From: Escherichia coli | Lineage (GTDB): Bacteria; Pseudomonadota; Gammaproteobacteria; Enterobacterales; Enterobacteriaceae | Length of the DNA: 52,109 bases | Direction: 5' to 3' (one strand) | NCBI RefSeq assembly: GCF_003334815.1 | Contig: NZ_QOWO01000029.1 | Shown here: positions 1 through 52,109 of the stretch, piece by piece | Layout of the letters: the number at the start of each line of letters is the position of its first letter | How positions within the stretch are numbered: position 1 is the first letter of the stretch | Made by a program: the position numbers and the translations under genes | The notes under the pieces: generated by a model | The model's input: only the letters and a program-made list of their open reading frames with translations | The model's database searches: none | Told to the model about the DNA's origin: nothing

Positions 1-75
1 CGCGAGGCATCGTCTTAACGAGGCACCGAGGCGTCGCATTCTTCAGATGGTTCAACCCTTAAGTTAGCGCTTATG
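1..75. mobile_element. Probable right terminus of an IS186 copy (IS4 family), truncated by the window edge
   Basis: Positions 49-75 read ggttcaacccttaagttagcgcttatg, the reverse complement of the IS186 terminal inverted repeat as I remember it (CATAAGCGCTAACTTAAGGGTTG...). An IS186 next to entD is the K-12 arrangement. Recalled, not aligned. Confidence 0.5.
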
Positions 76-185
76 GGAGTAATCCCCGCATATCCGGTTG
101 TCAGGTCAGGATGGTAAGGCACCTGCTTTACACTTTCGCCCGTGGTCAGTGATGGCTGCGGGCGAATCGTACCAGATGTTGTCAA

Positions 186-806
186 TTAATCGTGTTGGCA
201 CAGCGTTATGACTATCTTTTCTTTTATCTGCCAGTGCACAGCAAACATCTCATTCTCACGATGAATGATGACCTGCTGTTTATTCCAGCTAATTATCTGA
301 TAGTCCAGAAAACCTGCATCAGTTTGGATCTCACTTGCCTTAAATGCGCTCTCTTTGGCGGAAAATGCCAGTGTCAGCGCCAGAGAAAAGGCTAAACCGC
401 AGTCTGCGAGTCGCTCGTGTTCCGTTGGTGTAATAATGTTGTCTGTCAATTCTCTTGCGGTTTGTACAGAAAAAATTTCTTCTATATCAATGCCAATCGG
501 TTGACGAGATACCACGGCTAATGCCGTAGTCCCACAGTGGCTAATACTGCCGTATACCTCCGCAGGCCAGACAGGTTGGCGTAGCTCGCCGATTGCGGGC
601 ACACATTTATAGCCATATTCCCGCAAAGCATAAACAGCAGCGATCCGTCCGGCTAAATGCTCTGTTTTACGTTTACGTCCAGCGTGTTGCAGTTGTGCGT
701 AGTGCGGCAGCCAGAGTAAATCCTGCTCACAAAAATTCGCCGGATCGAACTCAACAAAATGCAGCGTATGTCCGGCAAAGGGGAGGGAGGTATGCGTAGT
801 TTTCAT
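186..806 (-). CDS. entD: Phosphopantetheinyl transferase for EntB/EntF (206 aa)
   Basis: The 256-aa track ORF contains MKTTHTSLPFAGHTLHF..., matching EntD as recalled. Start placed at the internal ATG at 806 to give 206 aa; the upstream in-frame extension is presumed noncoding. Confidence 0.88.
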   Translation of the reverse strand: MKTTHTSLPFAGHTLHFVEFDPANFCEQDLLWLPHYAQLQHAGRKRKTEHLAGRIAAVYALREYGYKCVPAIGELRQPVWPAEVYGSISHCGTTALAVVSRQPIGIDIEEIFSVQTARELTDNIITPTEHERLADCGLAFSLALTLAFSAKESAFKASEIQTDAGFLDYQIISWNKQQVIIHRENEMFAVHWQIKEKIVITLCQHD

Positions 807-842
807 ATCGACCATATTCGAGACTGATGACAAACGCAAAAC

Positions 843-871
843 TGCCTGATGCGCTACGCTTATCAGGCCTA
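843..871. repeat. REP (palindromic unit), first half of a BIME between fepA and entD
   Basis: Imperfect palindrome gcctgatgcgctacgcttatcaggcctac, typical of E. coli REP elements. Confidence 0.65.
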
Positions 872-907
872 CATGGTCCTGCAATATATTGAATTGGCAA
901 GATTTTT

Positions 908-941
908 GTAGGCCGGATAAGGCGTTCACGCCGCATCCGGC
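908..941. repeat. REP (palindromic unit), second half of the BIME, inverted relative to 843-871
   Basis: gtaggccggataaggcgttcacgccgcatccggc is the classic REP consensus. The same unit recurs at 22842-22874. Confidence 0.75.
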
Positions 942-980
942 ATGAACGACGCGCACTTTGTCAACAATCTGACGTTAGCA

Positions 981-3221
981 TCAGAAGTGGGTGTTTACGC
1001 TCATATACCACGTACGTCCCGGCTCGTTATAGGTATACGCCCCGGCACCGGCGATATAGTTGGCCCCTGCCAAATCGCCCGTGGTCTGGGCATTACCCGC
1101 ACGCCACAAACGTTTGTCGAACAGATTGTCCACGCCGCCGGTCAGACTGACATTCTTCGTCACATCCCAGGTCGCGCTCAGGCCAACAATGCTGTAAGGA
1201 CTAATTTCTTTGGTTTCCGGTCCAACCGCTGGCTGACCTTTATAGTTGTACTTCTTCGGCTGCTGCTTGCCGTACCAGGTGAAGGTCGTTTGCATCGACA
1301 AATCTTCCCGTGCCTGCCAGCTCAGCGTTGAGTTCAACGTATACTCCGGGATGATCGACAAACGGTCGCCCGTGGTTTTGTTTTCACTCTTCAGCATATA
1401 AGTGATGTTATTGGTCCACATCACCGTTTCGCTAACCGGTACGTTTAACGATCCTTCCAGACCTTCAACCACCGCTTTCGGCACGTTATCCCACTGATAG
1501 AGATCGGTGCCGACTGCGTTTTGCCCTACAGCCACATAGCCCGCTTCAATCTTATTGCGATAATCGTTACGGAACCAGGTGACGCCCGCCAGCCACCCGT
1601 CGCGTTTGAACTCCAGACCAATCTCTTTGTTGATGCTGGTTTCTACTTTCAGGTCATCGTTACCTTGCAGATAGCAGCCGCCCGCGCTGGCATAGCAACC
1701 CTGACCTTTACTGTAGAGAATGTAGTTCGGGTTAGTCTGGTACAGGCTCGGCGCTTTATAAGCACGGGCGATGCCCATTTTCAGCGTGAAGTCATCGCCT
1801 AAACCTTGCGATATGTTCAGCGCCGGGCTCCAGTTATTGCCGACAATACTGTGATGATCGAAACGCAGCCCCGGCGTTACGATGGTGCTGTCAGTCAGCT
1901 CCATGTTGTTTTCGGCAAACAGCGAGAAAATTTCTGCTTTTGAATACGGGCTACGGTCGGTGGTACTCACGCCATCAATAGCGCCACCGGTATTCGTTCC
2001 GGTCAGTGCCTGGGTGTTGGAACTTAAGTCCTTCATCCGTTGCTGATTCCACTCCGTACCCAGCGTCAGCGTCTGGTTAACGAGGAAATCAATCGGCAGG
2101 TTAACTTCGCTGTGCAGCATCACGTCATCAAGATCGATATCGACGAAATCCTGTGTCGCTTTTTCGTTAAATTTCCCTTCGGTACCGCCCGCCAGACCTT
2201 CCGGAATACGCGAGTTACGGGTGTGTTCGTACTGCACCCAGTTGCTGGTGGTCACGCCGTTATCCCAGCCACCGTTCCAGGTCAGCGCGTAGTTCTGGCG
2301 ATACAGACGGTTGGTTTCATCGCCATATTTCGAGCGGGTATAGGAATCGGAGTTGGTATTCTGGGTGTCGCCCGCATACAGGTTACCCTGGCGGCTGTAA
2401 CCTGCTTCCAGTTCCAGCGATTGCAATGGCGCGAAATCCCAGCGCACCACGCCATTAATATCTTTGTTGATTACCCCTTCGCGCCCGGCTGGTAACGTCG
2501 TGGCATACGTTCCGGCACGCGCGGACTGATGGCCCTGGTTGATATCCCACGCGTCAGCCTGGGTTTTGTCGAGGTTGCCATACAAACGGAAGCTGAATTC
2601 GTCGCCCAGCGGACCGGTCAGGCTAAAGTTAGTGCGTTTGGTGGCACCTTCCTCTTTATGTTCTGGCGCATTGAAATATGCGTCCCAGGAGCCGTGCCAC
2701 TCGCCGCTGCCTTTTTTGGTAATGATGTTAACCACGCCGCCCGCCGCGCCGTTGCCATAACGCGCAGCTGCCGGACCACGCAGAACTTCAATACGTTCAA
2801 TCATTTCAGGTGGCACCCAGGAAGTATCACCACGGGTATCGCGCTCGCCACGCCAGCCCTGACGCACCGAGTTACGGCTGCTTACCGGCTTGCCGTCAAT
2901 CAAAATCAGCGTGTTTTCCGGACCCATACCGCGAATATCAATCTGTCGGTTATTCCCACGCTGACCACTGGTGGAGTTACCGGTCAGGTTAACGCCTGGC
3001 ATGGTACGGATGATCTCCGACACATCGCGGGCAACCGGGTTTTTGCGGATTTCATCTGCGGTGATGGTCGAAACGCCAGGCGCCTGTAAGTTCTGCTCGG
3101 CGGCGGTAACGACAATAGTATCGTCATGTGAAACAGGAGTATCGGTCGGCTCTTGTGCCTGCGCTACCCCATAAATCCCCAGATTGACCAACAAGGCCAG
3201 GGAATGAATCTTCTTGTTCAT
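981..3221 (-). CDS. fepA: TonB-dependent ferric enterobactin outer-membrane receptor (746 aa)
   Basis: Signal peptide MNKKIHSLALLVNLGIYGVAQA, TonB box DTIVVTA and C-terminal ...YMSVNTHF with terminal Phe. Start placed at the internal ATG at 3221 rather than the track's extended start. Confidence 0.95.
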   Translation of the reverse strand: MNKKIHSLALLVNLGIYGVAQAQEPTDTPVSHDDTIVVTAAEQNLQAPGVSTITADEIRKNPVARDVSEIIRTMPGVNLTGNSTSGQRGNNRQIDIRGMGPENTLILIDGKPVSSRNSVRQGWRGERDTRGDTSWVPPEMIERIEVLRGPAAARYGNGAAGGVVNIITKKGSGEWHGSWDAYFNAPEHKEEGATKRTNFSLTGPLGDEFSFRLYGNLDKTQADAWDINQGHQSARAGTYATTLPAGREGVINKDINGVVRWDFAPLQSLELEAGYSRQGNLYAGDTQNTNSDSYTRSKYGDETNRLYRQNYALTWNGGWDNGVTTSNWVQYEHTRNSRIPEGLAGGTEGKFNEKATQDFVDIDLDDVMLHSEVNLPIDFLVNQTLTLGTEWNQQRMKDLSSNTQALTGTNTGGAIDGVSTTDRSPYSKAEIFSLFAENNMELTDSTIVTPGLRFDHHSIVGNNWSPALNISQGLGDDFTLKMGIARAYKAPSLYQTNPNYILYSKGQGCYASAGGCYLQGNDDLKVETSINKEIGLEFKRDGWLAGVTWFRNDYRNKIEAGYVAVGQNAVGTDLYQWDNVPKAVVEGLEGSLNVPVSETVMWTNNITYMLKSENKTTGDRLSIIPEYTLNSTLSWQAREDLSMQTTFTWYGKQQPKKYNYKGQPAVGPETKEISPYSIVGLSATWDVTKNVSLTGGVDNLFDKRLWRAGNAQTTGDLAGANYIAGAGAYTYNEPGRTWYMSVNTHF

Positions 3222-3380
3222 TGTTTTATTCCTGCATTTTTGCCACGAATTGCAACTGTCGGGCATGGTCGTCATCAACACGACGCATCCCGCTACCGCG
3301 AAAACCTTTGATCCTGAAAGACACGCAGTGCAGTTGGTTAATTAATGTCCGCGCTTCCCACGGCGCGCCATTACGCTATT

Positions 3381-3418
3381 GCAAATGCAAATAGTTATCA
3401 ATAATATTATCAATATAT
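3381..3418. promoter_or_regulatory. Fur-box-like AT-rich operator in the divergent fepA/fes promoter region
   Basis: gcaaatgcaaatagttatcaataatattatcaatat resembles the Fur consensus GATAATGATAATCATTATC. It sits between divergent iron-uptake genes. Confidence 0.55.
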
Positions 3419-3463
3419 TTCTGCAATCAATGAAAAATTGCACAGTAAACATGGGGTTATGGT

Positions 3464-4666
3464 GTGACGGCGTTAAAAGTAGGAAGTGAGAGCTGGTGGC
3501 AGTCGAAACATGGCCCGGAATGGCAGCGTCTGAATGACGAAATGTTTGAGGTCACTTTCTGGTGGCGTGATCCCCAAGGTTCTGAAGAATACTCGACGAT
3601 AAAGCGCGTATGGGTCTACATCACTGGTGTGACCGATCACCATCAGAACAGCCAGCCCCAGTCGATGCAGCGAATTGCAGGCACTAACGTCTGGCAGTGG
3701 ACGACACAACTCAATGCCAACTGGCGCGGCAGCTACTGCTTTATTCCCACCGAACGCGATGACATTTTTTCTGTACCATCCCCCGATCGCCTCGAATTGC
3801 GCGAAGGCTGGCGAAAACTATTACCCCAGGCGATAGCCGATCCGCTGAACCTACAAAGCTGGAAAGGCGGGCGAGGGCACGCTGTTTCTGCACTCGAAAT
3901 GCCGCAAGCGCCTCTGCAACCGGGATGGGATTGTCCGCAAGCGCCAGAAATACCTGCCAAAGAAATTATCTGGAAAAGTGAACGGTTGAAAAAGTCACGG
4001 CGTGTATGGATTTTTACCACCGGCGATGCAACAGCAGAAGAACGCCCGCTGGCAGTTTTGCTCGATGGCGAATTTTGGGCGCAAAGTATGCCCGTCTGGC
4101 CAGTGCTGACTTCGCTGACCCATCGTCAGCAACTTCCTCCCGCCGTGTATGTGTTGATCGACGCTATCGACACCACGCACCGCGCCCACGAACTGCCGTG
4201 TAATGCGGATTTCTGGCTCGCAGTACAGCAAGAGTTATTACCCCTGGTGAAAGCTATTGCCCCTTTTAGCGATCGTGCCGATCGCACCGTGGTTGCCGGG
4301 CAGAGTTTTGGTGGGCTTTCCGCGCTGTATGCCGGACTGCACTGGCCTGAACGCTTTGGCTGTGTATTAAGCCAGTCAGGATCGTACTGGTGGCCGCATC
4401 GGGGCGGGCAGCAAGAGGGCGTGTTACTTGAAAAGCTAAAAGCTGGTGAAGTTAGCGCCGAAGGTCTGCGCATTGTGCTGGAAGCGGGTATTCGCGAGCC
4501 GATGATCATGCGGGCCAATCAGGCGCTGTATGCGCAATTACACCCCATAAAAGAATCCATTTTCTGGCGTCAGGTTGACGGCGGACATGATGCGCTTTGT
4601 TGGCGCGGTGGCTTGATGCAGGGGCTAATCGACCTCTGGCAACCACTTTTCCATGACAGGAGTTGA
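3464..4666 (+). CDS. fes: Enterochelin (ferric enterobactin) esterase
   Basis: 400-aa ORF starting at GTG 3464, with esterase GxSxG motif (GQSFGG). An alternative internal ATG (MFEV...) would give 374 aa. Confidence 0.88.
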   Translation: MTALKVGSESWWQSKHGPEWQRLNDEMFEVTFWWRDPQGSEEYSTIKRVWVYITGVTDHHQNSQPQSMQRIAGTNVWQWTTQLNANWRGSYCFIPTERDDIFSVPSPDRLELREGWRKLLPQAIADPLNLQSWKGGRGHAVSALEMPQAPLQPGWDCPQAPEIPAKEIIWKSERLKKSRRVWIFTTGDATAEERPLAVLLDGEFWAQSMPVWPVLTSLTHRQQLPPAVYVLIDAIDTTHRAHELPCNADFWLAVQQELLPLVKAIAPFSDRADRTVVAGQSFGGLSALYAGLHWPERFGCVLSQSGSYWWPHRGGQQEGVLLEKLKAGEVSAEGLRIVLEAGIREPMIMRANQALYAQLHPIKESIFWRQVDGGHDALCWRGGLMQGLIDLWQPLFHDRS

Positions 4667-4668
4667 AT

Positions 4669-4887
4669 ATGGCATTCAGTAATCCCTTCGATGATCCGCA
4701 GGGAGCGTTTTACATATTGCGCAATGCGCAGGGGCAATTCAGTCTGTGGCCGCAACAATGCGTCTTACCGGCAGGCTGGGACATTGTGTGTCAGCCGCAG
4801 TCACAGGCGTCCTGCCAGCAGTGGCTGGAAGCCCACTGGCGTACTCTGACACCGACGAATTTTACCCAGTTGCAGGAGGCACAATGA
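4669..4887 (+). CDS. ybdZ: MbtH-like protein (72 aa), NRPS adenylation-domain partner
   Basis: MAFSNPFDDPQGAFYILRNAQGQFSLWP... with conserved Trp residues. Its stop overlaps the entF start (ATGA at 4884-4887). Confidence 0.85.
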   Translation: MAFSNPFDDPQGAFYILRNAQGQFSLWPQQCVLPAGWDIVCQPQSQASCQQWLEAHWRTLTPTNFTQLQEAQ

Positions 4888-7800
4888 GCCAGCATTTACC
4901 TTTGGTCGCCGCACAGCCCGGCATCTGGATGGCAGAAAAACTGTCAGAATTACCCTCCGCCTGGAGCGTGGCGCATTACGTTGAGTTAACCGGAGAGGTT
5001 GATTCGCCATTACTGGCCCGCGCGGTGGTTGCCGGACTAGCGCAAGCAGATACGCTGCGGATGCGTTTTACGGAAGATAACGGCGAAGTCTGGCAGTGGG
5101 TCGATGATGCGCTGACGTTCGAACTGCCAGAAATTATCGACCTACGAACCAACATTGATCCGCACGGTACTGCGCAGGCATTAATGCAGGCGGATTTGCA
5201 ACAAGATCTGCGCGTCGATAGCGGTAAACCACTGGTCTTTCATCAGCTGATACAGGTGGCGGATAACCGCTGGTACTGGTATCAGCGTTATCACCATTTG
5301 CTGGTCGATGGCTTTAGTTTCCCGGCCATTACCCGCCAGATCGCCAATATTTACTGCACATGGCTGCGTGGCGAACCAACGCCTGCTTCGCCATTTACGC
5401 CTTTCGCTGATGTAGTGGAAGAGTACCAGCAATACCGCGAAAGCGAAGCCTGGCAGCGTGATGCGGCATTCTGGGCAGAACAGCGTCGTCAACTGCCGCC
5501 GCCCGCGTCACTTTCTCCGGCACCTTTACCGGGGCGCAGCGCCTCGGCAGATATTCTGCGCCTGAAACTGGAATTTACCGACGGGGAATTCCGCCAGCTG
5601 GCTACGCAACTTTCAGGTGTGCAGCGTACCGATTTAGCCCTTGCGCTGGCAGCCTTGTGGCTGGGGCGATTGTGCAATCGTATGGACTACGCCGCCGGAT
5701 TTATCTTTATGCGTCGACTGGGCTCGGCGGCGCTGACGGCTACCGGACCCGTGCTCAACGTTTTGCCGTTGGGTATTCACATTGCGGCGCAAGAAACGCT
5801 GCCGGAACTGGCAACCCGACTGGCAGCACAACTGAAAAAAATGCGTCGTCATCAACGTTACGATGCCGAACAAATTGTCCGTGACAGCGGGCGAGCGGCA
5901 GGTGATGAACCGCTGTTTGGTCCGGTACTCAATATCAAGGTATTTGATTACCAACTGGATATTCCTGATGTTCAGGCGCAAACCCATACCCTGGCAACCG
6001 GTCCGGTTAATGACCTTGAACTGGCCCTGTTCCCGGATGTACACGGTGATTTGAGTATTGAGATCCTCGCCAATAAACAGCGTTACGATGAGCCAACGTT
6101 AATCCAGCATGCTGAACGCCTGAAAATGCTGATTGCCCAGTTCGCCGCGGATCCGGCGCTGTTGTGCGGCGATGTCGATATTATGCTGCCAGGTGAGTAT
6201 GCGCAGCTGGCGCAGCTCAACGCCACTCAGGTTGAGATTCCAGAAACCACGCTTAGCGCGCTGGTGGCAGAACAAGCGGCAAAAACACCGGATGCTCCGG
6301 CGCTGGCAGATGCGCGTTACCTGTTCAGCTATCGGGAAATGCGCGAGCAGGTGGTGGCGCTGGCGAATCTGCTGCGTGAGCGCGGCGTTAAACCAGGGGA
6401 CAGCGTGGCGGTGGCACTACCGCGCTCGGTCTTTTTGACCCTGGCACTCCATGCGATAGTTGAAGCTGGAGCGGCCTGGCTACCGCTGGATACCGGCTAT
6501 CCGGACGATCGCCTGAAAATGATGCTGGAAGATGCGCGTCCGTCGCTGTTAATTACCACCGACGATCAACTGCCGCGCTTTAGCGATGTTCCCAATTTAA
6601 CAAGCCTTTGCTATAACGCCCCGCTTACACCGCAGGGCAGTGCGCCGCTGCAACTTTCACAACCGCATCACACGGCTTATATCATCTTTACCTCTGGCTC
6701 CACCGGCAGGCCGAAAGGGGTAATGGTCGGGCAGACGGCTATCGTCAACCGCCTGCTTTGGATGCAAAATCATTATCCGCTTACAGGCGAAGATGTCGTT
6801 GCCCAAAAAACGCCGTGCAGTTTTGATGTCTCGGTGTGGGAGTTTTTCTGGCCGTTTATCGCAGGGGCAAAACTGGTGATGGCTGAACCGGAAGCGCACC
6901 GCGACCCGCTCGCTATGCAGCAATTCTTTGCCGAATATGGCGTAACGACCACGCACTTTGTGCCGTCGATGCTGGCGGCATTTGTTGCCTCGCTGACGCC
7001 GCAAACCGCTCGCCAGAGTTGCGCGACGTTGAAACAGGTTTTCTGTAGTGGTGAGGCCTTACCGGCTGATTTATGCCGCGAATGGCAACAGTTAACTGGC
7101 GCGCCGTTGCATAATCTATATGGCCCGACGGAAGCGGCGGTAGATGTCAGCTGGTATCCGGCTTTTGGCGAGGAACTGGCACAGGTGCGCGGCAGCAGTG
7201 TGCCGATTGGTTATCCGGTATGGAATACGGGTCTGCGTATTCTTGATGCGATGATGCATCCGGTGCCGCCGGGTGTGGCGGGTGATCTCTATCTCACTGG
7301 CATTCAACTGGCGCAGGGCTATCTCGGACGCCCCGATCTGACCGCCAGCCGCTTTATTGCCGATCCTTTTGCCCCAGGTGAACGGATGTACCGTACCGGA
7401 GACGTTGCCCGCTGGCTGGATAACGGCGCGGTGGAGTACCTCGGGCGCAGTGATGATCAGCTAAAAATTCGCGGGCAGCGTATCGAACTGGGCGAAATCG
7501 ATCGCGTGATGCAGGCGCTGCCGGATGTCGAACAAGCCGTTACCCACGCCTGTGTGATTAACCAGGCGGCTGCCACCGGTGGTGATGCGCGTCAATTGGT
7601 GGGCTATCTGGTGTCGCAATCGGGCCTGCCGTTGGATACCAGCGCATTGCAGGCGCAGCTTCGTGAAACATTGCCACCACATATGGTACCGGTGGTTCTG
7701 CTGCAACTTCCACAGTTACCACTTAGCGCCAACGGCAAGCTGGATCGCAAAGCCTTACCGTTGCCTGAACTGAAGGCACAAGCGCCAGGGCGTGCGCCGA

Positions 7801-8765
7801 AAGCGGGCAGTGAAACGATTATCGCCGCGGCATTCTCGTCGTTGCTGGGGTGTGACGTGCAGGATGCCGATGCTGATTTCTTCGCGCTTGGCGGTCATTC
7901 GCTACTGGCAATGAAACTGGCAGCGCAGTTAAGTCGGCAGGTTGCCCGCCAGGTGACGCCGGGGCAAGTGATGGTCGCGTCAACTGTCGCCAAACTGGCA
8001 ACGATTATTGATGCTGAAGAAGACAGCACCCGGCGTATGGGATTCGAAACCATTCTGCCGTTGCGTGAAGGTAATGGCCCGACGCTGTTTTGTTTCCATC
8101 CTGCGTCCGGTTTTGCCTGGCAGTTCAGCGTGCTCTCGCGTTATCTCGATCCACAATGGTCGATTATCGGCATTCAGTCACCGCGCCCCAATGGCCCCAT
8201 GCAGACGGCGGCAAACCTGGATGAAGTCTGCGAAGCGCATCTGGCAACGTTACTTGAACAACAACCGCATGGCCCTTATTACCTGCTGGGGTATTCCCTT
8301 GGCGGTACGCTGGCGCAGGGTATTGCGGCGCGACTGCGTGCCCGTGGCGAACAGGTGGCATTTCTTGGCTTGCTGGATACCTGGCCGCCAGAAACGCAAA
8401 ACTGGCAGGAAAAAGAAGCTAATGGTCTGGACCCGGAAGTGCTGGCGGAGATTAACCGCGAACGCGAGGCCTTCCTGGCAGCACAGCAGGGAAGTACTTC
8501 AACGGAGTTGTTTACCACCATTGAAGGCAACTACGCTGATGCTGTGCGCCTGCTGACGACTGCTCATAGCGTACCGTTTGACGGTAAAGCGACGCTGTTT
8601 GTTGCTGAACGCACACTTCAGGAAGGTATGAGTCCCGAACGCGCCTGGTCGCCGTGGATAGCGGAGCTGGATATCTATCGTCAGGATTGTGCGCATGTGG
8701 ATATTATCTCTCCAGGGACGTTTGAAAAAATTGGGCCGATTATTCGCGCAACGCTAAACAGGTAA
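4884..8765 (+). CDS. entF: Enterobactin synthase component F, NRPS module C-A-PCP-TE (1293 aa)
   Basis: Adenylation core motifs FTSGSTGRPKG and YRTGD, PCP motif LGGHSLLA, thioesterase GYSLGG. Start placed at MSQHLPLVAAQPGIW. Confidence 0.95.
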   Translation: MSQHLPLVAAQPGIWMAEKLSELPSAWSVAHYVELTGEVDSPLLARAVVAGLAQADTLRMRFTEDNGEVWQWVDDALTFELPEIIDLRTNIDPHGTAQALMQADLQQDLRVDSGKPLVFHQLIQVADNRWYWYQRYHHLLVDGFSFPAITRQIANIYCTWLRGEPTPASPFTPFADVVEEYQQYRESEAWQRDAAFWAEQRRQLPPPASLSPAPLPGRSASADILRLKLEFTDGEFRQLATQLSGVQRTDLALALAALWLGRLCNRMDYAAGFIFMRRLGSAALTATGPVLNVLPLGIHIAAQETLPELATRLAAQLKKMRRHQRYDAEQIVRDSGRAAGDEPLFGPVLNIKVFDYQLDIPDVQAQTHTLATGPVNDLELALFPDVHGDLSIEILANKQRYDEPTLIQHAERLKMLIAQFAADPALLCGDVDIMLPGEYAQLAQLNATQVEIPETTLSALVAEQAAKTPDAPALADARYLFSYREMREQVVALANLLRERGVKPGDSVAVALPRSVFLTLALHAIVEAGAAWLPLDTGYPDDRLKMMLEDARPSLLITTDDQLPRFSDVPNLTSLCYNAPLTPQGSAPLQLSQPHHTAYIIFTSGSTGRPKGVMVGQTAIVNRLLWMQNHYPLTGEDVVAQKTPCSFDVSVWEFFWPFIAGAKLVMAEPEAHRDPLAMQQFFAEYGVTTTHFVPSMLAAFVASLTPQTARQSCATLKQVFCSGEALPADLCREWQQLTGAPLHNLYGPTEAAVDVSWYPAFGEELAQVRGSSVPIGYPVWNTGLRILDAMMHPVPPGVAGDLYLTGIQLAQGYLGRPDLTASRFIADPFAPGERMYRTGDVARWLDNGAVEYLGRSDDQLKIRGQRIELGEIDRVMQALPDVEQAVTHACVINQAAATGGDARQLVGYLVSQSGLPLDTSALQAQLRETLPPHMVPVVLLQLPQLPLSANGKLDRKALPLPELKAQAPGRAPKAGSETIIAAAFSSLLGCDVQDADADFFALGGHSLLAMKLAAQLSRQVARQVTPGQVMVASTVAKLATIIDAEEDSTRRMGFETILPLREGNGPTLFCFHPASGFAWQFSVLSRYLDPQWSIIGIQSPRPNGPMQTAANLDEVCEAHLATLLEQQPHGPYYLLGYSLGGTLAQGIAARLRARGEQVAFLGLLDTWPPETQNWQEKEANGLDPEVLAEINREREAFLAAQQGSTSTELFTTIEGNYADAVRLLTTAHSVPFDGKATLFVAERTLQEGMSPERAWSPWIAELDIYRQDCAHVDIISPGTFEKIGPIIRATLNR

Positions 8766-8780
8766 ATTAATATTATTTAT

Positions 8781-8818
8781 AAACCCATAATTACAGAAAA
8801 TAATTATGGGTTTTTTAT
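8781..8818 (+). terminator. Rho-independent terminator downstream of entF
   Basis: Hairpin aaacccataatta / taattatgggttt followed by a T-run. Confidence 0.7.
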
Positions 8819-8980
8819 TTGTTTGATTTATAGGTTTGATGAATATTTCTCTTAAATAGAGTGAATGTTGCATTCAGTGGAAGGAATTTACAAACTTCAG
8901 CTTCGGATAATTATCACCAACTGGTAAAGTGAGCGCCGTGGAGATTTCCCCCTATTGGACTCATTTTCAGGTTATACCCC

Positions 8981-10114
8981 ATGTCATCACTGAATATTAA
9001 ACAGGGAAGTGACGCTCATTTTCCCGATTATCCTCTGGCGTCGCCCAGTAATAATGAAATTGATTTACTTAATCTAATCTCAGTTTTATGGCGGGCCAAA
9101 AAAACGGTCATGGCGGTCGTTTTTGCGTTTGCCTGCGCAGGCTTGCTGATCTCTTTCATCCTGCCGCAAAAATGGACCAGCGCGGCGGTTGTCACGCCTC
9201 CAGAACCTGTTCAGTGGCAAGAGTTGGAGAAATCATTCACTAAGCTTCGTGTGCTGGATCTGGATATCAAAATTGATCGTACAGAAGCATTTAACCTGTT
9301 TATCAAGAAGTTTCAGTCGGTTAGCTTGCTGGAAGAGTACCTGCGTTCATCACCTTATGTGATGGACCAATTAAAAGAGGCGAAAATCGACGAACTGGAT
9401 TTGCATCGCGCAATTGTCGCATTGAGCGAAAAAATGAAAGCGGTTGATGACAATGCCAGTAAGAAAAAAGATGAACCGTCACTGTATACCTCCTGGACGC
9501 TAAGTTTTACCGCGCCAACCAGTGAAGAGGCGCAGACCGTTTTGAGCGGGTATATCGATTATATCTCTACGTTGGTGGTGAAAGAGTCGCTAGAAAACGT
9601 CCGTAATAAACTGGAGATCAAAACCCAGTTTGAAAAAGAAAAACTGGCTCAGGATCGCATTAAAACGAAAAATCAACTTGATGCAAACATTCAGCGCCTC
9701 AATTATTCACTCGACATTGCCAACGCGGCAGGAATTAAAAAGCTCGTTTACAGTAATGGTCAGGCCGTTAAAGATGACCCCGATTTTTCTATTTCTCTCG
9801 GTGCAGACGGTATTGAACGCAAACTGGAAATAGAAAAAGCGGTCACTGACGTTGCGGAACTGAACGGTGAATTACGTAATCGGCAGTATCTTGTCGAGCA
9901 ATTAACAAAAGCACATGTCAACGATGTGAATTTTACGCCGTTTAAATATCAGTTAAGCCCGTCATTGCCAGTGAAAAAAGACGGTCCGGGTAAGGCGATT
10001 ATTGTGATCCTTTCCGCGTTGATCGGCGGGATGGTGGCTTGTGGTGGCGTGCTGTTGCGCTATGCGATGGCATCCAGAAAACAGGATGCCATGATGGCAG
10101 ACCACTTAGTTTAA
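8981..10114 (+). CDS. fepE: Wzz-like polysaccharide co-polymerase family protein (377 aa)
   Basis: Track ORF of the expected length and position, with an N-terminal transmembrane segment. Confidence 0.85.
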   Translation: MSSLNIKQGSDAHFPDYPLASPSNNEIDLLNLISVLWRAKKTVMAVVFAFACAGLLISFILPQKWTSAAVVTPPEPVQWQELEKSFTKLRVLDLDIKIDRTEAFNLFIKKFQSVSLLEEYLRSSPYVMDQLKEAKIDELDLHRAIVALSEKMKAVDDNASKKKDEPSLYTSWTLSFTAPTSEEAQTVLSGYIDYISTLVVKESLENVRNKLEIKTQFEKEKLAQDRIKTKNQLDANIQRLNYSLDIANAAGIKKLVYSNGQAVKDDPDFSISLGADGIERKLEIEKAVTDVAELNGELRNRQYLVEQLTKAHVNDVNFTPFKYQLSPSLPVKKDGPGKAIIVILSALIGGMVACGGVLLRYAMASRKQDAMMADHLV

Positions 10115-10926
10115 CTATTTGCGGTTGAAGGTGCCGTTCGTCCGAGCGGCACCACAAGCGGCGTTCCGGCAACTGGATCGTCAATGATCATGCAGCGCAG
10201 ACCATAAATGCGCTCAATCAGTTCAGCAGTGACAATCTCCTTCGGCGCTCCCTGAGCAACAATTTTCCCTTCCCGCAATGCAATCAAATGGCTGGCGTAA
10301 CGACAGGCCTGATTAAGATCGTGCAGCACCGCCGCCAGGGTATAGCCTTTTTCGCGGTTCAGTTCGCTTAACAACTCCAGCAAATCAATCTGATGACTGA
10401 TATCCAGCCAGGTCGTGGGTTCGTCGAGCAGCATAATTGCCGTTTCCTGGGCCAGCACCATCGCGATCCACGCTCGCTGGCGTTGTCCGCCAGAAAGGGT
10501 ATCCACGCTTTGATCTGCCAGATGAGTTATTCCCGTGGCCTGCATTGCTTTCGTTACCGCTTCTTCATCCTCTTTGCGCCAGCGGGTAAACAGCGGTTGA
10601 TGCGGATAACGTCCACGCGCCACCAGCTCCTGCACGGTGATATCGCCCGGCGTGGTAGCATTTTGCGCCAACAGACCAATCCGGCGTGCAACCTCTTTAC
10701 TGGCGTAATGTTGAATGTGCTCGCCATCCAGCCAGACATGCCCATGAGCAGGCGTCATCAGGCGGCTTAAGGTACGCAGTAACGTGGATTTACCGCAGCC
10801 ATTTGGCCCGATAATTGCCGTGAAGTGACCATCAGGTATTTCTACAGTCAGATTTTCCGCAACGGTATATTTGCCATATCCCAGGGTTAACTGTTCGCCG
10901 CGCAAACGGGCTACTGATTCGGTCAT
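10111..10926 (-). CDS. fepC: Ferric enterobactin ABC transporter ATPase (271 aa)
   Basis: Walker A GPNGCGKST and ABC signature LSGGQRQR. Start placed at MTESVARLRGEQL. Its stop overlaps the convergent fepE stop. Confidence 0.92.
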   Translation of the reverse strand: MTESVARLRGEQLTLGYGKYTVAENLTVEIPDGHFTAIIGPNGCGKSTLLRTLSRLMTPAHGHVWLDGEHIQHYASKEVARRIGLLAQNATTPGDITVQELVARGRYPHQPLFTRWRKEDEEAVTKAMQATGITHLADQSVDTLSGGQRQRAWIAMVLAQETAIMLLDEPTTWLDISHQIDLLELLSELNREKGYTLAAVLHDLNQACRYASHLIALREGKIVAQGAPKEIVTAELIERIYGLRCMIIDDPVAGTPLVVPLGRTAPSTANS

Positions 10927-11915
10927 TTTTTGCGAGACTCCTGAATTAACAAGACGATAAGGTAAATACCGCCGAGGCTGACGGTAACGACGCCAACCGG
11001 AAGTTGATACGGCATAAACAGTTGTTGGGCGCAGAGATCGGCCGCCAGCAGTAACAGCGCCCCGCATAGCGCCGCCTGGGTTAGCCCCCAGCGAGCGGTG
11101 CCGCTAATGCGTCGGGCAATGTGCGGTGCGACTAAAGCAATAAAGGAAATCGGCCCGGCAAGCGCTGTTGCCGCAGCGGTAAGCACCACTGCAACCAGCA
11201 TCATTAACAGACGCGAACGTTCGACGCTGACGCCCAGCGCACACGCGGTATCATCGCCCATTTCCAGCAAGCGCATCCGGCGTACCAGTAAGGCGGCGGC
11301 AATGAGCATCAATATAATGATGGGTGCGGAAGGCGAGGTTTTTGCCCACGTCAGGCCGTTGAGCGATCCGGCATTCCACAAACCTGCTGTTAGCGCCGTT
11401 TCTAAAGACGCTTTCAGCAACAGCCAGGTATTAAAGGCCACCAGCATGGCGCGAACGCCGATACCGATAATAATCAACCGAAAGGTGTCGATGCCGTTGC
11501 GCCAGGCGAGCAGCCAGACCAGCAGCGAAGTGACAATGCCGCCCACCATTGCTGACAGCGCGATAGCCGTCAGGTCCTGACCAAACAGCACCATCGCCAC
11601 CAGCACGCCGCTCCACGCCCCGGTGTTAAAGCCCATTACGTCAGGGCTGCCGAGCGGGTTACGCATCAGCGACTGAAAAATCGCGCCACTGACGCCCAGT
11701 GCTGCGCCAATCAACAGCGCCATCAGCACGCGTGGTAAACGCCATTCGGTGACCACCATCGTCATACTGCGCGGCGCATCGCCCATCAGCGCGGCGAATA
11801 CCTGCGAGGTTTCCAGCGTGACGGCACCGCTGCGTAATCCCCAGATACCTGCAACCACACAGGCGGAAACCAGCAGCAAACAGGTGATGAGTAATCGGCG
11901 AGAGACGTAAATCAT
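10923..11915 (-). CDS. fepG: Ferric enterobactin ABC transporter permease (330 aa)
   Basis: Polytopic membrane ORF of the FecCD family, 4-nt overlap with fepC. Confidence 0.9.
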   Translation of the reverse strand: MIYVSRRLLITCLLLVSACVVAGIWGLRSGAVTLETSQVFAALMGDAPRSMTMVVTEWRLPRVLMALLIGAALGVSGAIFQSLMRNPLGSPDVMGFNTGAWSGVLVAMVLFGQDLTAIALSAMVGGIVTSLLVWLLAWRNGIDTFRLIIIGIGVRAMLVAFNTWLLLKASLETALTAGLWNAGSLNGLTWAKTSPSAPIIILMLIAAALLVRRMRLLEMGDDTACALGVSVERSRLLMMLVAVVLTAAATALAGPISFIALVAPHIARRISGTARWGLTQAALCGALLLLAADLCAQQLFMPYQLPVGVVTVSLGGIYLIVLLIQESRKK

Positions 11916-12916
11916 GCACCACCTCGCGTTTTACGTCGCACGAGGAAGATCAGCACCGGTGCACCAATAAACGCACTGACCACAGAAACGCGCAGTTCGC
12001 CGGGCACAATCACCCGCCCGATGATATCGGCAAACAGCAGCAGGGCAGGGGTAGCAAGTAGCGTGACGGGCAGCGACCAGCGATGATCGGCACCCACCAG
12101 CCAACGCGCCATATGCGGCATCATCAGGCCAATAAAGGCAATCGGGCCAACTATTGCCGTCGCACTACCACAAAGCACGGTAATCGCCAGCAGACCAATC
12201 AACTGTGTGCGCGCCACGCGACTGCCCAGCGCCGTCGCGGTGTCGCTGCCGAGGCTCAAACTGTTCAGCGCGCGACTCAGTAATAGCGCAGTTGCTCCGG
12301 CGATCAGCACCGGGATCAGCACCACTTTTAAGGTATGTAGATTGCGAATATCCAGCGAACCGGCTTGCCAGAAACGCAACTGATCGTAGACGTCAGGATT
12401 AAGCAGGGCGATGCCGCTGGTCAGTCCTTCCAGCACCGCCGCCAGCGCCACGCCCGCCAGGGTTAAACGCACCGGACTTAACTGCCCGCCGCCCTGACTG
12501 CCGGTAAAGGCAACAATCAATGAGGCCACCAGCGCCCCGGCGAAGGCCATCGCCAGTTGTTCCTGCGCGGAAGAGTAACCAAACAGCGCCGCACCCAGCA
12601 CAATGGCAAAGCTGGCTCCGGCGTTCACGCCAAGCAAGCCGGGGTCGGCAAGTGGGTTTCGGGTGAGGGTTTGCATTAACGCCCCGGCAAGGCCAAGCGC
12701 GCCGCCTGCCAGTAAACCGGCAAGGGTACGCGGCAGCCGCGCGTCGAGCACGATGGTGCAGTCGGCGCTCTGGCAGGTGCCGGAGAAGGCCTCCAGCACT
12801 ACGGAAGCGGGGAGTGATTTTGCCCCAATGAGCAGGCTTAATGCCGTCGCGATAATCAGTAATAACAGCAATCCGGGCACGGCAATGGCGCGTGTCACGG
12901 CAACAGAACCAGACAT
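11912..12916 (-). CDS. fepD: Ferric enterobactin ABC transporter permease (334 aa)
   Basis: Polytopic membrane ORF overlapping fepG by 4 nt. Start chosen at MSGSVAV; an in-frame ATG four codons upstream (12928) is an alternative. Confidence 0.88.
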   Translation of the reverse strand: MSGSVAVTRAIAVPGLLLLLIIATALSLLIGAKSLPASVVLEAFSGTCQSADCTIVLDARLPRTLAGLLAGGALGLAGALMQTLTRNPLADPGLLGVNAGASFAIVLGAALFGYSSAQEQLAMAFAGALVASLIVAFTGSQGGGQLSPVRLTLAGVALAAVLEGLTSGIALLNPDVYDQLRFWQAGSLDIRNLHTLKVVLIPVLIAGATALLLSRALNSLSLGSDTATALGSRVARTQLIGLLAITVLCGSATAIVGPIAFIGLMMPHMARWLVGADHRWSLPVTLLATPALLLFADIIGRVIVPGELRVSVVSAFIGAPVLIFLVRRKTRGGA

Positions 12917-12927
12917 ACGAACTTCCA

Positions 12928-12955
12928 TGATAATGAAATTAATTATCGTTATCGA
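12928..12955. promoter_or_regulatory. Fur box in the divergent fepD/entS promoter
   Basis: gataatgaaattaattatcgttatc is a close match to the Fur consensus. Confidence 0.65.
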
Positions 12956-13026
12956 TCTTATTTGGATATGTTAGCATGTGCAGCCTAAGAATAGGTATTT
13001 AAAATATTTGATGGCAAGGCATTGTA

Positions 13027-14277
13027 ATGAATAAACAATCCTGGCTGCTTAACCTCAGCCTGTTGAAAACGCACCCGGCGTTTCGCGCAGTATTCCTCGC
13101 TCGTTTCATCTCAATTGTGTCTCTGGGTTTGCTCGGCGTCGCGGTGCCGGTGCAGATCCAGATGATGACACATTCCACCTGGCAGGTGGGGCTTTCGGTG
13201 ACGCTGACCGGCGGCGCGATGTTTGTTGGCCTGATGGTCGGCGGTGTGCTGGCGGATCGCTATGAGCGCAAAAAAGTGATTTTGCTGGCGCGCGGCACCT
13301 GTGGCATTGGCTTCATTGGACTGTGCCTTAATGCACTGCTGCCGGAGCCGTCATTGCTGGCAATCTATTTACTTGGTTTATGGGATGGTTTTTTCGCATC
13401 GCTTGGCGTTACGGCGCTATTGGCGGCGACACCAGCACTGGTAGGGCGTGAAAACTTAATGCAGGCCGGGGCGATCACCATGTTGACCGTGCGTCTGGGG
13501 TCGGTGATTTCGCCCATGATTGGCGGTTTATTGCTGGCGACCGGTGGCGTAGCCTGGAACTACGGGCTGGCGGCGGCGGGCACGTTTATTACCTTGCTAC
13601 CGTTGTTAAGCCTTCCGGCGTTGCCACCGCCACCGCAGCCGCGTGAGCATCCGTTGAAATCATTACTGGCAGGATTTCGTTTTCTGCTTGCCAGCCCGCT
13701 GGTGGGCGGGATTGCGCTGCTGGGTGGTTTATTGACGATGGCGAGCGCGGTGCGGGTACTGTATCCGGCGCTGGCTGACAACTGGCAGATGTCAGCGGCA
13801 CAGATTGGTTTTCTCTACGCGGCGATCCCGCTCGGCGCGGCTATTGGTGCGTTAACCAGCGGGAAGCTGGCACATAGTGCGCGACCAGGGTTATTGATGC
13901 TGCTCTCCACGCTGGGATCGTTCCTCGCCATTGGTCTGTTTGGCCTGATGCCGATGTGGATTTTAGGCGTGGTTTGTCTGGCGCTGTTCGGCTGGTTGAG
14001 TGCGGTCAGCTCGTTGCTGCAATACACAATGCTGCAAACGCAAACCCCGGAAGCGATGTTAGGGCGGATTAACGGTTTGTGGACGGCGCAGAACGTGACG
14101 GGCGATGCCATAGGCGCGGCGCTGCTGGGTGGTTTGGGCGCGATGATGACACCGGTTGCTTCCGCAAGCGCGAGCGGTTTTGGTTTGTTGATTATCGGCG
14201 TGTTGTTATTGCTGGTGCTGGTGGAGTTGCGACATTTTCGCCAGACGCCGCCGCAGGTGACAGCGTCCGACAGTTAA
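13027..14277 (+). CDS. entS: Enterobactin exporter, MFS transporter (416 aa)
   Basis: Twelve-helix-like hydrophobic ORF in the expected position and length. Confidence 0.9.
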
Positions 14278-14280
14278 TGC

Positions 14281-15237
14281 TTAAAACAGCGCCTTAAGCC
14301 TATCCAGCACTTGCATGGCGCTGTAGTAATCCAGACGGAACGTCTCGGTTCCCAGCGCATAAACCTGCTTGTTTTGTACTGCAGGCAGGTGCGCGAGCAG
14401 CGGATTAGCATAAATAGCATCGGCATCTTTCTGATCACCGGCGAACAGGAATAGTGACTCGCCATTTAACCCTGCAGCCAGATTTTCCCCACCAAGCTGA
14501 ATGATGTCATGGCGTTTACCCTGACTTTGGCTGGCATTTAACCCTGCGGGTAACTTCGCCAGCGTAAAGCCGAGTTGTTCCAGCATCTGCCCTTGTGCTG
14601 ATTCTGGCGTCCAGAGATTGGCACTGTGTGCAGCGGCAGTATAGACAATGGCAGTGACCGGCTGCGGCGGTAATTTGATTTGCTCTTTCGCCGCCGCCAG
14701 TTGCTTATCAAACTGCGCAATCCGCTCTGCCGCTTGTTTCTCATGCCCGGTAATTTCGCCAAGTTGCGTTAACAGCGACTGCCAGCTTTTGTCGTCGTAA
14801 TTGATGATTAATGTCGGGGCGATGGTGGAAAGCTGATCATACAGTGCCAGCGCCGAATCCCCGCCGGTTGCGCTAATTAAAATCAGATCCGGCATTTGCG
14901 CGGCAACGGCTTCGGCGCTCGGTTCGCCGATATAGAGCCGTTGCAGTTTGCGTTCTTTCGCCACCTTGCTCCACTGGCGTAAAAAGCCCTGGTCATCCGC
15001 GACGCGGTTATTCGGCGTGGTCGCGCCGCTGGCGATCACCGGAGCATCAATCGCCAGCAGTGAGCCGGTCAGGGTGACGCTGGTGGAAACAATACGCTGC
15101 GGCTGGCTTTCCAGTGTATGTGTGCCACGGCTGTCAGTAATCTGACGCGGCCAGTCAGCGGCCTGAACTGCGGCTATTCCTGAAAGCAAAAGTCCTGTTA
15201 ATAGAAGGGCGTTGCGGTAGAGCGGGGCGAGTCTCAC
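14281..15237 (-). CDS. fepB: Periplasmic ferric enterobactin binding protein (318 aa)
   Basis: Signal peptide followed by a periplasmic binding protein fold. Only 3 nt separate it from the convergent entS stop. Confidence 0.9.
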
Positions 15238-15302
15238 AAATCAGCTTCCTGTTATTAATAAGGTTAAGGGCGTAATGACAAATTCGACAAAGCGCACAAT
15301 CC

Positions 15303-15342
15303 GTCCCCTCGCCCCTTTGGGGAGAGGGTTAGGGTGAGGGGA
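15303..15342. repeat. GC-rich small intergenic repeat, copy A, in the fepB leader
   Basis: gtcccctcgcccctttggggagagggttagggtgagggga. A degenerate inverted copy lies at 15367-15406 and a close inverted copy at 22775-22816. Confidence 0.55.
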
Positions 15343-15366
15343 ACAGCCAGCACTGGTGCGAACATT

Positions 15367-15406
15367 AACCCTCACCCCAGCCCTCACCCTGGAAGGGAGA
15401 GGGGGC
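15367..15406. repeat. GC-rich small intergenic repeat, degenerate inverted copy B, in the fepB leader
   Basis: aaccctcaccccagccctcaccctggaagggagagggggc is partly complementary to copy A, so the pair could fold into a long stem in the fepB 5' UTR. Confidence 0.45.
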
Positions 15407-15562
15407 AGAACGGCGCAGGACATCACATTGCGCTTATGCGAATCCATCAATAATGCTTCTCATTTTCATTGTAACCACAACCAGATGCAACCCCGAGTTG
15501 CAGATTGCGTTACCTCAAGAGTTGACATAGTGCGCGTTTGCTTTTAGGTTAGCGACCGAAAA

Positions 15563-15585
15563 TATAAATGATAATCATTATTAAA
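15563..15585. promoter_or_regulatory. Fur box in the divergent fepB/entC promoter
   Basis: ataaatgataatcattatt is a near-perfect match to GATAATGATAATCATTATC, about 30 bp upstream of entC. Confidence 0.75.
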
Positions 15586-15611
15586 GCCTTTATCATTTTG
15601 TGGAGGATGAT

Positions 15612-16787
15612 ATGGATACGTCACTGGCTGAGGAAGTACAGCAGACCATGGCAACACTTGCGCCCAATCGCTTTTTCTTTATGTCGCCGTACCGCAGTTT
15701 TACGACGTCAGGATGTTTCGCCCGCTTCGATGAACCGGCTGTGAACGGGGATTCGCCCGACAGTCCCTTCCAGCAAAAACTCGCCGCGCTGTTTGCCGAT
15801 GCCAAAGCGCAGGGCATCAAAAATCCGGTGATGGTCGGGGCGATTCCCTTCGATCCACGTCAGCCTTCGTCGCTGTATATTCCTGAATCCTGGCAGTCGT
15901 TCTCCCGTCAGGAAAAACAAGCTTCCGCACGCCGTTTCACCCGCAGCCAGTCGCTGAATGTGGTGGAACGCCAGGCAATTCCGGAGCAAACCACGTTTGA
16001 ACAGATGGTTGCCCGCGCCGCCGCACTTACCGCCACGCCGCAGGTCGACAAAGTGGTGTTGTCACGGTTGATTGATATCACCACTGACGCCGCCATTGAT
16101 AGTGGCGTATTGCTGGAACGGTTGATTGCGCAAAACCCGGTTAGTTACAACTTCCATGTTCCGCTGGCTGATGGTGGCGTCCTGCTGGGGGCCAGCCCGG
16201 AACTGCTGCTACGTAAAGACGGCGAGCGTTTTAGCTCCATTCCGTTAGCCGGTTCCGCGCGTCGTCAGCCGGATGAAGTGCTCGATCGCGAAGCAGGTAA
16301 TCGTCTGCTGGCGTCAGAAAAAGATCGCCATGAACATGAACTGGTGACTCAGGCGATGAAAGAGGTACTGCGCGAACGCAGTAGTGAGTTACACGTTCCT
16401 TCTTCTCCACAGCTGATCACCACGCCGACGCTGTGGCATCTCGCAACTCCCTTTGAAGGTAAAGCGAATTCGCAAGAAAACGCACTGACTCTGGCCTGTC
16501 TGCTGCATCCGACCCCCGCGCTGAGCGGTTTCCCGCATCAGGCCGCGACCCAGGTTATTGCTGAACTGGAACCGTTCGACCGCGAACTGTTTGGCGGCAT
16601 TGTGGGTTGGTGTGACAGCGAAGGTAACGGCGAATGGGTGGTGACCATCCGCTGCGCGAAGCTGCGGGAAAATCAGGTGCGTCTGTTTGCCGGAGCGGGG
16701 ATTGTGCCTGCGTCGTCACCGTTGGGTGAGTGGCGCGAAACAGGCGTCAAACTTTCTACCATGTTGAACGTTTTTGGATTGCATTAA
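15612..16787 (+). CDS. entC: Isochorismate synthase (391 aa)
   Basis: Chorismate-binding enzyme family. Start placed at [11 protein letters not shown]. Confidence 0.92.
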
Positions 16788-16796
16788 GGAGCGAGG

Positions 16797-18407
16797 ATGA
16801 GCATTCCATTCACCCGCTGGCCGGAAGAGTTTGCCCGTCGCTATCGGGAAAAAGGCTACTGGCAGGATTTGCCGCTGACCGACATTCTGACGCGACATGC
16901 TGCGAGTGACAGCATCGCGGTTATCGACGGCGAGCGACAGTTGAGTTATCGGGAGCTGAATCAGGCGGCGGATAACCTCGCGTGTAGTTTACGCCGTCAG
17001 GGCATTAAACCTGGTGAAACCGCGCTGGTACAACTGGGTAACGTCGCTGAATTGTATATTACCTTTTTCGCGCTGCTGAAACTGGGCGTTGCGCCGGTGC
17101 TGGCGTTGTTCAGCCATCAGCGTAGTGAACTGAACGCCTATGCCAGCCAGATTGAACCCGCATTGCTGATTGCCGATCGCCAACATGCGCTGTTTAGCGG
17201 GGATGATTTCCTCAATACTTTCGTCACAGAACATTCCTCCATTCGCGTGGTGCAACTGCTCAACGACAGCGGTGAGCATAACTTGCAGGATGCGATTAAC
17301 CATCCGGCTGAGGATTTTACTGCCACGCCATCACCTGCTGATGAAGTGGCCTATTTCCAGCTTTCCGGTGGCACCACCGGCACACCGAAACTGATCCCGC
17401 GCACTCATAACGACTACTACTACAGCGTGCGTCGTAGCGTCGAGATTTGTCAGTTCACACAACAGACACGCTACCTGTGCGCGATCCCGGCGGCTCATAA
17501 CTACGCCATGAGTTCGCCAGGATCGCTGGGCGTCTTTCTTGCCGGAGGAACGGTTGTTCTGGCGGCCGATCCCAGCGCCACGCTCTGTTTCCCATTGATT
17601 GAAAAACATCAGGTTAACGTTACCGCGCTGGTGCCACCCGCAGTCAGCCTGTGGTTGCAGGCGCTGATCGAAGGCGAAAGCCGGGCGCAGCTTGCCTCGC
17701 TGAAACTGTTACAGGTCGGCGGCGCACGTCTTTCTGCCACCCTTGCGGCGCGTATTCCCGCTGAGATTGGCTGTCAGTTGCAGCAGGTGTTTGGCATGGC
17801 GGAAGGGCTGGTGAACTACACCCGACTTGATGATAGCGCGGAGAAAATTATCCATACCCAGGGTTACCCAATGTGTCCGGATGACGAAGTATGGGTTGCC
17901 GATGCCGAAGGAAATCCACTGCCGCAAGGGGAAGTCGGACGCCTGATGACGCGCGGGCCGTACACCTTCCGCGGCTATTACAAAAGTCCACAGCACAATG
18001 CCAGCGCCTTTGATGCCAACGGTTTTTACTGTTCCGGCGATCTGATCTCTATTGATCCAGAGGGTTACATCACCGTGCAGGGGCGCGAGAAAGATCAGAT
18101 TAACCGTGGCGGCGAGAAGATCGCTGCCGAAGAGATCGAAAACCTGCTGCTGCGCCACCCGGCGGTGATCTACGCCGCACTGGTGAGCATGGAAGATGAG
18201 CTGATGGGCGAAAAAAGCTGCGCTTATCTGGTGGTAAAAGAGCCGCTGCGCGCGGTGCAGGTGCGTCGTTTCCTGCGTGAACAGGGTATTGCCGAATTTA
18301 AATTACCGGATCGCGTGGAGTGTGTGGATTCACTTCCGCTGACGGCGGTCGGGAAAGTCGATAAAAAACAATTACGTCAGTGGCTGGCGTCACGCGCATC
18401 AGCCTGA
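16797..18407 (+). CDS. entE: 2,3-dihydroxybenzoate-AMP ligase (536 aa)
   Basis: AMP-binding motif SGGTTGTPK and the adenylate-forming enzyme fold. Confidence 0.95.
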
Positions 18408-18420
18408 AGGAGAGAACACG

Positions 18421-19277
18421 ATGGCTATTCCAAAATTACAGGCTTACGCACTGCCGGAGTCTCACGATATTCCGCAGAATAAAGTTGACTGGGCCTTTGA
18501 ACCGCAACGTGCCGCGTTGTTAATCCATGATATGCAGGACTATTTTGTCAGCTTCTGGGGCGAGAACTGCCCGATGATGGAGCAGGTGATCGCGAATATT
18601 GCTGCGCTGCGCGACTACTGCAAACAGCACAATATCCCGGTTTATTACACCGCCCAGCCGAAAGAGCAGAGCGATGAAGATCGGGCGCTGTTGAATGATA
18701 TGTGGGGGCCGGGCCTGACCCGCTCGCCGGAACAGCAAAAGGTGGTGGATCGCCTGACGCCAGATGCCGACGACACGGTGCTGGTGAAGTGGCGCTACAG
18801 CGCGTTTCATCGTTCTCCGCTGGAGCAAATGCTGAAAGAGAGTGGACGTAACCAGCTGATTATTACCGGGGTATATGCCCACATTGGCTGTATGACCACC
18901 GCAACCGACGCATTTATGCGCGATATTAAACCGTTTATGGTGGCGGATGCGCTGGCCGATTTCAGCCGTGACGAGCATTTGATGTCGCTGAAATATGTGG
19001 CCGGACGTTCTGGCCGGGTGGTGATGACTGAAGAATTACTGCCAGCACCTATCCCCGCCAGCAAAGCGGCGCTGCGTGAGGTGATCCTGCCGTTGCTGGA
19101 CGAGTCCGATGAACCGTTCGATGACGACAACCTGATCGACTACGGTCTGGATTCGGTGCGCATGATGGCGCTGGCGGCGCGCTGGCGCAAAGTGCATGGT
19201 GATATCGACTTTGTCATGCTGGCGAAAAACCCGACCATCGACGCCTGGTGGAAGCTACTCTCCCGCGAGGTGAAATA

Positions 19278-19278
<1 letters not shown>
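18421..19278 (+). CDS. entB: Isochorismatase / aryl carrier protein (285 aa)
   Basis: N-terminal isochorismatase domain and C-terminal carrier motif DYGLDSVRMMAL. Confidence 0.95.
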
Positions 19279-20440
<1,162 letters not shown>

Positions 20441-20620
20441 ACCCGACAGAATTAGATGAGATTGCAGGAAAACTCGGTTAACGGAGTGATCGAGTTAACA
20501 TTGTTAAGTTAAATATTGGTTTCAACTCCGATTTACATGGTTGCTGTGTTGTTAAATTGTACAAAGATGTTATAGAAACAAAATGTAACATCTCTATGGA
20601 CACGCACACGGATAACAACT

Positions 20621-30479: not shown

Positions 30480-32045
30480 ATGCTCGACACAAATATGAAA
30501 ACTCAACTCAAGGCTTACCTTGAGAAATTGACCAAGCCTGTTGAGTTAATTGCCACGCTGGATGACAGCGCTAAATCGGCAGAAATCAAGGAACTGTTGG
30601 CTGAAATCGCAGAACTGTCAGACAAAGTCACCTTTAAAGAAGATAACAGCTTGCCGGTGCGTAAGCCGTCTTTCCTGATCACCAACCCAGGTTCCAACCA
30701 GGGGCCACGTTTTGCAGGCTCCCCGCTGGGCCACGAGTTCACCTCGCTGGTACTGGCGTTGCTGTGGACCGGTGGTCATCCGTCGAAAGAAGCGCAGTCT
30801 CTGCTGGAGCAGATTCGCCATATTGACGGTGATTTTGAATTCGAAACCTATTACTCGCTCTCTTGCCACAACTGCCCGGACGTGGTGCAGGCGCTGAACC
30901 TGATGAGCGTACTGAACCCGCGCATCAAGCACACTGCAATTGACGGCGGCACCTTCCAGAACGAAATCACCGATCGCAACGTGATGGGCGTTCCGGCAGT
31001 GTTCGTAAACGGGAAAGAGTTTGGTCAGGGCCGCATGACGTTGACTGAAATCGTTGCCAAAATTGATACTGGCGCGGAAAAACGTGCGGCAGAAGAGCTG
31101 AACAAGCGTGATGCTTATGACGTATTAATCGTCGGTTCCGGCCCGGCGGGTGCAGCGGCAGCAATTTACTCCGCACGTAAAGGCATCCGTACCGGTCTGA
31201 TGGGCGAACGTTTTGGTGGTCAGATCCTCGATACCGTTGATATCGAAAACTACATTTCTGTACCGAAGACTGAAGGGCAGAAGCTGGCAGGCGCACTGAA
31301 AGTTCACGTTGATGAATACGACGTTGATGTGATCGACAGCCAGAGCGCCAGCAAACTGATCCCAGCAGCAGTTGAAGGTGGTCTGCATCAGATTGAAACA
31401 GCTTCTGGCGCGGTACTGAAAGCACGCAGCATTATCGTGGCGACCGGTGCAAAATGGCGCAACATGAACGTTCCGGGCGAAGATCAGTATCGCACCAAAG
31501 GCGTGACCTACTGCCCGCACTGCGACGGCCCGCTGTTTAAAGGTAAACGCGTAGCGGTTATCGGCGGCGGTAACTCCGGCGTGGAAGCGGCAATTGACCT
31601 GGCGGGTATCGTTGAGCACGTAACGCTGCTGGAATTTGCGCCAGAAATGAAAGCCGACCAGGTTCTGCAGGACAAACTGCGCAGCCTGAAAAACGTCGAC
31701 ATTATTCTGAATGCGCAAACCACGGAAGTGAAAGGCGACGGCAGCAAAGTCGTTGGTCTGGAATATCGAGATCGTGTCAGCGGCGATATTCACAACATCG
31801 AACTGGCCGGTATTTTCGTCCAGATTGGTCTGCTGCCGAACACCAACTGGCTCGAAGGCGCAGTCGAACGTAACCGCATGGGCGAGATTATCATTGATGC
31901 GAAATGCGAAACCAACGTGAAAGGCGTGTTCGCAGCGGGTGACTGTACGACGGTTCCGTACAAGCAGATCATCATCGCCACTGGCGAAGGTGCCAAAGCC
32001 TCTCTGAGTGCTTTTGACTACCTGATTCGCACCAAAACTGCATAA
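30480..32045 (+). CDS. ahpF: Alkyl hydroperoxide reductase F, flavoprotein disulfide reductase (521 aa)
   Basis: N-terminal CHNCPD and redox-active CPHCDGP, with two GxGxxG dinucleotide sites. Start placed at [13 protein letters not shown]. Confidence 0.95.
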
Positions 32046-32075
32046 GAAGAAGTAAGATTCACCTGCAATTGCTTA

Positions 32076-32107
32076 GCCGCCGGGGTCAAACCTGGCGGCT
32101 TTTTTAT
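32076..32107 (+). terminator. Putative rho-independent terminator after ahpF
   Basis: agccgccgggg..cctggcggc stem followed by tttttt. Confidence 0.6.
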
Positions 32108-32165
32108 GGCATTAAAAAGCCCCGCCGGGATGGCTCCGGGCAGGGCGGGATACTTATTCTGGCAA

Positions 32166-32594
32166 TTAACGCACAACCAGCACCGGCAGATTGGCGTGGC
32201 GGATCACGCTCGAGGCGTTAGAACCTAACAGATGGGTCGAAATCGATGGGTTGCGAGAACCAATAACTACAACATCAGCCCCCAGTTCTTCTGCCAACTC
32301 ATTGACTTCATCCCGCACGCTACCAAAACGGACATGTTGTTTAATGCGGGAAGGATCGATGGTGAAGTGGCTGACCATCGTTTGCAGACGTTCTTGTGCT
32401 TCATGTTGCAGATGCTCTTCAAAACGACGCATATCAGCGGCAAAACGGTGCAGGCTCAGGCTGGCTGACCCGGGTAGTACGTGAAGTAGATGAATAACTC
32501 CGTCATCCTGGGCGAGGAATTCAGCGTGGCGAACAGCTTTGTCGCTCAATTCCATTTCAAATACATCAACTGGCATAATGATTGTCTTATACAT
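32166..32594 (-). CDS. uspG: Universal stress protein G (142 aa)
   Basis: UspA-family ORF; a GC-rich hairpin plus A/T run at about 32108-32150 fits a terminator on the minus strand. Confidence 0.9.
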
Positions 32595-32814
32595 AACCCT
32601 TTCTCCCTGTTAATCATGAACAAATCATTCGCCATGATTATAATATTTATCCCTGATATTTGTCTGGTTCTTTTTCCTTACGAACTGTTTCTGTGATGAA
32701 TATATTCTCACTGAACACCAGGAATTCTCCCAAAACCTGTGGTACCGCCCGTTTTCCCGCTGTGATAGCTACCCTTAAAGACTGACTCTTTTTTGAACTG
32801 TCTCTGGAGGTTGC

Positions 32815-34053
32815 ATGAAAGCATTGACTTATCACGGCCCACATCACGTTCAGGTAGAAAATGTTCCCGATCCGGGCGTTGAACAGGCAGATGATATTAT
32901 TCTGCGTATTACGGCAACGGCGATCTGTGGCTCTGACCTCCATCTTTATCGAGGCAAAATACCTCAGGTTAAACATGGCGATATTTTTGGTCATGAATTT
33001 ATGGGGGAAGTAGTTGAAACCGGAAAGGACGTAAAAAATTTGCAAAAAGGCGACCGAGTGGTAATTCCGTTCGTCATTGCTTGTGGCGACTGTTTTTTCT
33101 GTCGATTGCAACAATATGCCGCCTGCGAAAATACCAATGCGGGTAAAGGCGCTGCGCTCAATAAAAAACAGATACCAGCTCCAGCGGCATTGTTTGGTTA
33201 TAGTCACCTGTATGGCGGCGTTCCTGGTGGGCAGGCGGAATATGTCCGCGTCCCTAAAGGGAATGTGGGGCCGTTTAAAGTACCGCCTTTGCTTTCAGAT
33301 GATAAAGCGCTTTTCCTTTCTGATATTCTGCCAACGGCATGGCAGGCAGCAAAAAATGCGCAGATCCAACAAGGTTCAAGCGTTGCAGTCTATGGTGCTG
33401 GTCCTGTGGGATTGTTGACAATCGCCTGTGCACGGTTGCTCGGTGCGGAACAGATTTTTGTTGTTGATCATCATCCCTACCGCTTGCATTTCGCCGCCGA
33501 CCGCTACGGCGCGATCCCGATTAATTTTGATGAAGACAGCGATCCGGCACAGTCAATTATTGAACAAACGGCAGGTCACCGGGGCGTGGATGCAGTAATA
33601 GACGCCGTCGGTTTTGAAGCGAAAGGCAGCACCACGGAAACGGTGCTGACTAACCTGAAACTGGAGGGCAGCAGCGGTAAAGCGTTGCGTCAGTGTATTG
33701 CGGCGGTCAGGCGTGGCGGCATTGTTAGCGTACCGGGCGTCTACGCTGGATTTATTCACGGTTTCCTGTTTGGCGACGCCTTTGATAAAGGGTTGTCGTT
33801 TAAAATGGGACAGACCCACGTTCACGCATGGCTGGGAGAATTATTACCGTTAATTGAGAAAGGATTACTGAAACCAGAAGAAATTGTTACCCACTATATG
33901 CCGTTTGAAGAGGCCGCCCGGGGATATGAGATTTTCGAAAAACGTGAAGAGGAGTGCCGTAAGGTGATTCTGGTACCCGGTGCACAAAGCGCAGAGGCGG
34001 CGCAGAAGGCGGTTTCAGGTCTGGTGAATGCGATGCCGGGGGGAACAATATGA
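32815..34053 (+). CDS. ybdR: Zn-dependent medium-chain alcohol dehydrogenase-like oxidoreductase (412 aa)
   Basis: GHEFMGEV zinc-ligand motif, Cys cluster CGDCFFC and NAD site GAGPVGL. Confidence 0.9.
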
Positions 34054-34056
34054 TCG

Positions 34057-34146
34057 TCAGGAGTGGTTTTCGAGGTAAAGGACAGCCATGACGATAATCG
34101 CCGCCATAATCAGAAATCCTATCAGGATGTAAAATGCTTCTGCCAT
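34057..34146 (-). CDS. Candidate 29-aa single-pass membrane peptide (hypothetical)
   Basis: ATG at 34146, MAEAFYILIGFLIMAAIIVMAVLYLENHS, one hydrophobic helix, weak SD-like gggaat upstream. Unsupported by homology here. Confidence 0.25.
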   Translation of the reverse strand: MAEAFYILIGFLIMAAIIVMAVLYLENHS

Positions 34147-34283
34147 GGTTATTCCCACAAACGAAACGGAATAATTTTGCAGCAAAAGTGAACAGTGAGA
34201 ACCAGGAAAAATTGCTGATTTTGCGTAAAGAGGATGCGAGTGCATCCTCTGGGCAAAGCGAGTTATCGCTTGTGCAGATGGGA

Positions 34284-34694
34284 TTAAAGCAGGTAGTCGC
34301 CAGCAGCTTCTGGCTGGTATTCGAGTTCCAGCACTTCAAGGTGGGTTGCAACGCCGCCCGGAAGTTCCCAGTGAATGGAATCGCCAACGCGCAGCCCCAG
34401 CAGTGCGGCACCTACCGGAGCCATAACGGAAAGCTGAGTATTGCTATCGGTCATTTTTGCCGGATACACCAGCGTGCGCACACGCACTTCGCCATCGCTA
34501 AGATTGCGGAATTTAACCCGGCTGTTCATTGTCACCACGTCGTGTGGCATCTCTTCTGGCGAACACATTTGGGCGCGATCCAACTCTGCGTTTAACGCGT
34601 CGGCGATTGGCAAACCAGCATAGGCGGGTTGCTCCAGCAGAATATCGATGCGTTCGGCATCCAGGTCGTTAATGATGATAGTTGGTCTGGACAT
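34284..34694 (-). CDS. rnk: Regulator of nucleoside diphosphate kinase, GreA/GreB C-terminal-domain-like (136 aa)
   Basis: 136-aa ORF of the expected length and position. Confidence 0.88.
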
Positions 34695-34923
34695 TTTTAC
34701 TCCATGTCGTCGGTGCTGCGAGTGTCGCAGATAAACATACCCAAAAGAAAACCCTCACCGTCAGGCGGCGAGGGTTTAACTCACATGATGATACTGACTG
34801 TTGCTCACTCTTTGAAGTGATTTGCGTCACATTCAGGGAATTCCTCAATGCAGCGCATTATGTATAAATCTTAATCGCCTTGGTTTATGGAAGACGAATT
34901 AGCGTGTTTTGTAAATCAGATGA

Positions 34924-35730
34924 TTAATAACCCGCTTTATCAATCACAAAGGTTTTGCCACAGTTACCTGGGTGAGGTTGTGGCAAGAATGAGTTTGCAG
35001 AAAGCGGAGCGTTGATGGCGTCAGCTTTGATCGAGATCTGAATTTCAGTCAAATACGCAGGGTTACCCTGGCACGTTAGCTTAACTGCTTTCACGTTCTC
35101 TTTTCCCCAGCTTTTGGCAAAGGCGGCGTCAAAGTCACGGCGGCTCACTGTTTTACCGTAATTATCCGCAAGGAATTTTCCGGCTTCGCTCTCTTTAATT
35201 TCTTGATTCAGGCGTACCATCGTACCGAAGTATGCGTCCGGATCAAAACCAAAGCAGGCACCGTGTTTGGCATATTCGTAGCGTTCCAGGCAGGAACGTC
35301 CGCCAGCTCCTGGCATGACTTCACTTAGTTTAGCGGCCGTTTCCAGTGATAATCCGGTTTCCGGCGATGAACACATTCGGCTGGCGCGCGCTTCTGGTAG
35401 ATTCGGGATTGGGCGAGTAGCGCAACCGAAGCGCATCCAGCGGCGTTCATCAACACCACGGGCAGCAACCGATTTAGGCAATCCTGGCCACAGACCATGT
35501 ACGGTCAGAAAATCAGCTTTGTTGGTCGTTTCGGTTTGCAGGCGACATTCATCTCGTTCGTTACGATTTCGATCGTGTTGACTCTGGCAAAATCCGGTTT
35601 GCCAGGAGAGGGCCAGGACATAGCGATCAAAATCGCCATACTGTTTTGCCTGCAACGCTAAGGCGTTGGCAGAAGAGAAGGGAAGCAGAGAAACCGCGAG
35701 CAACGCGGCGTTACGCCAGAATGCTTTCAT
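34924..35730 (-). CDS. rna: Periplasmic RNase I, RNase T2 family (268 aa)
   Basis: Signal peptide plus T2 active-site motifs TVHGLWP and AKHGACF. Start placed at MKAFWRNAALL. Confidence 0.9.
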   Translation of the reverse strand: MKAFWRNAALLAVSLLPFSSANALALQAKQYGDFDRYVLALSWQTGFCQSQHDRNRNERDECRLQTETTNKADFLTVHGLWPGLPKSVAARGVDERRWMRFGCATRPIPNLPEARASRMCSSPETGLSLETAAKLSEVMPGAGGRSCLERYEYAKHGACFGFDPDAYFGTMVRLNQEIKESEAGKFLADNYGKTVSRRDFDAAFAKSWGKENVKAVKLTCQGNPAYLTEIQISIKADAINAPLSANSFLPQPHPGNCGKTFVIDKAGY

Positions 35731-35777
35731 AATGGGTGTGGAACTCATACATACACTGAATACTATCTATTAAATCA

Positions 35778-35813
35778 TAAAAAAGCCCGCCAGGTGGGCT
35801 TACCTGGCGGGCG
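35778..35813 (-). terminator. Rho-independent terminator at the 3' end of the cit operon (after citT)
   Basis: Stem gcccgccaggt / acctggcgggc with a U-run on the minus strand. Confidence 0.65.
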
Positions 35814-35843
35814 TGATGATTTATTCAGCGTTTGGCGAACGTA

Positions 35844-37307
35844 TTAGTTCCACATGGCGAGAATCGGCCAGCCAACCAACAGCAACATAGAGATGTAAAT
35901 CACCCCGAAGATTGCGCCAAGACGCCAGTAATCTTTTGATTTCACATAGCCACAGCCGTAAATAATCACCCCAGGACCGGTTGCATACGGCGTCAGACAG
36001 CCCATGATACCGATAGACAGCACCAGCAGGATACACAGTTGTTCCATTGGTACGCCCGGAATACCTTTACCGACGGCCAGAATAACCGGCAGCATGGTTG
36101 CGGTGTGCGCAGACAGGCTGGCAAACAGGTAGTGTGCAAAGTAGAACACCAGAACCAGTACAATCACCGTTGCGTTTGGTGAGAATCCTTCCAGGTGCGT
36201 ACTCATGGTACCGGCGAACCAGTCAATAAAACCAGAACGAGTCAGGCCGTTAGCCATCACAACCAGAGTTGCCAGGTTGACCAGTGTGTTCCATGCGCTG
36301 TTATAGCGGGTAATGTCTTTCCAAGGCACAACGTGCAGGGCCAGCATTAGCGAAACTGCCAGCAGACCAACCGCAGTAGCATTAATGACTTCACTGCCAA
36401 ATACCCACAAACCTAAGCTGAGCAATACAAGGCCAATCAGTGTCCACTCTCTGCGTGTCAGCGCACTCATGGTTTTCAGTTCATCACCCGCCCAGGTTGC
36501 CACTTCTTCACTGTGTGTGATTTCCGGTTTGTACAGCACGTAGGAAAGCCACGGCGCAATGATAAGCAAGATAACCCCAACCGGCAGGAAGCAGAGGAAC
36601 CACTGCAACCAGCTAATCTGGATACCGGCAATTTTGCTGACGAACTCCAGACCCAGCACGTTTGGTGCCGCACCGGTGACAAACATGGACGAACTCAGAC
36701 TGGTACTAATGACCATCATCCACATCAAATAGCCGCCAATACGACGCGCGGACGGATCGTTCGGGAATGATTTAAACAACGGCGGCAGGTTTTTAATGAC
36801 CGGAAAAACCGTACCCCCGGTACGCGCGGTGTTGGAAGGTGTAAACGGTGCCAGCAGAATGTCGATAATGACAATCGCATAACCCAACGTCAGCGTGCGT
36901 TTGCCCATGAATTTCACCAGGAAAAGGGCAATGCGACGACCTAACCCGGAAACTTCATACCCTAATGCAAAAATAAATGCGCCAAATACCAGCCATACCG
37001 TGGTGCTGGAAAAACCAGCCAGGCCCCATTTCAGCGCCTGTTTTTGCGCATTAAACGCTGGGTCAGCTAATTCTTTGGCATCAAAGAGCAGGTAATTACT
37101 GCCAATAACGCAAATAGTAACCGCAATAAAACTGATCGCTGTTGCCGGAATTGGCTCGAGGATCATGCCGACAATCATTGCCACAAACACAGCGAAGTAA
37201 TGCCATGCCTGCGGCGGCATACCGTCGGGGACAGGGATAAGAAACATGACACCCATCACCACCAGTGGGGCCAATAGTTTCCATATATTATCTTTTGCTA
37301 AAGACAT
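35844..37307 (-). CDS. citT: Citrate:succinate antiporter, DASS family (487 aa)
   Basis: Polytopic membrane ORF at the distal end of the citrate lyase operon. Confidence 0.9.
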   Translation of the reverse strand: MSLAKDNIWKLLAPLVVMGVMFLIPVPDGMPPQAWHYFAVFVAMIVGMILEPIPATAISFIAVTICVIGSNYLLFDAKELADPAFNAQKQALKWGLAGFSSTTVWLVFGAFIFALGYEVSGLGRRIALFLVKFMGKRTLTLGYAIVIIDILLAPFTPSNTARTGGTVFPVIKNLPPLFKSFPNDPSARRIGGYLMWMMVISTSLSSSMFVTGAAPNVLGLEFVSKIAGIQISWLQWFLCFLPVGVILLIIAPWLSYVLYKPEITHSEEVATWAGDELKTMSALTRREWTLIGLVLLSLGLWVFGSEVINATAVGLLAVSLMLALHVVPWKDITRYNSAWNTLVNLATLVVMANGLTRSGFIDWFAGTMSTHLEGFSPNATVIVLVLVFYFAHYLFASLSAHTATMLPVILAVGKGIPGVPMEQLCILLVLSIGIMGCLTPYATGPGVIIYGCGYVKSKDYWRLGAIFGVIYISMLLLVGWPILAMWN

Positions 37308-37357
37308 ACGGGTTCTCCGAAAATTAATATTTCCAAATTTATCAAGTGCTTAAATAA

Positions 37358-38762
<1,405 letters not shown>

Positions 38763-38765
38763 GGC

Positions 38766-40298
38766 TTATTCCTTCACCTGATGCACAACATCGATCACCG
38801 AGCCATCGCGGTAACGCACAACGGCAACGACGCGGTCTGTGAATTCAATCGGCTGTGGTTCACCGGTCAGCAGACGCGCACGTTCGCGCAGCCACTCAAT
38901 GGAAACCACTTTAATGCCCGCTTCCTGCAGACGTTCTGCCAGTTCCGGACGTGCCGGGTTAACTGCGATACCGTGGTCTGTGACCAGAATATCGACACTG
39001 GAGCCTGGGGTGATGCAGGTCAGTACGTTATCCACCAGAGTCGGAATACGACCGCGTACCAGCGGCGCGACGATGATGGAAAGCGCAGAGGCAATCGCGG
39101 TATCGCAGTGACCACCGGAAGCACCACGCAGTACGCCGTCAGAGCCGGTCAGCACGTTAACGTTGAACTGGGTGTCAATTTCCAGCGCGCTCAGTACCAC
39201 CACGTCGAGACGATCAACCGATGCGCCTTTCGAACCCCAGTTAGCGTACTGGTTGGCGCTGATTTCGATGTGATTGGGGTTACGGGCCAGCGATTGCGCA
39301 GCATGGCTGTCAAAGCTCTGCACATCCAGCAGTTTGCGGATCAGACCTTTTTCGTGCAGGTCAACCATCGTCGCGGTAATACCGCCAAGGGCGAAGTCGG
39401 CGCGAATATCGCGGCTACGCATTTTGTCTTCCAGGAAACGGGTTACCGCCAGCGATGCGCCGCCGGTGCCGGTTTGCATGGAGAAACCTTCTTTGAAGTA
39501 GCCAGAGTTGACAATCACATCCGCAGCGCTACGGGCAATAAGCAGTTCGCGCGGGTTAGTGGTCATACGGGTCGCGCCAGCGCCGATTTTTGCAGCATCG
39601 CCAACGCGGTCAACTTTGACGATCAAATCAACCTGATCTTGCTCAATGCTTGCCGGATTATGCGGATAAGGCAGCAGTTCTTCGGTAAGCATCACGACCT
39701 GTTTTGCGTTGTCGGCATCAACCATTGCATAGCCGAGGGAGCCGCAGCAGGCTTTACCGGTGTAGCCGTTGGCATTACCGAATTCATCACAGGACGGGAC
39801 GCCGAGGAAAGCCACGTCGATATTCAGTTCGCCGCTCTGTACCAGATGCACACGACCGCCGTGAGAGTGGATCTGCACCGGTTCTGCCAGCAGACCACGG
39901 GAGATCTCTTCCGCCAGTGGACCACGCAGGCCGGAGGTATAAATGCGGGTAACCACGCCCTGGCGAATGTGTTCTACCAGCGGCGCATGGCAATCACTCA
40001 GGGAGCTGGACGCCAGGGTCAGGTTTTTAAAGCCCATCTTCGCGATGACGTCCATCACCATATTGACGGTCAGGTCACCGCCACGGAAAGCGTGATGGAA
40101 GGAAACCGTCATGCCGTCCTGTAAACCAGAGCGACGAATCGCTTCTTCCAGGTTGGCGCACAGTTTGCGATCGCGCGCTTTTTCAGCCTGGTAGGTTTGC
40201 TTTGGCGAGTTCTGGAAAGCGGCAAGATCGCATTCAGCGCGACGATTCCAGGCCGCTACCCGTTCTTGTCGTTGAGATTGTTCAATTTTCTGCGTCAT
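38766..40298 (-). CDS. citF: Citrate lyase alpha subunit, citrate CoA-transferase (510 aa)
   Basis: Start placed at MTQKIEQSQRQERVAAW, an internal ATG of the 524-aa track ORF. Confidence 0.9.
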   Translation of the reverse strand: MTQKIEQSQRQERVAAWNRRAECDLAAFQNSPKQTYQAEKARDRKLCANLEEAIRRSGLQDGMTVSFHHAFRGGDLTVNMVMDVIAKMGFKNLTLASSSLSDCHAPLVEHIRQGVVTRIYTSGLRGPLAEEISRGLLAEPVQIHSHGGRVHLVQSGELNIDVAFLGVPSCDEFGNANGYTGKACCGSLGYAMVDADNAKQVVMLTEELLPYPHNPASIEQDQVDLIVKVDRVGDAAKIGAGATRMTTNPRELLIARSAADVIVNSGYFKEGFSMQTGTGGASLAVTRFLEDKMRSRDIRADFALGGITATMVDLHEKGLIRKLLDVQSFDSHAAQSLARNPNHIEISANQYANWGSKGASVDRLDVVVLSALEIDTQFNVNVLTGSDGVLRGASGGHCDTAIASALSIIVAPLVRGRIPTLVDNVLTCITPGSSVDILVTDHGIAVNPARPELAERLQEAGIKVVSIEWLRERARLLTGEPQPIEFTDRVVAVVRYRDGSVIDVVHQVKE

Positions 40299-40308
40299 TT
40301 TGATTGCC

Positions 40309-41217
40309 TTATTCTTCGCGGATGCCGGAAAGTTCTGCACGGGAGAGCACCAGACGGGCGCGATCGATAACCGGACCGTCCACCATCTTGCCGTTCAGGG
40401 AAACCACGCCGAGGCCTTCGCGAGCGGCGGCTTCAGCGGCTTCTACGACGCGGCGGGCGTGATCCACTTCTTTCTGGGTCGGTGCGTAGAGGTTGTGCAG
40501 CAGATCAATCTGACGCGGGTTGATCAGCGATTTGCCGTCAAAGCCCAGCTGTTTGATGTGGGCGGCTTCTTGCAGAAATCCGGCTTCGTTGTTAGCGTCG
40601 GAATAGACGGTATCGAACGCCTGAATACCCGCAGAGCGCGCGGCCTGCAAAATGGAACAGCGTGCGAACAGCAGTTCAGTTCCTTCCGGGGAGCGTTCTG
40701 TACGCAGGTTGCGCACATAGTCTTCTGCACCGAGGGCGATACCGATCAAACGCTCGGAAGCGTGAGCGATTTCCACTGCGCGGGTAATCCCCAGCGGAGA
40801 TTCAATCGCCGCCAGCAGGCCGGTGCTGCCGGGTTCACGACCACAGGCTTTTTCGATACGCAGGATCTCTTTTTCAATATCCAGAACATCCTGAGCGGTA
40901 TCGGTTTTCGGCAGACGCACAACGTCCGCACCACCGCGAACGACGGCTTCCAGGTCGTTAACACCCCATTCGGAATCCAGCGCGTTGACACGCACAATGG
41001 TTTCAATATCGCGATACAGCGGATGTTGCAGCGCGTGGTAAACCATGCGGCGGGCGGTGTCTTTTTCACGCAATGCTACGGAGTCTTCGAGGTCAAACAT
41101 CAGGGCATCAGCCGGGTAGATGAAGGAGTTGCTGACCATCGCGGCATTGGCACCAGGCACAAACAACATGCTGCGGCGGGTGCGAGTTTTACGTTGTTGC
41201 AGCGAAGCGGAAATCAT
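40309..41217 (-). CDS. citE: Citrate lyase beta subunit, citryl-CoA lyase (302 aa)
   Basis: HpcH/CitE-family ORF. Start at [11 protein letters not shown], overlapping citD by 4 nt. Confidence 0.9.
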
Positions 41218-41510
41218 TGGCAATCCTCCCATGGCAGAGCCGGGATACCGCTGGCGCGTGCCAGCAGGGCTTCCAGTCGTGCACGTAAAATGCAGTCCAG
41301 TGCGCCTTTGTCATCGACATTCAGCTGTACGCCGCGCACGTTGTAGCGGGCGAGAACGTCCAGAATGGTGGTGCGAATTGCATCGCCAAACTGTTTCTCA
41401 ACGCTGCTATTGATTTGCAGGTCGATATCCTGCGTATCGAGTGGGGCGATGCGTATCATCACATCCCCAGACTCAAGGGTGCCTGCAACGGCGGGCTGGT
41501 TTATTTTCAT
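41214..41510 (-). CDS. citD: Citrate lyase gamma subunit, acyl carrier protein (98 aa)
   Basis: Prosthetic-group serine context [10 protein letters not shown]. Confidence 0.9.
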
Positions 41511-41524
41511 TTTTCACCTGTTTC

Positions 41525-42583
41525 TCATGCGGGGGTCTTTTGACGAGCTGCCGCGTCCTGGCGGGAGTGCTCAAGCAGGTTCTGCAAATAATGCAGCGTG
41601 ACTGCAGGGACCAGCGGCGCGATAGCCGTGAGATCGTTTTTCGCCAGCAGTTGACGTACCCGGGAAGCGGATATCGGCATCTCCTGGTAACGCAGCCGCT
41701 CAATTTCAACCAGTTCGATGGGCGGTGCGGAGATAGTCGGCGTTTCCAGCCAGTAGCGCATATCCTGGTTGTACTGGGCGGTAACGCGACAAAAGGGTTC
41801 AGTACCGACAAAGCGGTGAGTTACACCCAGCGCGGGAGCGAGGTACTGACGGAAAATCTTCAGATCAATTTCGGTGTAACAATGGTTAATGACGCTCTGT
41901 TCTTTAATGAAGTAGCAAGGGAACGTAGCGCGGGAGATGATGTATTCGGAGCCACGATGCACAGTCAGGCGTGGAATATCGGCGGTGCCTTTTAACACCA
42001 AATCCAGCCGGTCTTCATAGGGGAAGCGTGAAGAATCTTCTTTGACTAAAAACAGATGCAACCAGTCGCACTGTGCCGCAGCCTGTTGAATCAGATAACG
42101 GTGACCATTCGTAAAGGGATTGGCGTTCATCACAATGCAGCCAATCTTGTTCCCTGGATGACGAAATTTTTTCAGCGATTCGGCATAGCGTTTCAGTCGC
42201 GTGGCGCTGTTTTCCATCAGCACCATCACGCCGGGTACGCTGGTCAGCGTGGAAAAACCGCACTGGTGGAACAGCGCCTCGTATTCGGTTTTGGTATAAA
42301 TAAACAGATGCGTGCTGTGCCGCTCATAGGCGAGGTTTATCAATTCAGTGGCTAATGTCAGCGCCAGTCCTTCACCGCGGACGGATTCACTGATAGCAAC
42401 GCATTTAATAATATTTCCGGCAATTCCACCGCACGCGATAAGCTTTTCATCGCGGGTTACGGTAATAAATACTTCGACTGTGGTGTCAACGCTCAAATCA
42501 TTTTCATGCAGGAATTGGGCGATTTCCGCCATTTTTTTATTTTCTGAACGTTTTACGCGGGTGAAAATATCATTGCCGAACAT
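41525..42583 (-). CDS. citC: [Citrate (pro-3S)-lyase] ligase (352 aa)
   Basis: Start placed at MFGNDIFTRVKR, an internal ATG of the 381-aa track ORF. Confidence 0.88.
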   Translation of the reverse strand: MFGNDIFTRVKRSENKKMAEIAQFLHENDLSVDTTVEVFITVTRDEKLIACGGIAGNIIKCVAISESVRGEGLALTLATELINLAYERHSTHLFIYTKTEYEALFHQCGFSTLTSVPGVMVLMENSATRLKRYAESLKKFRHPGNKIGCIVMNANPFTNGHRYLIQQAAAQCDWLHLFLVKEDSSRFPYEDRLDLVLKGTADIPRLTVHRGSEYIISRATFPCYFIKEQSVINHCYTEIDLKIFRQYLAPALGVTHRFVGTEPFCRVTAQYNQDMRYWLETPTISAPPIELVEIERLRYQEMPISASRVRQLLAKNDLTAIAPLVPAVTLHYLQNLLEHSRQDAAARQKTPA

Positions 42584-42961
42584 AATAAATAGTATCCTGA
42601 AGGTGCATGTTGTTATCGATTTGCAACGAATGTTGTTCAATGTTGCAAACTGATAACCTTTTATTTTCACTTGGGAGAAAGGGGGTGATCGAGGTATATC
42701 TTTTTCTCCTTTCGCTATACATCCTAAGGAGTATTTCGGCGTGAAATTTTGATTTATTTCACATAGAGTTAGTGGTTTTTTATTTATTTAATGATTTTAA
42801 GTTTTTTAATTAATGTAATTACGAAATGACTCGCAGGTTTAAGTGATTTAATTGATTTAATGAATAAAATTTGCCACGATCATAATTAATATCTATGTAT
42901 TTTGATTCAACATTTTAATTACATCCGTCAAAGAGGCTCGGGACAACCCGCAAGGAAAACA
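42584..42961. promoter_or_regulatory. Divergent citC/citA control region with AT-rich direct repeats
   Basis: Very AT-rich, with repeated gatttaattgatttaatg and tgatttatttcaca motifs between divergent operons. Regulatory role is inferred from position. Confidence 0.4.

Positions 42962-52109: not shown

Follow-up and report, generated by a model that had tools for sequence, protein, structure and literature searches.

The stretch analysed here, referred to as the window, comprises 52,109 nt of Escherichia coli DNA (contig NZ_QOWO01000029.1). Its first 75 nt belong to an insertion sequence and the following 110 nt lead to the stop codon of entD. Comparison with loci from other genomes (L-numbers; L005 is MG1655), together with folding of a reconstituted hokE transcript, places the following features in this opening segment.

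Positions 1 to 75, plus strand: right end of IS186, its last 75 nt, identical to the corresponding ends of MG1655 IS186A and IS186B.
Positions 53 to 75, minus strand: perfect terminal inverted repeat of IS186, measured at 23 bp, reading CATAAGCGCTAACTTAAGGGTTG on the minus strand.
Positions 76 to 85, no strand assigned: right-hand copy of the 10-bp target-site duplication, GGAGTAATCC; the same 10 bp stand at the left IS end in L001 and L005.
Positions 76 to 89, plus strand: descending half of the hok 3'-UTR hairpin GCGGGGAGUAAUCCCCGC, the GGGG-N6-CCCC target of IS186, from the uninterrupted-site sequence and predicted in the reconstituted mRNA.
Positions 86 to 166, plus strand: orphaned tail of the hokE mRNA 3' UTR, contiguous with hokE in L002 and L003; homology of the hokE module ends at 166.
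Positions 117 to 127, plus strand: fbi-like element (fbi, fold-back inhibitory) with the sequence AGGCACCUGCU, which pairs with the 5' end of the hokE mRNA, GGCGGGUGCCU, in the predicted fold.
Positions 135 to 166, plus strand: terminal 14-bp stem-loop of the hokE transcript, present in the folds and corresponding to the hairpin with which R1 hok mRNA ends.
Positions 167 to 185, no strand assigned: 19-nt spacer from the end of the hok module to the entD stop, not hok-derived; it differs in L003 copy 1, L012 and L013.
Positions 186 to 806, minus strand: entD coding sequence (phosphopantetheinyl transferase), convergent with hokE, from the annotation of L001, L002 and L005 and the ORF list.

An IS186 right end at the border of the window

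The match of positions 1-75 to the IS186 end is exact over its full length. It holds for both MG1655 copies, IS186B beside hokE and IS186A beside hokC, whose 1339-bp sequences are identical to each other, beginning with CATAAGCG and ending with CGCTTATG. An earlier note on this DNA, made from the sequence alone, had proposed that an IS186 end borders entD, and this match, together with the complete element found upstream in L001 and MG1655, bears the proposal out. The same note had located the terminal repeat at 49-75. An IS186 repeat is indeed present there in reverse complement, but the perfect repeat is confined to 53-75; positions 49-52 are internal to IS186, and the two ends of the element already diverge at that point. 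The 23-bp repeat occurs once in the window, with 0 mismatches, and none of 100 shuffled versions of the window contained a match even when up to 3 mismatches were allowed. We set the end of the element at position 75, 3 bp short of the MG1655 annotation, which extends IS186B to the equivalent of position 78; the difference arises from the palindromic ends of the target duplication (GGA...TCC).

The IS186 transposase is encoded on the plus strand, as is hokE, and its gene is expected upstream of the window. In both L001 and MG1655 a complete 1339-bp IS186 with an IS186/IS421 transposase lies upstream of the junction, and hokE follows directly beyond it; the adjacency of IS186 and hokE in K-12 corresponds to IS186B of MG1655. 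Because hokE and the rest of the element lie outside the window, it is from these identical or near-identical genomes that we infer a complete IS186 upstream of position 1. Relative to IS186B (insL2, IS4 family, alias IS421; MG1655 608007-609351), the part visible here, which is the last 75 nt only, shows no difference from the right end, and the 23-bp inverted repeat, the 10-bp duplication and the GGGG(N6)CCCC target are all shared. A promoter scan of positions 1-1000 returned no outward IS promoter.

L001 is identical to the window over positions 1-400. MG1655 coordinate 609274 corresponds to window position 1, and the 727-nt overlap with MG1655 contains a single mismatch, at position 425 within entD, a T versus C difference that also separates the window from L001. 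By these alignments, the source of the window is a close relative of K-12 and not MG1655 itself.

The uninterrupted site and the origin of the 110-nt interval

L002 and L003 carry no IS186 at this position. In both, the hokE stop codon is followed by CCGTTGT, the hairpin GCGGGGAGTAATCCCCGC, and then the sequence of the window from position 86 onward, and GGAGTAATCC is present as a single copy. L002 carries IS150 in its hokE leader, and L003 was taken as the intact-locus reference. The hairpin GCGGGGAGUAAUCCCCGC thus starts 7 nt past the stop codon; in L001 and L005 the other copy of GGAGTAATCC is found beyond the opposite end of the IS, starting 11 nt and ending 21 nt after the hokE stop. Mutation-accumulation lines have established the IS186 target motif as 5'-GGGG(N6/N7)CCCC-3' (PMC5009759), and the hokE target site, GGGGAGTAATCCCC, conforms to it. 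The sole other GGGG(N6/7)CCCC in the 52-kb window, GGGGCTGAGTTCCCC at 43726-43740, is a potential IS186 target.

Since the sequence from position 76 onward directly continues hokE in these IS-free genomes, we assign positions 86-166 to the severed hokE 3' UTR. The distance of 110 nt given by the earlier note for the interval separating the IS end from the entD stop is confirmed as 76-185. Its suggestion that this interval might contain a disrupted hok remnant holds for the 3' part of hokE, at 76/86-166, and fails for 167-185, which are not hok-derived. The question was settled with other E. coli genomes, that is, with sequence outside the window. Homology to hok likewise ends at 166 in the more upstream of the two tandem hokE copies of L003 and in B2-type strains.

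The surroundings of hokE vary between lineages. Two tandem hokE modules are present in some strains (the loci looked at were L003 2190-3095, L012 1834-2592 and L013 509-2614). In B2/ST131-type strains the hokE module is followed not by entD but by SDR oxidoreductase and ABC transporter genes, with the break in homology exactly at 166.

Predicted folding of the hokE transcript

The pre-insertion locus was rebuilt in silico by removing IS186 and one copy of the duplication, and the hokE mRNA 5' end was set by homology with the R1 hok 5' end, not by mapping. In the minimum free energy fold of the resulting mRNA of ~406 nt, 11 pairs close the 5' end GGCGGGUGCCU onto positions 117-127 (AGGCACCUGCU), which occupy the position of fbi in R1 hok; the comparison of 76-185 with hok fbi elements that the earlier note had put forward therefore yields a counterpart. 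The same fold contains the hairpin that follows the stop codon, and its 3' end is the 14-bp stem-loop at 135-166. When folded alone, positions 130-170 reach -24.4 kcal/mol, and a T/C allelic change at 143 preserves the hairpin pair (U-G vs C-G). The energy of the tac/fbi duplex, -21.5 kcal/mol, was equalled by 20 of 2000 shuffles (1%) and by 22 of 1892 window tiles (1.2%). Taken alone, this complementarity is only moderately unusual, and we therefore base the case on the continuity with hokE, the conserved position of the helix, and its covariation.

For the comparison we folded both hokE copies of strain M9 (NZ_CP010196), whose locus is uninterrupted, reconstituted hokC, hokB, an R1-type plasmid hok, and a Klebsiella plasmid hok. 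L010 and L011 served as the plasmid references; L008 and L009 were left out on account of IS elements just upstream, the hok leader of L008 being interrupted by IS150 and the upstream sequence of L009 lacking the usual 5' leader. A common layout is kept in every folded homologue: a GC hairpin after the stop codon, a helix closing the 5' end onto the 3' region, a short linker, and a terminal hairpin, with the closing helix always 35-43 nt from the 3' end. The helix also covaries between plasmid and chromosomal hok. Of its seven core pairs, position 3 is C-G in the former and U-A in the latter, and position 6 is U-A and C-G, respectively, so that both partners have changed each time. The sample is small, with 6 loci of 4 sequence types.

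The reconstituted hokE mRNA closely resembles that of R1 hok (parB), in which the tac/fbi stem keeps the full-length mRNA inactive and stable until 3' processing (PMC9841398). In both, a GC hairpin lies just 3' of the stop codon, the 5' end pairs with a segment 35-45 nt from the 3' end, and a short linker (CUUUAUA in R1, CUUUACA in hokE) leads to a 14-bp terminal hairpin. The core helix is GGUGCCU/AGGCACC in hokE and GGCGCUU/AAGCGCC in R1, and the hokE helix has 4 extra pairs at the extreme 5' end. In contrast to R1 hok, the entD-side hairpin of hokE has no U-run, with no U-tract following 135-166 on either strand, and the fbi element in the window is physically detached from its gene.

As it stands beside entD, the orphan tail is probably inert DNA, for which we found no promoter, terminator, Rfam match or credible ORF. 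The terminator scan of positions 1-1000 returned no canonical terminator for hokE or entD, and an Rfam search of positions 1-1200 at permissive thresholds gave only noise within 1-185 (mir-2290, E = 8.1). Small ORFs of 56, 37 and 31 aa overlap positions 1-211; the 56-aa ORF spans the boundary between IS and target and was taken as spurious.

Elsewhere in the window, REP/BIME-type palindromic repeats occupy positions 840-960, between entD and fepA. Rfam reports ES036 there just above its gathering score and naRNA4 below threshold, most likely because those families were built on REP sequence. Other Rfam matches at gathering score are the rnk leader (34740-34848, minus strand), a cspA-type thermoregulator (47834-48276, plus strand), and STnc70 (29434-29527, plus strand). 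No tRNA genes were found anywhere in the window.

Recurrent insertions at hok loci

We surveyed 5426 complete E. coli genomes for these junctions, with the following counts.

hokE tail beside entD, IS186 in the orientation of the window: 1647 of 5426.
hokE tail beside entD, IS186 in the opposite orientation: 225 of 5426.
hokC site, IS186 in the K-12 orientation: 681 of 5426.

Together, IS186 insertions at hokE and hokC are present in roughly one in three of the complete E. coli genomes. The opposite orientation is exemplified by L013 and L014 (positions 1185-2523 in each), where IS186 occupies the same hokE hairpin at the equivalent of the 75/76 junction. L013 is a B2 strain with a different right-hand neighbour, and in L014 the two copies of the duplication differ by one base (GGAGTAATCC vs GGAGCAATCC). 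As IS186 is found in both orientations at hokE, at least two insertions must have occurred there, in keeping with the palindromic nature of the target.

IS186A at hokC (MG1655 15387-16731; L004 1391-2729) offers a close parallel. The identical element lies 22 nt past the hokC stop in a GGGG-N6-CCCC hairpin, GGGGATCACTCCCC, and is accompanied by a 10-bp duplication, GGATCACTCC. It differs from the hokE case in the hok paralogue affected, in its neighbours, dnaJ and nhaA, and in its orientation relative to hok, which in K-12 is the opposite. At hokC, some genomes give the match pattern expected of the opposite IS186 orientation, in which query coverage ends at the 23-bp repeat. Strain 720632, which equals the window over positions 1-400, shows this pattern at hokC, its coverage ending at the repeat. 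If the pattern does reflect the opposite orientation, hokC too would have received IS186 at least twice.

The coincidence of the hok post-stop hairpin with the IS186 motif explains these repeated insertions and is the only mildly fresh point to emerge here. An additional and rather doubtful idea is that the hok loci of the chromosome trap IS186 time and again, and that selection might favour these insertions because they uncouple the toxin mRNA from its stabilising fbi lock. The evidence for a trap consists of recurrence and motif match; selection and phenotype lie outside it.

A second element, IS150, interrupts the 5' leader of three hok loci. These are hokE (L002, ~825-2246, with a 3-bp duplication CCC after ATCAACCC), hokA of K-12 (L006, from 3134 onward, 33 nt before the ATG), and the R1-type plasmid hok of pC0044 (L008, 1-316). 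To judge by these three insertions, hok leaders appear to be a recurrent target of IS150.

Discussion

We conclude, with high confidence, that the window opens in a copy of IS186 inserted into the 3'-UTR hairpin of hokE and that the severed tail of hokE adjoins entD. On this reading IS186, a member of the IS4 family, recognised and entered the GC-rich hairpin GCGGGGAGUAAUCCCCGC of hokE, a type I toxin gene, duplicating the 10 bp GGAGTAATCC. The insertion split the transcription unit, leaving the hokE coding sequence and the antisense gene sokE upstream of the window and stranding the last ~80 nt of the unit, with the fbi element at 117-127 and the stem-loop at 135-166, beside entD. In an uninterrupted hok mRNA, fbi pairs with the 5' end (tac) and locks the full-length message in a stable, untranslatable fold. 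The hokE transcript of the window strain would be unable to form this tac/fbi lock or to stop at the hairpin that normally closes it. The junction between IS186B and hokE in K-12-type E. coli is already known and is not new biologically: the hokE/sokE locus of K-12 is the same locus with the same insertion, and positions 86-166 are its entD-side remnant.

Two other readings concern the sequence at the junction itself. The 76-185 interval could be viewed as the 3' flank or terminator of entD, with the adjacency of hokE incidental and the 135-166 hairpin serving the convergent, minus-strand entD transcript, in which it would also form, 19 nt beyond the entD stop. This is very improbable. The 76-166 block travels with hokE and not with entD: it terminates the first tandem hokE copy in L003, and quite different genes come after it in L012 and L013. 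The terminator scan and the search for a U-tract, empty on both strands, argue in the same direction. Because the block moves with hokE, we rule out an entD terminator as the main reading of the hairpin, which may nonetheless play a secondary part in entD 3'-end formation. Alternatively, positions 1-75 might be a solitary IS186 end left by a deletion instead of the edge of a complete element, given that the sequence upstream of position 1 is not visible in the window and that IS-mediated deletions from hokE are on record in E. coli B evolution lines ('hokE_large', PMC4557228). The junction is nevertheless common to 1647 genomes, a complete 1339-bp element occupies it in L001, MG1655 (L005), L013 and L014, and L001 is the locus with which the window agrees throughout 1-400; we regard a solitary fragment as extremely unlikely.

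The consequence of the IS186 insertion for hokE is a separate matter. Because both the tac/fbi lock and the transcript's own 3' hairpin would be lost, we consider the hokE locus inactivated, extrapolating from the R1 hok model and from the literature. PMC12214031 lists hokA, hokC and hokE as inactivated by insertion elements, and for hokE/sokE of K-12 this goes back to Pedersen & Gerdes (1999, Mol Microbiol 32:1090) as cited there. Chromosomal hokA, hokB and hokC have been reported to be without post-segregational killing; hokE is not among the loci named in that report. It is conceivable that hokE is still functional, for instance if its transcripts gain a replacement 3' end from the left end of IS186, in which case the severed tail would be uninformative about activity. 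MG1655 carries annotated, intact copies of both hokE and sokE, over-expressed HokE is toxic (bioRxiv 10.1101/2025.08.07.668861), and hokE mRNA is still detected in K-12, where it is edited (40% A-to-I; PMC12214031). Against this, the 5' tac has no partner without 117-127, the pairing is conserved with covariation in every homologue examined, and the literature treats the locus as inactivated (PMC12214031), so that a functional hokE seems improbable to us. The detection of its mRNA in K-12 does mean that inactivated differs from silent.

For annotation, our analysis suggests that the 110 bp before entD are best described as a detached hokE regulatory tail and not as anonymous spacer, and that the edge of the window lies inside a mobile element. 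An IS186 copy beside the ent/fep cluster is also a potential substrate for IS-mediated deletions. In the E. coli B evolution lines the 'hokE_large' deletion, which may or may not be linked to IS186, took out the fep/ent operons (PMC4557228). The junction represents a clean case of a strict IS186 target preference meeting a conserved RNA hairpin, and of the decay of a chromosomal type I toxin locus.

Follow-up and report, generated by a model that had tools for sequence, protein, structure and literature searches.

A conserved BIME-1 between fepA and entD of Escherichia coli probably acts as a weak intra-operon attenuator and appears to have taken the place of an ancestral hairpin

The window analysed here is a stretch of 52,109 nt of Escherichia coli DNA (contig NZ_QOWO01000029.1), which carries the neighbouring genes fepA (positions 981-3221) and entD (186-806), both on the minus strand according to the ORF list and the RefSeq annotation. 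The stop codon of fepA (TGA) is located at positions 981-983 and the start codon of entD at 804-806 (RefSeq NP_415115.2), again both on the minus strand, and the spacer from stop codon to start codon comprises exactly positions 807-980, i.e., 174 nt. Window position x corresponds to position x + 609273 of NC_000913.3, and a comparison of positions 700-1100 with K-12 records revealed 100% identity. A further ATG is present in frame at 813-815, three codons 5′ of the annotated entD start, and would yield a protein beginning with MVDMKTT. In the short-spacer allele of E. coli that is described below the matching position is ATA, and therefore the annotated start at 804-806 was supported. Positions 1-78 of the window are the end of the insertion sequence IS186B (NC_000913 608007-609351), the edge of which lies about 108 nt downstream of the entD stop codon. 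The two genes form a Fur-regulated operon, and the element that is characterized in the following is localized inside this operon. REP sequences at the fepA-entD spacer had reportedly already been remarked upon when entD was sequenced in 1989; REP features are absent from the RefSeq annotation of MG1655.

The initial annotation of this DNA had claimed a BIME of two oppositely oriented palindromic units between the 3′-end of fepA and entD, and this was borne out by the sequence, the REP head motif, and the linker. Reading of the sequence revealed a y-type REP or palindromic unit of 34 nt, GTAGGCCGGATAAGGCGTTCACGCCGCATCCGGC, at positions 908-941 on the plus strand with its GTAG at 908-911, exactly where it had been placed. 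The second unit, which had been placed one base off at 843-871, is a z1-type REP of 29 nt, GCCTGATGCGCTACGCTTATCAGGCCTAC, at positions 844-872 on the minus strand with its GTAG at 872-869. The CTAC end of z1 and the GTAG end of y both face a linker of 35 nt (873-907), i.e., the two units are inverted. The REP head motif GTAGGCCKGATAAG was found three times in the 52 kb window, compared to an expected number of 0.30, and two of the three occurrences are in the fepA-entD spacer. The third belongs to a solitary y REP (GTAG at 22842), which adjoins a boxC-like repeat (22780-22875). REP-containing matches to the region numbered at least 40 per record in 4672 records, i.e., in most E. coli genomes. 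The GTAG at the foot of the palindromes, the unit lengths, the extragenic position, and the high genomic copy number were all found as they are for REP sequences.

The original descriptions of BIME-1 (RIB / RIP) are said to be those of Gilson 1991, Boccard & Prentki 1993, and Oppenheim 1993. A BIME-1 consists of one y and one z1 unit with a long conserved L linker, often with an IHF site, and is present in single copy, and BIME-2 elements consist of y and z2 units in tandem arrays (PMC3333891; PMC1187871). The published unit lengths are 35 nt for y, 29 nt for z1, and 37 nt for z2 (PMC8266576), and because of its 29 nt the unit at 844-872 was assigned to z1. REP325, which has been described as y + z2, bears a longer z form, GCCTGATGCGACGCTTGCGCGTCTTATCAGGCCTAC. 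An assignment to z1 or z2 by comparison with REP325 alone was rejected as unsafe, since the copy between yaaX and yaaA is arranged z2-L-y, and the decision was left to the published lengths.

The linker at 873-907 was identified as the L linker of BIME-1 by two matches. It contains TGCAATATATTGAATTGGCA, which has one mismatch to the L core, while the expected number was 0. In addition, positions 865-906 on the minus strand matched the Rfam family RF02751 ES036 (CssrF) with 40.5 bits at a gathering score of 37.6. The ES036 model of 43 nt approximately covers the L motif and, next to it, the head of a z-type unit (z1/z2), and as the family is essentially the repeated L motif, the match is diagnostic of the repeat but does not prove an sRNA gene. 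The linker could also be aligned with the linkers of the copies between torZ and cmoB (z1-L-y) and between yaaX and yaaA (z2-L-y). The yaaX-yaaA spacer of MG1655 (L083:5530-5660), which combines an L linker with a long z2-type unit, is an "atypical" BIME by the published definitions. The chromosomal-type genes torZ and cmoB, with a BIME-1 between them, were also observed on pNJS001-2 of E. coli NJS001, a replicon of 438 kb that is annotated as a plasmid. No direct repeats were found in positions 780-1000. Because of the unit types (y + z1), their inverse orientation, the long conserved L linker, and the single copy without tandem amplification, the fepA-entD element is a canonical single-copy BIME-1, and its order in mRNA sense is y REP, L linker, z1 REP. 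Both the family and this member of it were known before, and among bacterial genomes this one is the best studied.

The linker contains a core, ATTCAATATATTG (882-894, minus strand), that has one mismatch to the IHF consensus WATCAANNNNTTR; 0.17 such matches would be expected per 174 nt. In 14 Escherichia sequences this IHF-like core was invariant, while neighbouring linker positions vary. The main role of the element might thus be at the DNA level, with the L linker binding IHF as in the RIB/RIP class and serving nucleoid architecture or supercoiling and not RNA 3′-end formation, and it fits that IHF sites are frequent in the L linkers of BIME-1 (PMC3333891). However, the ancestral spacers described below have a plain hairpin without an IHF motif, an IHF site leaves the conserved non-repeat flanks of the element unexplained, and REP325 was found to be without a role in chromosome compaction (2026 preprint). 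A main role of this kind is therefore regarded as quite unlikely.

Folding of the region, which had been proposed as a check, revealed that the spacer RNA is predicted to be very stable (-75.4 kcal/mol, z = -6.4). Individually, the y hairpin reached -21.3 kcal/mol (z = -5.05) and the z1 hairpin -12.9 kcal/mol (z = -2.84). As the two units are inverted, each of them can form a hairpin of its own or pair with the other: the inter-REP helix 907-921:859-873 has a length of 15 nt and is 93% complementary, and a construct of this helix plus the L hairpin yielded -31.1 kcal/mol (z = -6.7). The whole BIME folded as one long hairpin had -46.5 kcal/mol, compared to -34.2 kcal/mol summed for two separate hairpins. 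A repeat search also uncovered an imperfect inverted repeat that brackets the BIME. Its two arms of 14 nt at 957-970 and 821-834 are complementary at 12 of 14 positions, which was reached in 5 of 5000 shuffles, and they are paired in the minimum-energy RNA fold. The sole covariation within Escherichia is a single compensatory pair in E. albertii, G868A + C844T, which keeps the self-hairpin of z1 and breaks the inter-REP pair 912:868. The comparative evidence on which of these predicted folds matters is thin and mixed.

For the operation of the element at the RNA level the initial annotation had proposed the mapping of transcript 3′-ends, and public transcript maps were found to contain two of them in the spacer, at positions 853 and 861. 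An interval without transcript ends, which had been named as a refuting observation, is therefore not what the maps show. The Term-seq study of Adams et al. 2021 (supplementary files 1 and 3) lists exactly one curated RNA 3′-end in the spacer, at position 853 (NC_000913 610126, minus strand) (PMC7815308). This end was detected only in M63 glucose medium, with an average read count of 31462 and the class "orphan"; it lies 47 nt upstream of the entD ATG, and the RNA finishes with ...GUAGGCCUGAUAAGCGUAGC (PMC7815308). The bicyclomycin data set of the same study was obtained with LB medium, for which no curated end is listed in the spacer (PMC7815308). The second end, at position 861 (NC_000913 610134, minus strand), was revealed by SMRT-Cappable-seq in M9 medium (Yan et al. 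2018, Supplementary Data 1), where a transcript from 612639 to 610134 covers only b0584, i.e., fepA (PMC6131387). The start site 612639 has 546 reads; 57 reads stop at 610134, 69 stop at most 50 bp downstream, and 207 pass 610134 with a median read-through of 650 nt, which approximately corresponds to the entD stop codon (PMC6131387). The operon table of Yan et al. 2018 contains the units "b0584" and "b0584|b0583" from the start sites 612639 and 612668, and no entD-only transcription unit (PMC6131387).

From these counts the read-through past position 861 was calculated to be 62-78%. In one RNA-seq table (2026 preprint) the mean counts were 347.6 for fepA and 67.0 for entD, and the fepA:entD ratio of RNA per nucleotide was 1.44. 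Attenuation of read-through into entD, as proposed in the initial annotation, thus found support in that a minority of the transcripts end in z1, but it is weak, and because most transcripts read through, the element would be a weak attenuator with a small regulatory effect. The further proposal that the element keeps EntD at a low level was weakened by the high read-through; with 207 reads passing versus 57 + 69 ending and a ratio of about 1.4, a low EntD level is not mainly explained by the BIME.

The same data speak against a strong terminator that isolates entD, which would then be expressed from a promoter of its own. One paper does state that entD possesses its own promoters, and after a microaerobic shift entD was less responsive than fepA (log2 fold changes of -0.98 and -3.37, respectively). 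The majority of full-length reads, however, passes the element and extends approximately to the end of entD, a unit of entD alone is missing from the long-read operon table, and in positions 600-1200 neither a sigma-70-like promoter nor a terminator-like site was found. Strong termination is therefore considered very improbable. The unequal microaerobic response and the stated promoters suggest that there are inputs to entD beyond read-through.

The nature of the 3′-ends was considered further. Both ends are inside z1, past y, L, and the 5′ arm of z1, and they are 0-6 nt away from the 3′ edge of the 907-921:859-873 helix. With regard to the modelled folds, these positions would fit a block of 3′ exonucleases, or pausing or termination, at the inter-REP helix. 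A simple exonuclease block by a single REP hairpin fits badly, because the ends are inside z1 and not just downstream of a completed hairpin. The scan of 600-1200 for intrinsic terminators yielded no site and no U-run, and the RNA finishes with ...GAUAAGCGUAGC. A Rho review stated nothing about REPs. Liang, Rudd & Deutscher reportedly found in 2015 that a REP within about 15 nt of an upstream stop codon down-regulates translation. At this locus 39 nt lie between the stop codon of fepA and the y unit, the first REP, and therefore REP-mediated down-regulation of translation is not applicable.

The high read count and the "orphan" class of the Term-seq end, together with the Rfam ES036 match above the gathering score, could also be taken to indicate that the linker or the BIME harbours the gene of an independent, ES036/CssrF-type small RNA, or that a REP-containing decay fragment is stable and functional. 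Yet the ES036 match identifies the repeat, no start site in the spacer was reported by Yan et al. 2018, and the long reads that end in z1 begin at the fepA promoter. An RNA of this kind with a function of its own is held to be highly unlikely.

The conservation of the element was characterized with a scan for the C-terminus of FepA in one genome per species, which covered 80 loci. All five Escherichia representatives (E. whittamii, E. coli, E. albertii, sp. E1V33, and sp. MOD1-EC7003) had a spacer of 173-174 nt with the same BIME-1, and within E. coli the full region was present in 5346 of 5426 complete genomes (98.5%). Compared to K-12, the Escherichia spacers had 0-10 differences in 174 positions. 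The y unit was without any difference to K-12 (0/34) in all comparisons, and it was invariant in the 14 Escherichia sequences. The 39 nt of the fepA-proximal flank (942-980, minus strand), a non-repeat sequence that is not common to two other BIME-1-like copies, had 0-1 differences and were near-invariant across the Escherichia species. Four-fold degenerate sites of fepA and entD, in comparison, were 10-34% different. The spacer divergence was 10/174 (5.7%) for E. albertii and 6/174 (3.4%) for E. whittamii, versus 27/100 and 25/100, respectively, at the third codon positions in the 150 nt that flank the spacer on each side (Fisher's exact test, p ~1.7e-6 for E. albertii and ~1.2e-7 for E. whittamii). 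The spacer including its non-repeat flanks was thus 4-6x less divergent than the adjacent third codon positions, and this local dip in divergence points to purifying selection that acts on the whole spacer. Two haplotypes of the last fepA codons (984-1000), GCGTAAACAC and GCATTAATAC, are common to different Escherichia species, which suggests inter-species recombination at the locus. As the haplotypes of the fepA 3′-end cross species borders, gene flow could contribute to the low divergence of the spacer and is a partial alternative explanation.

In other genera most of the spacers were much shorter and had a length of 36-69 nt (Salmonella, Citrobacter, Klebsiella, Kluyvera, Trabulsiella, Siccibacter, Pseudocitrobacter, and others). 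A single GC-rich hairpin with the core CCCTC...GAGGG and an energy between -14 and -33 kcal/mol was present in each of the 39 short spacers that were examined. In a stem analysis of 36 short spacers, stems of 7-14 bp were found in 34, and the other two had interrupted stems that were missed by the automatic extraction. Among these 36 spacers there were 28 distinct 5′ arms, and a T-run followed the hairpin in only a few. In several isolates of Enterobacter, Lelliottia, Leclercia, Raoultella and related genera the spacers were expanded to 85-493 nt. The spacers of 160-490 nt, which were observed in Enterobacter mori, E. asburiae, Pseudenterobacter, Huaxiibacter, and Lelliottia sp. WAP21, consist of tandem modules, each of which combines a terminator-like hairpin (AAAACGGCAACCC..GTTGCCGTTTTT) with a boxC-like unit (CCCTCTCCCTGTGGGAGAGGGCCGGGGTGAGGGCATCAGGCCGCAC). 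These expanded spacers look like an independent amplification of repeats at the same site.

The short form of the spacer is also present in E. coli. Strain 20 (NZ_CP064847.1) has a spacer of 49 nt, TGCTAACGCTTCCTCCCCCGATATTTGGGGGAGGAATAATATAGTTGAC, without the BIME, which is predicted to form a hairpin of 12 bp (10 Watson-Crick pairs plus two closing G·U pairs; energy of the complete spacer, -22.6 kcal/mol) of the kind found in Salmonella and Citrobacter. This short allele was present in 59 of 5426 complete E. coli genomes (about 1%), and the two forms together account for all but 21 of the genomes. An alignment of K-12 with strain 20 revealed that a block of 154 nt at positions 819-972 (+/-2 nt) replaces a hairpin segment of 29 nt, and the length of the block is close to the 140 bp that have been quoted for a complete BIME-1 (PMC1187871). 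Outside the y-L-z1 core the block contains about 14 nt that are common to the torZ-cmoB copy and the bracketing inverted repeat 821-834 / 957-970. The common nucleotides form the motif ACAAACGCAAAACT at 830-843, directly outside z1, and on the basis of the alignment with the torZ-cmoB BIME-1 they may be an external BIME-1 motif. Together with the distribution among the genera, the alignment makes it appear that an ancestral GC-rich hairpin gave way to the BIME.

The EntD proteins of strain 20 and of CLSC36, a strain that bears the BIME, are identical, and the DNA of the two strains differs by 1.65% in fepA and by 0.5% in entD. Introgression as a simple origin of the short allele was rejected, as the two strains showed no peak of divergence beside the spacer. 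The flanks are not claimed to be a repeated sequence themselves: searches with the flanks alone hit several places per genome at E <= 1, and a local search yielded short matches at chance level. One of the local matches, of 17 nt with one mismatch, connects the fepA-proximal flank (949-965) with positions 15521-15537 in a boxC region of the window, with a local E-value of 0.055, and may be due to chance. Two boxC-like repeats (CCCTCTCCCC..GGGGCGAGGGG / GGGTTAGGGTGAGGG) are located at 15300-15410, and the Term-seq 3′-ends 624567 and 624680 (minus strand) of Adams et al. 2021, which correspond to window positions 15294 and 15407, are found at these boxC-like repeats (PMC7815308). The palindromic core of boxC resembles the hairpin of the fepA-entD spacer in the other genera.

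The presence of two alleles also bears on the question whether the BIME, as a selfish or neutral repeat, settled in an intergenic site that tolerates it and has no selected role there, with RNA ends that are a by-product of its structure. BIME-1 elements are known for presence/absence polymorphism among isolates and are mostly found in strain-specific loops (PMC1187871), 59 E. coli genomes do without this copy and have the hairpin instead, one carrier and one non-carrier have the same EntD, and the effects of REPs have been reported to depend on the context. For this copy, however, the polymorphism is strongly skewed toward presence, which is unusual. The element is fixed in five Escherichia species, the low divergence extends to the non-repeat flanks, and all short spacers that were examined have a stem-loop at the same position. 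A selfish or neutral repeat is thus viewed as an unlikely explanation.

The fepA-entD copy resembles other BIME-1 (RIB/RIP) elements in its unit types and their lengths (29 and 34-35 nt), in the inverted arrangement of the units, and in the conserved L linker of 35 nt, the core of which is IHF-like. Like them, it is also present in single copy, follows the 3′-end of a gene, and shows presence/absence polymorphism. It differs from them in being located inside an operon and not at the end of a transcription unit, and in being near-fixed (98.5% of E. coli, five Escherichia species), while most copies of BIME-1 vary between strains. With the fepA-entD hairpin of Salmonella, Citrobacter, Klebsiella, Kluyvera, others, and 59 E. 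coli genomes it has in common the position and a stable stem-loop, mostly without a U-tract. The difference is that the latter is a single CCCTC...GAGGG hairpin of 7-14 bp in a spacer of 36-69 nt, with neither REP units nor an IHF motif, and that its core is related to the palindromic core of the boxC repeats. A third comparison is offered by REP325, a BIME-2-type array between yjdM and yjdN for which a double function, in partial termination and in the stabilisation of mRNA, has been described (Harris et al. 2026 preprint). Both elements lie between two co-directional genes of one operon, are transcribed, and are associated with truncated upstream transcripts and partial read-through into the downstream gene. 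REP325, however, has 12 units (y and z2) compared to y + z1 + L, and its removal led to an approximately 8-fold increase of the downstream yjdN transcript on plasmid constructs, whereas at the fepA-entD element about 20-40% of the transcripts end. By analogy, the best-supported view is that the BIME-1 would be functionally comparable to the hairpin that it replaced and to REP325.

Taken together, the BIME-1 probably functions as a weak intra-operon attenuator and as a 3′-end-forming site in place of the ancestral hairpin. According to this model, it would be transcribed from the fepA promoters within the Fur-regulated fepA-entD operon, and the transcript would fold very stably, either into the y and z1 hairpins or into the long y:z1 inter-REP helix that is capped by L. 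About 20-40% of the transcripts would gain a 3′-end inside z1, which would result in a monocistronic fepA mRNA with a structured 3′-end, and most transcripts would run on into entD. The fepA:entD ratio would thereby be tilted modestly, and entD would not be insulated. We infer that the structure causes the 3′-ends, be it by termination or by a block of exonucleases, and that the conservation reflects a role of the element. Stabilisation of the fepA mRNA by the BIME, which had also been proposed in the initial annotation, is plausible by analogy.

It is tempting to go one step further and to speculate that the whole 154-nt block, i.e., the BIME-1 and its mutually pairing flanks, is a domesticated module that displaced the attenuator hairpin early in Escherichia, was kept by purifying selection, and adds a function that a plain hairpin lacks. 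This is possible, albeit doubtful. If it were true, the added function could, e.g., be a tuning of FepA:EntD that depends on IHF or on the growth phase, or alternatively a control of entD translation via the bracketing helix, which ends 15 nt from the start codon, and the two segregating E. coli alleles would differ in enterobactin physiology.

The locus can also serve as a calibration case, in which a reader of the sequence alone named the repeat rightly and public transcript maps already answer the check that had been proposed. With regard to the family, this BIME-1 is unusually fixed and conserved among elements of which most copies vary between strains. The two alleles, which both exist in E. 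coli on near-identical backgrounds, are a natural pair for testing what a BIME-1 does beyond a simple hairpin.

Follow-up and report, generated by a model that had tools for sequence, protein, structure and literature searches.

How many Fur operators govern the enterobactin locus of Escherichia coli, and does iron-dependent repression through them extend to every transcription unit of the cluster? These operators, whose characterisation reportedly came from the McIntosh and de Lorenzo laboratories, are textbook knowledge and have been footprinted (1988-2002), modelled (2007) and mapped by ChIP-exo (2014-2023); the present analysis adds no new biology to them. Rather, it follows up an earlier note, made from the letters of a 52,109-nucleotide stretch of DNA (hereafter, the window), which had proposed three Fur boxes in three divergent promoters and coordinated iron-dependent repression of a complete cluster.

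The window holds the enterobactin locus of E. coli K-12. It differs from MG1655 by 4 coding SNPs in 22.7 kb and its intergenic regions at this locus are the same base for base, so that published K-12 data are directly applicable to it. Its open reading frames coincide in coordinates with the enterobactin genes that RefSeq annotates on near-identical DNA from two E. coli genomes (entD, fepA, fes, ybdZ, entF, fepE, fepCGD, entS, fepB and entCEBAH). The cluster is indeed complete, as had been claimed: that annotation contains the full set of entCEBA, entD, entF, ybdZ, entH, entS, fepA, fepBCDG and fes, with three divergent pairs among the transcription units, which are, following RefSeq:

186..3221, minus strand: fepA-entD transcription unit (outer-membrane receptor, phosphopantetheinyl transferase)
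3464..10114, plus strand: fes-ybdZ-entF-fepE (esterase, MbtH-like protein, non-ribosomal peptide synthetase, chain-length regulator)
10111..12916, minus strand: fepDGC (ABC importer permeases and ATPase)
13027..14277, plus strand: entS (enterobactin exporter)
14281..15237, minus strand: fepB (periplasmic binding protein)
15612..20440, plus strand: entCEBAH (2,3-dihydroxybenzoate synthesis and activation, proofreading thioesterase)

Fur sites across the window

A search with the classical Fur consensus, to which the operators agree at 13-16 of 19 positions, separates sites poorly: at no more than 3 mismatches its sole match is the fepD/entS box, and at 4-6 mismatches the true sites are mingled with matches in coding sequence. 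We therefore used a weight matrix, built de novo from a training set of 19 Fur-regulated promoters (none from the ent cluster), which recovers AATGATAATCATTATCATT and assigns its training sites 16.2-25.7 bits. Over 104,000 positions of the 52-kb window, the matrix yields seven matches of at least 12 bits where 0.44 are expected (0.435 in dinucleotide shuffles of the whole window), and all seven are confined to four places: fepA/fes, fepD/entS, fepB and entC. The best scores at these places (20.3, 17.4, 18.6 and 16.8 bits, respectively) fall within the training range, and the highest score outside them in the whole window is 7.3 bits. The first, second and fourth of these scores belong to the intervals 3381-3418, 12928-12955 and 15563-15585, for which Fur-like operators had been proposed, and place all three far above chance. 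Taking the published footprints as their ranges, the operators are (no strand assigned):

3372..3419: fepA-fes Fur operator (DNase I footprint, 611868-611915 in NC_000913.2)
12898..12966: fepD-entS Fur operator (DNase I footprint including secondary protection, 621394-621462)
15443..15473: fepB Fur operator (DNase I footprint, 623939-623969), absent from the earlier note
15558..15606: entC Fur operator (DNase I footprint, 624054-624102)

The footprint limits are those of Chen et al. 2007 (PMC2189734, Table 3), with NC_000913.2 coordinates mapped onto the window by offset, and each of the four protected ranges includes matrix matches. Published experiments thus establish protection in vitro, and they likewise establish iron-dependent occupancy in vivo: Fur ChIP-exo peaks of class "R", present in MG1655 only under iron-replete conditions, coincide with or adjoin all four operators (Gao et al. 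2023, PMC10164565). Each of the three proposed intervals lies inside a footprint and coincides with or adjoins such a peak. In nine E. coli strains the core Fur regulon takes in the fep and ent genes, and siderophore-synthesis genes are reported to be highly upregulated on fur deletion. The footprints, the iron-replete-only peaks and core-regulon membership support the proposal that every unit of the cluster is repressed in a coordinated, iron-dependent manner. The four operators are conserved at 95% identity or more in over 99% of 5426 complete E. coli genomes, and Fur operator conservation extends to many genera of Enterobacteriaceae. We also observed three ChIP-exo peaks near the operators that carry no motif (3232-3265, 15309-15334 and 15755-15786).

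One might suppose that such matches are by-products of AT-rich promoter DNA, arising by chance from -10 hexamers and UP-like tracts and having no specific Fur function. The intergenic regions are in fact AT-rich (GC 0.31-0.47), the Fur consensus is similar to -10 hexamers, and a simple sigma-70 scan finds one useful promoter (fepA) and elsewhere takes parts of the Fur boxes themselves for hexamers. However, when the three intergenic regions are shuffled with their composition preserved, scores as high as the observed maximum arise in only 0, 4 and 0 of 2000 trials, the other intergenic regions of the 52 kb never exceed 7.3 bits, and the sites are where footprints, ChIP-exo peaks and cross-genus conservation converge. 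On the strength of the shuffles and the published binding data we reject chance AT-richness as the source of the matches, leaving it a negligible probability; the sites are almost certainly the operators through which Fur controls the E. coli enterobactin regulon.

The fepA-fes and fepD-entS operators

At fepA-fes, the interval 3381-3418 (GCAAATGCAAATAGTTATCAATAATATTATCAATATAT) spans 38 of the 48 bp of the footprint. The matrix core lies at 3384-3402 (20.3 bits) and is overlapped, at a 12-bp offset (3384/3396), by a weak site at 3396-3414 (4.4 bits), and a Fur ChIP-exo peak is found at 3415-3427 (PMC10164565, Dataset 2). The operator retains at least 95% identity in 5390 of 5426 complete E. 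coli genomes, and its orthologues score 22.6 bits in Pluralibacter and 21.9 bits in Buttiauxella (both of the loci that reach the operator). Two promoters can be proposed here:

3379..3407, plus strand: putative fes promoter, TTGCAA (3379-3384), 17-nt spacer, TAATAT (3402-3407), start ~3414 (sequence reading)
3401..3430, minus strand: putative fepA promoter, TTGATT (3430-3425), 18-nt spacer, TATTAT (3406-3401), start ~3395 (consensus scan and sequence)

Although on opposite strands, the putative fepA and fes -10 hexamers overlap, and the predicted starts have 19 bp between them, the same as the experimentally mapped separation in the form quoted in PMC4469952. A single operator would thus span both of these -10 hexamers along with the fepA start and the fes -35, and Fur bound there would block both divergent promoters together.

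The fepD-entS interval 12928-12955 (TGATAATGAAATTAATTATCGTTATCGA) spans 28 of the 69 bp protected and includes GATAATGAAATTAATTATC, a 16/19 match to the classical consensus (the classical box lies at 12929-12947). Its matrix core, 12932-12956, consists of two sites 6 bp apart (12932/12938; 17.4 and 14.8 bits), and Fur ChIP-exo peaks lie at 12941-12963 and 12951-12969 (PMC10164565). According to the Lavrrar and McIntosh data as excerpted in PMC2189734, the entS site takes up three Fur dimers with an apparent Kd of 3.0 nM. All 53 orthologous fepD-entS intergenic regions contain one matrix cluster. Chen et al. (2007, PMC2189734) found no overlap of this cluster with a strong predicted sigma-70 promoter and noted that early microarrays registered little repression at fepD-entS. 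Directly beside the footprint is a conserved block:

12967..12973, no strand assigned: TATGTTA, a putative entS -10 (TATGTT, plus strand, 12967-12972) and candidate fepD -10 (TAACAT, minus strand, 12973-12968)

The block forms part of TATGTTAGCATG, in which 10 of 12 columns are invariant in an alignment of 13 sequences from about 10 genera. If these -10 assignments, which we infer from the sequence, are correct, entS would start at ~12979, and the single fepD-entS operator would cover the -35 region of entS together with the first transcribed stretch of fepD.

Two operators between fepB and entC

Read literally, the earlier note calls for just three single Fur boxes, with each intergenic region holding one that its two divergent promoters share, fepB and entC included. 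This arrangement applies at fepA/fes and fepD/entS, where one matrix cluster and one footprint serve both promoters, and reviews, too, describe three bidirectional control regions. Against extending that arrangement to the third region, fepB-entC has two footprints (15443-15473 and 15558-15606), two ChIP-exo peaks and a pair of matrix clusters separated by 109 bp, and the fepB site is the second-best match in the window. Nor are the boxes single, since each is a cluster of overlapping sites, with two to three dimers bound at the two sites tested. We consider a strict three-box arrangement very improbable, and for fepB/entC the presence of two separate footprints refutes it. The count given in the earlier note therefore stands for two of the divergent promoters and falls short at the third, whose two operators bring the number of clusters to four.

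The fepB operator has its core at 15452-15470 (18.6 bits) and a weaker site 6 bp away at 15446-15464 (7.5 bits; offset 15446/15452), with a Fur ChIP-exo peak at 15438-15476 (PMC10164565); two Fur dimers bind with a Kd of 8.6 nM in the data excerpted in PMC2189734. Since this operator is separate, the "fepB/entC" box at 15563-15585 is the operator of entC only. That interval (TATAAATGATAATCATTATTAAA) spans 23 of the 49 bp of the entC footprint and includes ATAAATGATAATCATTATT, a 15/19 match to the classical consensus. The entC core (15561-15585) contains sites of 16.8, 14.4 and 12.0 bits, again with a 6-bp offset (15561/15567), followed by a weak site at 15579-15597 (4.9 bits), and a ChIP-exo peak lies at 15547-15591 (PMC10164565). 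The two operators are separately protected, about 109 bp apart, with one for each of the following promoters:

15462..15490, minus strand: putative fepB promoter, TTGCAT (15490-15485), 17-nt spacer, GAAAAT (15467-15462), start ~15455
15522..15550, plus strand: putative entC promoter, TTGACA (15522-15527), 17-nt spacer, TAGGTT (15545-15550), start ~15557

In an alignment of Escherichia, Citrobacter and Salmonella, both fepB hexamers are kept and both entC hexamers are invariant. The predicted fepB start falls within the fepB operator, which would thus cover the fepB -10 and start. The predicted entC start would place the entC operator at about +1 to +49, over the start and early transcribed region. 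Across 93 orthologous fepB-entC regions, the entC-proximal cluster is present in all 93, including every Klebsiella and Raoultella locus scanned, and a distal cluster of at least 10 bits, corresponding to the fepB operator, in 67; the fepB-side operator of Klebsiella and Raoultella reaches only 2-5 bits. A fixed helical phasing between the two operators, which we also considered, is unsupported, as their spacing varies among genera: 109 bp in Escherichia, Citrobacter and Enterobacter, and 98, 103, 116 or 168 bp in others.

A different regulator (RcsAB, CRP, H-NS or another Fur-family protein) might instead be the main user of such sites, with Fur secondary; in favour of this, RcsAB co-regulates Klebsiella pneumoniae entC and has a protected region in that promoter (PMC7298118). 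That region is, however, distinct from the Fur site (PMC7298118), and the E. coli sites fit a matrix learned from Fur-bound promoters only and bind Fur in an iron-dependent manner both in vitro and in vivo. A primary role for another regulator is thus exceedingly unlikely, and assignment of the sites to Fur is retained.

The fepB leader displays a separate feature, a polymorphic insertion of about 187 bp with two inverted BoxC/TMECO motifs (15265-15451). The insertion would begin about 4 nt into the fepB transcript, judging from the predicted start, and borders immediately on the core of the Fur operator. It gives rise to the weak second fepB Fur site (7.5 bits vs 1.8-4.0 without the insert) and extends the leader by a hairpin of about 170 nt. 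Roughly one in two complete E. coli genomes has a near-full-length match to this segment, and differences among strains in fepB repression or translation are therefore possible. That the insertion makes either of these strain-dependent, and that the motif-less ChIP-exo peak inside it (15309-15334) reflects spreading or looping of Fur rather than an artefact, is a speculative suggestion to which we attach a low probability.

Joint repression and known Fur systems

The predicted -35, -10 or start elements overlap or adjoin each operator, which suggests a simple scheme. Under iron sufficiency, Fe2+-loaded Fur dimers occupy 19-bp sites that overlap one another in arrays, at offsets of 6 or 12 bp; the arrays would lie over these core promoter elements and so keep RNA polymerase off all six transcription units. 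Iron starvation would release Fur and jointly derepress enterobactin synthesis, export, uptake and hydrolysis. The steric details of this scheme depend on the exact hexamers and starts of fepB, entC, entS and fepD, which are read from sequence and to be taken as predictions. The earlier note thus found real regulatory sites from sequence alone, its operator count being corrected here from three to four. The locus also makes a good positive control for Fur-site scanners, with four operators at 12 bits or more and the rest of the 52 kb at or below 7.3.

Compared with known systems, the operators described here are the very same objects as the E. coli K-12 operators of fepA-fes, fepDGC-entS, fepB and entC (PMC2189734), equal in coordinates, footprints and ChIP-exo peaks; the window departs from MG1655 in its 4 coding SNPs and in no operator. 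The aerobactin iucA operator of plasmid ColV-K30, the prototype Fur box, resembles them in having an overlapping array of the GATAAT type over its promoter and a primary footprint with extended secondary protection at higher Fur concentrations. The ent operators differ from it in their compactness (2-4 sites) and in that two of their number each act on a pair of divergent, overlapping promoters. In Klebsiella pneumoniae NTUH-K2044, the entC promoter shares with E. coli a Fur footprint, 29 bases long, at the orthologous position upstream of entC, and differs in possessing an additional RcsAB site (PMC7298118); Klebsiella and Raoultella further differ from E. coli in a fepB-side operator that is weak by the matrix.

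Locus identity and gene content

All 5426 complete E. coli genomes match window 3000-16000 (with at least 80% of it covered in 5413), and the comparison with MG1655 yields 4 differences over 22,727 positions, every one of them coding. This near-identity, together with a simple coordinate conversion (window = NC_000913.3 - 609273 = NC_000913.2 - 608496), makes published K-12 data transferable straight onto the window. The 777-bp shift between versions was verified independently, as the fiu and fhuE ChIP-exo peaks fall on motif positions in the version-3 sequence. Gene calls follow the RefSeq annotation of the identical stretch and of MG1655, with which our ORF list is concordant; they include the entire inventory that an earlier note had listed in describing the enterobactin cluster as apparently complete.

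Genes (RefSeq) and Rfam matches in the window
186-806, minus: entD
865-906, minus: ES036 (CssrF) sRNA, 40.5 bits (gathering score 37.6)
981-3221, minus: fepA
3464-4666, plus: fes
4669-4887: ybdZ
4884-8765: entF
8981-10114: fepE
10111-12916, minus: fepC, fepG, fepD
13027-14277, plus: entS
14281-15237, minus: fepB
15612-20440, plus: entCEBAH
29434-29527, plus: STnc70, 42.7 bits, above gathering score
34740-34848, minus: rnk leader, 124.9 bits, above gathering score
47834-48276, plus: cspA-type thermoregulator, 124.1 bits, above gathering score

The ES036 match sits in the fepA-entD spacer, after the fepA stop and ahead of the entD start, and the other three RNA matches all lie beyond the ent cluster. 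For fepD, the ORF list gives 11912-12928 (minus) and RefSeq starts the gene at 12916; an in-frame ATG at 12926-12928 (minus), four codons 5' of the annotated start, falls within the Fur box. In four genomes (NZ_OY757949.1, NZ_CP148385.1, NZ_CP033096.1 and NZ_CP063332.1), window 3000-16000 is matched in two pieces at 100% identity, the span in the record includes roughly 0.8-1.2 kb of extra DNA, and in one of the four entF is annotated as separate domain fragments, which suggests an insertion-sequence insertion within the cluster.

Four Fur operators in three intergenic regions

The classical 19-mer GATAATGATAATCATTATC is matched at 16/19 positions at 12929-12947, at 15/19 at 15564-15582, and at only 13/19 at 3381-3399. 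Because a search allowing 5-6 mismatches also returns matches in coding sequence, consensus counting by itself is non-discriminating. We therefore learned a weight matrix by unseeded expectation-maximisation on 19 Fur-regulated MG1655 promoters (fhuA, fiu, fhuE, tonB, sufA, ydiE, cirA, mntH, nrdH, exbB, nfeF, feoA, ryhB, sodA, fecA, fecI, fhuF, fur and yncE), none from the enterobactin cluster, to avoid circularity. The search converged to AATGATAATCATTATCATT (19.4 bits; training sites 16.2-25.7 bits), which is the Fur box in a register shifted 3 bp from the classical 19-mer. Scanning both strands of the window gave seven matches of at least 12 bits, at four places.

Matrix matches of at least 12 bits
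3384-3402: fepA/fes, 20.3 bits
12932-12950: fepD/entS, second match, 14.8 bits
12938-12956: fepD/entS, 17.4 bits
15452-15470: fepB, 18.6 bits
15561-15579: entC, second match, 12.0 bits
15567-15585: entC, 16.8 and 14.4 bits on the two strands

The next-ranked matches (7.5 and 7.3 bits) both lie within the fepB operator, and outside the four operators the best match on either strand of the whole window scores 7.3 bits. A dinucleotide-shuffled window gives 0.435 matches of at least 12 bits, and in shuffled versions of the three intergenic regions the observed maximum was attained in 0, 4 and 0 of 2000 trials. The operators thus score well above background; scores below it were what the earlier note had named as counting against its three boxes. 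The off-operator maximum of 7.3 bits is itself below the mean maximum of shuffled windows (11.4, sd 2.5), which hints at depletion of spurious Fur-like sites, or simply reflects coding constraints.

DNase I footprints (Chen et al. 2007, Table 3, PMC2189734), in window coordinates
3372-3419: fepA-fes
12898-12966: fepD-entS
15443-15473: fepB
15558-15606: entC

All seven matrix matches fall within these footprints, as do the boxes proposed earlier at 3381-3418, 12928-12955 and 15563-15585, each of which contains Fur-operator sequence by direct reading, consensus matching and the matrix. All three boxes are real operators; the third, assigned to fepB/entC together, belongs to entC only, the fepB-entC region having two operators. 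MG1655 Fur ChIP-exo peaks, found in iron-replete cells only, map to the operator regions (3415-3427, 12941-12963, 12951-12969, 15438-15476 and 15547-15591; Gao et al. 2023, Dataset 2, PMC10164565). Three further peaks (3232-3265, 15309-15334 and 15755-15786) are separated by 140-195 bp from the closest operator, and nothing in them scores above 0 bits with the matrix; one is within a BoxC motif and one within entC, and artefact, crosslinked polymerase or Fur spreading may be the cause.

Conservation and the fepB leader insertion

Relatives were collected by searching species-representative genomes with a degenerate pattern based on FFMSPYRSF, a peptide of EntC, giving 117 stretches, nearly all from Enterobacteriaceae (including Escherichia, Citrobacter, Salmonella, Enterobacter, Klebsiella, Raoultella, Kosakonia, Leclercia, Lelliottia, Buttiauxella, Cedecea, Pluralibacter and Kluyvera); tblastn confirmed their gene order. 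An entC-adjacent cluster of at least 10 bits is present in 93/93 evaluable fepB-entC regions and a second, fepB-side cluster in 67 of them, usually 109 bp apart (98-168 bp in some genera). Exactly one cluster occurs in each of 53 fepD-entS regions, mostly ~70-95 bp upstream of entS, and both loci that extend to fepA-fes (n = 2) carry a site at the same offset from fes (22.6 and 21.9 bits). In E. coli itself, 5390-5417 of the 5426 genomes carry the operator segments at 95% identity or more.

In Salmonella enterica subsp. arizonae (stretch L076), an extra ~120 bp, presumably an ERIC/IRU-like repeat, parts the entC Fur box from the ribosome-binding site and the entC start and moves the operator to -173..-149. 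In Klebsiella and Raoultella (stretches L063, L073, L074, L091, L113, L115, L122 and L125) the fepB-side site is weak (below 0 to ~5 bits) with the entC-side operator present; either fepB is under different control there or its site has diverged beyond this matrix. A Fur footprint at Klebsiella pneumoniae entC is published (PMC7298118).

Here the spacer separating fepB from entC measures 374 bp, versus ~187 bp in most relatives, other Escherichia included. The difference is a ~187-bp insertion in the fepB 5' leader (about 15265-15451), lacking in other Escherichia and Citrobacter, which begins ~4 nt past the predicted fepB start and abuts the fepB operator. It carries two BoxC/PIT/TMECO motifs (consensus from PMC4666352).

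15306-15340, plus: BoxC motif, copy 1
15369-15403, minus: BoxC motif, copy 2, inverted

Computed folding of the leader as RNA gives a long hairpin of ~170 nt (z-score -5.5, -93.2 kcal/mol). Copies of the repeat are dispersed, a genome having them at a median of 6 places, and 2721/5426 complete E. coli genomes contain a near-full-length match, covering at least 80% of the 214-bp leader query. The insert's right end forms part of a weak second fepB Fur site, scoring 7.5 bits with the insert and 1.8-4.0 without.

Operator anatomy and proposed repression

Predicted promoters
3379-3407, plus: fes, TTGCAA-17-TAATAT, start ~3414
3430-3401, opposite strand to fes: fepA, TTGATT-18-TATTAT, start ~3395
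15490-15462: fepB, TTGCAT-17-GAAAAT
15522-15550: entC, TTGACA-17-TAGGTT

The fes and fepA -10 hexamers overlap, and the distance between the predicted starts, 19 bp, is exactly that published from transcript mapping. A single operator thus covers the fepA start as well as the fes -35 and both -10 hexamers. The entC and fepB promoters, read from sequence, are conserved in Escherichia, Citrobacter and Salmonella; the entC operator would lie at about +1 to +49 relative to the inferred start, and that of fepB on its -10 and inferred start. The conserved fepD/entS block runs from the Fur box to the end of TATGTTAGCATG (12967-12978). TATGTT is likely the entS -10, in which case the entS -35 region would lie under the operator; relative to the fepD promoter, the operator would be downstream, in agreement with the remark of Chen et al. 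that this cluster lies between promoter and start codon (PMC2189734).

Matrix matches inside each operator are spaced 6 or 12 bp apart, consistent with the published model in which overlapping dimers occupy different helix faces. The fepB site binds two Fur dimers with a Kd of 8.6 nM, the entS site three with a Kd of 3.0 nM (Lavrrar and McIntosh, as quoted in PMC2189734). Acting at four operator clusters spread over the three intergenic regions, Fur would close six transcription units to RNA polymerase. The iron-dependent repression proposed earlier is supported, with a fourth operator added, by the footprints, the ChIP-exo peaks and the nine-strain core Fur regulon, which includes the fep and ent genes; deletion of fur leaves most siderophore-synthesis genes highly upregulated (PMC10164565). 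The four operators are already known: they are not relatives of the enterobactin Fur operators of E. coli but those very operators, base for base.

What the first reader, a model, noticed from the sequence alone, without database searches (positions are those of the whole stretch)
4669..4887. MbtH-like ybdZ is translationally coupled to entF
The 72-aa MbtH-like ORF ends with the overlap ATGA on the entF start codon. That arrangement would tie the level of the adenylation-domain chaperone to that of the NRPS. The ORF is short enough to be missed by ORF-length filters.
Basis: partly seen in the sequence, partly recalled or inferred. Interest (0 to 1): 0.25.

Follow-up and report, generated by a model that had tools for sequence, protein, structure and literature searches.

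The report
Known ybdZ–entF four-base gene overlap
This is the well-known E. coli gene ybdZ, a small helper protein for the enterobactin synthetase EntF, whose stop codon overlaps the entF start codon (ATGA); that layout is the commonest one between neighbouring E. coli genes, so the finding is correct but ordinary, and coupled translation remains likely but untested.

Summary
A 72-codon ORF (4669-4887, +) ends in TGA inside ATGA (4884-4887), and that ATG starts a 1293-codon ORF (4884-8765). The short ORF matches Pfam MbtH (E = 4.9e-21) and is 100% identical to YbdZ in PDB 5JA1, the crystal structure of the EntF-YbdZ complex. The long ORF is EntF. The window is E. coli chromosome, and RefSeq annotates both genes at these coordinates. 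The junction is present in 5391 of 5426 complete genomes.

Translational coupling is plausible but not shown. A -4 ATGA overlap is the commonest junction in E. coli. Four of 28 same-strand pairs in this window have it, and a published table already lists ybdZ-entF at -4. entF carries its own strong Shine-Dalgarno (AGGAGG, second strongest of 46 starts here), and no significant masking RNA structure is predicted, so independent initiation is also possible.

In 34 related fes-MLP-entF loci the junction is always tight (-8 to +12). Only 15 have the -4 overlap, and 16 have a stop codon, GGAG and then the start 8-12 nt downstream. I found no paper that tests the coupling.

Verdict: already known and low interest.

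The parts
3222..3463 (.). fepA-fes divergent control region. It contains an AT-rich hexamer array (about 3381-3417) that resembles Fur-binding sequence.
   Evidence: The sequence is. The best match to the 19-bp Fur consensus here has 6 mismatches (3381-3399), so the assignment as the Fur-regulated bidirectional promoter rests on established knowledge of the ent system and on Fur-dependent repression of fes-ybdZ-entF reported in PMC8910356. It is inferred, not shown here.
3464..4666 (+). fes, enterochelin esterase. Its stop TGA (4664-4666) lies 2 nt before the ybdZ ATG.
   Evidence: The translation is. NCBIfam NF007758 matches at E = 1.1e-211. RefSeq annotates the same coordinates.
4658..4662 (+). 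Shine-Dalgarno AGGAG for ybdZ. It lies inside the last codons of fes, 6 nt before the ATG.
   Evidence: It is read directly from the sequence. The predicted SD:anti-SD duplex is -6.9 kcal/mol.
4669..4887 (+). ybdZ, a 72-aa MbtH-like protein and the partner of the EntF adenylation domain.
   Evidence: Pfam MbtH matches at E = 4.9e-21. The protein is 100% identical to PDB 5JA1 chain B, 'Enterobactin biosynthesis protein YbdZ'. RefSeq annotates a ybdZ CDS here.
4874..4879 (+). Shine-Dalgarno AGGAGG for entF. It is encoded within ybdZ codons 69-71 (CAG GAG GCA), 4 nt before the entF ATG.
   Evidence: It is read from the sequence. The predicted duplex is -10.3 kcal/mol, rank 2 of 46 gene starts in the window. 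GCAGGAGG is invariant in 9 Escherichia sequences.
4884..4887 (+). ATGA, where the entF start codon and the ybdZ stop codon overlap (-4 junction).
   Evidence: The sequence is invariant across E. coli, E. albertii, E. whittamii and cryptic Escherichia. The junction region is at least 95% identical in 5391 of 5426 complete E. coli genomes.
4884..8765 (+). entF, the 1293-aa C-A-PCP-TE non-ribosomal peptide synthetase that activates serine.
   Evidence: NCBIfam NF007605 (EntF equivalog) scores 2812 bits against a cutoff of 2400. The full length matches PDB 5JA1 chain A.
8781..8820 (+). Terminator-like hairpin (13-bp stem) followed by a T run, 16 nt after the entF stop.
   Evidence: It was found by the pattern scan. 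The fold is -13.4 kcal/mol with z = -2.35. Function is not shown.

Best explanation
The locus is the known fes-ybdZ-entF part of the E. coli enterobactin cluster. ybdZ encodes a 72-aa MbtH-like protein that binds the EntF adenylation domain 1:1 and is needed for enterobactin synthesis. All three genes lie on one iron-regulated mRNA with almost no spacers: fes/ybdZ at +2 nt and ybdZ/entF at -4 nt. The last five ybdZ codons double as the entF ribosome-binding site (AGGAGG plus a 4-nt spacer). The most likely mechanism is as follows. A ribosome that terminates ybdZ at UGA sits on the entF AUG with the SD just behind it. A fraction of these ribosomes re-initiate on entF (termination-reinitiation). 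Free 30S subunits can also start entF directly, because the SD is strong and the site is not buried in structure. The expected result is partial rather than obligatory coupling, which helps keep YbdZ synthesis at least as high as EntF synthesis. Shown here: the identities of the genes, the overlap, the SD and the conservation of a tight junction. Inferred: the reinitiation itself and its share of entF translation.
For: Identity is established by Pfam MbtH at E = 4.9e-21, 100% identity to 5JA1_B YbdZ and 5JA1_A EntF, the NCBIfam EntF equivalog at 2812 bits, and RefSeq annotation at the same coordinates. The geometry (ATGA at 4884-4887 and AGGAGG at 4874-4879) comes. The SD duplex of -10.3 kcal/mol ranks second of 46 starts in the window. 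GCAGGAGG-NN-CAATGAGCC is invariant in 9 Escherichia sequences while flanking ybdZ codons vary. All 34 fes-MLP-entF loci examined keep the MLP stop within -8 to +12 nt of the entF start, each with an SD-like motif upstream (predicted duplex energies range from -11.6 to -4.0 kcal/mol). Precedent supports coupling: -4 is the commonest E. coli junction, and 4 of 5 tested native E. coli -4 pairs showed coupling that mostly depended on the SD (PMC6728339; PMC10666635). The functional rationale is the 1:1 MLP:A-domain stoichiometry and the loss of enterobactin on ybdZ deletion (PMC7593251). Natural MLP-A-domain fusions exist (4GR4, 6N8E; PMC10510592).
Against: No experiment on this gene pair was found. 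The strong SD and an initiation region no more structured than shuffled controls (z = +1.69; z = +0.28 for the 292-nt context) would allow coupling-independent initiation. One tested E. coli -4 pair (bioBF) showed no coupling at all. In 16 of 34 orthologous loci the overlap is replaced by a stop codon, GGAG and a start 8-12 nt downstream. Huber et al. regard that spacing as likely independent initiation, so the overlap itself is not required for the system to work. Distant MLP genes overlap by 4 nt with whatever gene is next to them (glyoxalase, ABC ATPase, thioesterase). In 2 of 6 the A-domain gene lies upstream of the MLP gene. This pattern points to general operon compaction.
Confidence: 0.6

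Rival explanations
1. The overlap has no functional consequence. It is a by-product of operon compaction and of mutational turnover of the ybdZ stop codon. entF is translated essentially by de novo initiation at its own strong ribosome-binding site, and YbdZ and EntF levels are set independently by the two sites on a shared mRNA.
For: The entF SD ranks second of 46 in the window, and local accessibility is at the median. The initiation region is not more structured than shuffles. Sixteen of 34 orthologous loci have no overlap. On an EntF neighbour-joining tree the -4 state appears in at least three separate clades, with +9 to +12 in the outgroup Erwiniaceae. In Raoultella the change from the Klebsiella-type TAAGGAG to TCAAGGAG is a single-base insertion that removes the stop and runs the frame into the TGA of ATGA. 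entF begins ATGA in nearly all lineages whether or not there is an overlap. bioBF is a precedent for an uncoupled -4 pair. Distant MLP genes overlap unrelated neighbours.
Against: Most tested E. coli -4 pairs are coupled, and a ribosome terminating on top of an AUG next to a strong SD is the best-documented setting for reinitiation. The junction is invariant across the genus Escherichia. Short overlaps are reported to be enriched among subunits of complexes (PMC10666635 abstract), and YbdZ-EntF is such a complex.
Confidence: 0.3
2. Coupling works by RNA unfolding. A ybdZ-internal segment (4775-4788) pairs with the entF start region (4880-4893) and masks the AUG, and ribosomes translating ybdZ open this pairing.
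For: There is an inverted repeat of 14 nt with 12 pairs. The pairing appears in the minimum-energy and centroid folds of a 151-nt context. Predicted accessibility of the entF start region falls from 0.49 to 0.26 when 130 nt of upstream sequence are included, and Escherichia loci give lower values (0.25-0.29) than the non-overlapping lineages (mean 0.47).
Against: The pairing is replaced by another helix in the 292-nt fold. Fold energies are not below shuffles (z = -0.60 and +0.28). Eleven percent of dinucleotide shuffles and 26% of synonymous recodings of ybdZ give equal or lower accessibility. Covariation is not above the shuffle control (126 of 500, with one compensatory change and three disrupted cells). 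The Escherichia sequences are not independent samples.
Confidence: 0.07
3. The 72-codon ORF is a chance ORF and not a gene.
For: None. It is short, and the mechanical ORF list contains many spurious ORFs of similar size.
Against: The ORF matches Pfam MbtH at E = 4.9e-21. Its sequence is identical to a crystallised protein bound to EntF. Orthologues sit in the same position in 33 other loci. Deletion phenotypes are reported in E. coli and Salmonella.
Confidence: 0.01

Closest known systems
E. coli K-12 ybdZ (b4511) - entF (b0586) in the fes-ybdZ-entF(-fepE) transcription unit
   Same: It is the same locus. The junction sequence is 100% identical to K-12-derived and many other E. coli genomes. 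The proteins are identical to PDB 5JA1 chains B and A. The pair is already tabulated with an intergenic distance of -4 in the supplement of PMC10666635.
   Different: Nothing differs in sequence. The only element not documented in the literature I could search is an experimental measurement of coupling for this pair.
Native E. coli -4 (ATGA) gene pairs shown to be coupled by termination-reinitiation (hyfHI, astDB, ydbH-ynbE, menDH; Huber et al. 2019, 2023)
   Same: All share a co-directional 4-nt ATGA overlap and an SD for the downstream gene inside the upstream coding sequence. Here, as in several of those pairs, the products form a complex.
   Different: Those pairs were tested with stop-codon and SD mutants. 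ybdZ-entF was not. The entF SD is unusually strong, which makes a mixed mode like menDH (about 60% coupled) or an uncoupled case like bioBF a realistic outcome.
MbtH-like proteins of other NRPS clusters (MbtH, PA2412, TxtH) and MLP-A-domain fusions (SlgN1, ObiF1)
   Same: They share the same fold family (PDB sequence matches at E = 2e-15 to 3e-5) and the same role as a 1:1 partner of adenylation domains. The fusions achieve fixed stoichiometry by covalent linkage.
   Different: Gene order and neighbours are not conserved. In 6 distant loci the MLP gene overlapped a glyoxalase, ABC ATPase or thioesterase gene, followed the A-domain gene rather than preceding it (2 loci), or stood alone with spacers of more than 120 nt (2 loci). 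The 'MLP immediately upstream of its NRPS' layout is a feature of the enterobactin-type fes-MLP-entF clusters.

Membership tests
MbtH-like protein (Pfam PF03621) | Significant match to the MbtH profile over nearly its full length | tested here: met
   E = 4.9e-21 and 74.3 bits. Residues 4-54 match model positions 2-52 of 53.
MbtH-like protein (Pfam PF03621) | Signature residues: N-terminal NPF, the SLWP and PxGW motifs with their invariant Trp residues, and a later W...P motif | tested here: met
   The translation shows N5-P6-F7, S25-L26-W27-P28, P34-A35-G36-W37 and W57...P62. N5, P6, F7, L26, W27, P28, P34, A35, G36, W37 and P62 are invariant in the 8-sequence orthologue alignment. The motif definition is from my own knowledge of the family.
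MbtH-like protein (Pfam PF03621) | Small stand-alone protein of about 70 aa encoded in an NRPS cluster | tested here: met
   The protein is 72 aa and lies between fes and entF.
MbtH-like protein (Pfam PF03621) | Physical binding to an NRPS adenylation domain | tested here: met
   Both window proteins are sequence-identical to the two chains of crystal structure 5JA1, EntF with YbdZ (described in PMC10510592). This is met by identity to a solved complex, not by a new experiment.
Translationally coupled gene pair (termination-reinitiation type) | Co-directional genes on one transcript with a -4 or -1 overlap, or a gap of only a few nt | tested here: met
   There is a -4 ATGA overlap. No room exists for a promoter or terminator between the genes. 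The genes are reported as one transcription unit.
Translationally coupled gene pair (termination-reinitiation type) | SD motif for the downstream gene inside the upstream gene (important in 4 of 5 E. coli pairs tested) | tested here: met
   AGGAGG lies at 4874-4879 with a predicted duplex of -10.3 kcal/mol.
Translationally coupled gene pair (termination-reinitiation type) | Downstream translation falls when upstream translation is stopped before the junction, at equal mRNA level | not testable with these tools
   This needs a reporter or chromosomal mutant experiment. No published test was found.
Translationally coupled gene pair (RNA-unfolding type) | Stable, conserved secondary structure that sequesters the downstream SD or start codon | tested here: inconclusive
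   A candidate pairing (4775-4788 with 4880-4893) exists. It is lost in a longer context, is not more masking than the null models (11% and 26% of nulls are as low), and has no significant covariation.

The most novel reading that the evidence does not exclude
The tight MLP-entF junction may be under selection to keep YbdZ synthesis at or above EntF synthesis, through reinitiation and perhaps assembly of the complex at the mRNA. On this reading, the repeated switches between a 'stop-GGAG-start' (+9 to +12) layout and a -4/-8 overlap in separate Enterobacterales lineages would be adaptive tuning of that ratio rather than neutral drift. The last five YbdZ residues would then be a by-product of encoding the entF ribosome-binding site.
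Probability: 0.2. Interest if true: 0.3.

Novelty: already known. Interest (0 to 1): 0.1.

Why it matters
It matters little beyond housekeeping. ybdZ, its MbtH-like nature, its complex with EntF and the 4-nt overlap are all on record. There is one practical point for anyone engineering or deleting ybdZ. The entF ribosome-binding site lies inside the last five ybdZ codons, and entF translation may partly depend on ribosomes arriving through ybdZ. Deletions or stop mutations in ybdZ can therefore lower EntF, and that effect could be mistaken for loss of the helper protein. If coupling were measured, this pair would be a clean natural case of a chaperone-like partner placed upstream of its client, but that would extend a well-established principle rather than open a new one.

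Tried and rejected
1. I considered a masking RNA structure at the entF start. The 121-nt fold is less stable than 194 of 200 shuffles. A long-range pairing found by the repeat search shows up in one context but not in a longer one. It is not significant against dinucleotide or synonymous-recoding nulls or by covariation. I rejected it as unsupported, although it is not excluded.

2. I considered TTG 4663 as an alternative ybdZ start, which would give a TTGA overlap with the fes stop. I rejected it because there is no spacer after the SD and all orthologues, RefSeq and the PDB chain start at ATG 4669.

3. I considered the in-frame GTG at 4746 as an alternative entF start (1339 aa). I rejected it because the conserved EntF N-terminus (M-x-x-x-LPLVAAQPGIWMAE) begins at the ATG in all lineages.

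4. Literature searches for a direct test of ybdZ-entF coupling found none. The key YbdZ papers (PMC2974439, PMC6050124) and Li et al. 2014 (PMC4006352) are not held.

5. I looked for ribosome-profiling values for ybdZ and entF in the supplements of PMC10746267. The terms did not occur in the held files.

6. NCBIfam has no model that hits YbdZ. This reflects the library and is not evidence against the family assignment.

7. The 19-bp Fur consensus gives only a 6-mismatch match in the fepA-fes region, so the promoter and operator assignment is taken from the literature and not shown here.

Full report
**What is in the sequence**

At 4669-4887 on the + strand there is an ATG-initiated ORF of 72 codons ending in TGA. 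The TGA (4885-4887) shares two bases with an ATG at 4884-4886, which opens a 1293-codon ORF ending at 8765.

Directly upstream, a 400-codon ORF (3464-4666) ends in TGA two bases before the short ORF's ATG. AGGAG (4658-4662) lies 6 nt before the short ORF's ATG, and AGGAGG (4874-4879) lies 4 nt before the long ORF's ATG.

**Identity**

- The short protein matches Pfam MbtH (PF03621) at E = 4.9e-21 over nearly the whole model.
- It is 100% identical to chain B of PDB 5JA1, 'Enterobactin biosynthesis protein YbdZ'.
- The long protein reaches 2812 bits on the NCBIfam EntF equivalog (cutoff 2400) and matches chain A of the same PDB entry over its full length.
- The upstream protein is enterochelin esterase Fes (E = 1.1e-211).
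- A 1-kb query across the junction is 100% identical to many E. coli chromosomes and is found in 5415 of 5426 complete genomes. RefSeq annotates fes, ybdZ and entF at exactly these coordinates.

The window is E. coli chromosome, running from entD to beyond tatE.

**What is already known**

YbdZ is the cognate MbtH-like protein of EntF. Its deletion abolishes enterobactin production, it enhances EntF solubility and activity, and MLP:A-domain complexes work at 1:1 stoichiometry (PMC7593251, citing Felnagle 2010 and Schomer 2017/2018). The EntF-YbdZ crystal structure is reviewed in PMC10510592. The Salmonella orthologue is induced about 200-fold by iron restriction and is needed for growth then (PMC11176087). 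fes-ybdZ-entF(-fepE) is treated as one Fur-repressed unit (PMC8910356). The supplement of Huber et al. 2023 already lists 'ybdZ / entF, distance -4'. The object and its geometry are therefore not new.

**How unusual the overlap is**

It is not unusual.

- In this window, 4 of 28 same-strand neighbour pairs have an ATGA overlap: ybdZ/entF, fepD/fepG, fepG/fepC and citD/citE. One more pair (entB/entA) overlaps by 1 nt, and seven more have gaps of 14 nt or less.
- Genome-wide, -4 ATGA is the commonest junction in E. coli, and 24% of unidirectional pairs lie between -8 and +6 (PMC10666635).

**Is entF translationally coupled to ybdZ?**

This is the interpretive step, and I could only gather indirect evidence.

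Evidence in favour:
- The geometry is the classic one for termination-reinitiation.
- Of five native E. coli -4 pairs tested, three were strictly coupled, one about 60% and one not at all. Removing the SD cut reinitiation by 60-100% in four of the five (PMC6728339). Coupling falls steeply with distance (PMC10666635).
- Within the genus Escherichia the string GCAGGAGG-NN-CAATGAGCC is invariant while neighbouring ybdZ codons change.

Evidence for caution:
- entF has the second strongest predicted SD:anti-SD duplex of 46 gene starts in the window (-10.3 kcal/mol). Its local structure is at the median.
- The 121-nt region around its start folds less well than 194 of 200 shuffles.
- A candidate long-range pairing between 4775-4788 and the entF AUG disappears in a longer context. 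It is not more masking than 11% of dinucleotide shuffles or 26% of synonymous recodings, and it shows no significant covariation.

So nothing indicates that the entF site needs an upstream ribosome to be opened, and it looks competent for direct initiation. My best estimate is partial coupling.

**Comparative evidence**

A pattern scan of one genome per species returned 29 usable Enterobacterales loci. Four more came from exact-protein look-ups. In all 34 loci (33 plus the window) the MLP gene sits between fes and entF, and its stop lies within -8 to +12 nt of the entF start.

| Junction | Loci | Lineages |
|---|---|---|
| -4 | 15 | Escherichia, three Raoultella, Yokenella, two 'Enterobacter' isolates (one as GTGA) and three look-up loci without organism names |
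| -8 | 2 | Trabulsiella, Enterobacteriaceae bacterium 89 |
| +1 | 1 | Enterobacter sp. kpr-6 |
| +8 to +12 | 16 | Klebsiella, R. terrigena, Izhakiella, Erwinia, Superficieibacter, Pluralibacter and others. In 15 of the 16 the stop codon is followed at once, or after one base, by GGAG or GGAA (T[AG]A-GGAG...ATG); the sixth-teenth, L038, reads TGAGGTG |

- MLPs in the spaced lineages are mostly 66-67 aa. In the -4 lineages they are 70-72 aa, and the extra codons are the entF SD and spacer read through.
- Comparing Klebsiella (TCC TAA GGAG) with Raoultella planticola (CC TCA AGG AG) shows that a single inserted base can remove the stop and run the frame into the TGA of ATGA.
- entF begins ATGA in almost every lineage regardless of overlap.
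- On a neighbour-joining tree of EntF, the -4 state falls in at least three separate clades, and the Erwiniaceae outgroup has +9 to +12. The tree has no bootstrap and should be treated as indicative.

What is conserved is therefore proximity plus an SD, not the overlap itself.

**Distant MbtH-like genes**

Six distant homologues (34-45% identity) were located on contigs.
- Four are in tightly packed operons with -4 or -1 overlaps on one or both sides, but the downstream neighbour is a glyoxalase, an ABC ATPase, a thioesterase or an unknown small ORF.
- In two of them the A-domain or NRPS gene is upstream of the MLP gene.
- Two MLP genes stand alone, with spacers of more than 120 nt.

The sample is small. 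It indicates that 'MLP upstream of and overlapping its NRPS' is specific to enterobactin-type clusters, and that -4 overlaps around MLP genes reflect general operon compaction.

**Verdict**

The MbtH assignment and the overlap are correct and already known. Coupling is a reasonable, precedent-based inference that remains untested for this pair, and the sequence suggests it would be partial rather than obligatory. I give about 0.6 to partial coupling by reinitiation, 0.3 to essentially independent initiation with a functionally neutral overlap, and under 0.1 to structure-mediated coupling. Interest is low.

One practical consequence follows. The entF ribosome-binding site lies inside the last five ybdZ codons, so ybdZ mutations can have cis effects on EntF.

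Noticed in passing
window 8781-8820 (+): A 13-bp hairpin followed by a T run lies 16 nt after the entF stop (fold -13.4 kcal/mol, z = -2.35). The literature lists fepE in the same operon as fes-ybdZ-entF. The reported RNA fold-changes fall off along the unit (-5.04, -4.96, -3.10, -1.69; PMC8910356), which would fit partial termination here and a separate fepE promoter.
   Followed up: partly
window 4775-4788 and 4880-4893 (+): An inverted repeat (12 of 14 pairs) could pair a ybdZ-internal segment with the entF start codon. It appears in a 151-nt fold but not in a 292-nt fold. It is not significant against the shuffle, synonymous-recoding or covariation controls.
   Followed up: yes
window 10923-10926, 11912-11915, 41214-41217 (all - strand) and 10111-10114: There are three more ATGA start/stop overlaps in the window: fepG/fepC, fepD/fepG and citD/citE. 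All three pairs encode subunits of complexes. The convergent genes fepE and fepC also overlap by 4 nt at their 3' ends.
   Followed up: partly
L007 (NZ_GG670150.1, 223 bp): A 223-bp scaffold labelled Lactobacillus johnsonii ATCC 33200 encodes residues 8-72 of YbdZ at 98% identity to E. coli. This is almost certainly E. coli contamination in that assembly. A partial 'Acinetobacter baumannii' protein record (P0027) is 100% identical to E. coli YbdZ over the part that aligns and looks like the same kind of error.
   Followed up: no
Supplementary file 3 of PMC10666635 (entry NGHB#561): The published E. coli table of gene-pair distances marks ybdZ-entF as 'CMPLX not' (not a complex), although PDB 5JA1 is a structure of that complex. 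Their enrichment of overlaps among complex subunits is therefore slightly under-counted.
   Followed up: no
window 24313-25473 (+) and 26076-27296 (-): ybdL (386 aa) and ybdN (406 aa) are intact ORFs in the window. Both are marked 'frameshifted' pseudogenes in the otherwise near-identical ER1709 record. The window differs from that record by four substitutions before position 24722 and by small indels after it, so the window comes from a different, probably better-assembled, strain.
   Followed up: partly
window 34740-34848 (-), 47834-48276 (+), 29434-29527 (+), 865-906 (-): Four Rfam matches pass the gathering thresholds. They are the rnk leader (124.9 bits), a cspA-type thermoregulator model covering cspE and its leader (124.1 bits), sRNA STnc70 upstream of ahpC (42.7 bits), and ES036/CssrF in the fepA-entD spacer (40.5 bits).
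   Followed up: no
window 12929-12947, 12935-12953, 15564-15582, 15449-15467: The best matches to the 19-bp Fur-box consensus in the window (3-4 mismatches) lie in the fepD-entS and fepB-entC divergent regions. The fepA-fes region that drives ybdZ and entF has only a 6-mismatch match (3381-3399) inside an AT-rich hexamer array.
   Followed up: partly
E. coli complete genomes: Two of the 5424 matches to the fes-ybdZ-entF junction lie on records typed as plasmids. Eleven of 5426 complete genomes have no match to the 1-kb query at all, which suggests loss of this part of the ent cluster.
   Followed up: no

Follow-up and report, generated by a model that had tools for sequence, protein, structure and literature searches.

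Introduction

Convergent overlaps of the TTAA type, and the problem that they pose for termination, were already described in 2007: where two convergent coding sequences overlap, a Rho-independent terminator necessarily falls within the coding sequence of the partner (Lillo and Krakauer 2007, PMC2174442). Escherichia coli was found to contain 58 convergent overlaps, the possible 4-nt tetramers being TTAA, CTAA, CTAG and TTAG, and Rho-independent terminators were predicted inside the partner for 20% of its convergently overlapping genes (PMC2174442). A separate count gives 704 convergent pairs in E. coli; once the REP-associated pairs and the 383 pairs retained for a positive distance within REP range are set aside, no more than 114 remain (bioRxiv 10.64898/2026.03.23.713779).

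Canonical bidirectional intrinsic terminators end two convergent transcription units, and need a spacer of 40–100 nt in which a GC-rich palindrome is flanked by A/T runs. Overlapping bidirectional terminators, said to have been described between convergent genes by Ju and colleagues in 2019, reportedly consist of single stem-loops in the spacer. In an excludon, a long antisense transcript covers a neighbour of opposing function and expression of the two is reciprocal. 3′ ends that depend on Rho have a stable stem-loop but no U tract; some of them lie inside a downstream coding region, and the sequence beyond contains more C than G. Transcription itself terminates at sites still further along, from which PNPase and RNase II shorten the RNA as far as the stem (Dar and Sorek 2018, PMC6061677).

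Here we compare these systems with convergent gene pairs in a 52,109-nt stretch of E. coli DNA (the window), where stop codons on opposite strands overlap, touch or lie a few nucleotides apart.

Results

Convergent junctions of the ent/fep region

The window is a K-12-like ent/fep region with 9 mismatches to MG1655 in the 35.7 kb compared, and its coordinates equal the NC_000913.3 position minus 609273. Its genes run in the order entD-fepA-fes-entF-fepE / fepCGD / entS / fepB / entCEBAH-cstA-ybdD / hcxA / ybdL / ybdM and on to lipA-ybeF; gene names and ends, as given by direct reading and the list of open reading frames (ORFs), match the MG1655 RefSeq annotation. Nine convergent junctions are complete within the window, with gaps of −4, 3, 9, 0, 120, 3, 40, 53 and 100 nt. 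The original prediction had singled out three gene pairs with shared or touching stops, and reading, ORF list and annotation agree on all of them: fepE and fepC share TTAA, entS and fepB are separated by 3 nt, and the stops of ybdL and ybdM abut with a gap of 0. The coding sequences and stop codons at the tight junctions are as follows.

8981–10114, + strand: fepE, that is wzz(fepE), coding sequence (ORF list, annotation)
10111–10926, − strand: fepC coding sequence (annotation)
10111–10114, both strands: TTAA, the overlapping stops of fepE (TAA, 10112–10114, +) and fepC (TTA, 10111–10113, −)
14275–14283, both strands: entS stop TAA (14275–14277), a 3-nt gap ATG and fepB stop TTA (14281–14283) (reading, ORF list, annotation)
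23104–23118, both strands: ybdD stop (23104–23106, +), a 9-nt gap and hcxA stop (23116–23118, −), the fourth tight junction
25471–25476, both strands: TAGCTA, the abutting stops of ybdL (TAG, 25471–25473, +) and ybdM (CTA, 25474–25476, −), gap 0
34051–34059, both strands: ybdR stop TGA (+), a 3-nt gap and yldA stop TCA (−), the fifth tight junction

Two of these junctions, ybdD/hcxA (9 nt) and ybdR/yldA (3 nt), had been overlooked in the original prediction. The fepE/fepC pair belongs to the class of convergent 4-nt stop overlaps, its genes lying on opposite strands with 3′ ends that overlap by TTAA, whereas entS/fepB (gap 3) and ybdL/ybdM (gap 0) come close to that class but lack the overlap (PMC2174442).

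Tight spacing of this kind is frequent in the E. coli genome. We sampled eight evenly spaced 50-kb stretches of MG1655 (400 kb) and, from the RefSeq annotation, collected convergent junctions between coding sequences, leaving aside pseudogenes and nested genes. The gap was at most 3 nt at 11 of 53 junctions (21%), and the two genes overlapped at 9 of the 53. Five junctions overlapped by 4 nt, in every case with the sequence TTAA, which is the expected 4-nt form because TGA is excluded from such overlaps and TAG is rare. These frequencies agree in order of magnitude with the published counts (58 overlaps; 704 pairs, at most 114 in the remaining class). Within the window, gaps of at most 3 nt occur at 4 of 9 junctions (binomial P = 0.096 and Fisher P = 0.13 against the sample) and gaps of at most 9 nt at 5 of 9 (Fisher P = 0.055). 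The window is thus at most mildly enriched for tight junctions, and the pattern is a genuine one that belongs to a common class.

Terminators and embedded stem-loops

The four roomy junctions of the window (ahpF/uspG, dpiA/dcuC, cspE/crcB and tatE/lipA) each carry a terminator hairpin. All eight of their gene ends have a hairpin of −13.5 to −21 kcal/mol within 70 nt past the stop, with at least five T in the next 8 nt at six of them, and at three of the four junctions a shared palindrome forms a classical bidirectional terminator. The tight junctions have in common with the canonical elements at dpiA/dcuC, cspE/crcB and tatE/lipA the role of ending two convergent transcription units, but they have neither a spacer nor a U tract. 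A scan of the RNA downstream of the stops found no canonical hairpin-plus-U-tract terminator at any of the six named gene ends, and Rfam returned no family at any junction.

What the six ends do have is a stable stem-loop with no U tract behind it; it starts 6–41 nt past the stop, folds with −15.8 to −24.3 kcal/mol and lies within the C-terminal codons of the partner. These predicted stem-loops are listed here with their position relative to the stop codon.

10121–10162, + strand: fepE stem-loop, +7 to +48, in the last fepC codons; −24.3 kcal/mol, z = −4.2
10063–10099, − strand: fepC stem-loop, +12 to +48, in the last fepE codons; −15.9 kcal/mol, z = −3.9
14240–14271, − strand: fepB 13-bp stem-loop, +10 to +41, in the codons of the variable EntS C-terminal tail; −21.5 kcal/mol, no U tract
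14318–14358, + strand: entS stem-loop, +41 to +81, in the 3′ codons of fepB; −15.8 kcal/mol, z = −2.5, no U tract
25500–25536, + strand: ybdL stem-loop, +27 to +63, inside ybdM; −16.1 kcal/mol, with the weak tail TTGCTTCA
25440–25468, − strand: ybdM stem-loop, +6 to +34, in the last ybdL codons; −17.2 kcal/mol, z = −1.9, no U tract
Predicted bases of the stem-loops: 10061 (fepC), 10163 (fepE), 14239 (fepB), 14359 (entS), 25537 (ybdL) and 25439 (ybdM)

The core of the fepE stem-loop pairs GGTGCCGTTCG with CGAGCGGCACC and is followed by the tail GTTCCGGC; the arms of the fepC stem-loop are ATGGCATCC and GGATGCCAT, and neither structure leads into a U tract. Two of the six stem-loops were confirmed as inverted repeats. 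The z-scores were obtained from shuffles, and those of single hairpins are inflated because each window was picked as the local optimum; statistically, the ybdM (z = −1.9) and entS (z = −2.5) stems are the weakest. The fepB stem-loop uses G-U pairs and is specific to one strand, folding with −21.5 kcal/mol as − strand RNA and −10 kcal/mol as + strand RNA, which indicates a role in the fepB RNA rather than a palindrome in the DNA.

Each of the six ends thus places a GC-rich stem-loop within about 70 nt of the stop, as an intrinsic terminator would, but the 7–8-nt U tract does not follow: the 8 nt that follow the six best stems (GTTCCGGC, TAGCGCAA, GAAAATGT, ATAAACCT, TTGCTTCA and AACGTCGA) hold 1–4 T, against 4–6 at unambiguous controls in the window. 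The earlier claim that these junctions leave no room for terminators is therefore partly right, since canonical terminators are indeed absent from the six ends, but stable stem-loops find their place in the C-terminal codons of the partner.

Could these hairpins nevertheless be leaky Rho-independent terminators that lie in coding sequence? Such elements are predicted for the 20% of convergently overlapping E. coli genes noted above (PMC2174442), and isolated details of the window would suit them: the 37-nt ybdL stem-loop is followed by TTGCTTCA, the loop region of the fepC hairpin contains TGTTTTC, and a −14 kcal/mol stem ends in TTTTAAGC at the stop of fepB itself. Only this last, own-end stem of fepB additionally fits a loose terminator pattern. 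However, a loose hairpin-plus-T scan returns 170 matches per 104 kb of strand, which is background density, so that loose matches carry no weight; a simple terminator scan likewise gave many matches at a background rate. The ybdL hairpin at +27 to +63 occurs at the background frequency of such scans and was rejected as a terminator. Stems straddling the fepB, ybdL and ybdD stops were discarded for the same reason, and at stop-straddling stems the tail criterion is near-automatic because the region around a stop codon is T-rich. Stems within a gene's own translated codons would, in addition, lie under the terminating ribosome. With the T-poor tails of the six best stems also against it, weak intrinsic termination is a highly improbable explanation, and the missing U tracts distinguish the embedded stem-loops from the convergent overlaps with predicted terminators (PMC2174442).

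The placement of structure just past the stop extends beyond the named pairs. We took 30 gene ends at tight junctions from the window and the 400-kb MG1655 sample, with partners of at least 420 nt, and compared the best 40-nt fold in two parts of the same read-through RNA. The median was −14.7 kcal/mol at +1 to +80 and −10.3 kcal/mol at +161 to +400; the near region was the more structured one at 25 of the 30 ends (Wilcoxon P = 4e-5), with a GC content of 0.534 near and 0.515 far. In MG1655, where a junction is roomy, the gene's own 3′ coding end is not additionally structured. Embedded structure close to tight stops is thus enriched in general, and this comparison of near with far downstream RNA is the robust signal.

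Read-through and probable Rho-dependent termination

Gaps of −4, 3 and 0 nt force the termination signals inside the partner, so that every transcript of the three named pairs must cover tens of nucleotides of its partner, or more, in antisense; the original prediction likewise had each side run into the opposing gene. Its further expectation, that termination would occur within coding sequence, finds support in published Rho termination about 460 nt inside hcxA and 130–510 nt inside the partner at three analogous junctions. The region in the window is the following.

23563 (MG1655 632836), + strand: Rho termination region antisense to ybdH, that is hcxA; Rho score 8.4, P = 1.3e-17 (Adams et al. 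2021, PMC7815308, Supplementary file 2)

By comparison of coordinates with the published tables, this bicyclomycin-sensitive region lies about 457 nt past the ybdD stop (PMC7815308). At tight junctions elsewhere in the genome, Rho regions are located 441 nt into lysA from galR, 134 nt into ygeA from lysR and 511 nt into dpaA from yafJ, and a Term-seq 3′ end is recorded 769 nt past modC, antisense to ybhA (PMC7815308). The four Rho examples are about as many as 1078 regions would yield at random (approximately 0.09 per gene end), and since their number is near chance they serve as an illustration and not as an enrichment.

The ent/fep genes are repressed by iron in the media used for the published maps, and missing entries are expected because the six genes are iron-repressed or weakly expressed in LB and M63. 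Searched by gene name and by coordinate, the Term-seq and Rho tables for LB and M63 contain no entry at the six named 3′ ends, and their sole fepB entry is a 3′ end in the fepB 5′ leader (Adams et al. 2021). The SMRT-Cappable-seq supplements likewise contain nothing for fepE, fepC, entS, fepB, ybdL or ybdM, and a literature search on fepE/fepC transcripts or terminators found nothing on point.

The composition of the read-through RNA is compatible with Rho. Over the 300 nt downstream of the stop, the C/G ratio is 1.55 for fepB, 1.43 for fepC, 1.24 for fepE, 1.20 for ybdM, 1.13 for ybdL and 1.12 for entS, against an average of 1.08 for the antisense strand of all coding sequences in the window. 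The untranslated downstream RNA is thus C-rich and G-poor, as at Rho-type ends, marginally so for entS, ybdL and ybdM, whose ratios (1.1–1.2) are barely above the average. A stem-loop without a U tract after the stop, an excess of C over G downstream and, at hcxA, a bicyclomycin-sensitive antisense region in the window itself are all features of the described Rho-dependent 3′ ends, from which the named junctions differ in that their Rho dependence and exonuclease trimming are predicted and the C/G excess of entS, ybdL and ybdM is modest (Dar and Sorek 2018).

The same geometry might be read in terms of collision-driven bidirectional termination, in which the flanking stem-loops pause the polymerases, and head-on collisions rather than Rho set the 3′ ends. 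Because entS and fepB are both iron-regulated and are induced together by iron limitation, traffic at that junction would be dense in both directions; for fepE and for ybdL/ybdM, a strong co-induced partner is not evident. Stem-loops without U tracts do flank every named junction on both sides, and a collision model with a requirement for stem-loops has been described for convergent E. coli genes (bioRxiv 10.1101/2022.10.23.513370). The resemblance to overlapping bidirectional terminators extends to the convergent genes, the stem-loops without good U tracts and the possible head-on collisions, but those elements are reported to be Rho-independent and to consist of a single stem in the spacer, whereas the window has two stems in coding sequence and no spacer (Ju et al. 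2019; Wang et al. 2022 preprint). No single stem-loop is shared by both transcripts at the named junctions; separate hairpins, 20–80 nt apart, stand on either side, and that of fepB forms on one strand only. Moreover, read-through at ybdD/hcxA, the only tight window junction with data, is sensitive to bicyclomycin. We therefore regard collision as the main determinant of these 3′ ends as unlikely.

Comparison across species

Loci of species representatives were fetched by way of EntE, and the stop codons were located by tblastn with in-frame extension. The −4 gap between fepE and fepC is confined to E. coli and E. albertii, with 36–185 nt in the other loci compared: an Escherichia relative (L005) has a 36-nt spacer with a perfect terminator palindrome, and Citrobacter and other genera have 45–185 nt. 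Of 5426 complete E. coli genomes, 5409 carry the TTAA junction sequence. The hairpin-carrying spacer of the relative has 0 matches in the 5426 complete E. coli genomes, and its interpretation as a polymorphism of E. coli was rejected. FepC is conserved up to ...VVPLGR and continues in a variable tail, of which the Escherichia version, the Escherichia-specific TAPSTANS (last 8 codons), is the longest seen; this tail supplies one arm of the stem at 10130–10153. A tail of this kind agrees with a shift of the stop codon, the accepted origin of convergent overlaps.

Spacing is also labile between entS and fepB, where gaps between −28 and +599 nt occur and 18 of 34 sequences (17 of 33 species loci and the window) have at most 3 nt. 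EntS is conserved up to ...RRFRQ, beyond which the tail is free. An equivalent of the fepB stem-loop, within about 50 nt past the fepB stop and inside the EntS tail, was found in 17 of the 18 tight species cases, and its sequence differs among Escherichia, Serratia, Pantoea, Pseudescherichia and others. Across the 18 tight cases, the fold after fepB has a median of −23.2 kcal/mol, compared with −11.4 kcal/mol further in (P = 7.6e-6, a value that overstates independence because the species are related). The entS stem-loop has weaker cross-species support (P = 0.017).

The ybdL/ybdM junction behaves differently from these two, with a gap of 0 in 7 of 8 species from four genera and with the stop pairs TAGCTA, TAGTTA, TGATTA and TAATTA. 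Both YbdL and YbdM are conserved to the final residue, and the conserved C-termini of the two proteins suffice to explain the fixed gap. The stem downstream of ybdL is kept in Escherichia and Citrobacter and lost in Kluyvera and Pseudocitrobacter; with covariation on one side only and loss in two genera, the claim that this hairpin is conserved by structure was dropped.

A compensation rule, by which extra structure would occur in the 3′ coding end only where the spacer is missing, was also considered. Across species, tight and roomy cases are similar (P = 0.28), and in MG1655 the rule applies, weakly, to a gene's own end (P = 0.03); a strict compensation rule at the ent/fep locus is not supported.

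These comparisons also bear on an excludon-type reading, according to which the tight spacing was selected so that transcribing one gene depresses the other, either because polymerases collide or because RNase III cleaves the overlapping 3′ duplex. The paired ent/fep genes respond to the same iron signal. Geometry alone makes the transcripts overlap by at least tens of nucleotides, and the ybdL/ybdM gap has stayed at 0 in 7 of 8 species and four genera despite changing stop codons, as selection on spacing would predict; the conserved YbdL and YbdM C-termini can account for this on their own. Against such selection, the class makes up 21% of convergent junctions, the spacing of fepE/fepC and entS/fepB varies among relatives from overlap to hundreds of nucleotides, and stem-loops close to the stop, together with Rho, would keep any stable overlap short. 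Unlike the neighbours of opposing function in an excludon, the paired genes belong by annotation to the same pathway, and under a common signal their mutual repression would have no obvious logic. An excludon-type function is accordingly very unlikely.

The special or regulatory arrangement implied by the original prediction is not supported: about one in five convergent junctions is alike, the spacing is labile at two of the three junctions, and the pattern is in the literature (PMC2174442). The tight junctions are not a special regulatory device.

Discussion

The reading that we consider likely is that these are ordinary compact junctions at which transcription enters the partner, Rho most likely ends it, and the embedded stem-loops most likely set the 3′ ends, so that the antisense overlap stays short. 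We infer this mechanism for the named three by analogy, the published data being those for ybdD/hcxA and for the three analogous junctions elsewhere. In the proposed sequence of events, the ribosome would be released at the stop codon, while RNA polymerase would proceed into the partner and produce untranslated antisense RNA with more C than G. Rho would load on this RNA and terminate transcription some 100–500 nt inside the partner, after which 3′-to-5′ exonucleases would trim the RNA back to the U-less stem-loop that starts 6–41 nt past the stop, making this the steady-state 3′ end. The mature mRNAs would then overlap in antisense by only about 70–120 nt. With co-induced partners such as entS and fepB, polymerases meeting head-on may contribute to termination as well.

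Tight junctions of this kind probably arise as stop codons drift in loosely constrained C-terminal tails, while a terminator-bearing spacer may appear or disappear. TAPSTANS in FepC and the EntS residues beyond ...RRFRQ would be tails of this kind. We further suggest, tentatively and with rather more doubt than confidence, that the EntS tail (its last ~10 codons, which carry the fepB 3′ stem-loop) is shaped mainly by the need for structure in the RNA of the opposite strand, such that lineages without a spacer rebuild a stem of their own at that site, and that E. coli protein tails at tight junctions, with the partner's 3′ stem-loop in their last codons, are dual-coding more generally.

An oddity of the raw sequence thus comes down to routine packing of the E. 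coli genome with a known solution, Rho termination with stem-loops that may lie within coding sequence. The phenomenon is known and carries little weight as a discovery; a modest general result is that stem-loops are enriched within the 80 nt that follow the stops of tight convergent genes. In annotation and engineering, the last codons of fepC, fepE and entS should be expected to serve twice, as coding sequence and as the structure at the end of the neighbour's transcript. Since these C-terminal codons would double as the 3′ structure of the partner, a tag, deletion or recoding placed there could alter the stability of the opposing mRNA.

Sequence context of the window

The window is closely related to MG1655, the E. 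coli K-12 reference, without being MG1655 itself, since nine positions differ across the first 35.7 kb. It begins within the right end of an IS186B element, which occupies 608007-609351 in MG1655. Four Rfam matches scored above the gathering threshold, and two REP-like palindromes were also located.

Window 1-78: right end of IS186B
Window 834-874: REP-like palindrome GGCCTGATAAGCGTAGCGCATCAGGC, close to the entD end
Window 865-906, minus strand: ES036 (Rfam)
Window 22846-22875: REP-like palindrome GCCGGATAAGGCGTTCACGCCGCATCCGGC, between cstA and ybdD
Window 29434-29527, plus strand: sRNA STnc70, upstream of dsbG/ahpC (Rfam)
Window 34740-34848, minus strand: rnk leader (Rfam)
Window 47834-48276, plus strand: cspA-type thermoregulator 5′ UTR, spanning cspE (Rfam)

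Stem–loops and spacers at the convergent junctions

A very stable stem–loop (−23.2 kcal/mol) fills the final 15 codons of ybdD, a small gene, and terminates 2 nt short of the last base of the ybdD stop. Its complement forms the stem–loop found at +13 to +55 past the stop of the facing gene, hcxA.

Window 23060-23104: stem–loop at the end of ybdD

Among relatives, GCCGGATG-type sequences lie inside the wider entS/fepB, fepE/fepC and ybdD/hcxA spacers of Citrobacter and other genera. The gaps between facing stops computed for three loci are less reliable. In Phytobacter massiliensis (L026), EntS ends in an unrelated 28-residue sequence, probably through a frameshift or an assembly error, and the fepC matches of L023 and L034 extend through an in-frame stop.

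Variation in fepE

Each of the best nine E. coli matches listed below the top one (H2-H10) covers a stretch longer than the query by about 777 bp. In H2, the sole genome inspected among them, an IS1 element breaks wzz(fepE) into two pseudogene pieces and leaves the fepC junction intact. Locus L005 (strain SCPM-O-B-8794), labelled E. coli, carries a fepE with only 77% identity to that of K-12, and its 36-nt fepE/fepC spacer contains a perfect bidirectional terminator.

L002 (NZ_AP027759.1) 582-2492: IS1-split wzz(fepE), equivalent to window about 8981-10114
L005 1329-1370: bidirectional terminator, AAATGGAGCGC..GCGCTCCATTTTTT

This spacer sequence was found in none of the 5426 complete E. coli genomes searched; L005 may thus represent a separate Escherichia species, or else its fepE may have been imported.

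The entF–fepE spacer

entF and fepE are separated by a 215-nt spacer, which contains a perfect, AT-rich, 13-bp palindrome; sequence scans also place a promoter-like site nearby.

Window 8781-8813: palindrome AAACCCATAATTA...TAATTATGGGTTT, then TTTTATTTG, terminator-like on both strands
Window 8887-8914: promoter-like site

The palindrome looks like a terminator on either strand, which suggests that entF and fepE do not simply share one transcript.

Follow-up and report, generated by a model that had tools for sequence, protein, structure and literature searches.

A BoxC composite in the fepB leader of Escherichia coli: a probable lineage-specific insertion

The two GC-rich inverted repeats in the leader of Escherichia coli fepB are a type A and a type B BoxC unit. 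With the conserved spacer between them, and with flanks that form imperfect inverted termini, they make up a single palindromic composite of 186 bp, which is present at this site in some E. coli genomes and absent from others. The composite is probably the product of a one-time, lineage-specific insertion into the start of the fepB leader. The event would have taken place on the branch that led to K-12-like E. coli, at a site ~+2 to +4 in the fepB transcript, and would have extended the leader from an ancestral ~31 nt to 217 nt. Once transcribed, the element would have to form a long 5'-proximal hairpin, presumably a by-product of the DNA palindrome and not an evolved device for controlling fepB. 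The ancestral sequence that flanks the insertion would hold the signals for both kinds of fepB control: the Fur boxes and the promoter for iron, and the AU-rich enhancer, the Shine-Dalgarno sequence and the GUG for translation. This explanation is supported because the polymorphism has a discernible polarity, because the same element occurs in unrelated intergenic regions, because the ribosome-binding site is spared, and because published findings on the function of the repeat family are negative. (The DNA analyzed, referred to as the window, is a stretch of 52,109 nucleotides of contig NZ_QOWO01000029.1, assembly GCF_003334815.1; coordinates are those of the window unless MG1655 is named.)

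The repeat units and their family

Both units lie between fepB (14281-15237, minus strand, 318 aa) and entC (15612-16787, plus strand), in a region that is 100% identical to positions 624511-624884 of the MG1655 chromosome (NC_000913.3; the offset from the window is +609273). A repeat search of this intergenic region places the inverted arms at 15300-15340 and 15369-15409 (41 nt, 76% complementary, spacing 28 nt), with nested shorter inverted pairs and with an outer pair at 15273-15296 and 15429-15452. A pattern derived from the unit has three matches in the window, where shuffled sequence yields an expectation of none; the TMECO consensus (CCCTCNCCCN3-6GGGNGAGGGN3GGGNGAGGG) has exactly two, at 15306-15340 on the plus strand and at 15369-15403 on the minus strand, again with none expected. 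The preliminary description of this DNA, which had set the repeats at 15303-15342 and 15367-15406, about 25 bp apart, located them essentially correctly.

Unit A (15306-15341, plus strand; CCCTCGCCCCTTTGGGGAGAGGGTTAGGGTGAGGGG) is of type A: its blocks run C-G-G, its second loop is TTA, and its G-rich part holds four G-tracts. Unit B (15368-15403, minus strand; CCCTCTCCCTTCCAGGGTGAGGGCTGGGGTGAGGGT) has CTG as the corresponding loop and provides the G-rich arm of the fepB mRNA, also with four G-tracts (GGGUGAGGGCUGGGGUGAGGG in the 5' arm of the mRNA hairpin). Unit B had been taken for a degenerate copy of unit A; it is instead a distinct type B unit, the constant partner of type A. The spacer between them (15342-15367; AACAGCCAGCACTGGTGCGAACATTA), which is conserved in an alignment of sister copies, would form the apical loop region of the hairpin.

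The BoxC family has been known since 1992. BoxC repeats were reportedly treated by Bergler et al. in 1992 and by Bachellier et al. in 1999, and PIT elements, it is said, by Hoyne and Maher in 2000/2002. BoxC, PIT and TMECO share one consensus, CCCTCNCCC-N3-6-GGGNGAGGG-N3-GGGNGAGGG, of which MG1655 has 23 copies (Holder et al. 2015, PMC4666352). In the same catalogue (its Table 1), no. 7 (type A mm) lies at 624579-624614 in the sense orientation and no. 8 (type B) at 624676-624641 in the antisense orientation, and with the offset of 609273 these are exactly the positions of units A and B. Five inverted pairs are listed for MG1655, and in each of them a type A unit, with a TTA loop, is joined to a type B unit, with a CCG-like loop (PMC4666352); the fepB pair, with TTA in unit A and CTG in unit B, fits this pairing rule. 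Unit A also appears as HPGQ 17, at fepB/entC with its midpoint at 624603 (Kaplan et al. 2016, PMC5100583), and BoxC has been recovered as a known E. coli family elsewhere (Cozzuto et al. 2008). The units are, in short, already known: at least two published catalogues list them at these positions (Holder et al. 2015; Kaplan et al. 2016).

That the 40-bp unit belongs to a family, as had been proposed together with a genome-wide search for it, is confirmed by such a search, in which it proves to be dispersed in E. coli genomes. The 114-nt region that contains the pair has matches in 5409 of 5426 complete E. coli genomes, at between 1 and 28 places in each (median 16). In a contig scan, the 18-mer GAGGGTTAGGGTGAGGGG from unit A occurs at at least 120 loci in very diverse phyla; among the matches listed, most have a complementary C-rich arm just upstream, across a variable loop. 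The spread over phyla agrees with the published count of more than 260 genomes that harbor the family (Holder et al. 2015, PMC4666352). The fepB pair conforms to BoxC/PIT/TMECO in every testable feature: in consensus, in catalogued position, in its dispersed, multi-copy and intergenic occurrence, and in the pairing of A with B. With regard to function, the family is not associated with any gene class, orientation or distance, is active neither as a promoter nor as a terminator, and leaves RNA polymerase unaffected (PMC4666352).

A discrete insertion and its empty site

The units are part of a larger segment that is present or absent as a whole. Its boundaries come from gapped pairwise alignment of K-12 with the short alleles of O157:H7 F7349 and W224N: compared with the empty site, the insertion occupies 15265-15453, that is, 186 bp plus a second copy of the trinucleotide TAA, and the boundary can be drawn equally at 15265-15450 or at 15268-15453. 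The left copy of TAA (15265-15267) is also part of the ancestral AU-rich leader, and the right copy (15451-15453) would be +2 to +4 of the fepB transcript. Inside the TAA copies, a left flank (15268-15299) and a right flank (15404-15450) enclose the two units and the spacer. The left flank, as defined by alignment of the family, contains ATGACAAA, which it shares with sister copies and, as a weak match, with the left flank of a BIME-1; the right flank emerges from the repeat search and from folding, which pairs it at the foot of the hairpin. An imperfect inverted copy of 15273-15296 is found at 15429-15452 (24 nt, 71% complementary), and these segments would serve as the terminal inverted repeats of the element.

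The 575-nt intergenic query is found at full length in 2755 of 5426 complete E. coli genomes, and elsewhere as two pieces that together span 389 bp. The two alleles differ by one sharply bounded indel of 186 bp (15265-15450), which has a TAA on either side, and exactly 186 bp are missing from every short-allele genome inspected. The site is empty in ~2670 E. coli genomes (~49%). Strains K-12, C and W have the long allele, and O157:H7 and the other strains examined have the short one; the intergenic lengths are accordingly 374 bp in K-12 versus 188 bp in O157:H7 F7349 and W224N.

The polarity of this polymorphism is given by outgroup-type contigs, which are defined by a FepB identical to the Citrobacter koseri, Klebsiella michiganensis or Pseudescherichia vulneris protein. 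Their spacers measure 187, 187 and 175 bp, respectively, and contain no BoxC unit. The short leader is kept in all three types, and the C. koseri junction (GAAAATGAGAAGCATTAAC..CATTAATAACAGGA) closely matches the empty site of E. coli. None of the four outgroup-type loci examined has the insertion. Because these loci are empty and the C. koseri junction matches, it is the empty site that is ancestral, and the K-12 allele arose by insertion.

Of the genomes that carry the insertion, 2502 have it with an identity of 99% or more, which suggests that it goes back to one insertion event. (Small internal changes do occur: strain 10_253, for example, lacks 6 bp, GGGTTA, and EC31 has 7 bp in duplicate.) A single origin is probable, and the mechanism would have been transposition-like. 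The TAA repeat at the junctions could represent a duplicated target site; with a length of 3 bp, in AT-rich DNA and at one site, it could also be due to chance.

Sister composites that are 80-87% identical to the fepB copy, with the same order of flank, unit A, spacer, unit B and flank, are found at alx-sstT, ygfF-gcvP, yggL-yggN and yijF-gldA. The same composite thus recurs in unrelated intergenic regions, in either orientation, and at alx-sstT and ygfF-gcvP the locus is likewise polymorphic. Where a clean empty site might be looked for, all four loci have BIMEs, partial deletions or rearrangements on a larger scale, and for this reason the TAA repeat at fepB stays a single observation.

Promoter, leader and predicted hairpin

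The fepB promoter region (15449-15490, minus strand), as read from the sequence, comprises a -35 hexamer TTGCAT (15485-15490) and a -10 hexamer GAAAAT (15462-15467) at a spacing of 17; the hexamers are conserved in four genera, including the C. koseri, K. michiganensis and P. vulneris types, and score below the threshold of a simple promoter scan. They imply a transcriptional start at about 15454, in agreement with the leader of 217 nt that Hook-Barnard, Brickman and McIntosh (2007, J Bacteriol 189:4028) reportedly assign to fepB. Position 15454, which follows from that length, is what we take to be the start site. Since transcription would start there, the insertion would begin at +2 to +4 of the transcript, and the repeats would indeed lie, as first described, between the fepB promoter and the fepB start codon, inside the leader.

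The same description had placed the repeats next to a Fur-regulated promoter shared by fepB and entC. In fact each gene has its own Fur-box-like site, that of fepB at 15449-15470 and that of entC at 15561-15582, so the promoter is not a common one; the pair of Fur boxes emerges as an inverted repeat in the repeat search. The fepB site contains the Fur-box-like 19-mer GAAAATGAGAAGCATTATT (15449-15467), the last bases of which come from the end of the insertion. A search of the window with a strict Fur consensus, at three mismatches or fewer, returns only 12929-12947; by eye, the fepB and entC boxes have four mismatches each.

On the downstream side of the insertion, the ancestral leader (15241-15264, minus strand) contains the AU-rich enhancer, which extends into the TAA at 15265-15267, and the Shine-Dalgarno sequence AGGAAG (15245-15250). 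This part is present in the short alleles and at the C. koseri-type locus. The 2007 study by Hook-Barnard et al. reportedly credits the AU-rich sequence as the main determinant. Its function as a translational enhancer is also attributed to that study by a later paper (PMC7769764).

The long and stable stem-loop that had been proposed for the fepB RNA, with folding as the check, is borne out by prediction. The fepB-sense RNA from 15450 to 15238 has a minimum free energy of -93.2 kcal/mol, compared with -68.2 +/- 4.6 for shuffled sequences (z = -5.43; 0 of 200 shuffles as stable), in ViennaRNA, which as run models neither triplexes nor G-quadruplexes. Minimum-free-energy and ensemble folds give a predicted hairpin at 15275-15449 (minus strand), that is, leader nt 6-180. 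Single units folded alone as DNA are no more stable than their shuffles (z -0.2 to -1.0); in the folding model, the exceptional stability comes only from the long-range pairing of unit A with unit B.

The predicted hairpin ends 37 nt before the start codon and leaves the enhancer, the Shine-Dalgarno sequence and the GUG outside. With transcription starting at 15454, the predicted accessibility of all three is similar in long and short alleles. A terminator scan finds no terminator-like site and no U-tract after the hairpin, and a promoter scan finds no promoter-like site within 15265-15453.

The hairpin as a regulatory element

The preliminary description had suggested translational or stability control of fepB by the repeats. 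That the hairpin acts in cis within the fepB 5' UTR, as a regulator of either translation or mRNA stability, is unlikely, and the genomic comparison lends the idea no support. In the predicted fold, the hairpin sequesters neither the ribosome-binding site nor the enhancer, to which the leader study (Hook-Barnard et al. 2007) reportedly gives the main credit. A dedicated regulatory role is not supported because the AU-rich enhancer and the Shine-Dalgarno sequence lie outside the hairpin, as judged from sequence and predicted fold.

5'-Terminal stem-loops are known to stabilize E. coli mRNAs, that of the ompA leader being an example. The structure predicted for fepB is very stable and lies ~5 nt from the 5' end, and might accordingly act, for instance, as a stem-loop that stabilizes the message against RppH and RNase E, or as an RNase III processing site. 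Yet it is missing from ~49% of E. coli and from the four outgroup-type loci, and therefore is not part of the core control circuit of fepB. The four G-tracts of the 5' arm would be suited to a G-quadruplex/hairpin switch, and a G-quadruplex/hairpin/duplex switch has been proposed for the HPG motif (Kaplan et al. 2016, PMC5100583); on the other hand, purine-motif triplexes do not form in RNA (PMC4666352), and the same element resides in unrelated intergenic regions in either orientation. Conservation can be cited on the side of regulation, in that the long allele, with ~51% of genomes, is highly conserved where it is present. Both mild selection and clonal inheritance would fit this frequency and this conservation.

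The features of a conserved cis-regulatory 5' UTR RNA are lacking at fepB: there is no conservation across strains or species, no Rfam family, no predicted sequestration of the ribosome-binding site and no terminator-like site. (A search of Rfam 15 at a permissive E-value returns only sub-threshold noise of the miRNA-hairpin kind, the best score being 28.6 bits compared with a gathering score of 72.)

Insertion of a by-product hairpin, which we infer to be functionally near-neutral, is the better account of these findings. The word neutral is to be taken guardedly, because a hairpin 5 nt from the 5' end could change the half-life of the mRNA or be cut by RNase III, and an incidental effect of the insertion on mRNA stability or processing is conceivable.

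Structure-induced deletion

The presence/absence polymorphism might also be read in the opposite direction. According to Holder et al., the units are hotspots of instability due to non-B-DNA structure (triplex, G-quadruplex or cruciform), and the short fepB alleles would then be structure-provoked deletions. This is very unlikely to be the origin of the short alleles, although the reading does not lack a foundation. In vitro, single-stranded TMECO oligonucleotides fold into very stable intrastrand triplexes of the purine motif, and among 56 E. coli strains the TMECO loci vary far more than control intergenic regions do; no association of TMECO with mobile elements was seen, and the polymorphism was read as instability (PMC4666352). 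In the same work, the triplex was detected neither in vivo nor in duplex DNA. The small internal changes at fepB in 10_253 and EC31 and the polymorphism at alx-sstT and ygfF-gcvP are of the kind that instability would generate, but every short allele examined has the exact ancestral sequence with one TAA, which is not to be expected of an induced deletion. The unit-free short leader of three other genera, with the close match at the C. koseri junction, makes absence the ancestral condition. The outgroup sequences thus argue that the fepB polymorphism is due to insertion and not to the structure-induced deletion favored in the literature; instability may explain the later decay of the element, not the main polymorphism.

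The 69-aa open reading frame

An ORF of 69 aa (15241-15450, minus strand, TTG start) exists within the transcribed leader, and it can hardly encode a real small protein or leader peptide: its low-complexity product (LPPLPSRVRAGVRV...PHPNPLPKGARG) is read-through of the repeat, as was supposed from the start, K-12 has no gene annotated there, the extent of the frame is exactly that of the insertion, so that half of E. coli lacks it, and a TTG at ~nt 5 of the transcript leaves no room for a ribosome-binding site, with most of the frame inside the hairpin.

Implications for fepB

There is little new biology in the repeat pair itself, since the family and the units are known. What is new is the setting of the pair, a palindromic insertion of 186 bp that starts at ~+2 of the fepB transcript. 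The "217-nt structured leader" of K-12 is, to the extent of 86%, a repeat insertion, and about half of E. coli, including O157:H7 strains, use the ancestral leader of ~31 nt, which is made up essentially of the AU-rich enhancer and the Shine-Dalgarno sequence. Post-transcriptional results obtained with fepB of K-12 (the enhancer, pairing with RyhB, mRNA decay) should consequently be checked before they are extrapolated to strains with the short allele. The natural long and short alleles also constitute a ready-made test of the effect of a BoxC palindrome on an mRNA.

Comparison with known elements

The fepB pair has the three-block C-G-G consensus, the intergenic siting and the variability between strains that characterize BoxC, PIT and TMECO, and at the level of the unit there is no difference. 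What it adds is a discrete 186-bp insertion with flanks and a repeat of TAA at the junctions. Compared with TMECO as catalogued, it is distinguished by its location at +2 of an mRNA leader that has been studied, and by an empty site that is ancestral. The HPG1/HPG2 motifs (Kaplan et al. 2016, PMC5100583) are also represented here, unit A having their invariant core GGGAGAGGGTTAGGGTGAGGG and conserved C-rich 5' flank; that paper is concerned with a DNA regulatory switch near genes, its topic being neither insertion polymorphism nor the fepB RNA leader.

The leader that Hook-Barnard et al. studied, of 217 nt, has the same K-12 sequence, with the enhancer and the Shine-Dalgarno sequence (15245-15267) immediately 3' of the insertion. 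The difference lies in how it is divided: 186 of the 217 nt are repeat insertion, and the enhancer belongs to the ancestral short leader.

BIME-1 (RIP) elements have a comparable layout, of flank, unit, spacer, inverted unit and flank, whereas their repeated units are REP and those of the fepB element are BoxC. No REP consensus is found inside 15265-15453 (the REPs of the window are at ~845-941, ~3280 and ~22846-22875), and the fepB element is for that reason not a BIME. The BIME-1 at 815-980 of the window has terminal motifs, GACTGATGACAAA... and ...CACTTTGTCAACAATCT, in common with the sister BoxC composites. The copies at sstT, gcvP and yggL match these flank motifs with p <= 0.04; the fepB copy keeps only ATGACAAA as a weak trace of the BIME-1 flank (score 9, shuffle p = 0.09). 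At yggL-yggN and yijF-gldA, moreover, the slot that holds a BoxC composite in one strain holds a REP-pair BIME in another.

It is a doubtful suggestion that BoxC composites are BIME-1-type mosaics in which BoxC has replaced REP and, as a separate matter, that the fepB copy is a lineage-specific 5' UTR variant that alters mRNA stability or processing, and with it the capacity for ferric-enterobactin uptake, between lineages. If the mosaic reading were true, it would imply a common mechanism of insertion or replacement, for example RAYT-like or by recombination-based exchange of cassettes. Bachellier et al. (1999) reportedly describe a "new composite element" that includes BoxC, and the relation between BoxC and BIMEs may therefore already be on record. 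In a literature search for BoxC together with BIME, and for fepB together with RNase III, the only relevant papers were Holder 2015, Kaplan 2016 and Cozzuto 2008.

The remaining comparison is with miniature elements of the MITE type, such as ERIC/IRU in transcribed leaders. Like these, the fepB element is palindromic, shorter than 200 bp, multi-copy and intergenic, is present or absent at orthologous sites, and would give rise to a long RNA hairpin when co-transcribed. It differs from them in its weak terminal inverted repeats (71%) and in a 3-bp junction duplication seen at a single site. We know of no cognate transposase or other mobilizing activity for BoxC elements. The MITE-like nature of the fepB element is thus supported in part, by a discrete insertion and by the empty site that goes with it.

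Composite loci and their possible exchange with BIMEs

At two unrelated loci, yggL-yggN and yijF-gldA, a BoxC composite (inverted type A and B units with their flanks) and a BIME alternate in one chromosomal slot. The composite is the minority allele at each, being found in 65 E. coli genomes at yggL-yggN and in 641 at yijF-gldA; the remaining genomes have a REP-pair BIME in its place. (The retrieved loci compared were L008:594-829 vs L134/L135:190-430 for yggL-yggN, and L009:560-797 vs L136/L137:188-462 for yijF-gldA.) At yggL-yggN, both alleles carry GATGACAAA... and ...TTTGTTATCAATCT as their outer flanking motifs, and the alternation of BoxC with BIME looks like cassette exchange within a common shell. 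The window itself has a classical BIME-1/RIP element at 815-980, made up of REP Y, an AT-rich spacer with IHF-site-like sequence, and REP Z1, and adjoining a 766-aa ORF (981-3281). The flanks of the sstT, gcvP and yggL BoxC composites match the motifs at the two ends of this BIME-1, GACTGATGACAAACGCAAAA and CACTTTGTCAACAATCT, with shuffle p <= 0.04.

The BoxC composite in the fepB leader varies between strains. In strain 10_253 (L005:351-819) a 6-bp deletion, GGGTTA, removes one G-tract from unit A, and in strain EC31 (L004:351-832) the left flank has a 7-bp tandem duplication, AATGACA; variants of this insertion are also found among sequence matches H84 and H85. Besides fepB, the K-12 composite loci ygfF-gcvP and alx-sstT are also polymorphic: in the L139/L140 comparison, alignment at ygfF-gcvP is confined to the gcvP side in about 2400 genomes. 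The alx-sstT locus lacks about 79 bp in some genomes and is longer by about 220 bp in others.

Other elements of the window

A third BoxC-like unit, CCCTCGCCCCACCGGGGAGAGGGTTAGGGTGAGAGGG, lies on the - strand in a site that spans 22776-22877 together with the REP directly following it (at about 22845-22877), between a 701-aa ORF, which K-12 coordinates identify as cstA, and the small ORF that comes next. Its last block has an additional AG, and it therefore fails the TMECO consensus and is absent from Table 1 of Holder et al. (PMC4666352). The best match to the Fur-box consensus in the window, GATAATGAAATTAATTATC (12929-12947; 3 mismatches), falls between divergent ORFs 11912-12928 (-) and 13027-14277 (+), which by K-12 synteny is the fepD-entS control region.

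Occurrence within and beyond E. coli

Among the matches listed, the unit A 18-mer in distant bacteria, such as the Gammaproteobacteria MAG BWSM_30 (L081-L088) and a Planctomycetaceae MAG (L030-L032), is embedded in longer near-identical repeats of at least 110 nt, which include inverted A+B-like pairs whose spacers are not the one found in E. coli. In BWSM_30 the listed repeats are frequently at contig ends (L081-L088), which suggests that the assembly was broken by them.

The BoxC family is found in 5409 of 5426 complete E. coli genomes and occupies a median of 16 places per genome (range 1-28); some strains, ATCC 25922 and several clinical isolates among them, have only 1-3 places, which are partial. 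This spread suggests lineage-specific expansion or loss. A BoxC-like match of 38-44 nt (H55, H139, H163, H179, H195) is located at 1627-1664 of the 154.7-kb E. coli plasmid NZ_CP074792.1, and about 37 of the collection's 79,555 BoxC places are plasmid-borne, whereas Holder et al. (PMC4666352) reported no association of plasmids with BoxC/TMECO.

Follow-up and report, generated by a model that had tools for sequence, protein, structure and literature searches.

The open reading frame at 34057-34146 on the minus strand of the window, the 52,109-nt stretch of Escherichia coli DNA that we analyzed, is the known small membrane protein gene yldA, and it is genuinely protein coding. Profile comparisons show its product to be a probable distant homolog of YoaI, a small membrane protein of 34 residues, but not a YoaI equivalog. 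As a whole, the best explanation of the locus is that it carries yldA (b4734), the gene for a protein with a single transmembrane (TM) helix that is distantly related to YoaI; we give this explanation a probability of roughly 85%. The features on which the analysis draws are listed here by window coordinates.

32815..34053, plus strand: ybdR, the convergent neighbor (ORF list and annotation)
34057..34146, minus strand: coding sequence of yldA (b4734), with 29 codons and a TGA stop; the product is a single-pass small membrane protein (ORF and translation)
34057..34245, minus strand: 62-aa ORF, an over-extension of yldA and not a real product
34147..34170, minus strand: conserved 5' leader, with a weak Shine-Dalgarno (SD)-like GGGA at 34156-34153 and a CGTTTC block about 20 nt upstream (sequence and alignment of 35 spacers)
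34227..34250, minus strand: intrinsic terminator-like hairpin of rnk, AGAGGATGC-ACTC-GCATCCTCT followed by a short TTT tail
34284..34694, minus strand: rnk, the upstream neighbor on the same strand, which serves as syntenic anchor for yldA in every genus examined

Over the stretch that we compared (MG1655 641800-644200), the window is identical to MG1655, and window position 1 corresponds to MG1655 609274. The MG1655 record places yldA (b4734, YP_009518757.1) at 643330-643419 on the minus strand, also between ybdR and rnk and with the same sequence as the window ORF. Translation from the ATG gives the peptide MAEAFYILIGFLIMAAIIVMAVLYLENHS, whose UniProt entry is YLDA_ECOLI. Against the NCBIfam equivalog NF041476, "small membrane protein YldA," this peptide scores 57.9 bits (E 7e-16; curated cutoff 45 bits), residues 1 to 29 aligning to positions 1 to 29 of the 29-position model, and it matches the Pfam family PF23689, "YldA-like," with 72.8 bits (E 1.4e-20). 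A 401-base query across the ORF found a match in 5423 of 5426 complete E. coli genomes, and the complete records with the window version carry the PGAP annotation "yldA: small membrane protein YldA" at exactly the same position.

A sequence-only reading of this stretch had described the ORF as unannotated, which is wrong, because it is b4734 in the K-12 reference and bears the PGAP label in complete genomes. The novelty that this description implied is likewise unsupported: the gene has been in the K-12 reference since a small-protein study of 2018, and NCBI and Pfam models of it exist. The same reading had the ATG, the 29 codons, the peptide, the strand, and the coordinates right. It also placed the stop 3 nt from that of ybdR on the opposite strand, and the two stop codons indeed lie at 34057-34059 (yldA) and 34051-34053 (ybdR, TGA).

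The protein itself has been detected. VanOrsdel et al. (2018) tagged the identical 29-aa protein with a chromosomal epitope and observed it by immunoblotting (PMC6001520 Table 1), so the tagging experiment that the sequence-only reading had proposed was already published with a positive result. In rich medium, expression from the native locus is enough for the tagged protein to accumulate (PMC6001520). A later Ribo-seq study includes yldA, with a DNA sequence identical to that of the window ORF, among its "Previously known sORFs." In the portion of an acid-stress Ribo-seq supplement that lists yldA, the values beside the gene look small or nonsignificant, the meaning of the columns not being labeled there. 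The sole clue to when the gene is expressed is induction by NaF in one RNA-seq study, in which yldA belongs to a 100-gene cluster induced under anaerobiosis together with osmotic-stress genes, psp, phoPQ, rstAB, and mgtA/mgtS (PMC10100675). The published record on YldA comprises existence and expression only; we found no experiment on its function, partner, topology, or localization in the literature that mentions it.

The annotation of one complete genome differs. In E. coli CT02 (NZ_CP081698.1; L003:408-458), PGAP gives a 16-aa "hypothetical protein" beginning at the internal Met14 instead of yldA. We considered a mutant form and rejected it, as the DNA is identical to that of the window; the 16-aa form is an annotation inconsistency.

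Because the peptide is too short and too hydrophobic for direct homology searching, we anchored loci on Rnk and scanned 80 loci of close Rnk relatives from other Enterobacteriaceae species for YldA-like ORFs. Such an ORF was present in 34 of the 80, with alignment scores of 67 to 137, versus at most 37 for the best ORF of each of the other 46. The positive loci come from Escherichia, several Citrobacter, Enterobacter, Lelliottia, Leclercia, Pseudenterobacter, Kosakonia, and Phytobacter. In all 34 loci, the ORF starts with ATG, has exactly 29 codons, and lies about 140 nt 3' of rnk on the same strand.

The pattern of variation among these orthologs is that of a coding sequence. Across 35 distinct sequences, entropy at codon positions 1, 2, and 3 was 0.69, 0.50, and 1.21, mean pS was 0.61 versus a mean pN of 0.24, and median dN/dS was 0.235; the C-terminal half is the most constrained part of the protein (pN 0.17). 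Mean pairwise identity over 35 loci was highest within the ORF (0.69); it was 0.50 for the 40 nt upstream and, at 0.30, no better than random for the 40 nt downstream. Residues M1, E3, A21, V22, L25, and E26 are invariant, and I7, A16, V19, L23, and Y24 are nearly so (consensus MxExLxITLxFLIxxAIIVxAVLYLERHW). We conclude that yldA is under purifying selection as a coding sequence. Conservation with synonymous drift in relatives was another check named in the sequence-only reading, and it is what the third-position variation displays. The core of that reading, a real, translated, single-pass small membrane protein, is thus supported by the chromosomal-tag immunoblot, by purifying selection, and by a length that is fixed in 35 loci.

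Short ORFs are abundant, with 436 ATG ORFs of 25 to 70 aa in the window, and one could arise by chance in the 3' region shared by rnk and ybdR without encoding a functional protein. Among those 436, the best 19-aa Kyte-Doolittle mean of the yldA ORF (2.97) is equaled only by its own 62-aa extension. This hydrophobicity and the coding conservation across genera are more than chance. The ORF is also retained in two deeply divergent E. coli haplotypes, and its length is invariant across genera, with third-position variation and a dN/dS of 0.24. Together with the detection of the protein by chromosomal tagging, the cross-genus coding conservation refutes a chance ORF, to which we attach a negligible probability.

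Among the 80 Rnk-anchored loci, yldA was absent from Salmonella, Kluyvera, and many Citrobacter. At the negative loci, including those of both sampled Salmonella subspecies, the gap after rnk is too short for the gene, so yldA is cleanly absent rather than decayed. Whatever role yldA has must therefore be dispensable in these lineages.

Translation of YldA starts at the conserved ATG (34146), behind a weak conserved SD-like sequence. The sequence-only reading had noted such a sequence, and the GGGA indeed ends 6 nt 5' of the ATG; in an alignment of 35 rnk-yldA spacers, orthologs keep GGGGA or GGGA at the same place together with a (c)GTTT(c/t) block. We weighed two longer products, the 62-aa protein from the ATG at 34245 and a 33-aa form from a GTG four codons upstream of the conserved start. 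Many older E. coli records still annotate the 62-aa form, and the window shares the GTG at codon -4 with 9 of the 34 loci from other species. Against both stand the SD-like motif that precedes the 29-codon ATG, the curated YldA family models, which are 29 positions long, and the 11 of 34 other-species loci with a stop 8 to 9 codons upstream of that ATG; no alternative upstream start is conserved across the 34 loci. The in-frame ATG at codon -33 is found in the K-12-type sequence only, and a search with the 62-aa ORF returned only Escherichia-type sequences, one of them labeled Vibrio cholerae. In addition, that ATG (34245-34243) sits in the 5' arm of the rnk hairpin, and this position, together with the lack of a conserved upstream start, argues that the 62-aa ORF is an over-extension, as the sequence-only reading had suspected. 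We regard either longer product as extremely improbable. A reader working without tools was able to recognize a real gene for a small protein, with the right start codon, in the raw sequence.

The hairpin just 3' of rnk appears as a 9-bp stem at 34250-34229 in the predicted RNA fold of 34140-34290 (z = -3.8). Across 35 loci of many genera it takes the form GAGGATGC-loop-GCATCCTC-TTT, with an almost invariant stem and a variable loop. On the predicted fold, it is likely the rnk terminator. The T run is too short for a simple terminator scan, which missed the hairpin. With a tail of only three T residues, the strictness with which the stem (GAGGATGC/GCATCCTC) is conserved is unusual for a terminator; the hairpin might have a second role, for example in RNA processing or in the stability of an rnk-yldA transcript.

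The spacer between rnk and yldA (34161-34225, minus strand) is otherwise variable and contains two conserved blocks, TCA(c)CC about 10 nt after the terminator and TTA-at-cGTTTc 15 to 30 nt before the ATG, whose spacing is unlike that of a sigma-70 promoter. Neither the promoter scan nor the spacer alignment revealed a recognizable promoter upstream of yldA, no -35/-10 pair being assignable in the alignment. The only promoter-like (TTTACA-16-GATTAT) and terminator-like scan hits fall at 34086-34133 on the minus strand, inside the yldA coding sequence, and we discounted them because such hits occur at about chance frequency. As yoaI is PhoB regulated, we looked for a Pho box in the spacer by eye and saw nothing convincing or conserved. 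A promoter of its own within the 75-nt spacer could drive transcription of yldA; alternatively, transcription could run on from rnk, since the three-T tail of the terminator makes read-through possible.

At the other end of the gene, the 3-nt distance between the stops of yldA and ybdR means that the 3' ends of the two transcripts must overlap, and RNA-seq has identified ybdR and yldA as a convergent excludon, an overlapping transcript pair (PMC12288877). This arrangement bears on the possibility that YldA is a type I toxin-like membrane peptide, in the manner of TisB, ShoB, or DinQ, held in check by antisense RNA from the convergent ybdR 3' end. YldA, with 29 residues and a very hydrophobic sequence, resembles TisB (29 aa), ShoB (26 aa), and DinQ (27 aa) in size and hydrophobicity, and overexpression of its relative YoaI prolongs lag phase (PMC11429745). 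Unlike the genes for these peptides, yldA has neither a cognate antisense sRNA nor an Rfam hit (no family at E <= 1 in 33900-34500), and it is under purifying selection. The only possible antisense transcript, the ybdR 3' end, is missing from many yldA-positive lineages, in which yldA keeps the same form without a convergent partner. Moreover, tagged YldA accumulates from its native locus in rich medium, where cells tolerate this level of expression, no antitoxin-like sRNA is found at the locus, and the gene is single copy and syntenic, unlike most type I toxin genes. We consider a toxin function very improbable.

The neighborhood of yldA varies considerably, both among species and within E. 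coli. Of 80 loci (L004-L083), 12 have both ybdR and yldA between rnk and uspG, 21 have yldA only, 10 have ybdR only, and about 34 have neither; because all four combinations occur, the two genes have been gained or lost independently. Within E. coli, the rnk-uspG interval exists in two deeply different versions (about 32600-34223 in the window and 2707-3000 in locus L002). Complete genomes with ybdR and the K-12-type yldA number 3601, and in about 1818 genomes, which are B2-like and include the B2 type strain ATCC 11775, ybdR is missing and yldA is present as a second allele. This second allele encodes MSEALGITAFYIFIAAIIVAAVLY(F/L)EQRW, with 48% protein identity to the K-12 type. Its common Leu25 form is identical to the protein of E. 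albertii (L006) and one residue away from that of Escherichia sp. MOD1-EC7003 (L004). The K-12 allele is closest (72 to 76%) to the type found in a strain of Citrobacter amalonaticus (L019) and a Citrobacter metagenome-assembled genome (MAG; L020). Similarity between the two E. coli versions resumes at about 34223, just downstream of the rnk terminator. These comparisons suggest that the two haplotypes may reflect an old replacement or introgression, not ordinary drift. The cluster of the second allele also contains four proteins of 51 aa (P0027, P0031, P0037, and P0038), which are rare and occur on few contigs; in P0027 a changed stop codon adds 22 residues, and for the other three we have the length only.

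YoaI (E. coli b1788; NCBIfam NF041475) is a PhoB-regulated small inner-membrane protein of 34 aa. For the window YldA, its model is the second-best NCBIfam family (E 8.7e-5, 22.5 bits, against a cutoff of 45). The same held for all nine diverse YldA orthologs that we searched: NF041475 ranked second among 18,950 families (E 1e-7 to 1e-3, 19 to 32 bits), and in eight of the nine the register placed YldA residue 3 on YoaI residue 8. In the reverse search, YoaI matched the YldA model NF041476. Six composition-preserving shuffles and four unrelated single-TM small proteins gave no match to either model at E <= 10.

We also built our own YoaI hidden Markov model (HMM) from YoaI relatives gathered by exhaustive search. 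Real YldA proteins scored a median of 22.3 bits against it (range 14.3 to 32.6). None of 3000 full shuffles exceeded 10.6 bits, and so none attained the lowest real score; when the termini were fixed and only the core was shuffled, none of 3000 reached the real median and 18 of 3000 reached the real minimum. Alignment of the two family alignments with hhalign gave a probability of 96.7% (E 3.7e-10) over 27 ungapped columns, YldA 2-28 versus YoaI 7-33. In this ungapped register, 16 of 29 columns have the same consensus residue in both families, and invariant columns coincide at E3/E8, I7/I12, V22/V27, and E26/E31. Of the YoaI residues reported as invariant, Ser26, Val27, and Glu31 (PMC11429745), the latter two are matched by Val22 and Glu26, which are themselves invariant in YldA, and invariant Ala21 stands opposite Ser26. 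Both proteins end three residues after the invariant Glu.

Two short helices that share a boundary motif (VLxLER) could also have come to resemble each other by convergence, without common descent, in which case YoaI would be uninformative about YldA. The sequences have only 29 to 34 residues and a biased composition, convergence is harder to exclude for short TM helices than for globular proteins, YldA scores below the YoaI family cutoff, and Pfam does not link the two. The similarity is, however, position specific in the helix core as well as at the termini, as seen in the core-only shuffles, none of which attained the real median. The alignment is ungapped with coinciding invariant columns, the matches are reciprocal, and YoaI is the second-best family for every YldA ortholog. 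We therefore judge convergence to be quite unlikely, and we favor homology of YldA and YoaI.

Linking the two families requires profiles: when YoaI was compared by phmmer with 1.84 billion representatives, all 23 matches had a YoaI-like segment and none was YldA-like. Pfam has no family for YoaI and no YldA-YoaI link, and NCBIfam keeps the two as separate equivalogs. The relevant literature that we found mentioning YldA does not discuss YoaI, and the YoaI paper mentions no paralog or homolog. As far as the sources covered extend, the link is not on record, and it is the sole new element of this analysis.

The two proteins and their genes have further traits in common. YldA, like YoaI, has a single TM helix, an acidic N terminus, and a four-residue tail that begins with the invariant Glu. 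Gene architecture is also similar: yoaI (L084:8079-8183; MG1655 1874078-1874182) converges on yeaK with 0 nt between the annotated ends, much as yldA converges on and abuts the 3' end of ybdR, so the 3' ends of both small genes must overlap a convergent transcript. Unlike YoaI, YldA is five residues shorter at its N terminus, its gene lies at another locus, and its distribution is patchier. Given the missing N-terminal residues, the sub-cutoff score, and the Ala in place of Ser26, partner specificity may well differ.

What YldA does may be approached through what YoaI does. Two-hybrid assays show that YoaI binds EnvZ, and EnvZ-OmpR reporters are activated by it. Both effects need the invariant Glu31, which lies in a predicted four-residue cytoplasmic tail: E31A and E31Q abolish EnvZ binding and activation alike (PMC11429745). 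By analogy, YldA may work like YoaI as a single-pass modulator of a larger membrane protein, a proposal that we hold tentatively, at somewhat below even odds. By homology with YoaI, YldA would insert into the inner membrane in an N-out/C-in orientation. Its partner would then be a larger membrane protein, for which a sensor histidine kinase is the most plausible candidate, and the YldA helix would pack against the transmembrane or juxtamembrane region of that partner. The electrostatic contact that decides the interaction would come from the invariant Glu26 in a four-residue cytoplasmic tail (E-R/N-H-W/S), the counterpart of Glu31 in the contact between YoaI and EnvZ. That the partner would be EnvZ specifically seems improbable to us. 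The two divergent E. coli alleles of yldA might differ in their affinity for a partner.

The mode proposed for YldA, a small membrane protein that alters the output of a histidine kinase, is that of MgrB with PhoQ, MzrA with EnvZ, and SafA with PhoQ (PMC11429745, PMC12648545). YldA has no detectable sequence relationship to MgrB, MzrA, or SafA. Functional segments in the periplasm or cytoplasm are present in those proteins, but YldA extends only about four residues beyond the membrane on either side.

The main alternative to a signaling modulator is a subunit role, in which YldA would assist or stabilize a transporter or a respiratory complex, comparable to AcrZ with AcrB, KdpF with KdpABC, or CydX with CydAB; the conserved Glu would then anchor the helix at the membrane boundary or contact the complex. 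In favor of such a role, YldA consists of little more than one TM helix, and accessory function is common among the small membrane proteins characterized so far (review, PMC12648545). The gene has no conserved operon partner, however, as its neighbors rnk, ybdR, uspG, and rna encode soluble or periplasmic proteins and vary between lineages, and the only detectable relative of YldA acts on a sensor kinase. We consider an accessory subunit unlikely, and the remaining probability for the function of YldA is spread over minor rivals and roles that we did not consider.

As a gene discovery, this result carries no weight; it offers one modest, testable lead, the link to YoaI. That relationship makes the function of the orphan protein YldA directly and cheaply testable, with EnvZ, other sensor kinases, and Glu26 as the places to begin. 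It is possible, if somewhat doubtful, that YldA and YoaI belong to one family of tiny single-pass proteins with a Glu tail, whose members had not been linked before, and that YldA, like YoaI, tunes a two-component sensor kinase, EnvZ or another, through Glu26. If this is true, envelope and osmotic signaling in E. coli would receive input from a second small protein that is regulated differently.

Follow-up and report, generated by a model that had tools for sequence, protein, structure and literature searches.

Phased hexamer arrays and a CRP/FNR-type dyad in the control region between the divergent citC and dpiBA operons of Escherichia coli

The window, that is the whole stretch of Escherichia coli DNA analysed here (52,109 nucleotides), contains the genes for citrate lyase and for a two-component system in divergent orientation. 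A 701-bp query around the spacer between them was 100% identical to the sequence of E. coli K-12 MG1655 and was found in 5420 of 5426 complete E. coli genomes. Window positions are converted to NC_000913.3 by adding 609,273, which places the spacer at 651,857-652,234. As the coding sequence of citC (minus strand) occupies 41525-42583 and that of dpiB (plus strand) 42962-44620, the interval 42584-42961 is the exact divergent spacer of 378 bp (Table 1). An earlier note on this DNA, made from the sequence alone, had placed an AT-rich repeat region between the citrate lyase operon and the regulator gene citA, and the annotation confirms both its coordinates and its genes. The AT-richness was likewise described correctly: the GC content is 0.31 in the spacer and 0.52 in the whole window, with a minimum of 0.22-0.23 in 100-bp windows between 42750 and 42900. 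In E. coli K-12, this spacer is the common control region of two divergent operons, citCDEFXGT and dpiBA (citAB). Control of citCDEFXGT by CitA/CitB has been reported (PMC3694859), and RegulonDB includes a genomic SELEX dataset for CitB/DpiA (Yamamoto 2008, PMID 18997424, per PMC6094552). Full-text searches of open papers yielded no quoted coordinates of CitB or DcuR sites in E. coli. A SELEX peak of the sigma-38 holoenzyme is located where the spacer borders on dpiB (PMC5493296). Deletion of the LysR regulator YbdO ('CitR') raises citC expression; binding in the citC-dpiB spacer was not among the reported results.

Table 1. Features of the citC-dpiB region in window coordinates. Invariant positions and mean pairwise identities refer to species of Escherichia, Citrobacter and Salmonella, the identities to seven species.
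Feature	Position	Strand	Invariant positions	Mean pairwise identity	Remarks
citC, citrate lyase ligase, first gene of citCDEFXGT	41525-42583	-			RefSeq annotation; query for orthologous loci
citC-dpiB divergent intergenic spacer	42584-42961	.			378 bp, GC 0.31; from the RefSeq annotation of MG1655, identical in sequence
citC leader	42608-42668	-	29/61		conserved words TGTTGTT, ATGTTG, TTGCAAC, TGATAACnTTTTnTTT
-10/NarL-like block	42717-42735		16/19	0.93	
NarL/NarP-like 7-2-7 element TACATCC-TA-AGGAGTA	42718-42733	.			overlaps the -10 hexamer; 5/7 and 7/7 matches to TACYYMT
Putative citC -10 hexamer TAGGAT	42721-42726	-			TAnGAT in all genera; ATCnTA columns conserved
Site A segment	42745-42765		18/21	0.95	
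Site A, TTTGATTTATTTCACA, CRP/FNR-family dyad	42748-42763	.			TTTGA-N6-TCACA
Hexamer cluster 1 segment	42778-42812		28/35	0.92	
Hexamer cluster 1	42778-42819	+			TTTAAT-like hexamers every 9 bp; candidate operator of CitB/DpiA (or DcuR)
Hexamer cluster 2 (GGTTTAAGTGATTTAATTGATTTAATG)	42835-42861	+	19/27	0.85	second unit copy; candidate CitB/DpiA or DcuR operator
ACGATC block, (C)CACGATC / TAACGATC	42873-42881	.		0.88	dpiB side; 7/9 positions invariant
Conserved block AACATTTTAATTACA (AACATTTTWATTACA block)	42909-42923	.		0.97	14/15 positions invariant; fixed +62 from cluster 2
Segments between conserved blocks	various			0.42-0.58	
dpiB (= citA)	42962-44620	+			RefSeq annotation; two-component system gene
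dpiA (= citB)	44589-45269	+			RefSeq annotation; two-component system gene
dcuC	45310-46695				RefSeq annotation of the identical sequence

The repeats in the spacer had been described as three repeated units, gatttaattgatttaatg, tgatttatttcaca and ttaattaatgtaattac. All three strings are present, at 42845, 42750 and 42806, respectively; each occurs only once and none is a copy of another, thus the label of repeated units was only partly appropriate. Exact repeats are short, namely GATTTAAT with two occurrences (42845 and 42854) and TGATTTA and ATTTAAT with three each. The significance of repeats was evaluated against 200-2000 dinucleotide-preserving shuffles. The best direct repeats of 14 and 18 nt stayed within chance (p 0.04-0.17), and short repeats alone are not significant in DNA of such AT-richness. 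Above chance was an imperfect direct repeat of 42796-42826 and 42838-42868, with 24 of 31 matches at an offset of 42 bp; imperfect repeats of 24-31 nt were equalled in 0-1.5% of the shuffles. Hexamers of the form WWYWAA occur in 9-bp steps at 42786, 42795 and 42804 and again at 42846 and 42855. Three or more such pairs at +9 were present in 0.05% of the shuffles, a value that becomes about 1% on a fairer count, because the lag was picked after the pattern had been seen. The autocorrelation of the spacer at lags 9 and 42 (z of about 2.5) was below the cut-off corrected for multiple tests. The repeats are real, arranged otherwise than the earlier note described, and conservation is the stronger evidence for them than repeat statistics within E. 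coli.

A scan for CitC with one genome per species retrieved 80 loci, about 48 of which have kept the divergent citC/dpiB arrangement. The orthologous divergent spacers are mostly 320-390 bp long, a few reach up to 556 bp, and their GC content ranges from 0.21 to 0.42. Spacing was determined by aligning 28 species of five families without gaps, with the dyad termed site A in Table 1 as the anchor. Relative to site A (A), the -10-like hexamer is fixed at A-27 to A-22 and cluster 1 at A+47, while cluster 2 is found at A+99 wherever it is present. The AACATTTT block follows 62 bp beyond the cluster 2 core TTTAATTGATTTAA (B+62). The repeat architecture of the spacer is deeply conserved in sequence and in spacing. 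Conservation in orthologous cit intergenic regions had been named by the earlier note as one of the checks on the repeats, and in about 70 orthologous loci the hexamer clusters were conserved and evenly spaced.

What is actually repeated is a unit of about 21 nt; its consensus is (c)TTAATGGTTTTtATTTnnTTAATTA, and E. coli has two copies of it, at 42786-42812 and 42835-42861. The core unit ATGGTTTTTATTTnnTTAATTA was found in 67 distinct citC upstream regions, from Escherichia to Vibrio; the unit precedes citC also in loci of Serratia, Ewingella and Vibrio without a divergent dpiB. The self-similarity of the profile built from the 67 copies peaks at lag 9 (0.50, compared to 0.31-0.40 at other lags), thus each unit represents three TTWAWT hexamers in steps of 9 bp. 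The unit of Ewingella, TGGAGTTTATGGAGTTAATT, shows the 9-bp sub-repeat plainly. Cluster 1 of E. coli comprises the hexamers TTTTAT (42778), TTTAAT (42787), TTTAAG (42796), TTTAAT (42805) and TGTAAT (42814), with a conserved core at 42786-42812 of the consensus cTTAATGGTTTTtATTTnnTTAATTA. Cluster 2 carries hexamers at 42838, 42847 and 42856 and is the unit copy 42 bp downstream of cluster 1. This distance corresponds to four helical turns, so that both clusters face the same side of the helix. About 30 of 43 spacers from outside Escherichia carry the core TTTAATTGATTTAA unchanged; in the ungapped alignment of 28 species, cluster 2 was absent from Pragia, Limnobaculum, Leminorella, Pantoea and Erwinia. 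Two of the three strings of the earlier note map to these clusters. gatttaattgatttaatg corresponds to the 3' portion of cluster 2 and contains its core, and ttaattaatgtaattac starts in the 3' end of cluster 1, where TTAATTA is conserved in every family examined; the remainder of the latter, TGTAATTAC, is flanking sequence without conservation.

Several properties agree with operators of the CitB/DcuR family. The arrays lie in a promoter region, between citC and dpiB. They consist of tandem AT-rich hexamers of the type (T/A)(A/T)(T/C)(A/T)AA, a degenerate motif that Abo-Amer reportedly defined for DcuR in 2004. They are conserved together with the regulated gene, the unit being located upstream of citC from Escherichia to Vibrio and its offsets being fixed within the Enterobacterales. 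The hexamer arrays are most likely operators of phosphorylated CitB/DpiA, possibly also of DcuR. CitB footprints in the citA-citC spacer are said to have been obtained by Yamamoto in 2008. The proposal of the earlier note that the repeats are binding sites of a response regulator is supported in outline by gatttaattgatttaatg and ttaattaatgtaattac, but not by tgatttatttcaca, which falls inside site A, a dyad of the CRP/FNR type. The proposal also agrees with what has been published on CitB/DpiA, on DcuR and on the citC-citS region of Klebsiella.

Site A agrees with the CRP core TGTGA-N6-TCACA in nine of ten positions (TTTGA-TTTATT-TCACA) over a 16-bp dyad. Its left half is FNR-like (TTTGAT), its right half CRP-like. 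Most genera of the Enterobacterales have retained the form xTTGA-N6-TCACA, also at loci that lack a divergent dpiB: TCACA forms the right half in most of the genera examined, and the left half, with the FNR-type base, is xTTGA throughout. In the 52-kb window this form occurs once. Some E. coli strains carry an IS1 at 42749/42750. Site A is located 22 bp upstream of the conserved TAnGAT, the -10-like hexamer of citC, and the ATCnTA columns keep a fixed offset from site A in the ungapped alignment of the 28 species. If TAnGAT serves as the -10 hexamer, transcription of citC would start near 42714 with a leader of about 131 nt, and the centre of site A would be near -41.5, the geometry of class II activation. 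Relative to this predicted start, cluster 1 would extend from about -72 to -98 and cluster 2 from about -121 to -147. A scan of 42500-43050 for consensus sigma-70 promoters and terminators found nothing, as is expected for promoters that depend on an activator.

Further conserved elements surround this core. The heptamer consensus of NarL/NarP is TACYYMT, and the 7-2-7 element over the -10 hexamer resembles it; the second NarL-like heptamer is kept in Hafnia and in one Buttiauxella. In the citC leader, a palindrome (42612-42627 / 42642-42657) was restricted to Escherichia. The leader RNA of E. coli folds with a z-score of -2.5 into a hairpin specific to Escherichia, a consensus RNA structure was not detected across 12 species, and an Rfam search of the spacer gave only matches at chance level. 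On the dpiB side, the sequence AATCTGyAACGAT is preserved as far as Hafnia, Buttiauxella and Edwardsiella. The block at 42909-42923 may belong to the dpiB promoter or else form the beginning of the dpiB 5' UTR. Two candidate sites were rejected. ATGTTG repeats at 42608, 42630 and 42640 are ArcA-like, the ArcA ChIP paper and its supplements however had no entry for citC or dpiB. An IHF-like sequence at 42904-42916 lacks conservation, and published ChIP data place the IHF region inside dpiB.

Three other explanations have to be weighed against a control region that combines CitB-type arrays, a CRP/FNR-type dyad and H-NS silencing. The repeats might be a mere by-product of AT-richness in a tract for H-NS nucleation and silencing, possibly horizontally acquired and devoid of sequence-specific sites. 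The spacer has indeed the properties of a silenced region bound by H-NS, with a GC content of 0.22-0.31. H-NS ChIP-chip regions at 650481-652224 (anaerobic) and 650239-653919 (aerobic) of U00096.2 cover it with and without oxygen (PMC3688515 Tables S3, S11), corresponding to 41985-43728 of the window and beyond, and an oxygen response of citC, D, E, F, X and T was seen only in the absence of hns and stpA (PMC3688515). The 14- and 18-nt repeats that were no better than shuffles and the insufficient autocorrelation at lags 9 and 42 point in the same direction. H-NS, however, requires AT-richness and curvature rather than an exact sequence, whereas the spacer presents invariant runs of 14-22 nt with gap-free spacing across genera, next to AT-rich segments that vary freely (identity 0.42-0.58), and the hexamer unit recurs upstream of citC in Vibrio. 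We consider this explanation highly improbable; H-NS binding itself is compatible with the preferred one and is part of it. Concerning site A, it may be an FNR site that confers anaerobic induction instead of a CRP site. Together with its flank (AATTTTGAT), the left half makes a perfect FNR half-site and is TGTGA in no species, a centre at -41.5 is also usual for FNR, and citC is expressed only anaerobically (PMC4683798). On the other hand, the match to TTGAT-N4-ATCAA is 8/10 and the right half TCACA of most genera carries the CRP-type base, where FNR prefers TCAAA. For citC, neither an FNR ChIP-seq peak nor a predicted FNR site nor FNR-dependent expression has been recorded, not even in the strain without hns and stpA, and the corresponding factor in Klebsiella is CRP (PMC2735749). 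An FNR site appears unlikely. The CRP genomic SELEX paper and its supplements, too, contained no entry for citC or dpiB, a result compatible with a CRP binding that depends on CitB. Since site A appears in none of the lists for CRP genomic SELEX, FNR ChIP-seq and predicted sites, and ArcA ChIP, no genome-wide list checked confirms a protein of the CRP family at this site, which speaks against a simple binding of CRP or FNR. A site kept weak and occupied only together with CitB~P would fit both the conservation and the missing genome-wide signal.

The third explanation concerns the paralogue that binds the hexamers. DcuR may have its operators in the arrays, or at least in cluster 2, the one on the dpiB side, in a cascade from DcuS/DcuR to dpiBA, with CitB acting at cluster 1 only. 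A DcuR site in front of citAB is said to have been described by Scheu in 2012. With their 9-bp steps, the hexamers match the DcuR motif WWYWAA. The AT-rich stretch upstream of frdA resembles 42805-42828 of the cit spacer (17/24, p of about 0.03), but the comparisons with the stretches upstream of dctA (17/26, p 0.15) and dcuB (no significant match) were not significant. Several lineages that keep cluster 1 lack cluster 2, thus the two clusters are separable in evolution; yet locus L046, which has no divergent dpiB, retains two units 42 bp apart. Because both clusters share one consensus, sequence alone cannot assign a paralogue to either of them. A DcuR operator is possible, though we regard it as rather less likely than CitB sites in both clusters.

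The preferred explanation, to which we assign a probability of about 75%, is a control region shared by citC and dpiBA with CitB-type hexamer arrays, a CRP/FNR-type dyad and silencing by H-NS. H-NS would coat and silence the AT-rich tract. Under anoxia and in the presence of citrate, CitB~P, perhaps together with DcuR~P, would oligomerise in tandem on the hexamer arrays upstream of the promoters and displace or override H-NS. Bound to the arrays, CitB~P may stabilise a weakly binding dimer of the CRP family at -41.5, which would bring RNA polymerase to the activator-dependent citC promoter. The dpiBA operon may be served by the same arrays, or by cluster 2 together with the blocks at 42873-42881 and 42909-42923. 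The NarL-like element over the -10 hexamer (42718-42733) could mediate repression by nitrate.

CRP sites in the citC and citS promoters of Klebsiella are said to have been located at -41.5 by Meyer in 2001. The E. coli spacer resembles this arrangement in having a CRP-type dyad with a predicted centre at -41.5 and AT-rich repeats upstream. The citC-citS region of Klebsiella pneumoniae, the nearest known system, likewise separates divergent cit operons by an AT-rich spacer (Bott, Meyer, Dimroth 1995-2001), and its CitB and CRP sites serve two factors that both activate (PMC2735749). The divergent partner differs, being dpiBA itself in E. coli and citS-oadGAB-citAB in Klebsiella. Only one CRP-type dyad is visible in E. 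coli, on the citC side and with the left half always TTTGA, a candidate by its sequence. The loci from Klebsiella and others retrieved without a divergent dpiB did not present the citS arrangement.

The arrays share features with three further groups of sites. DcuR operators (dcuB, frdA, dctA), the nearest type of operator, belong to a regulator of the same CitB family and consist, as at cit, of AT-rich tandem hexamers upstream of activator-dependent anaerobic promoters; the cit hexamers at 42786, 42795, 42804, 42846 and 42855 fit their motif. The direct similarity to the DcuR regions is however weak or absent, and the 21-nt unit, the 9-bp phasing and the 42-bp duplication are specific to citC upstream regions. 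DpiA, the same protein as CitB, reportedly binds AT-rich sequences in the replication origins of pSC101 and oriC, as attributed to Ingmer (in 1998) and Miller (in 2003). The AT-rich preference is common to both contexts and TTTATTT-type words resemble, by description, the core of the cit unit, whereas the origin sites act in replication and plasmid inheritance rather than in transcription. To promoters silenced by H-NS the cit spacer is alike in its GC content of 0.22-0.31, the ChIP coverage and the hns/stpA-dependent expression; its conservation in sequence and spacing goes far beyond the needs of H-NS.

The spacer is a real regulatory feature, ordinary and already known, and the earlier reading was largely right: correct in outline, although it misread one of the three units. 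The cit spacer is a textbook locus with CitB/DpiA, DcuR and H-NS, and CRP in Klebsiella, as published regulators; all regulators proposed here are found in the literature on the cit locus or its orthologue. Possibly new are only the operator grammar at the level of single bases and its conservation out to Vibrio, both a refinement. As a speculation to which we attach small odds, the arrays may define an operator grammar of the CitB family: a 21-nt unit of three TTWAWT hexamers in steps of 9 instead of 10.5 bp, duplicated four helical turns away in Escherichia and most related genera examined, kept from Escherichia to Vibrio, and coupled at a fixed distance to a hybrid dyad, its left half of the FNR and its right half of the CRP type, that may be deliberately weak and would bind a protein of the CRP family only together with CitB~P. 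If true, and if not already defined by Yamamoto 2008 or Scheu 2012, this grammar would refine a known system to a modest degree. The cross-species map offers candidate operators with base-level resolution and a testable promoter geometry, which is useful for annotation, and opens no new question. For E. coli, the spacer decides when citrate fermentation is turned on and, via DpiA, it touches the induction of the SOS response by beta-lactams.

The 21-nt unit, an element of three TTTAAT-like hexamers, also occurs upstream of citC where the divergent neighbour is not dpiB: in Serratia (loci L045, L049, L054, L063 and L081), in Ewingella and relatives (L055, L056 and L059) and in Vibrio (L072-L078). 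At the Enterobacterales loci of this kind the unit was accompanied by a TTGA-N6-TCACA dyad, and in the Ewingella-type loci it recurred at intervals of about 35 bp. The dyad was missing in the Vibrio loci. Only one further match to a relaxed, mis-spaced unit pattern was obtained in the 52-kb window (TGGTTTTTAAAAGGTTTAATT, 3 mismatches) and is probably due to chance. The scan for citC also returned a 484-bp contig in a Terrisporobacter mayombei assembly, 99% identical to E. coli citC, and a contig labelled Chryseobacterium sp. 18061 bearing an enterobacterial citC (L079 and L032); contamination or mislabelling of public assemblies is the probable origin of both.

Features in and around the citC-dpiB spacer and the distant unit match
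Feature	Window position	Remark
Distant match to relaxed unit pattern	29692-29712 (-)	
H-NS ChIP-chip region	41985-43728	650481-652224 in U00096.2
Sigma-70 ChIP-seq peak	~42314	within citC
Conserved elements of citC leader	42608-42668	inferred leader length 131 nt
Palindrome in citC leader, 16-nt arms	42612-42627 / 42642-42657	Escherichia only
NarL/NarP-like 7-2-7 element TACATCC-TA-AGGAGTA	42718-42733	overlaps inferred citC -10 hexamer
Site of IS1 insertion, with 8-bp target duplication	42742-42750	strain Ecol_AZ155
IS1 insertion point	between 42749 and 42750	strain Ecol_AZ155
Block (A)ACGATC	42873-42881	dpiB side, nearly invariant
Block AACATTTTWATTACA	42909-42923	dpiB side, nearly invariant
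Sigma-70 ChIP-seq peak	~43327	within dpiB

The inferred citC leader contained the conserved words TGTTGTT, ATGTTG, TTGCAAC and TGATAACnTTTTnTTT, and a search across 12 species revealed no conserved RNA structure of this leader. On the other side of the spacer, the two dpiB-side blocks keep a fixed distance to cluster 2, the dpiB-proximal hexamer array, and do not resemble an ordinary -35/-10 pair. Possible identities are a piece of the dpiB promoter, the site of another factor or the beginning of the dpiB 5' UTR, itself reportedly the target of a small RNA. Published ChIP-seq data placed no sigma-70 peak in the spacer itself. H-NS, according to published ChIP-chip (PMC3688515), covers the spacer and extends into the 5' end of citC on one side and into the 5' part of dpiB on the other.

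In the NarL/NarP-like block, 16 of 19 positions were invariant among Escherichia, Citrobacter and Salmonella. This exceeds the need of a -10 hexamer by itself and suggests that citC may be subject to nitrate repression. A natural disruption of the citC upstream region was present in E. coli strain Ecol_AZ155 (locus L086, NZ_CP019005.1), which carries a 768-bp IS1 within the spacer. The insertion breaks the CRP/FNR-type dyad in two and stands between the inferred citC -10 hexamer and both hexamer arrays; judged from this arrangement, the strain would probably have lost the induction of citC by citrate.
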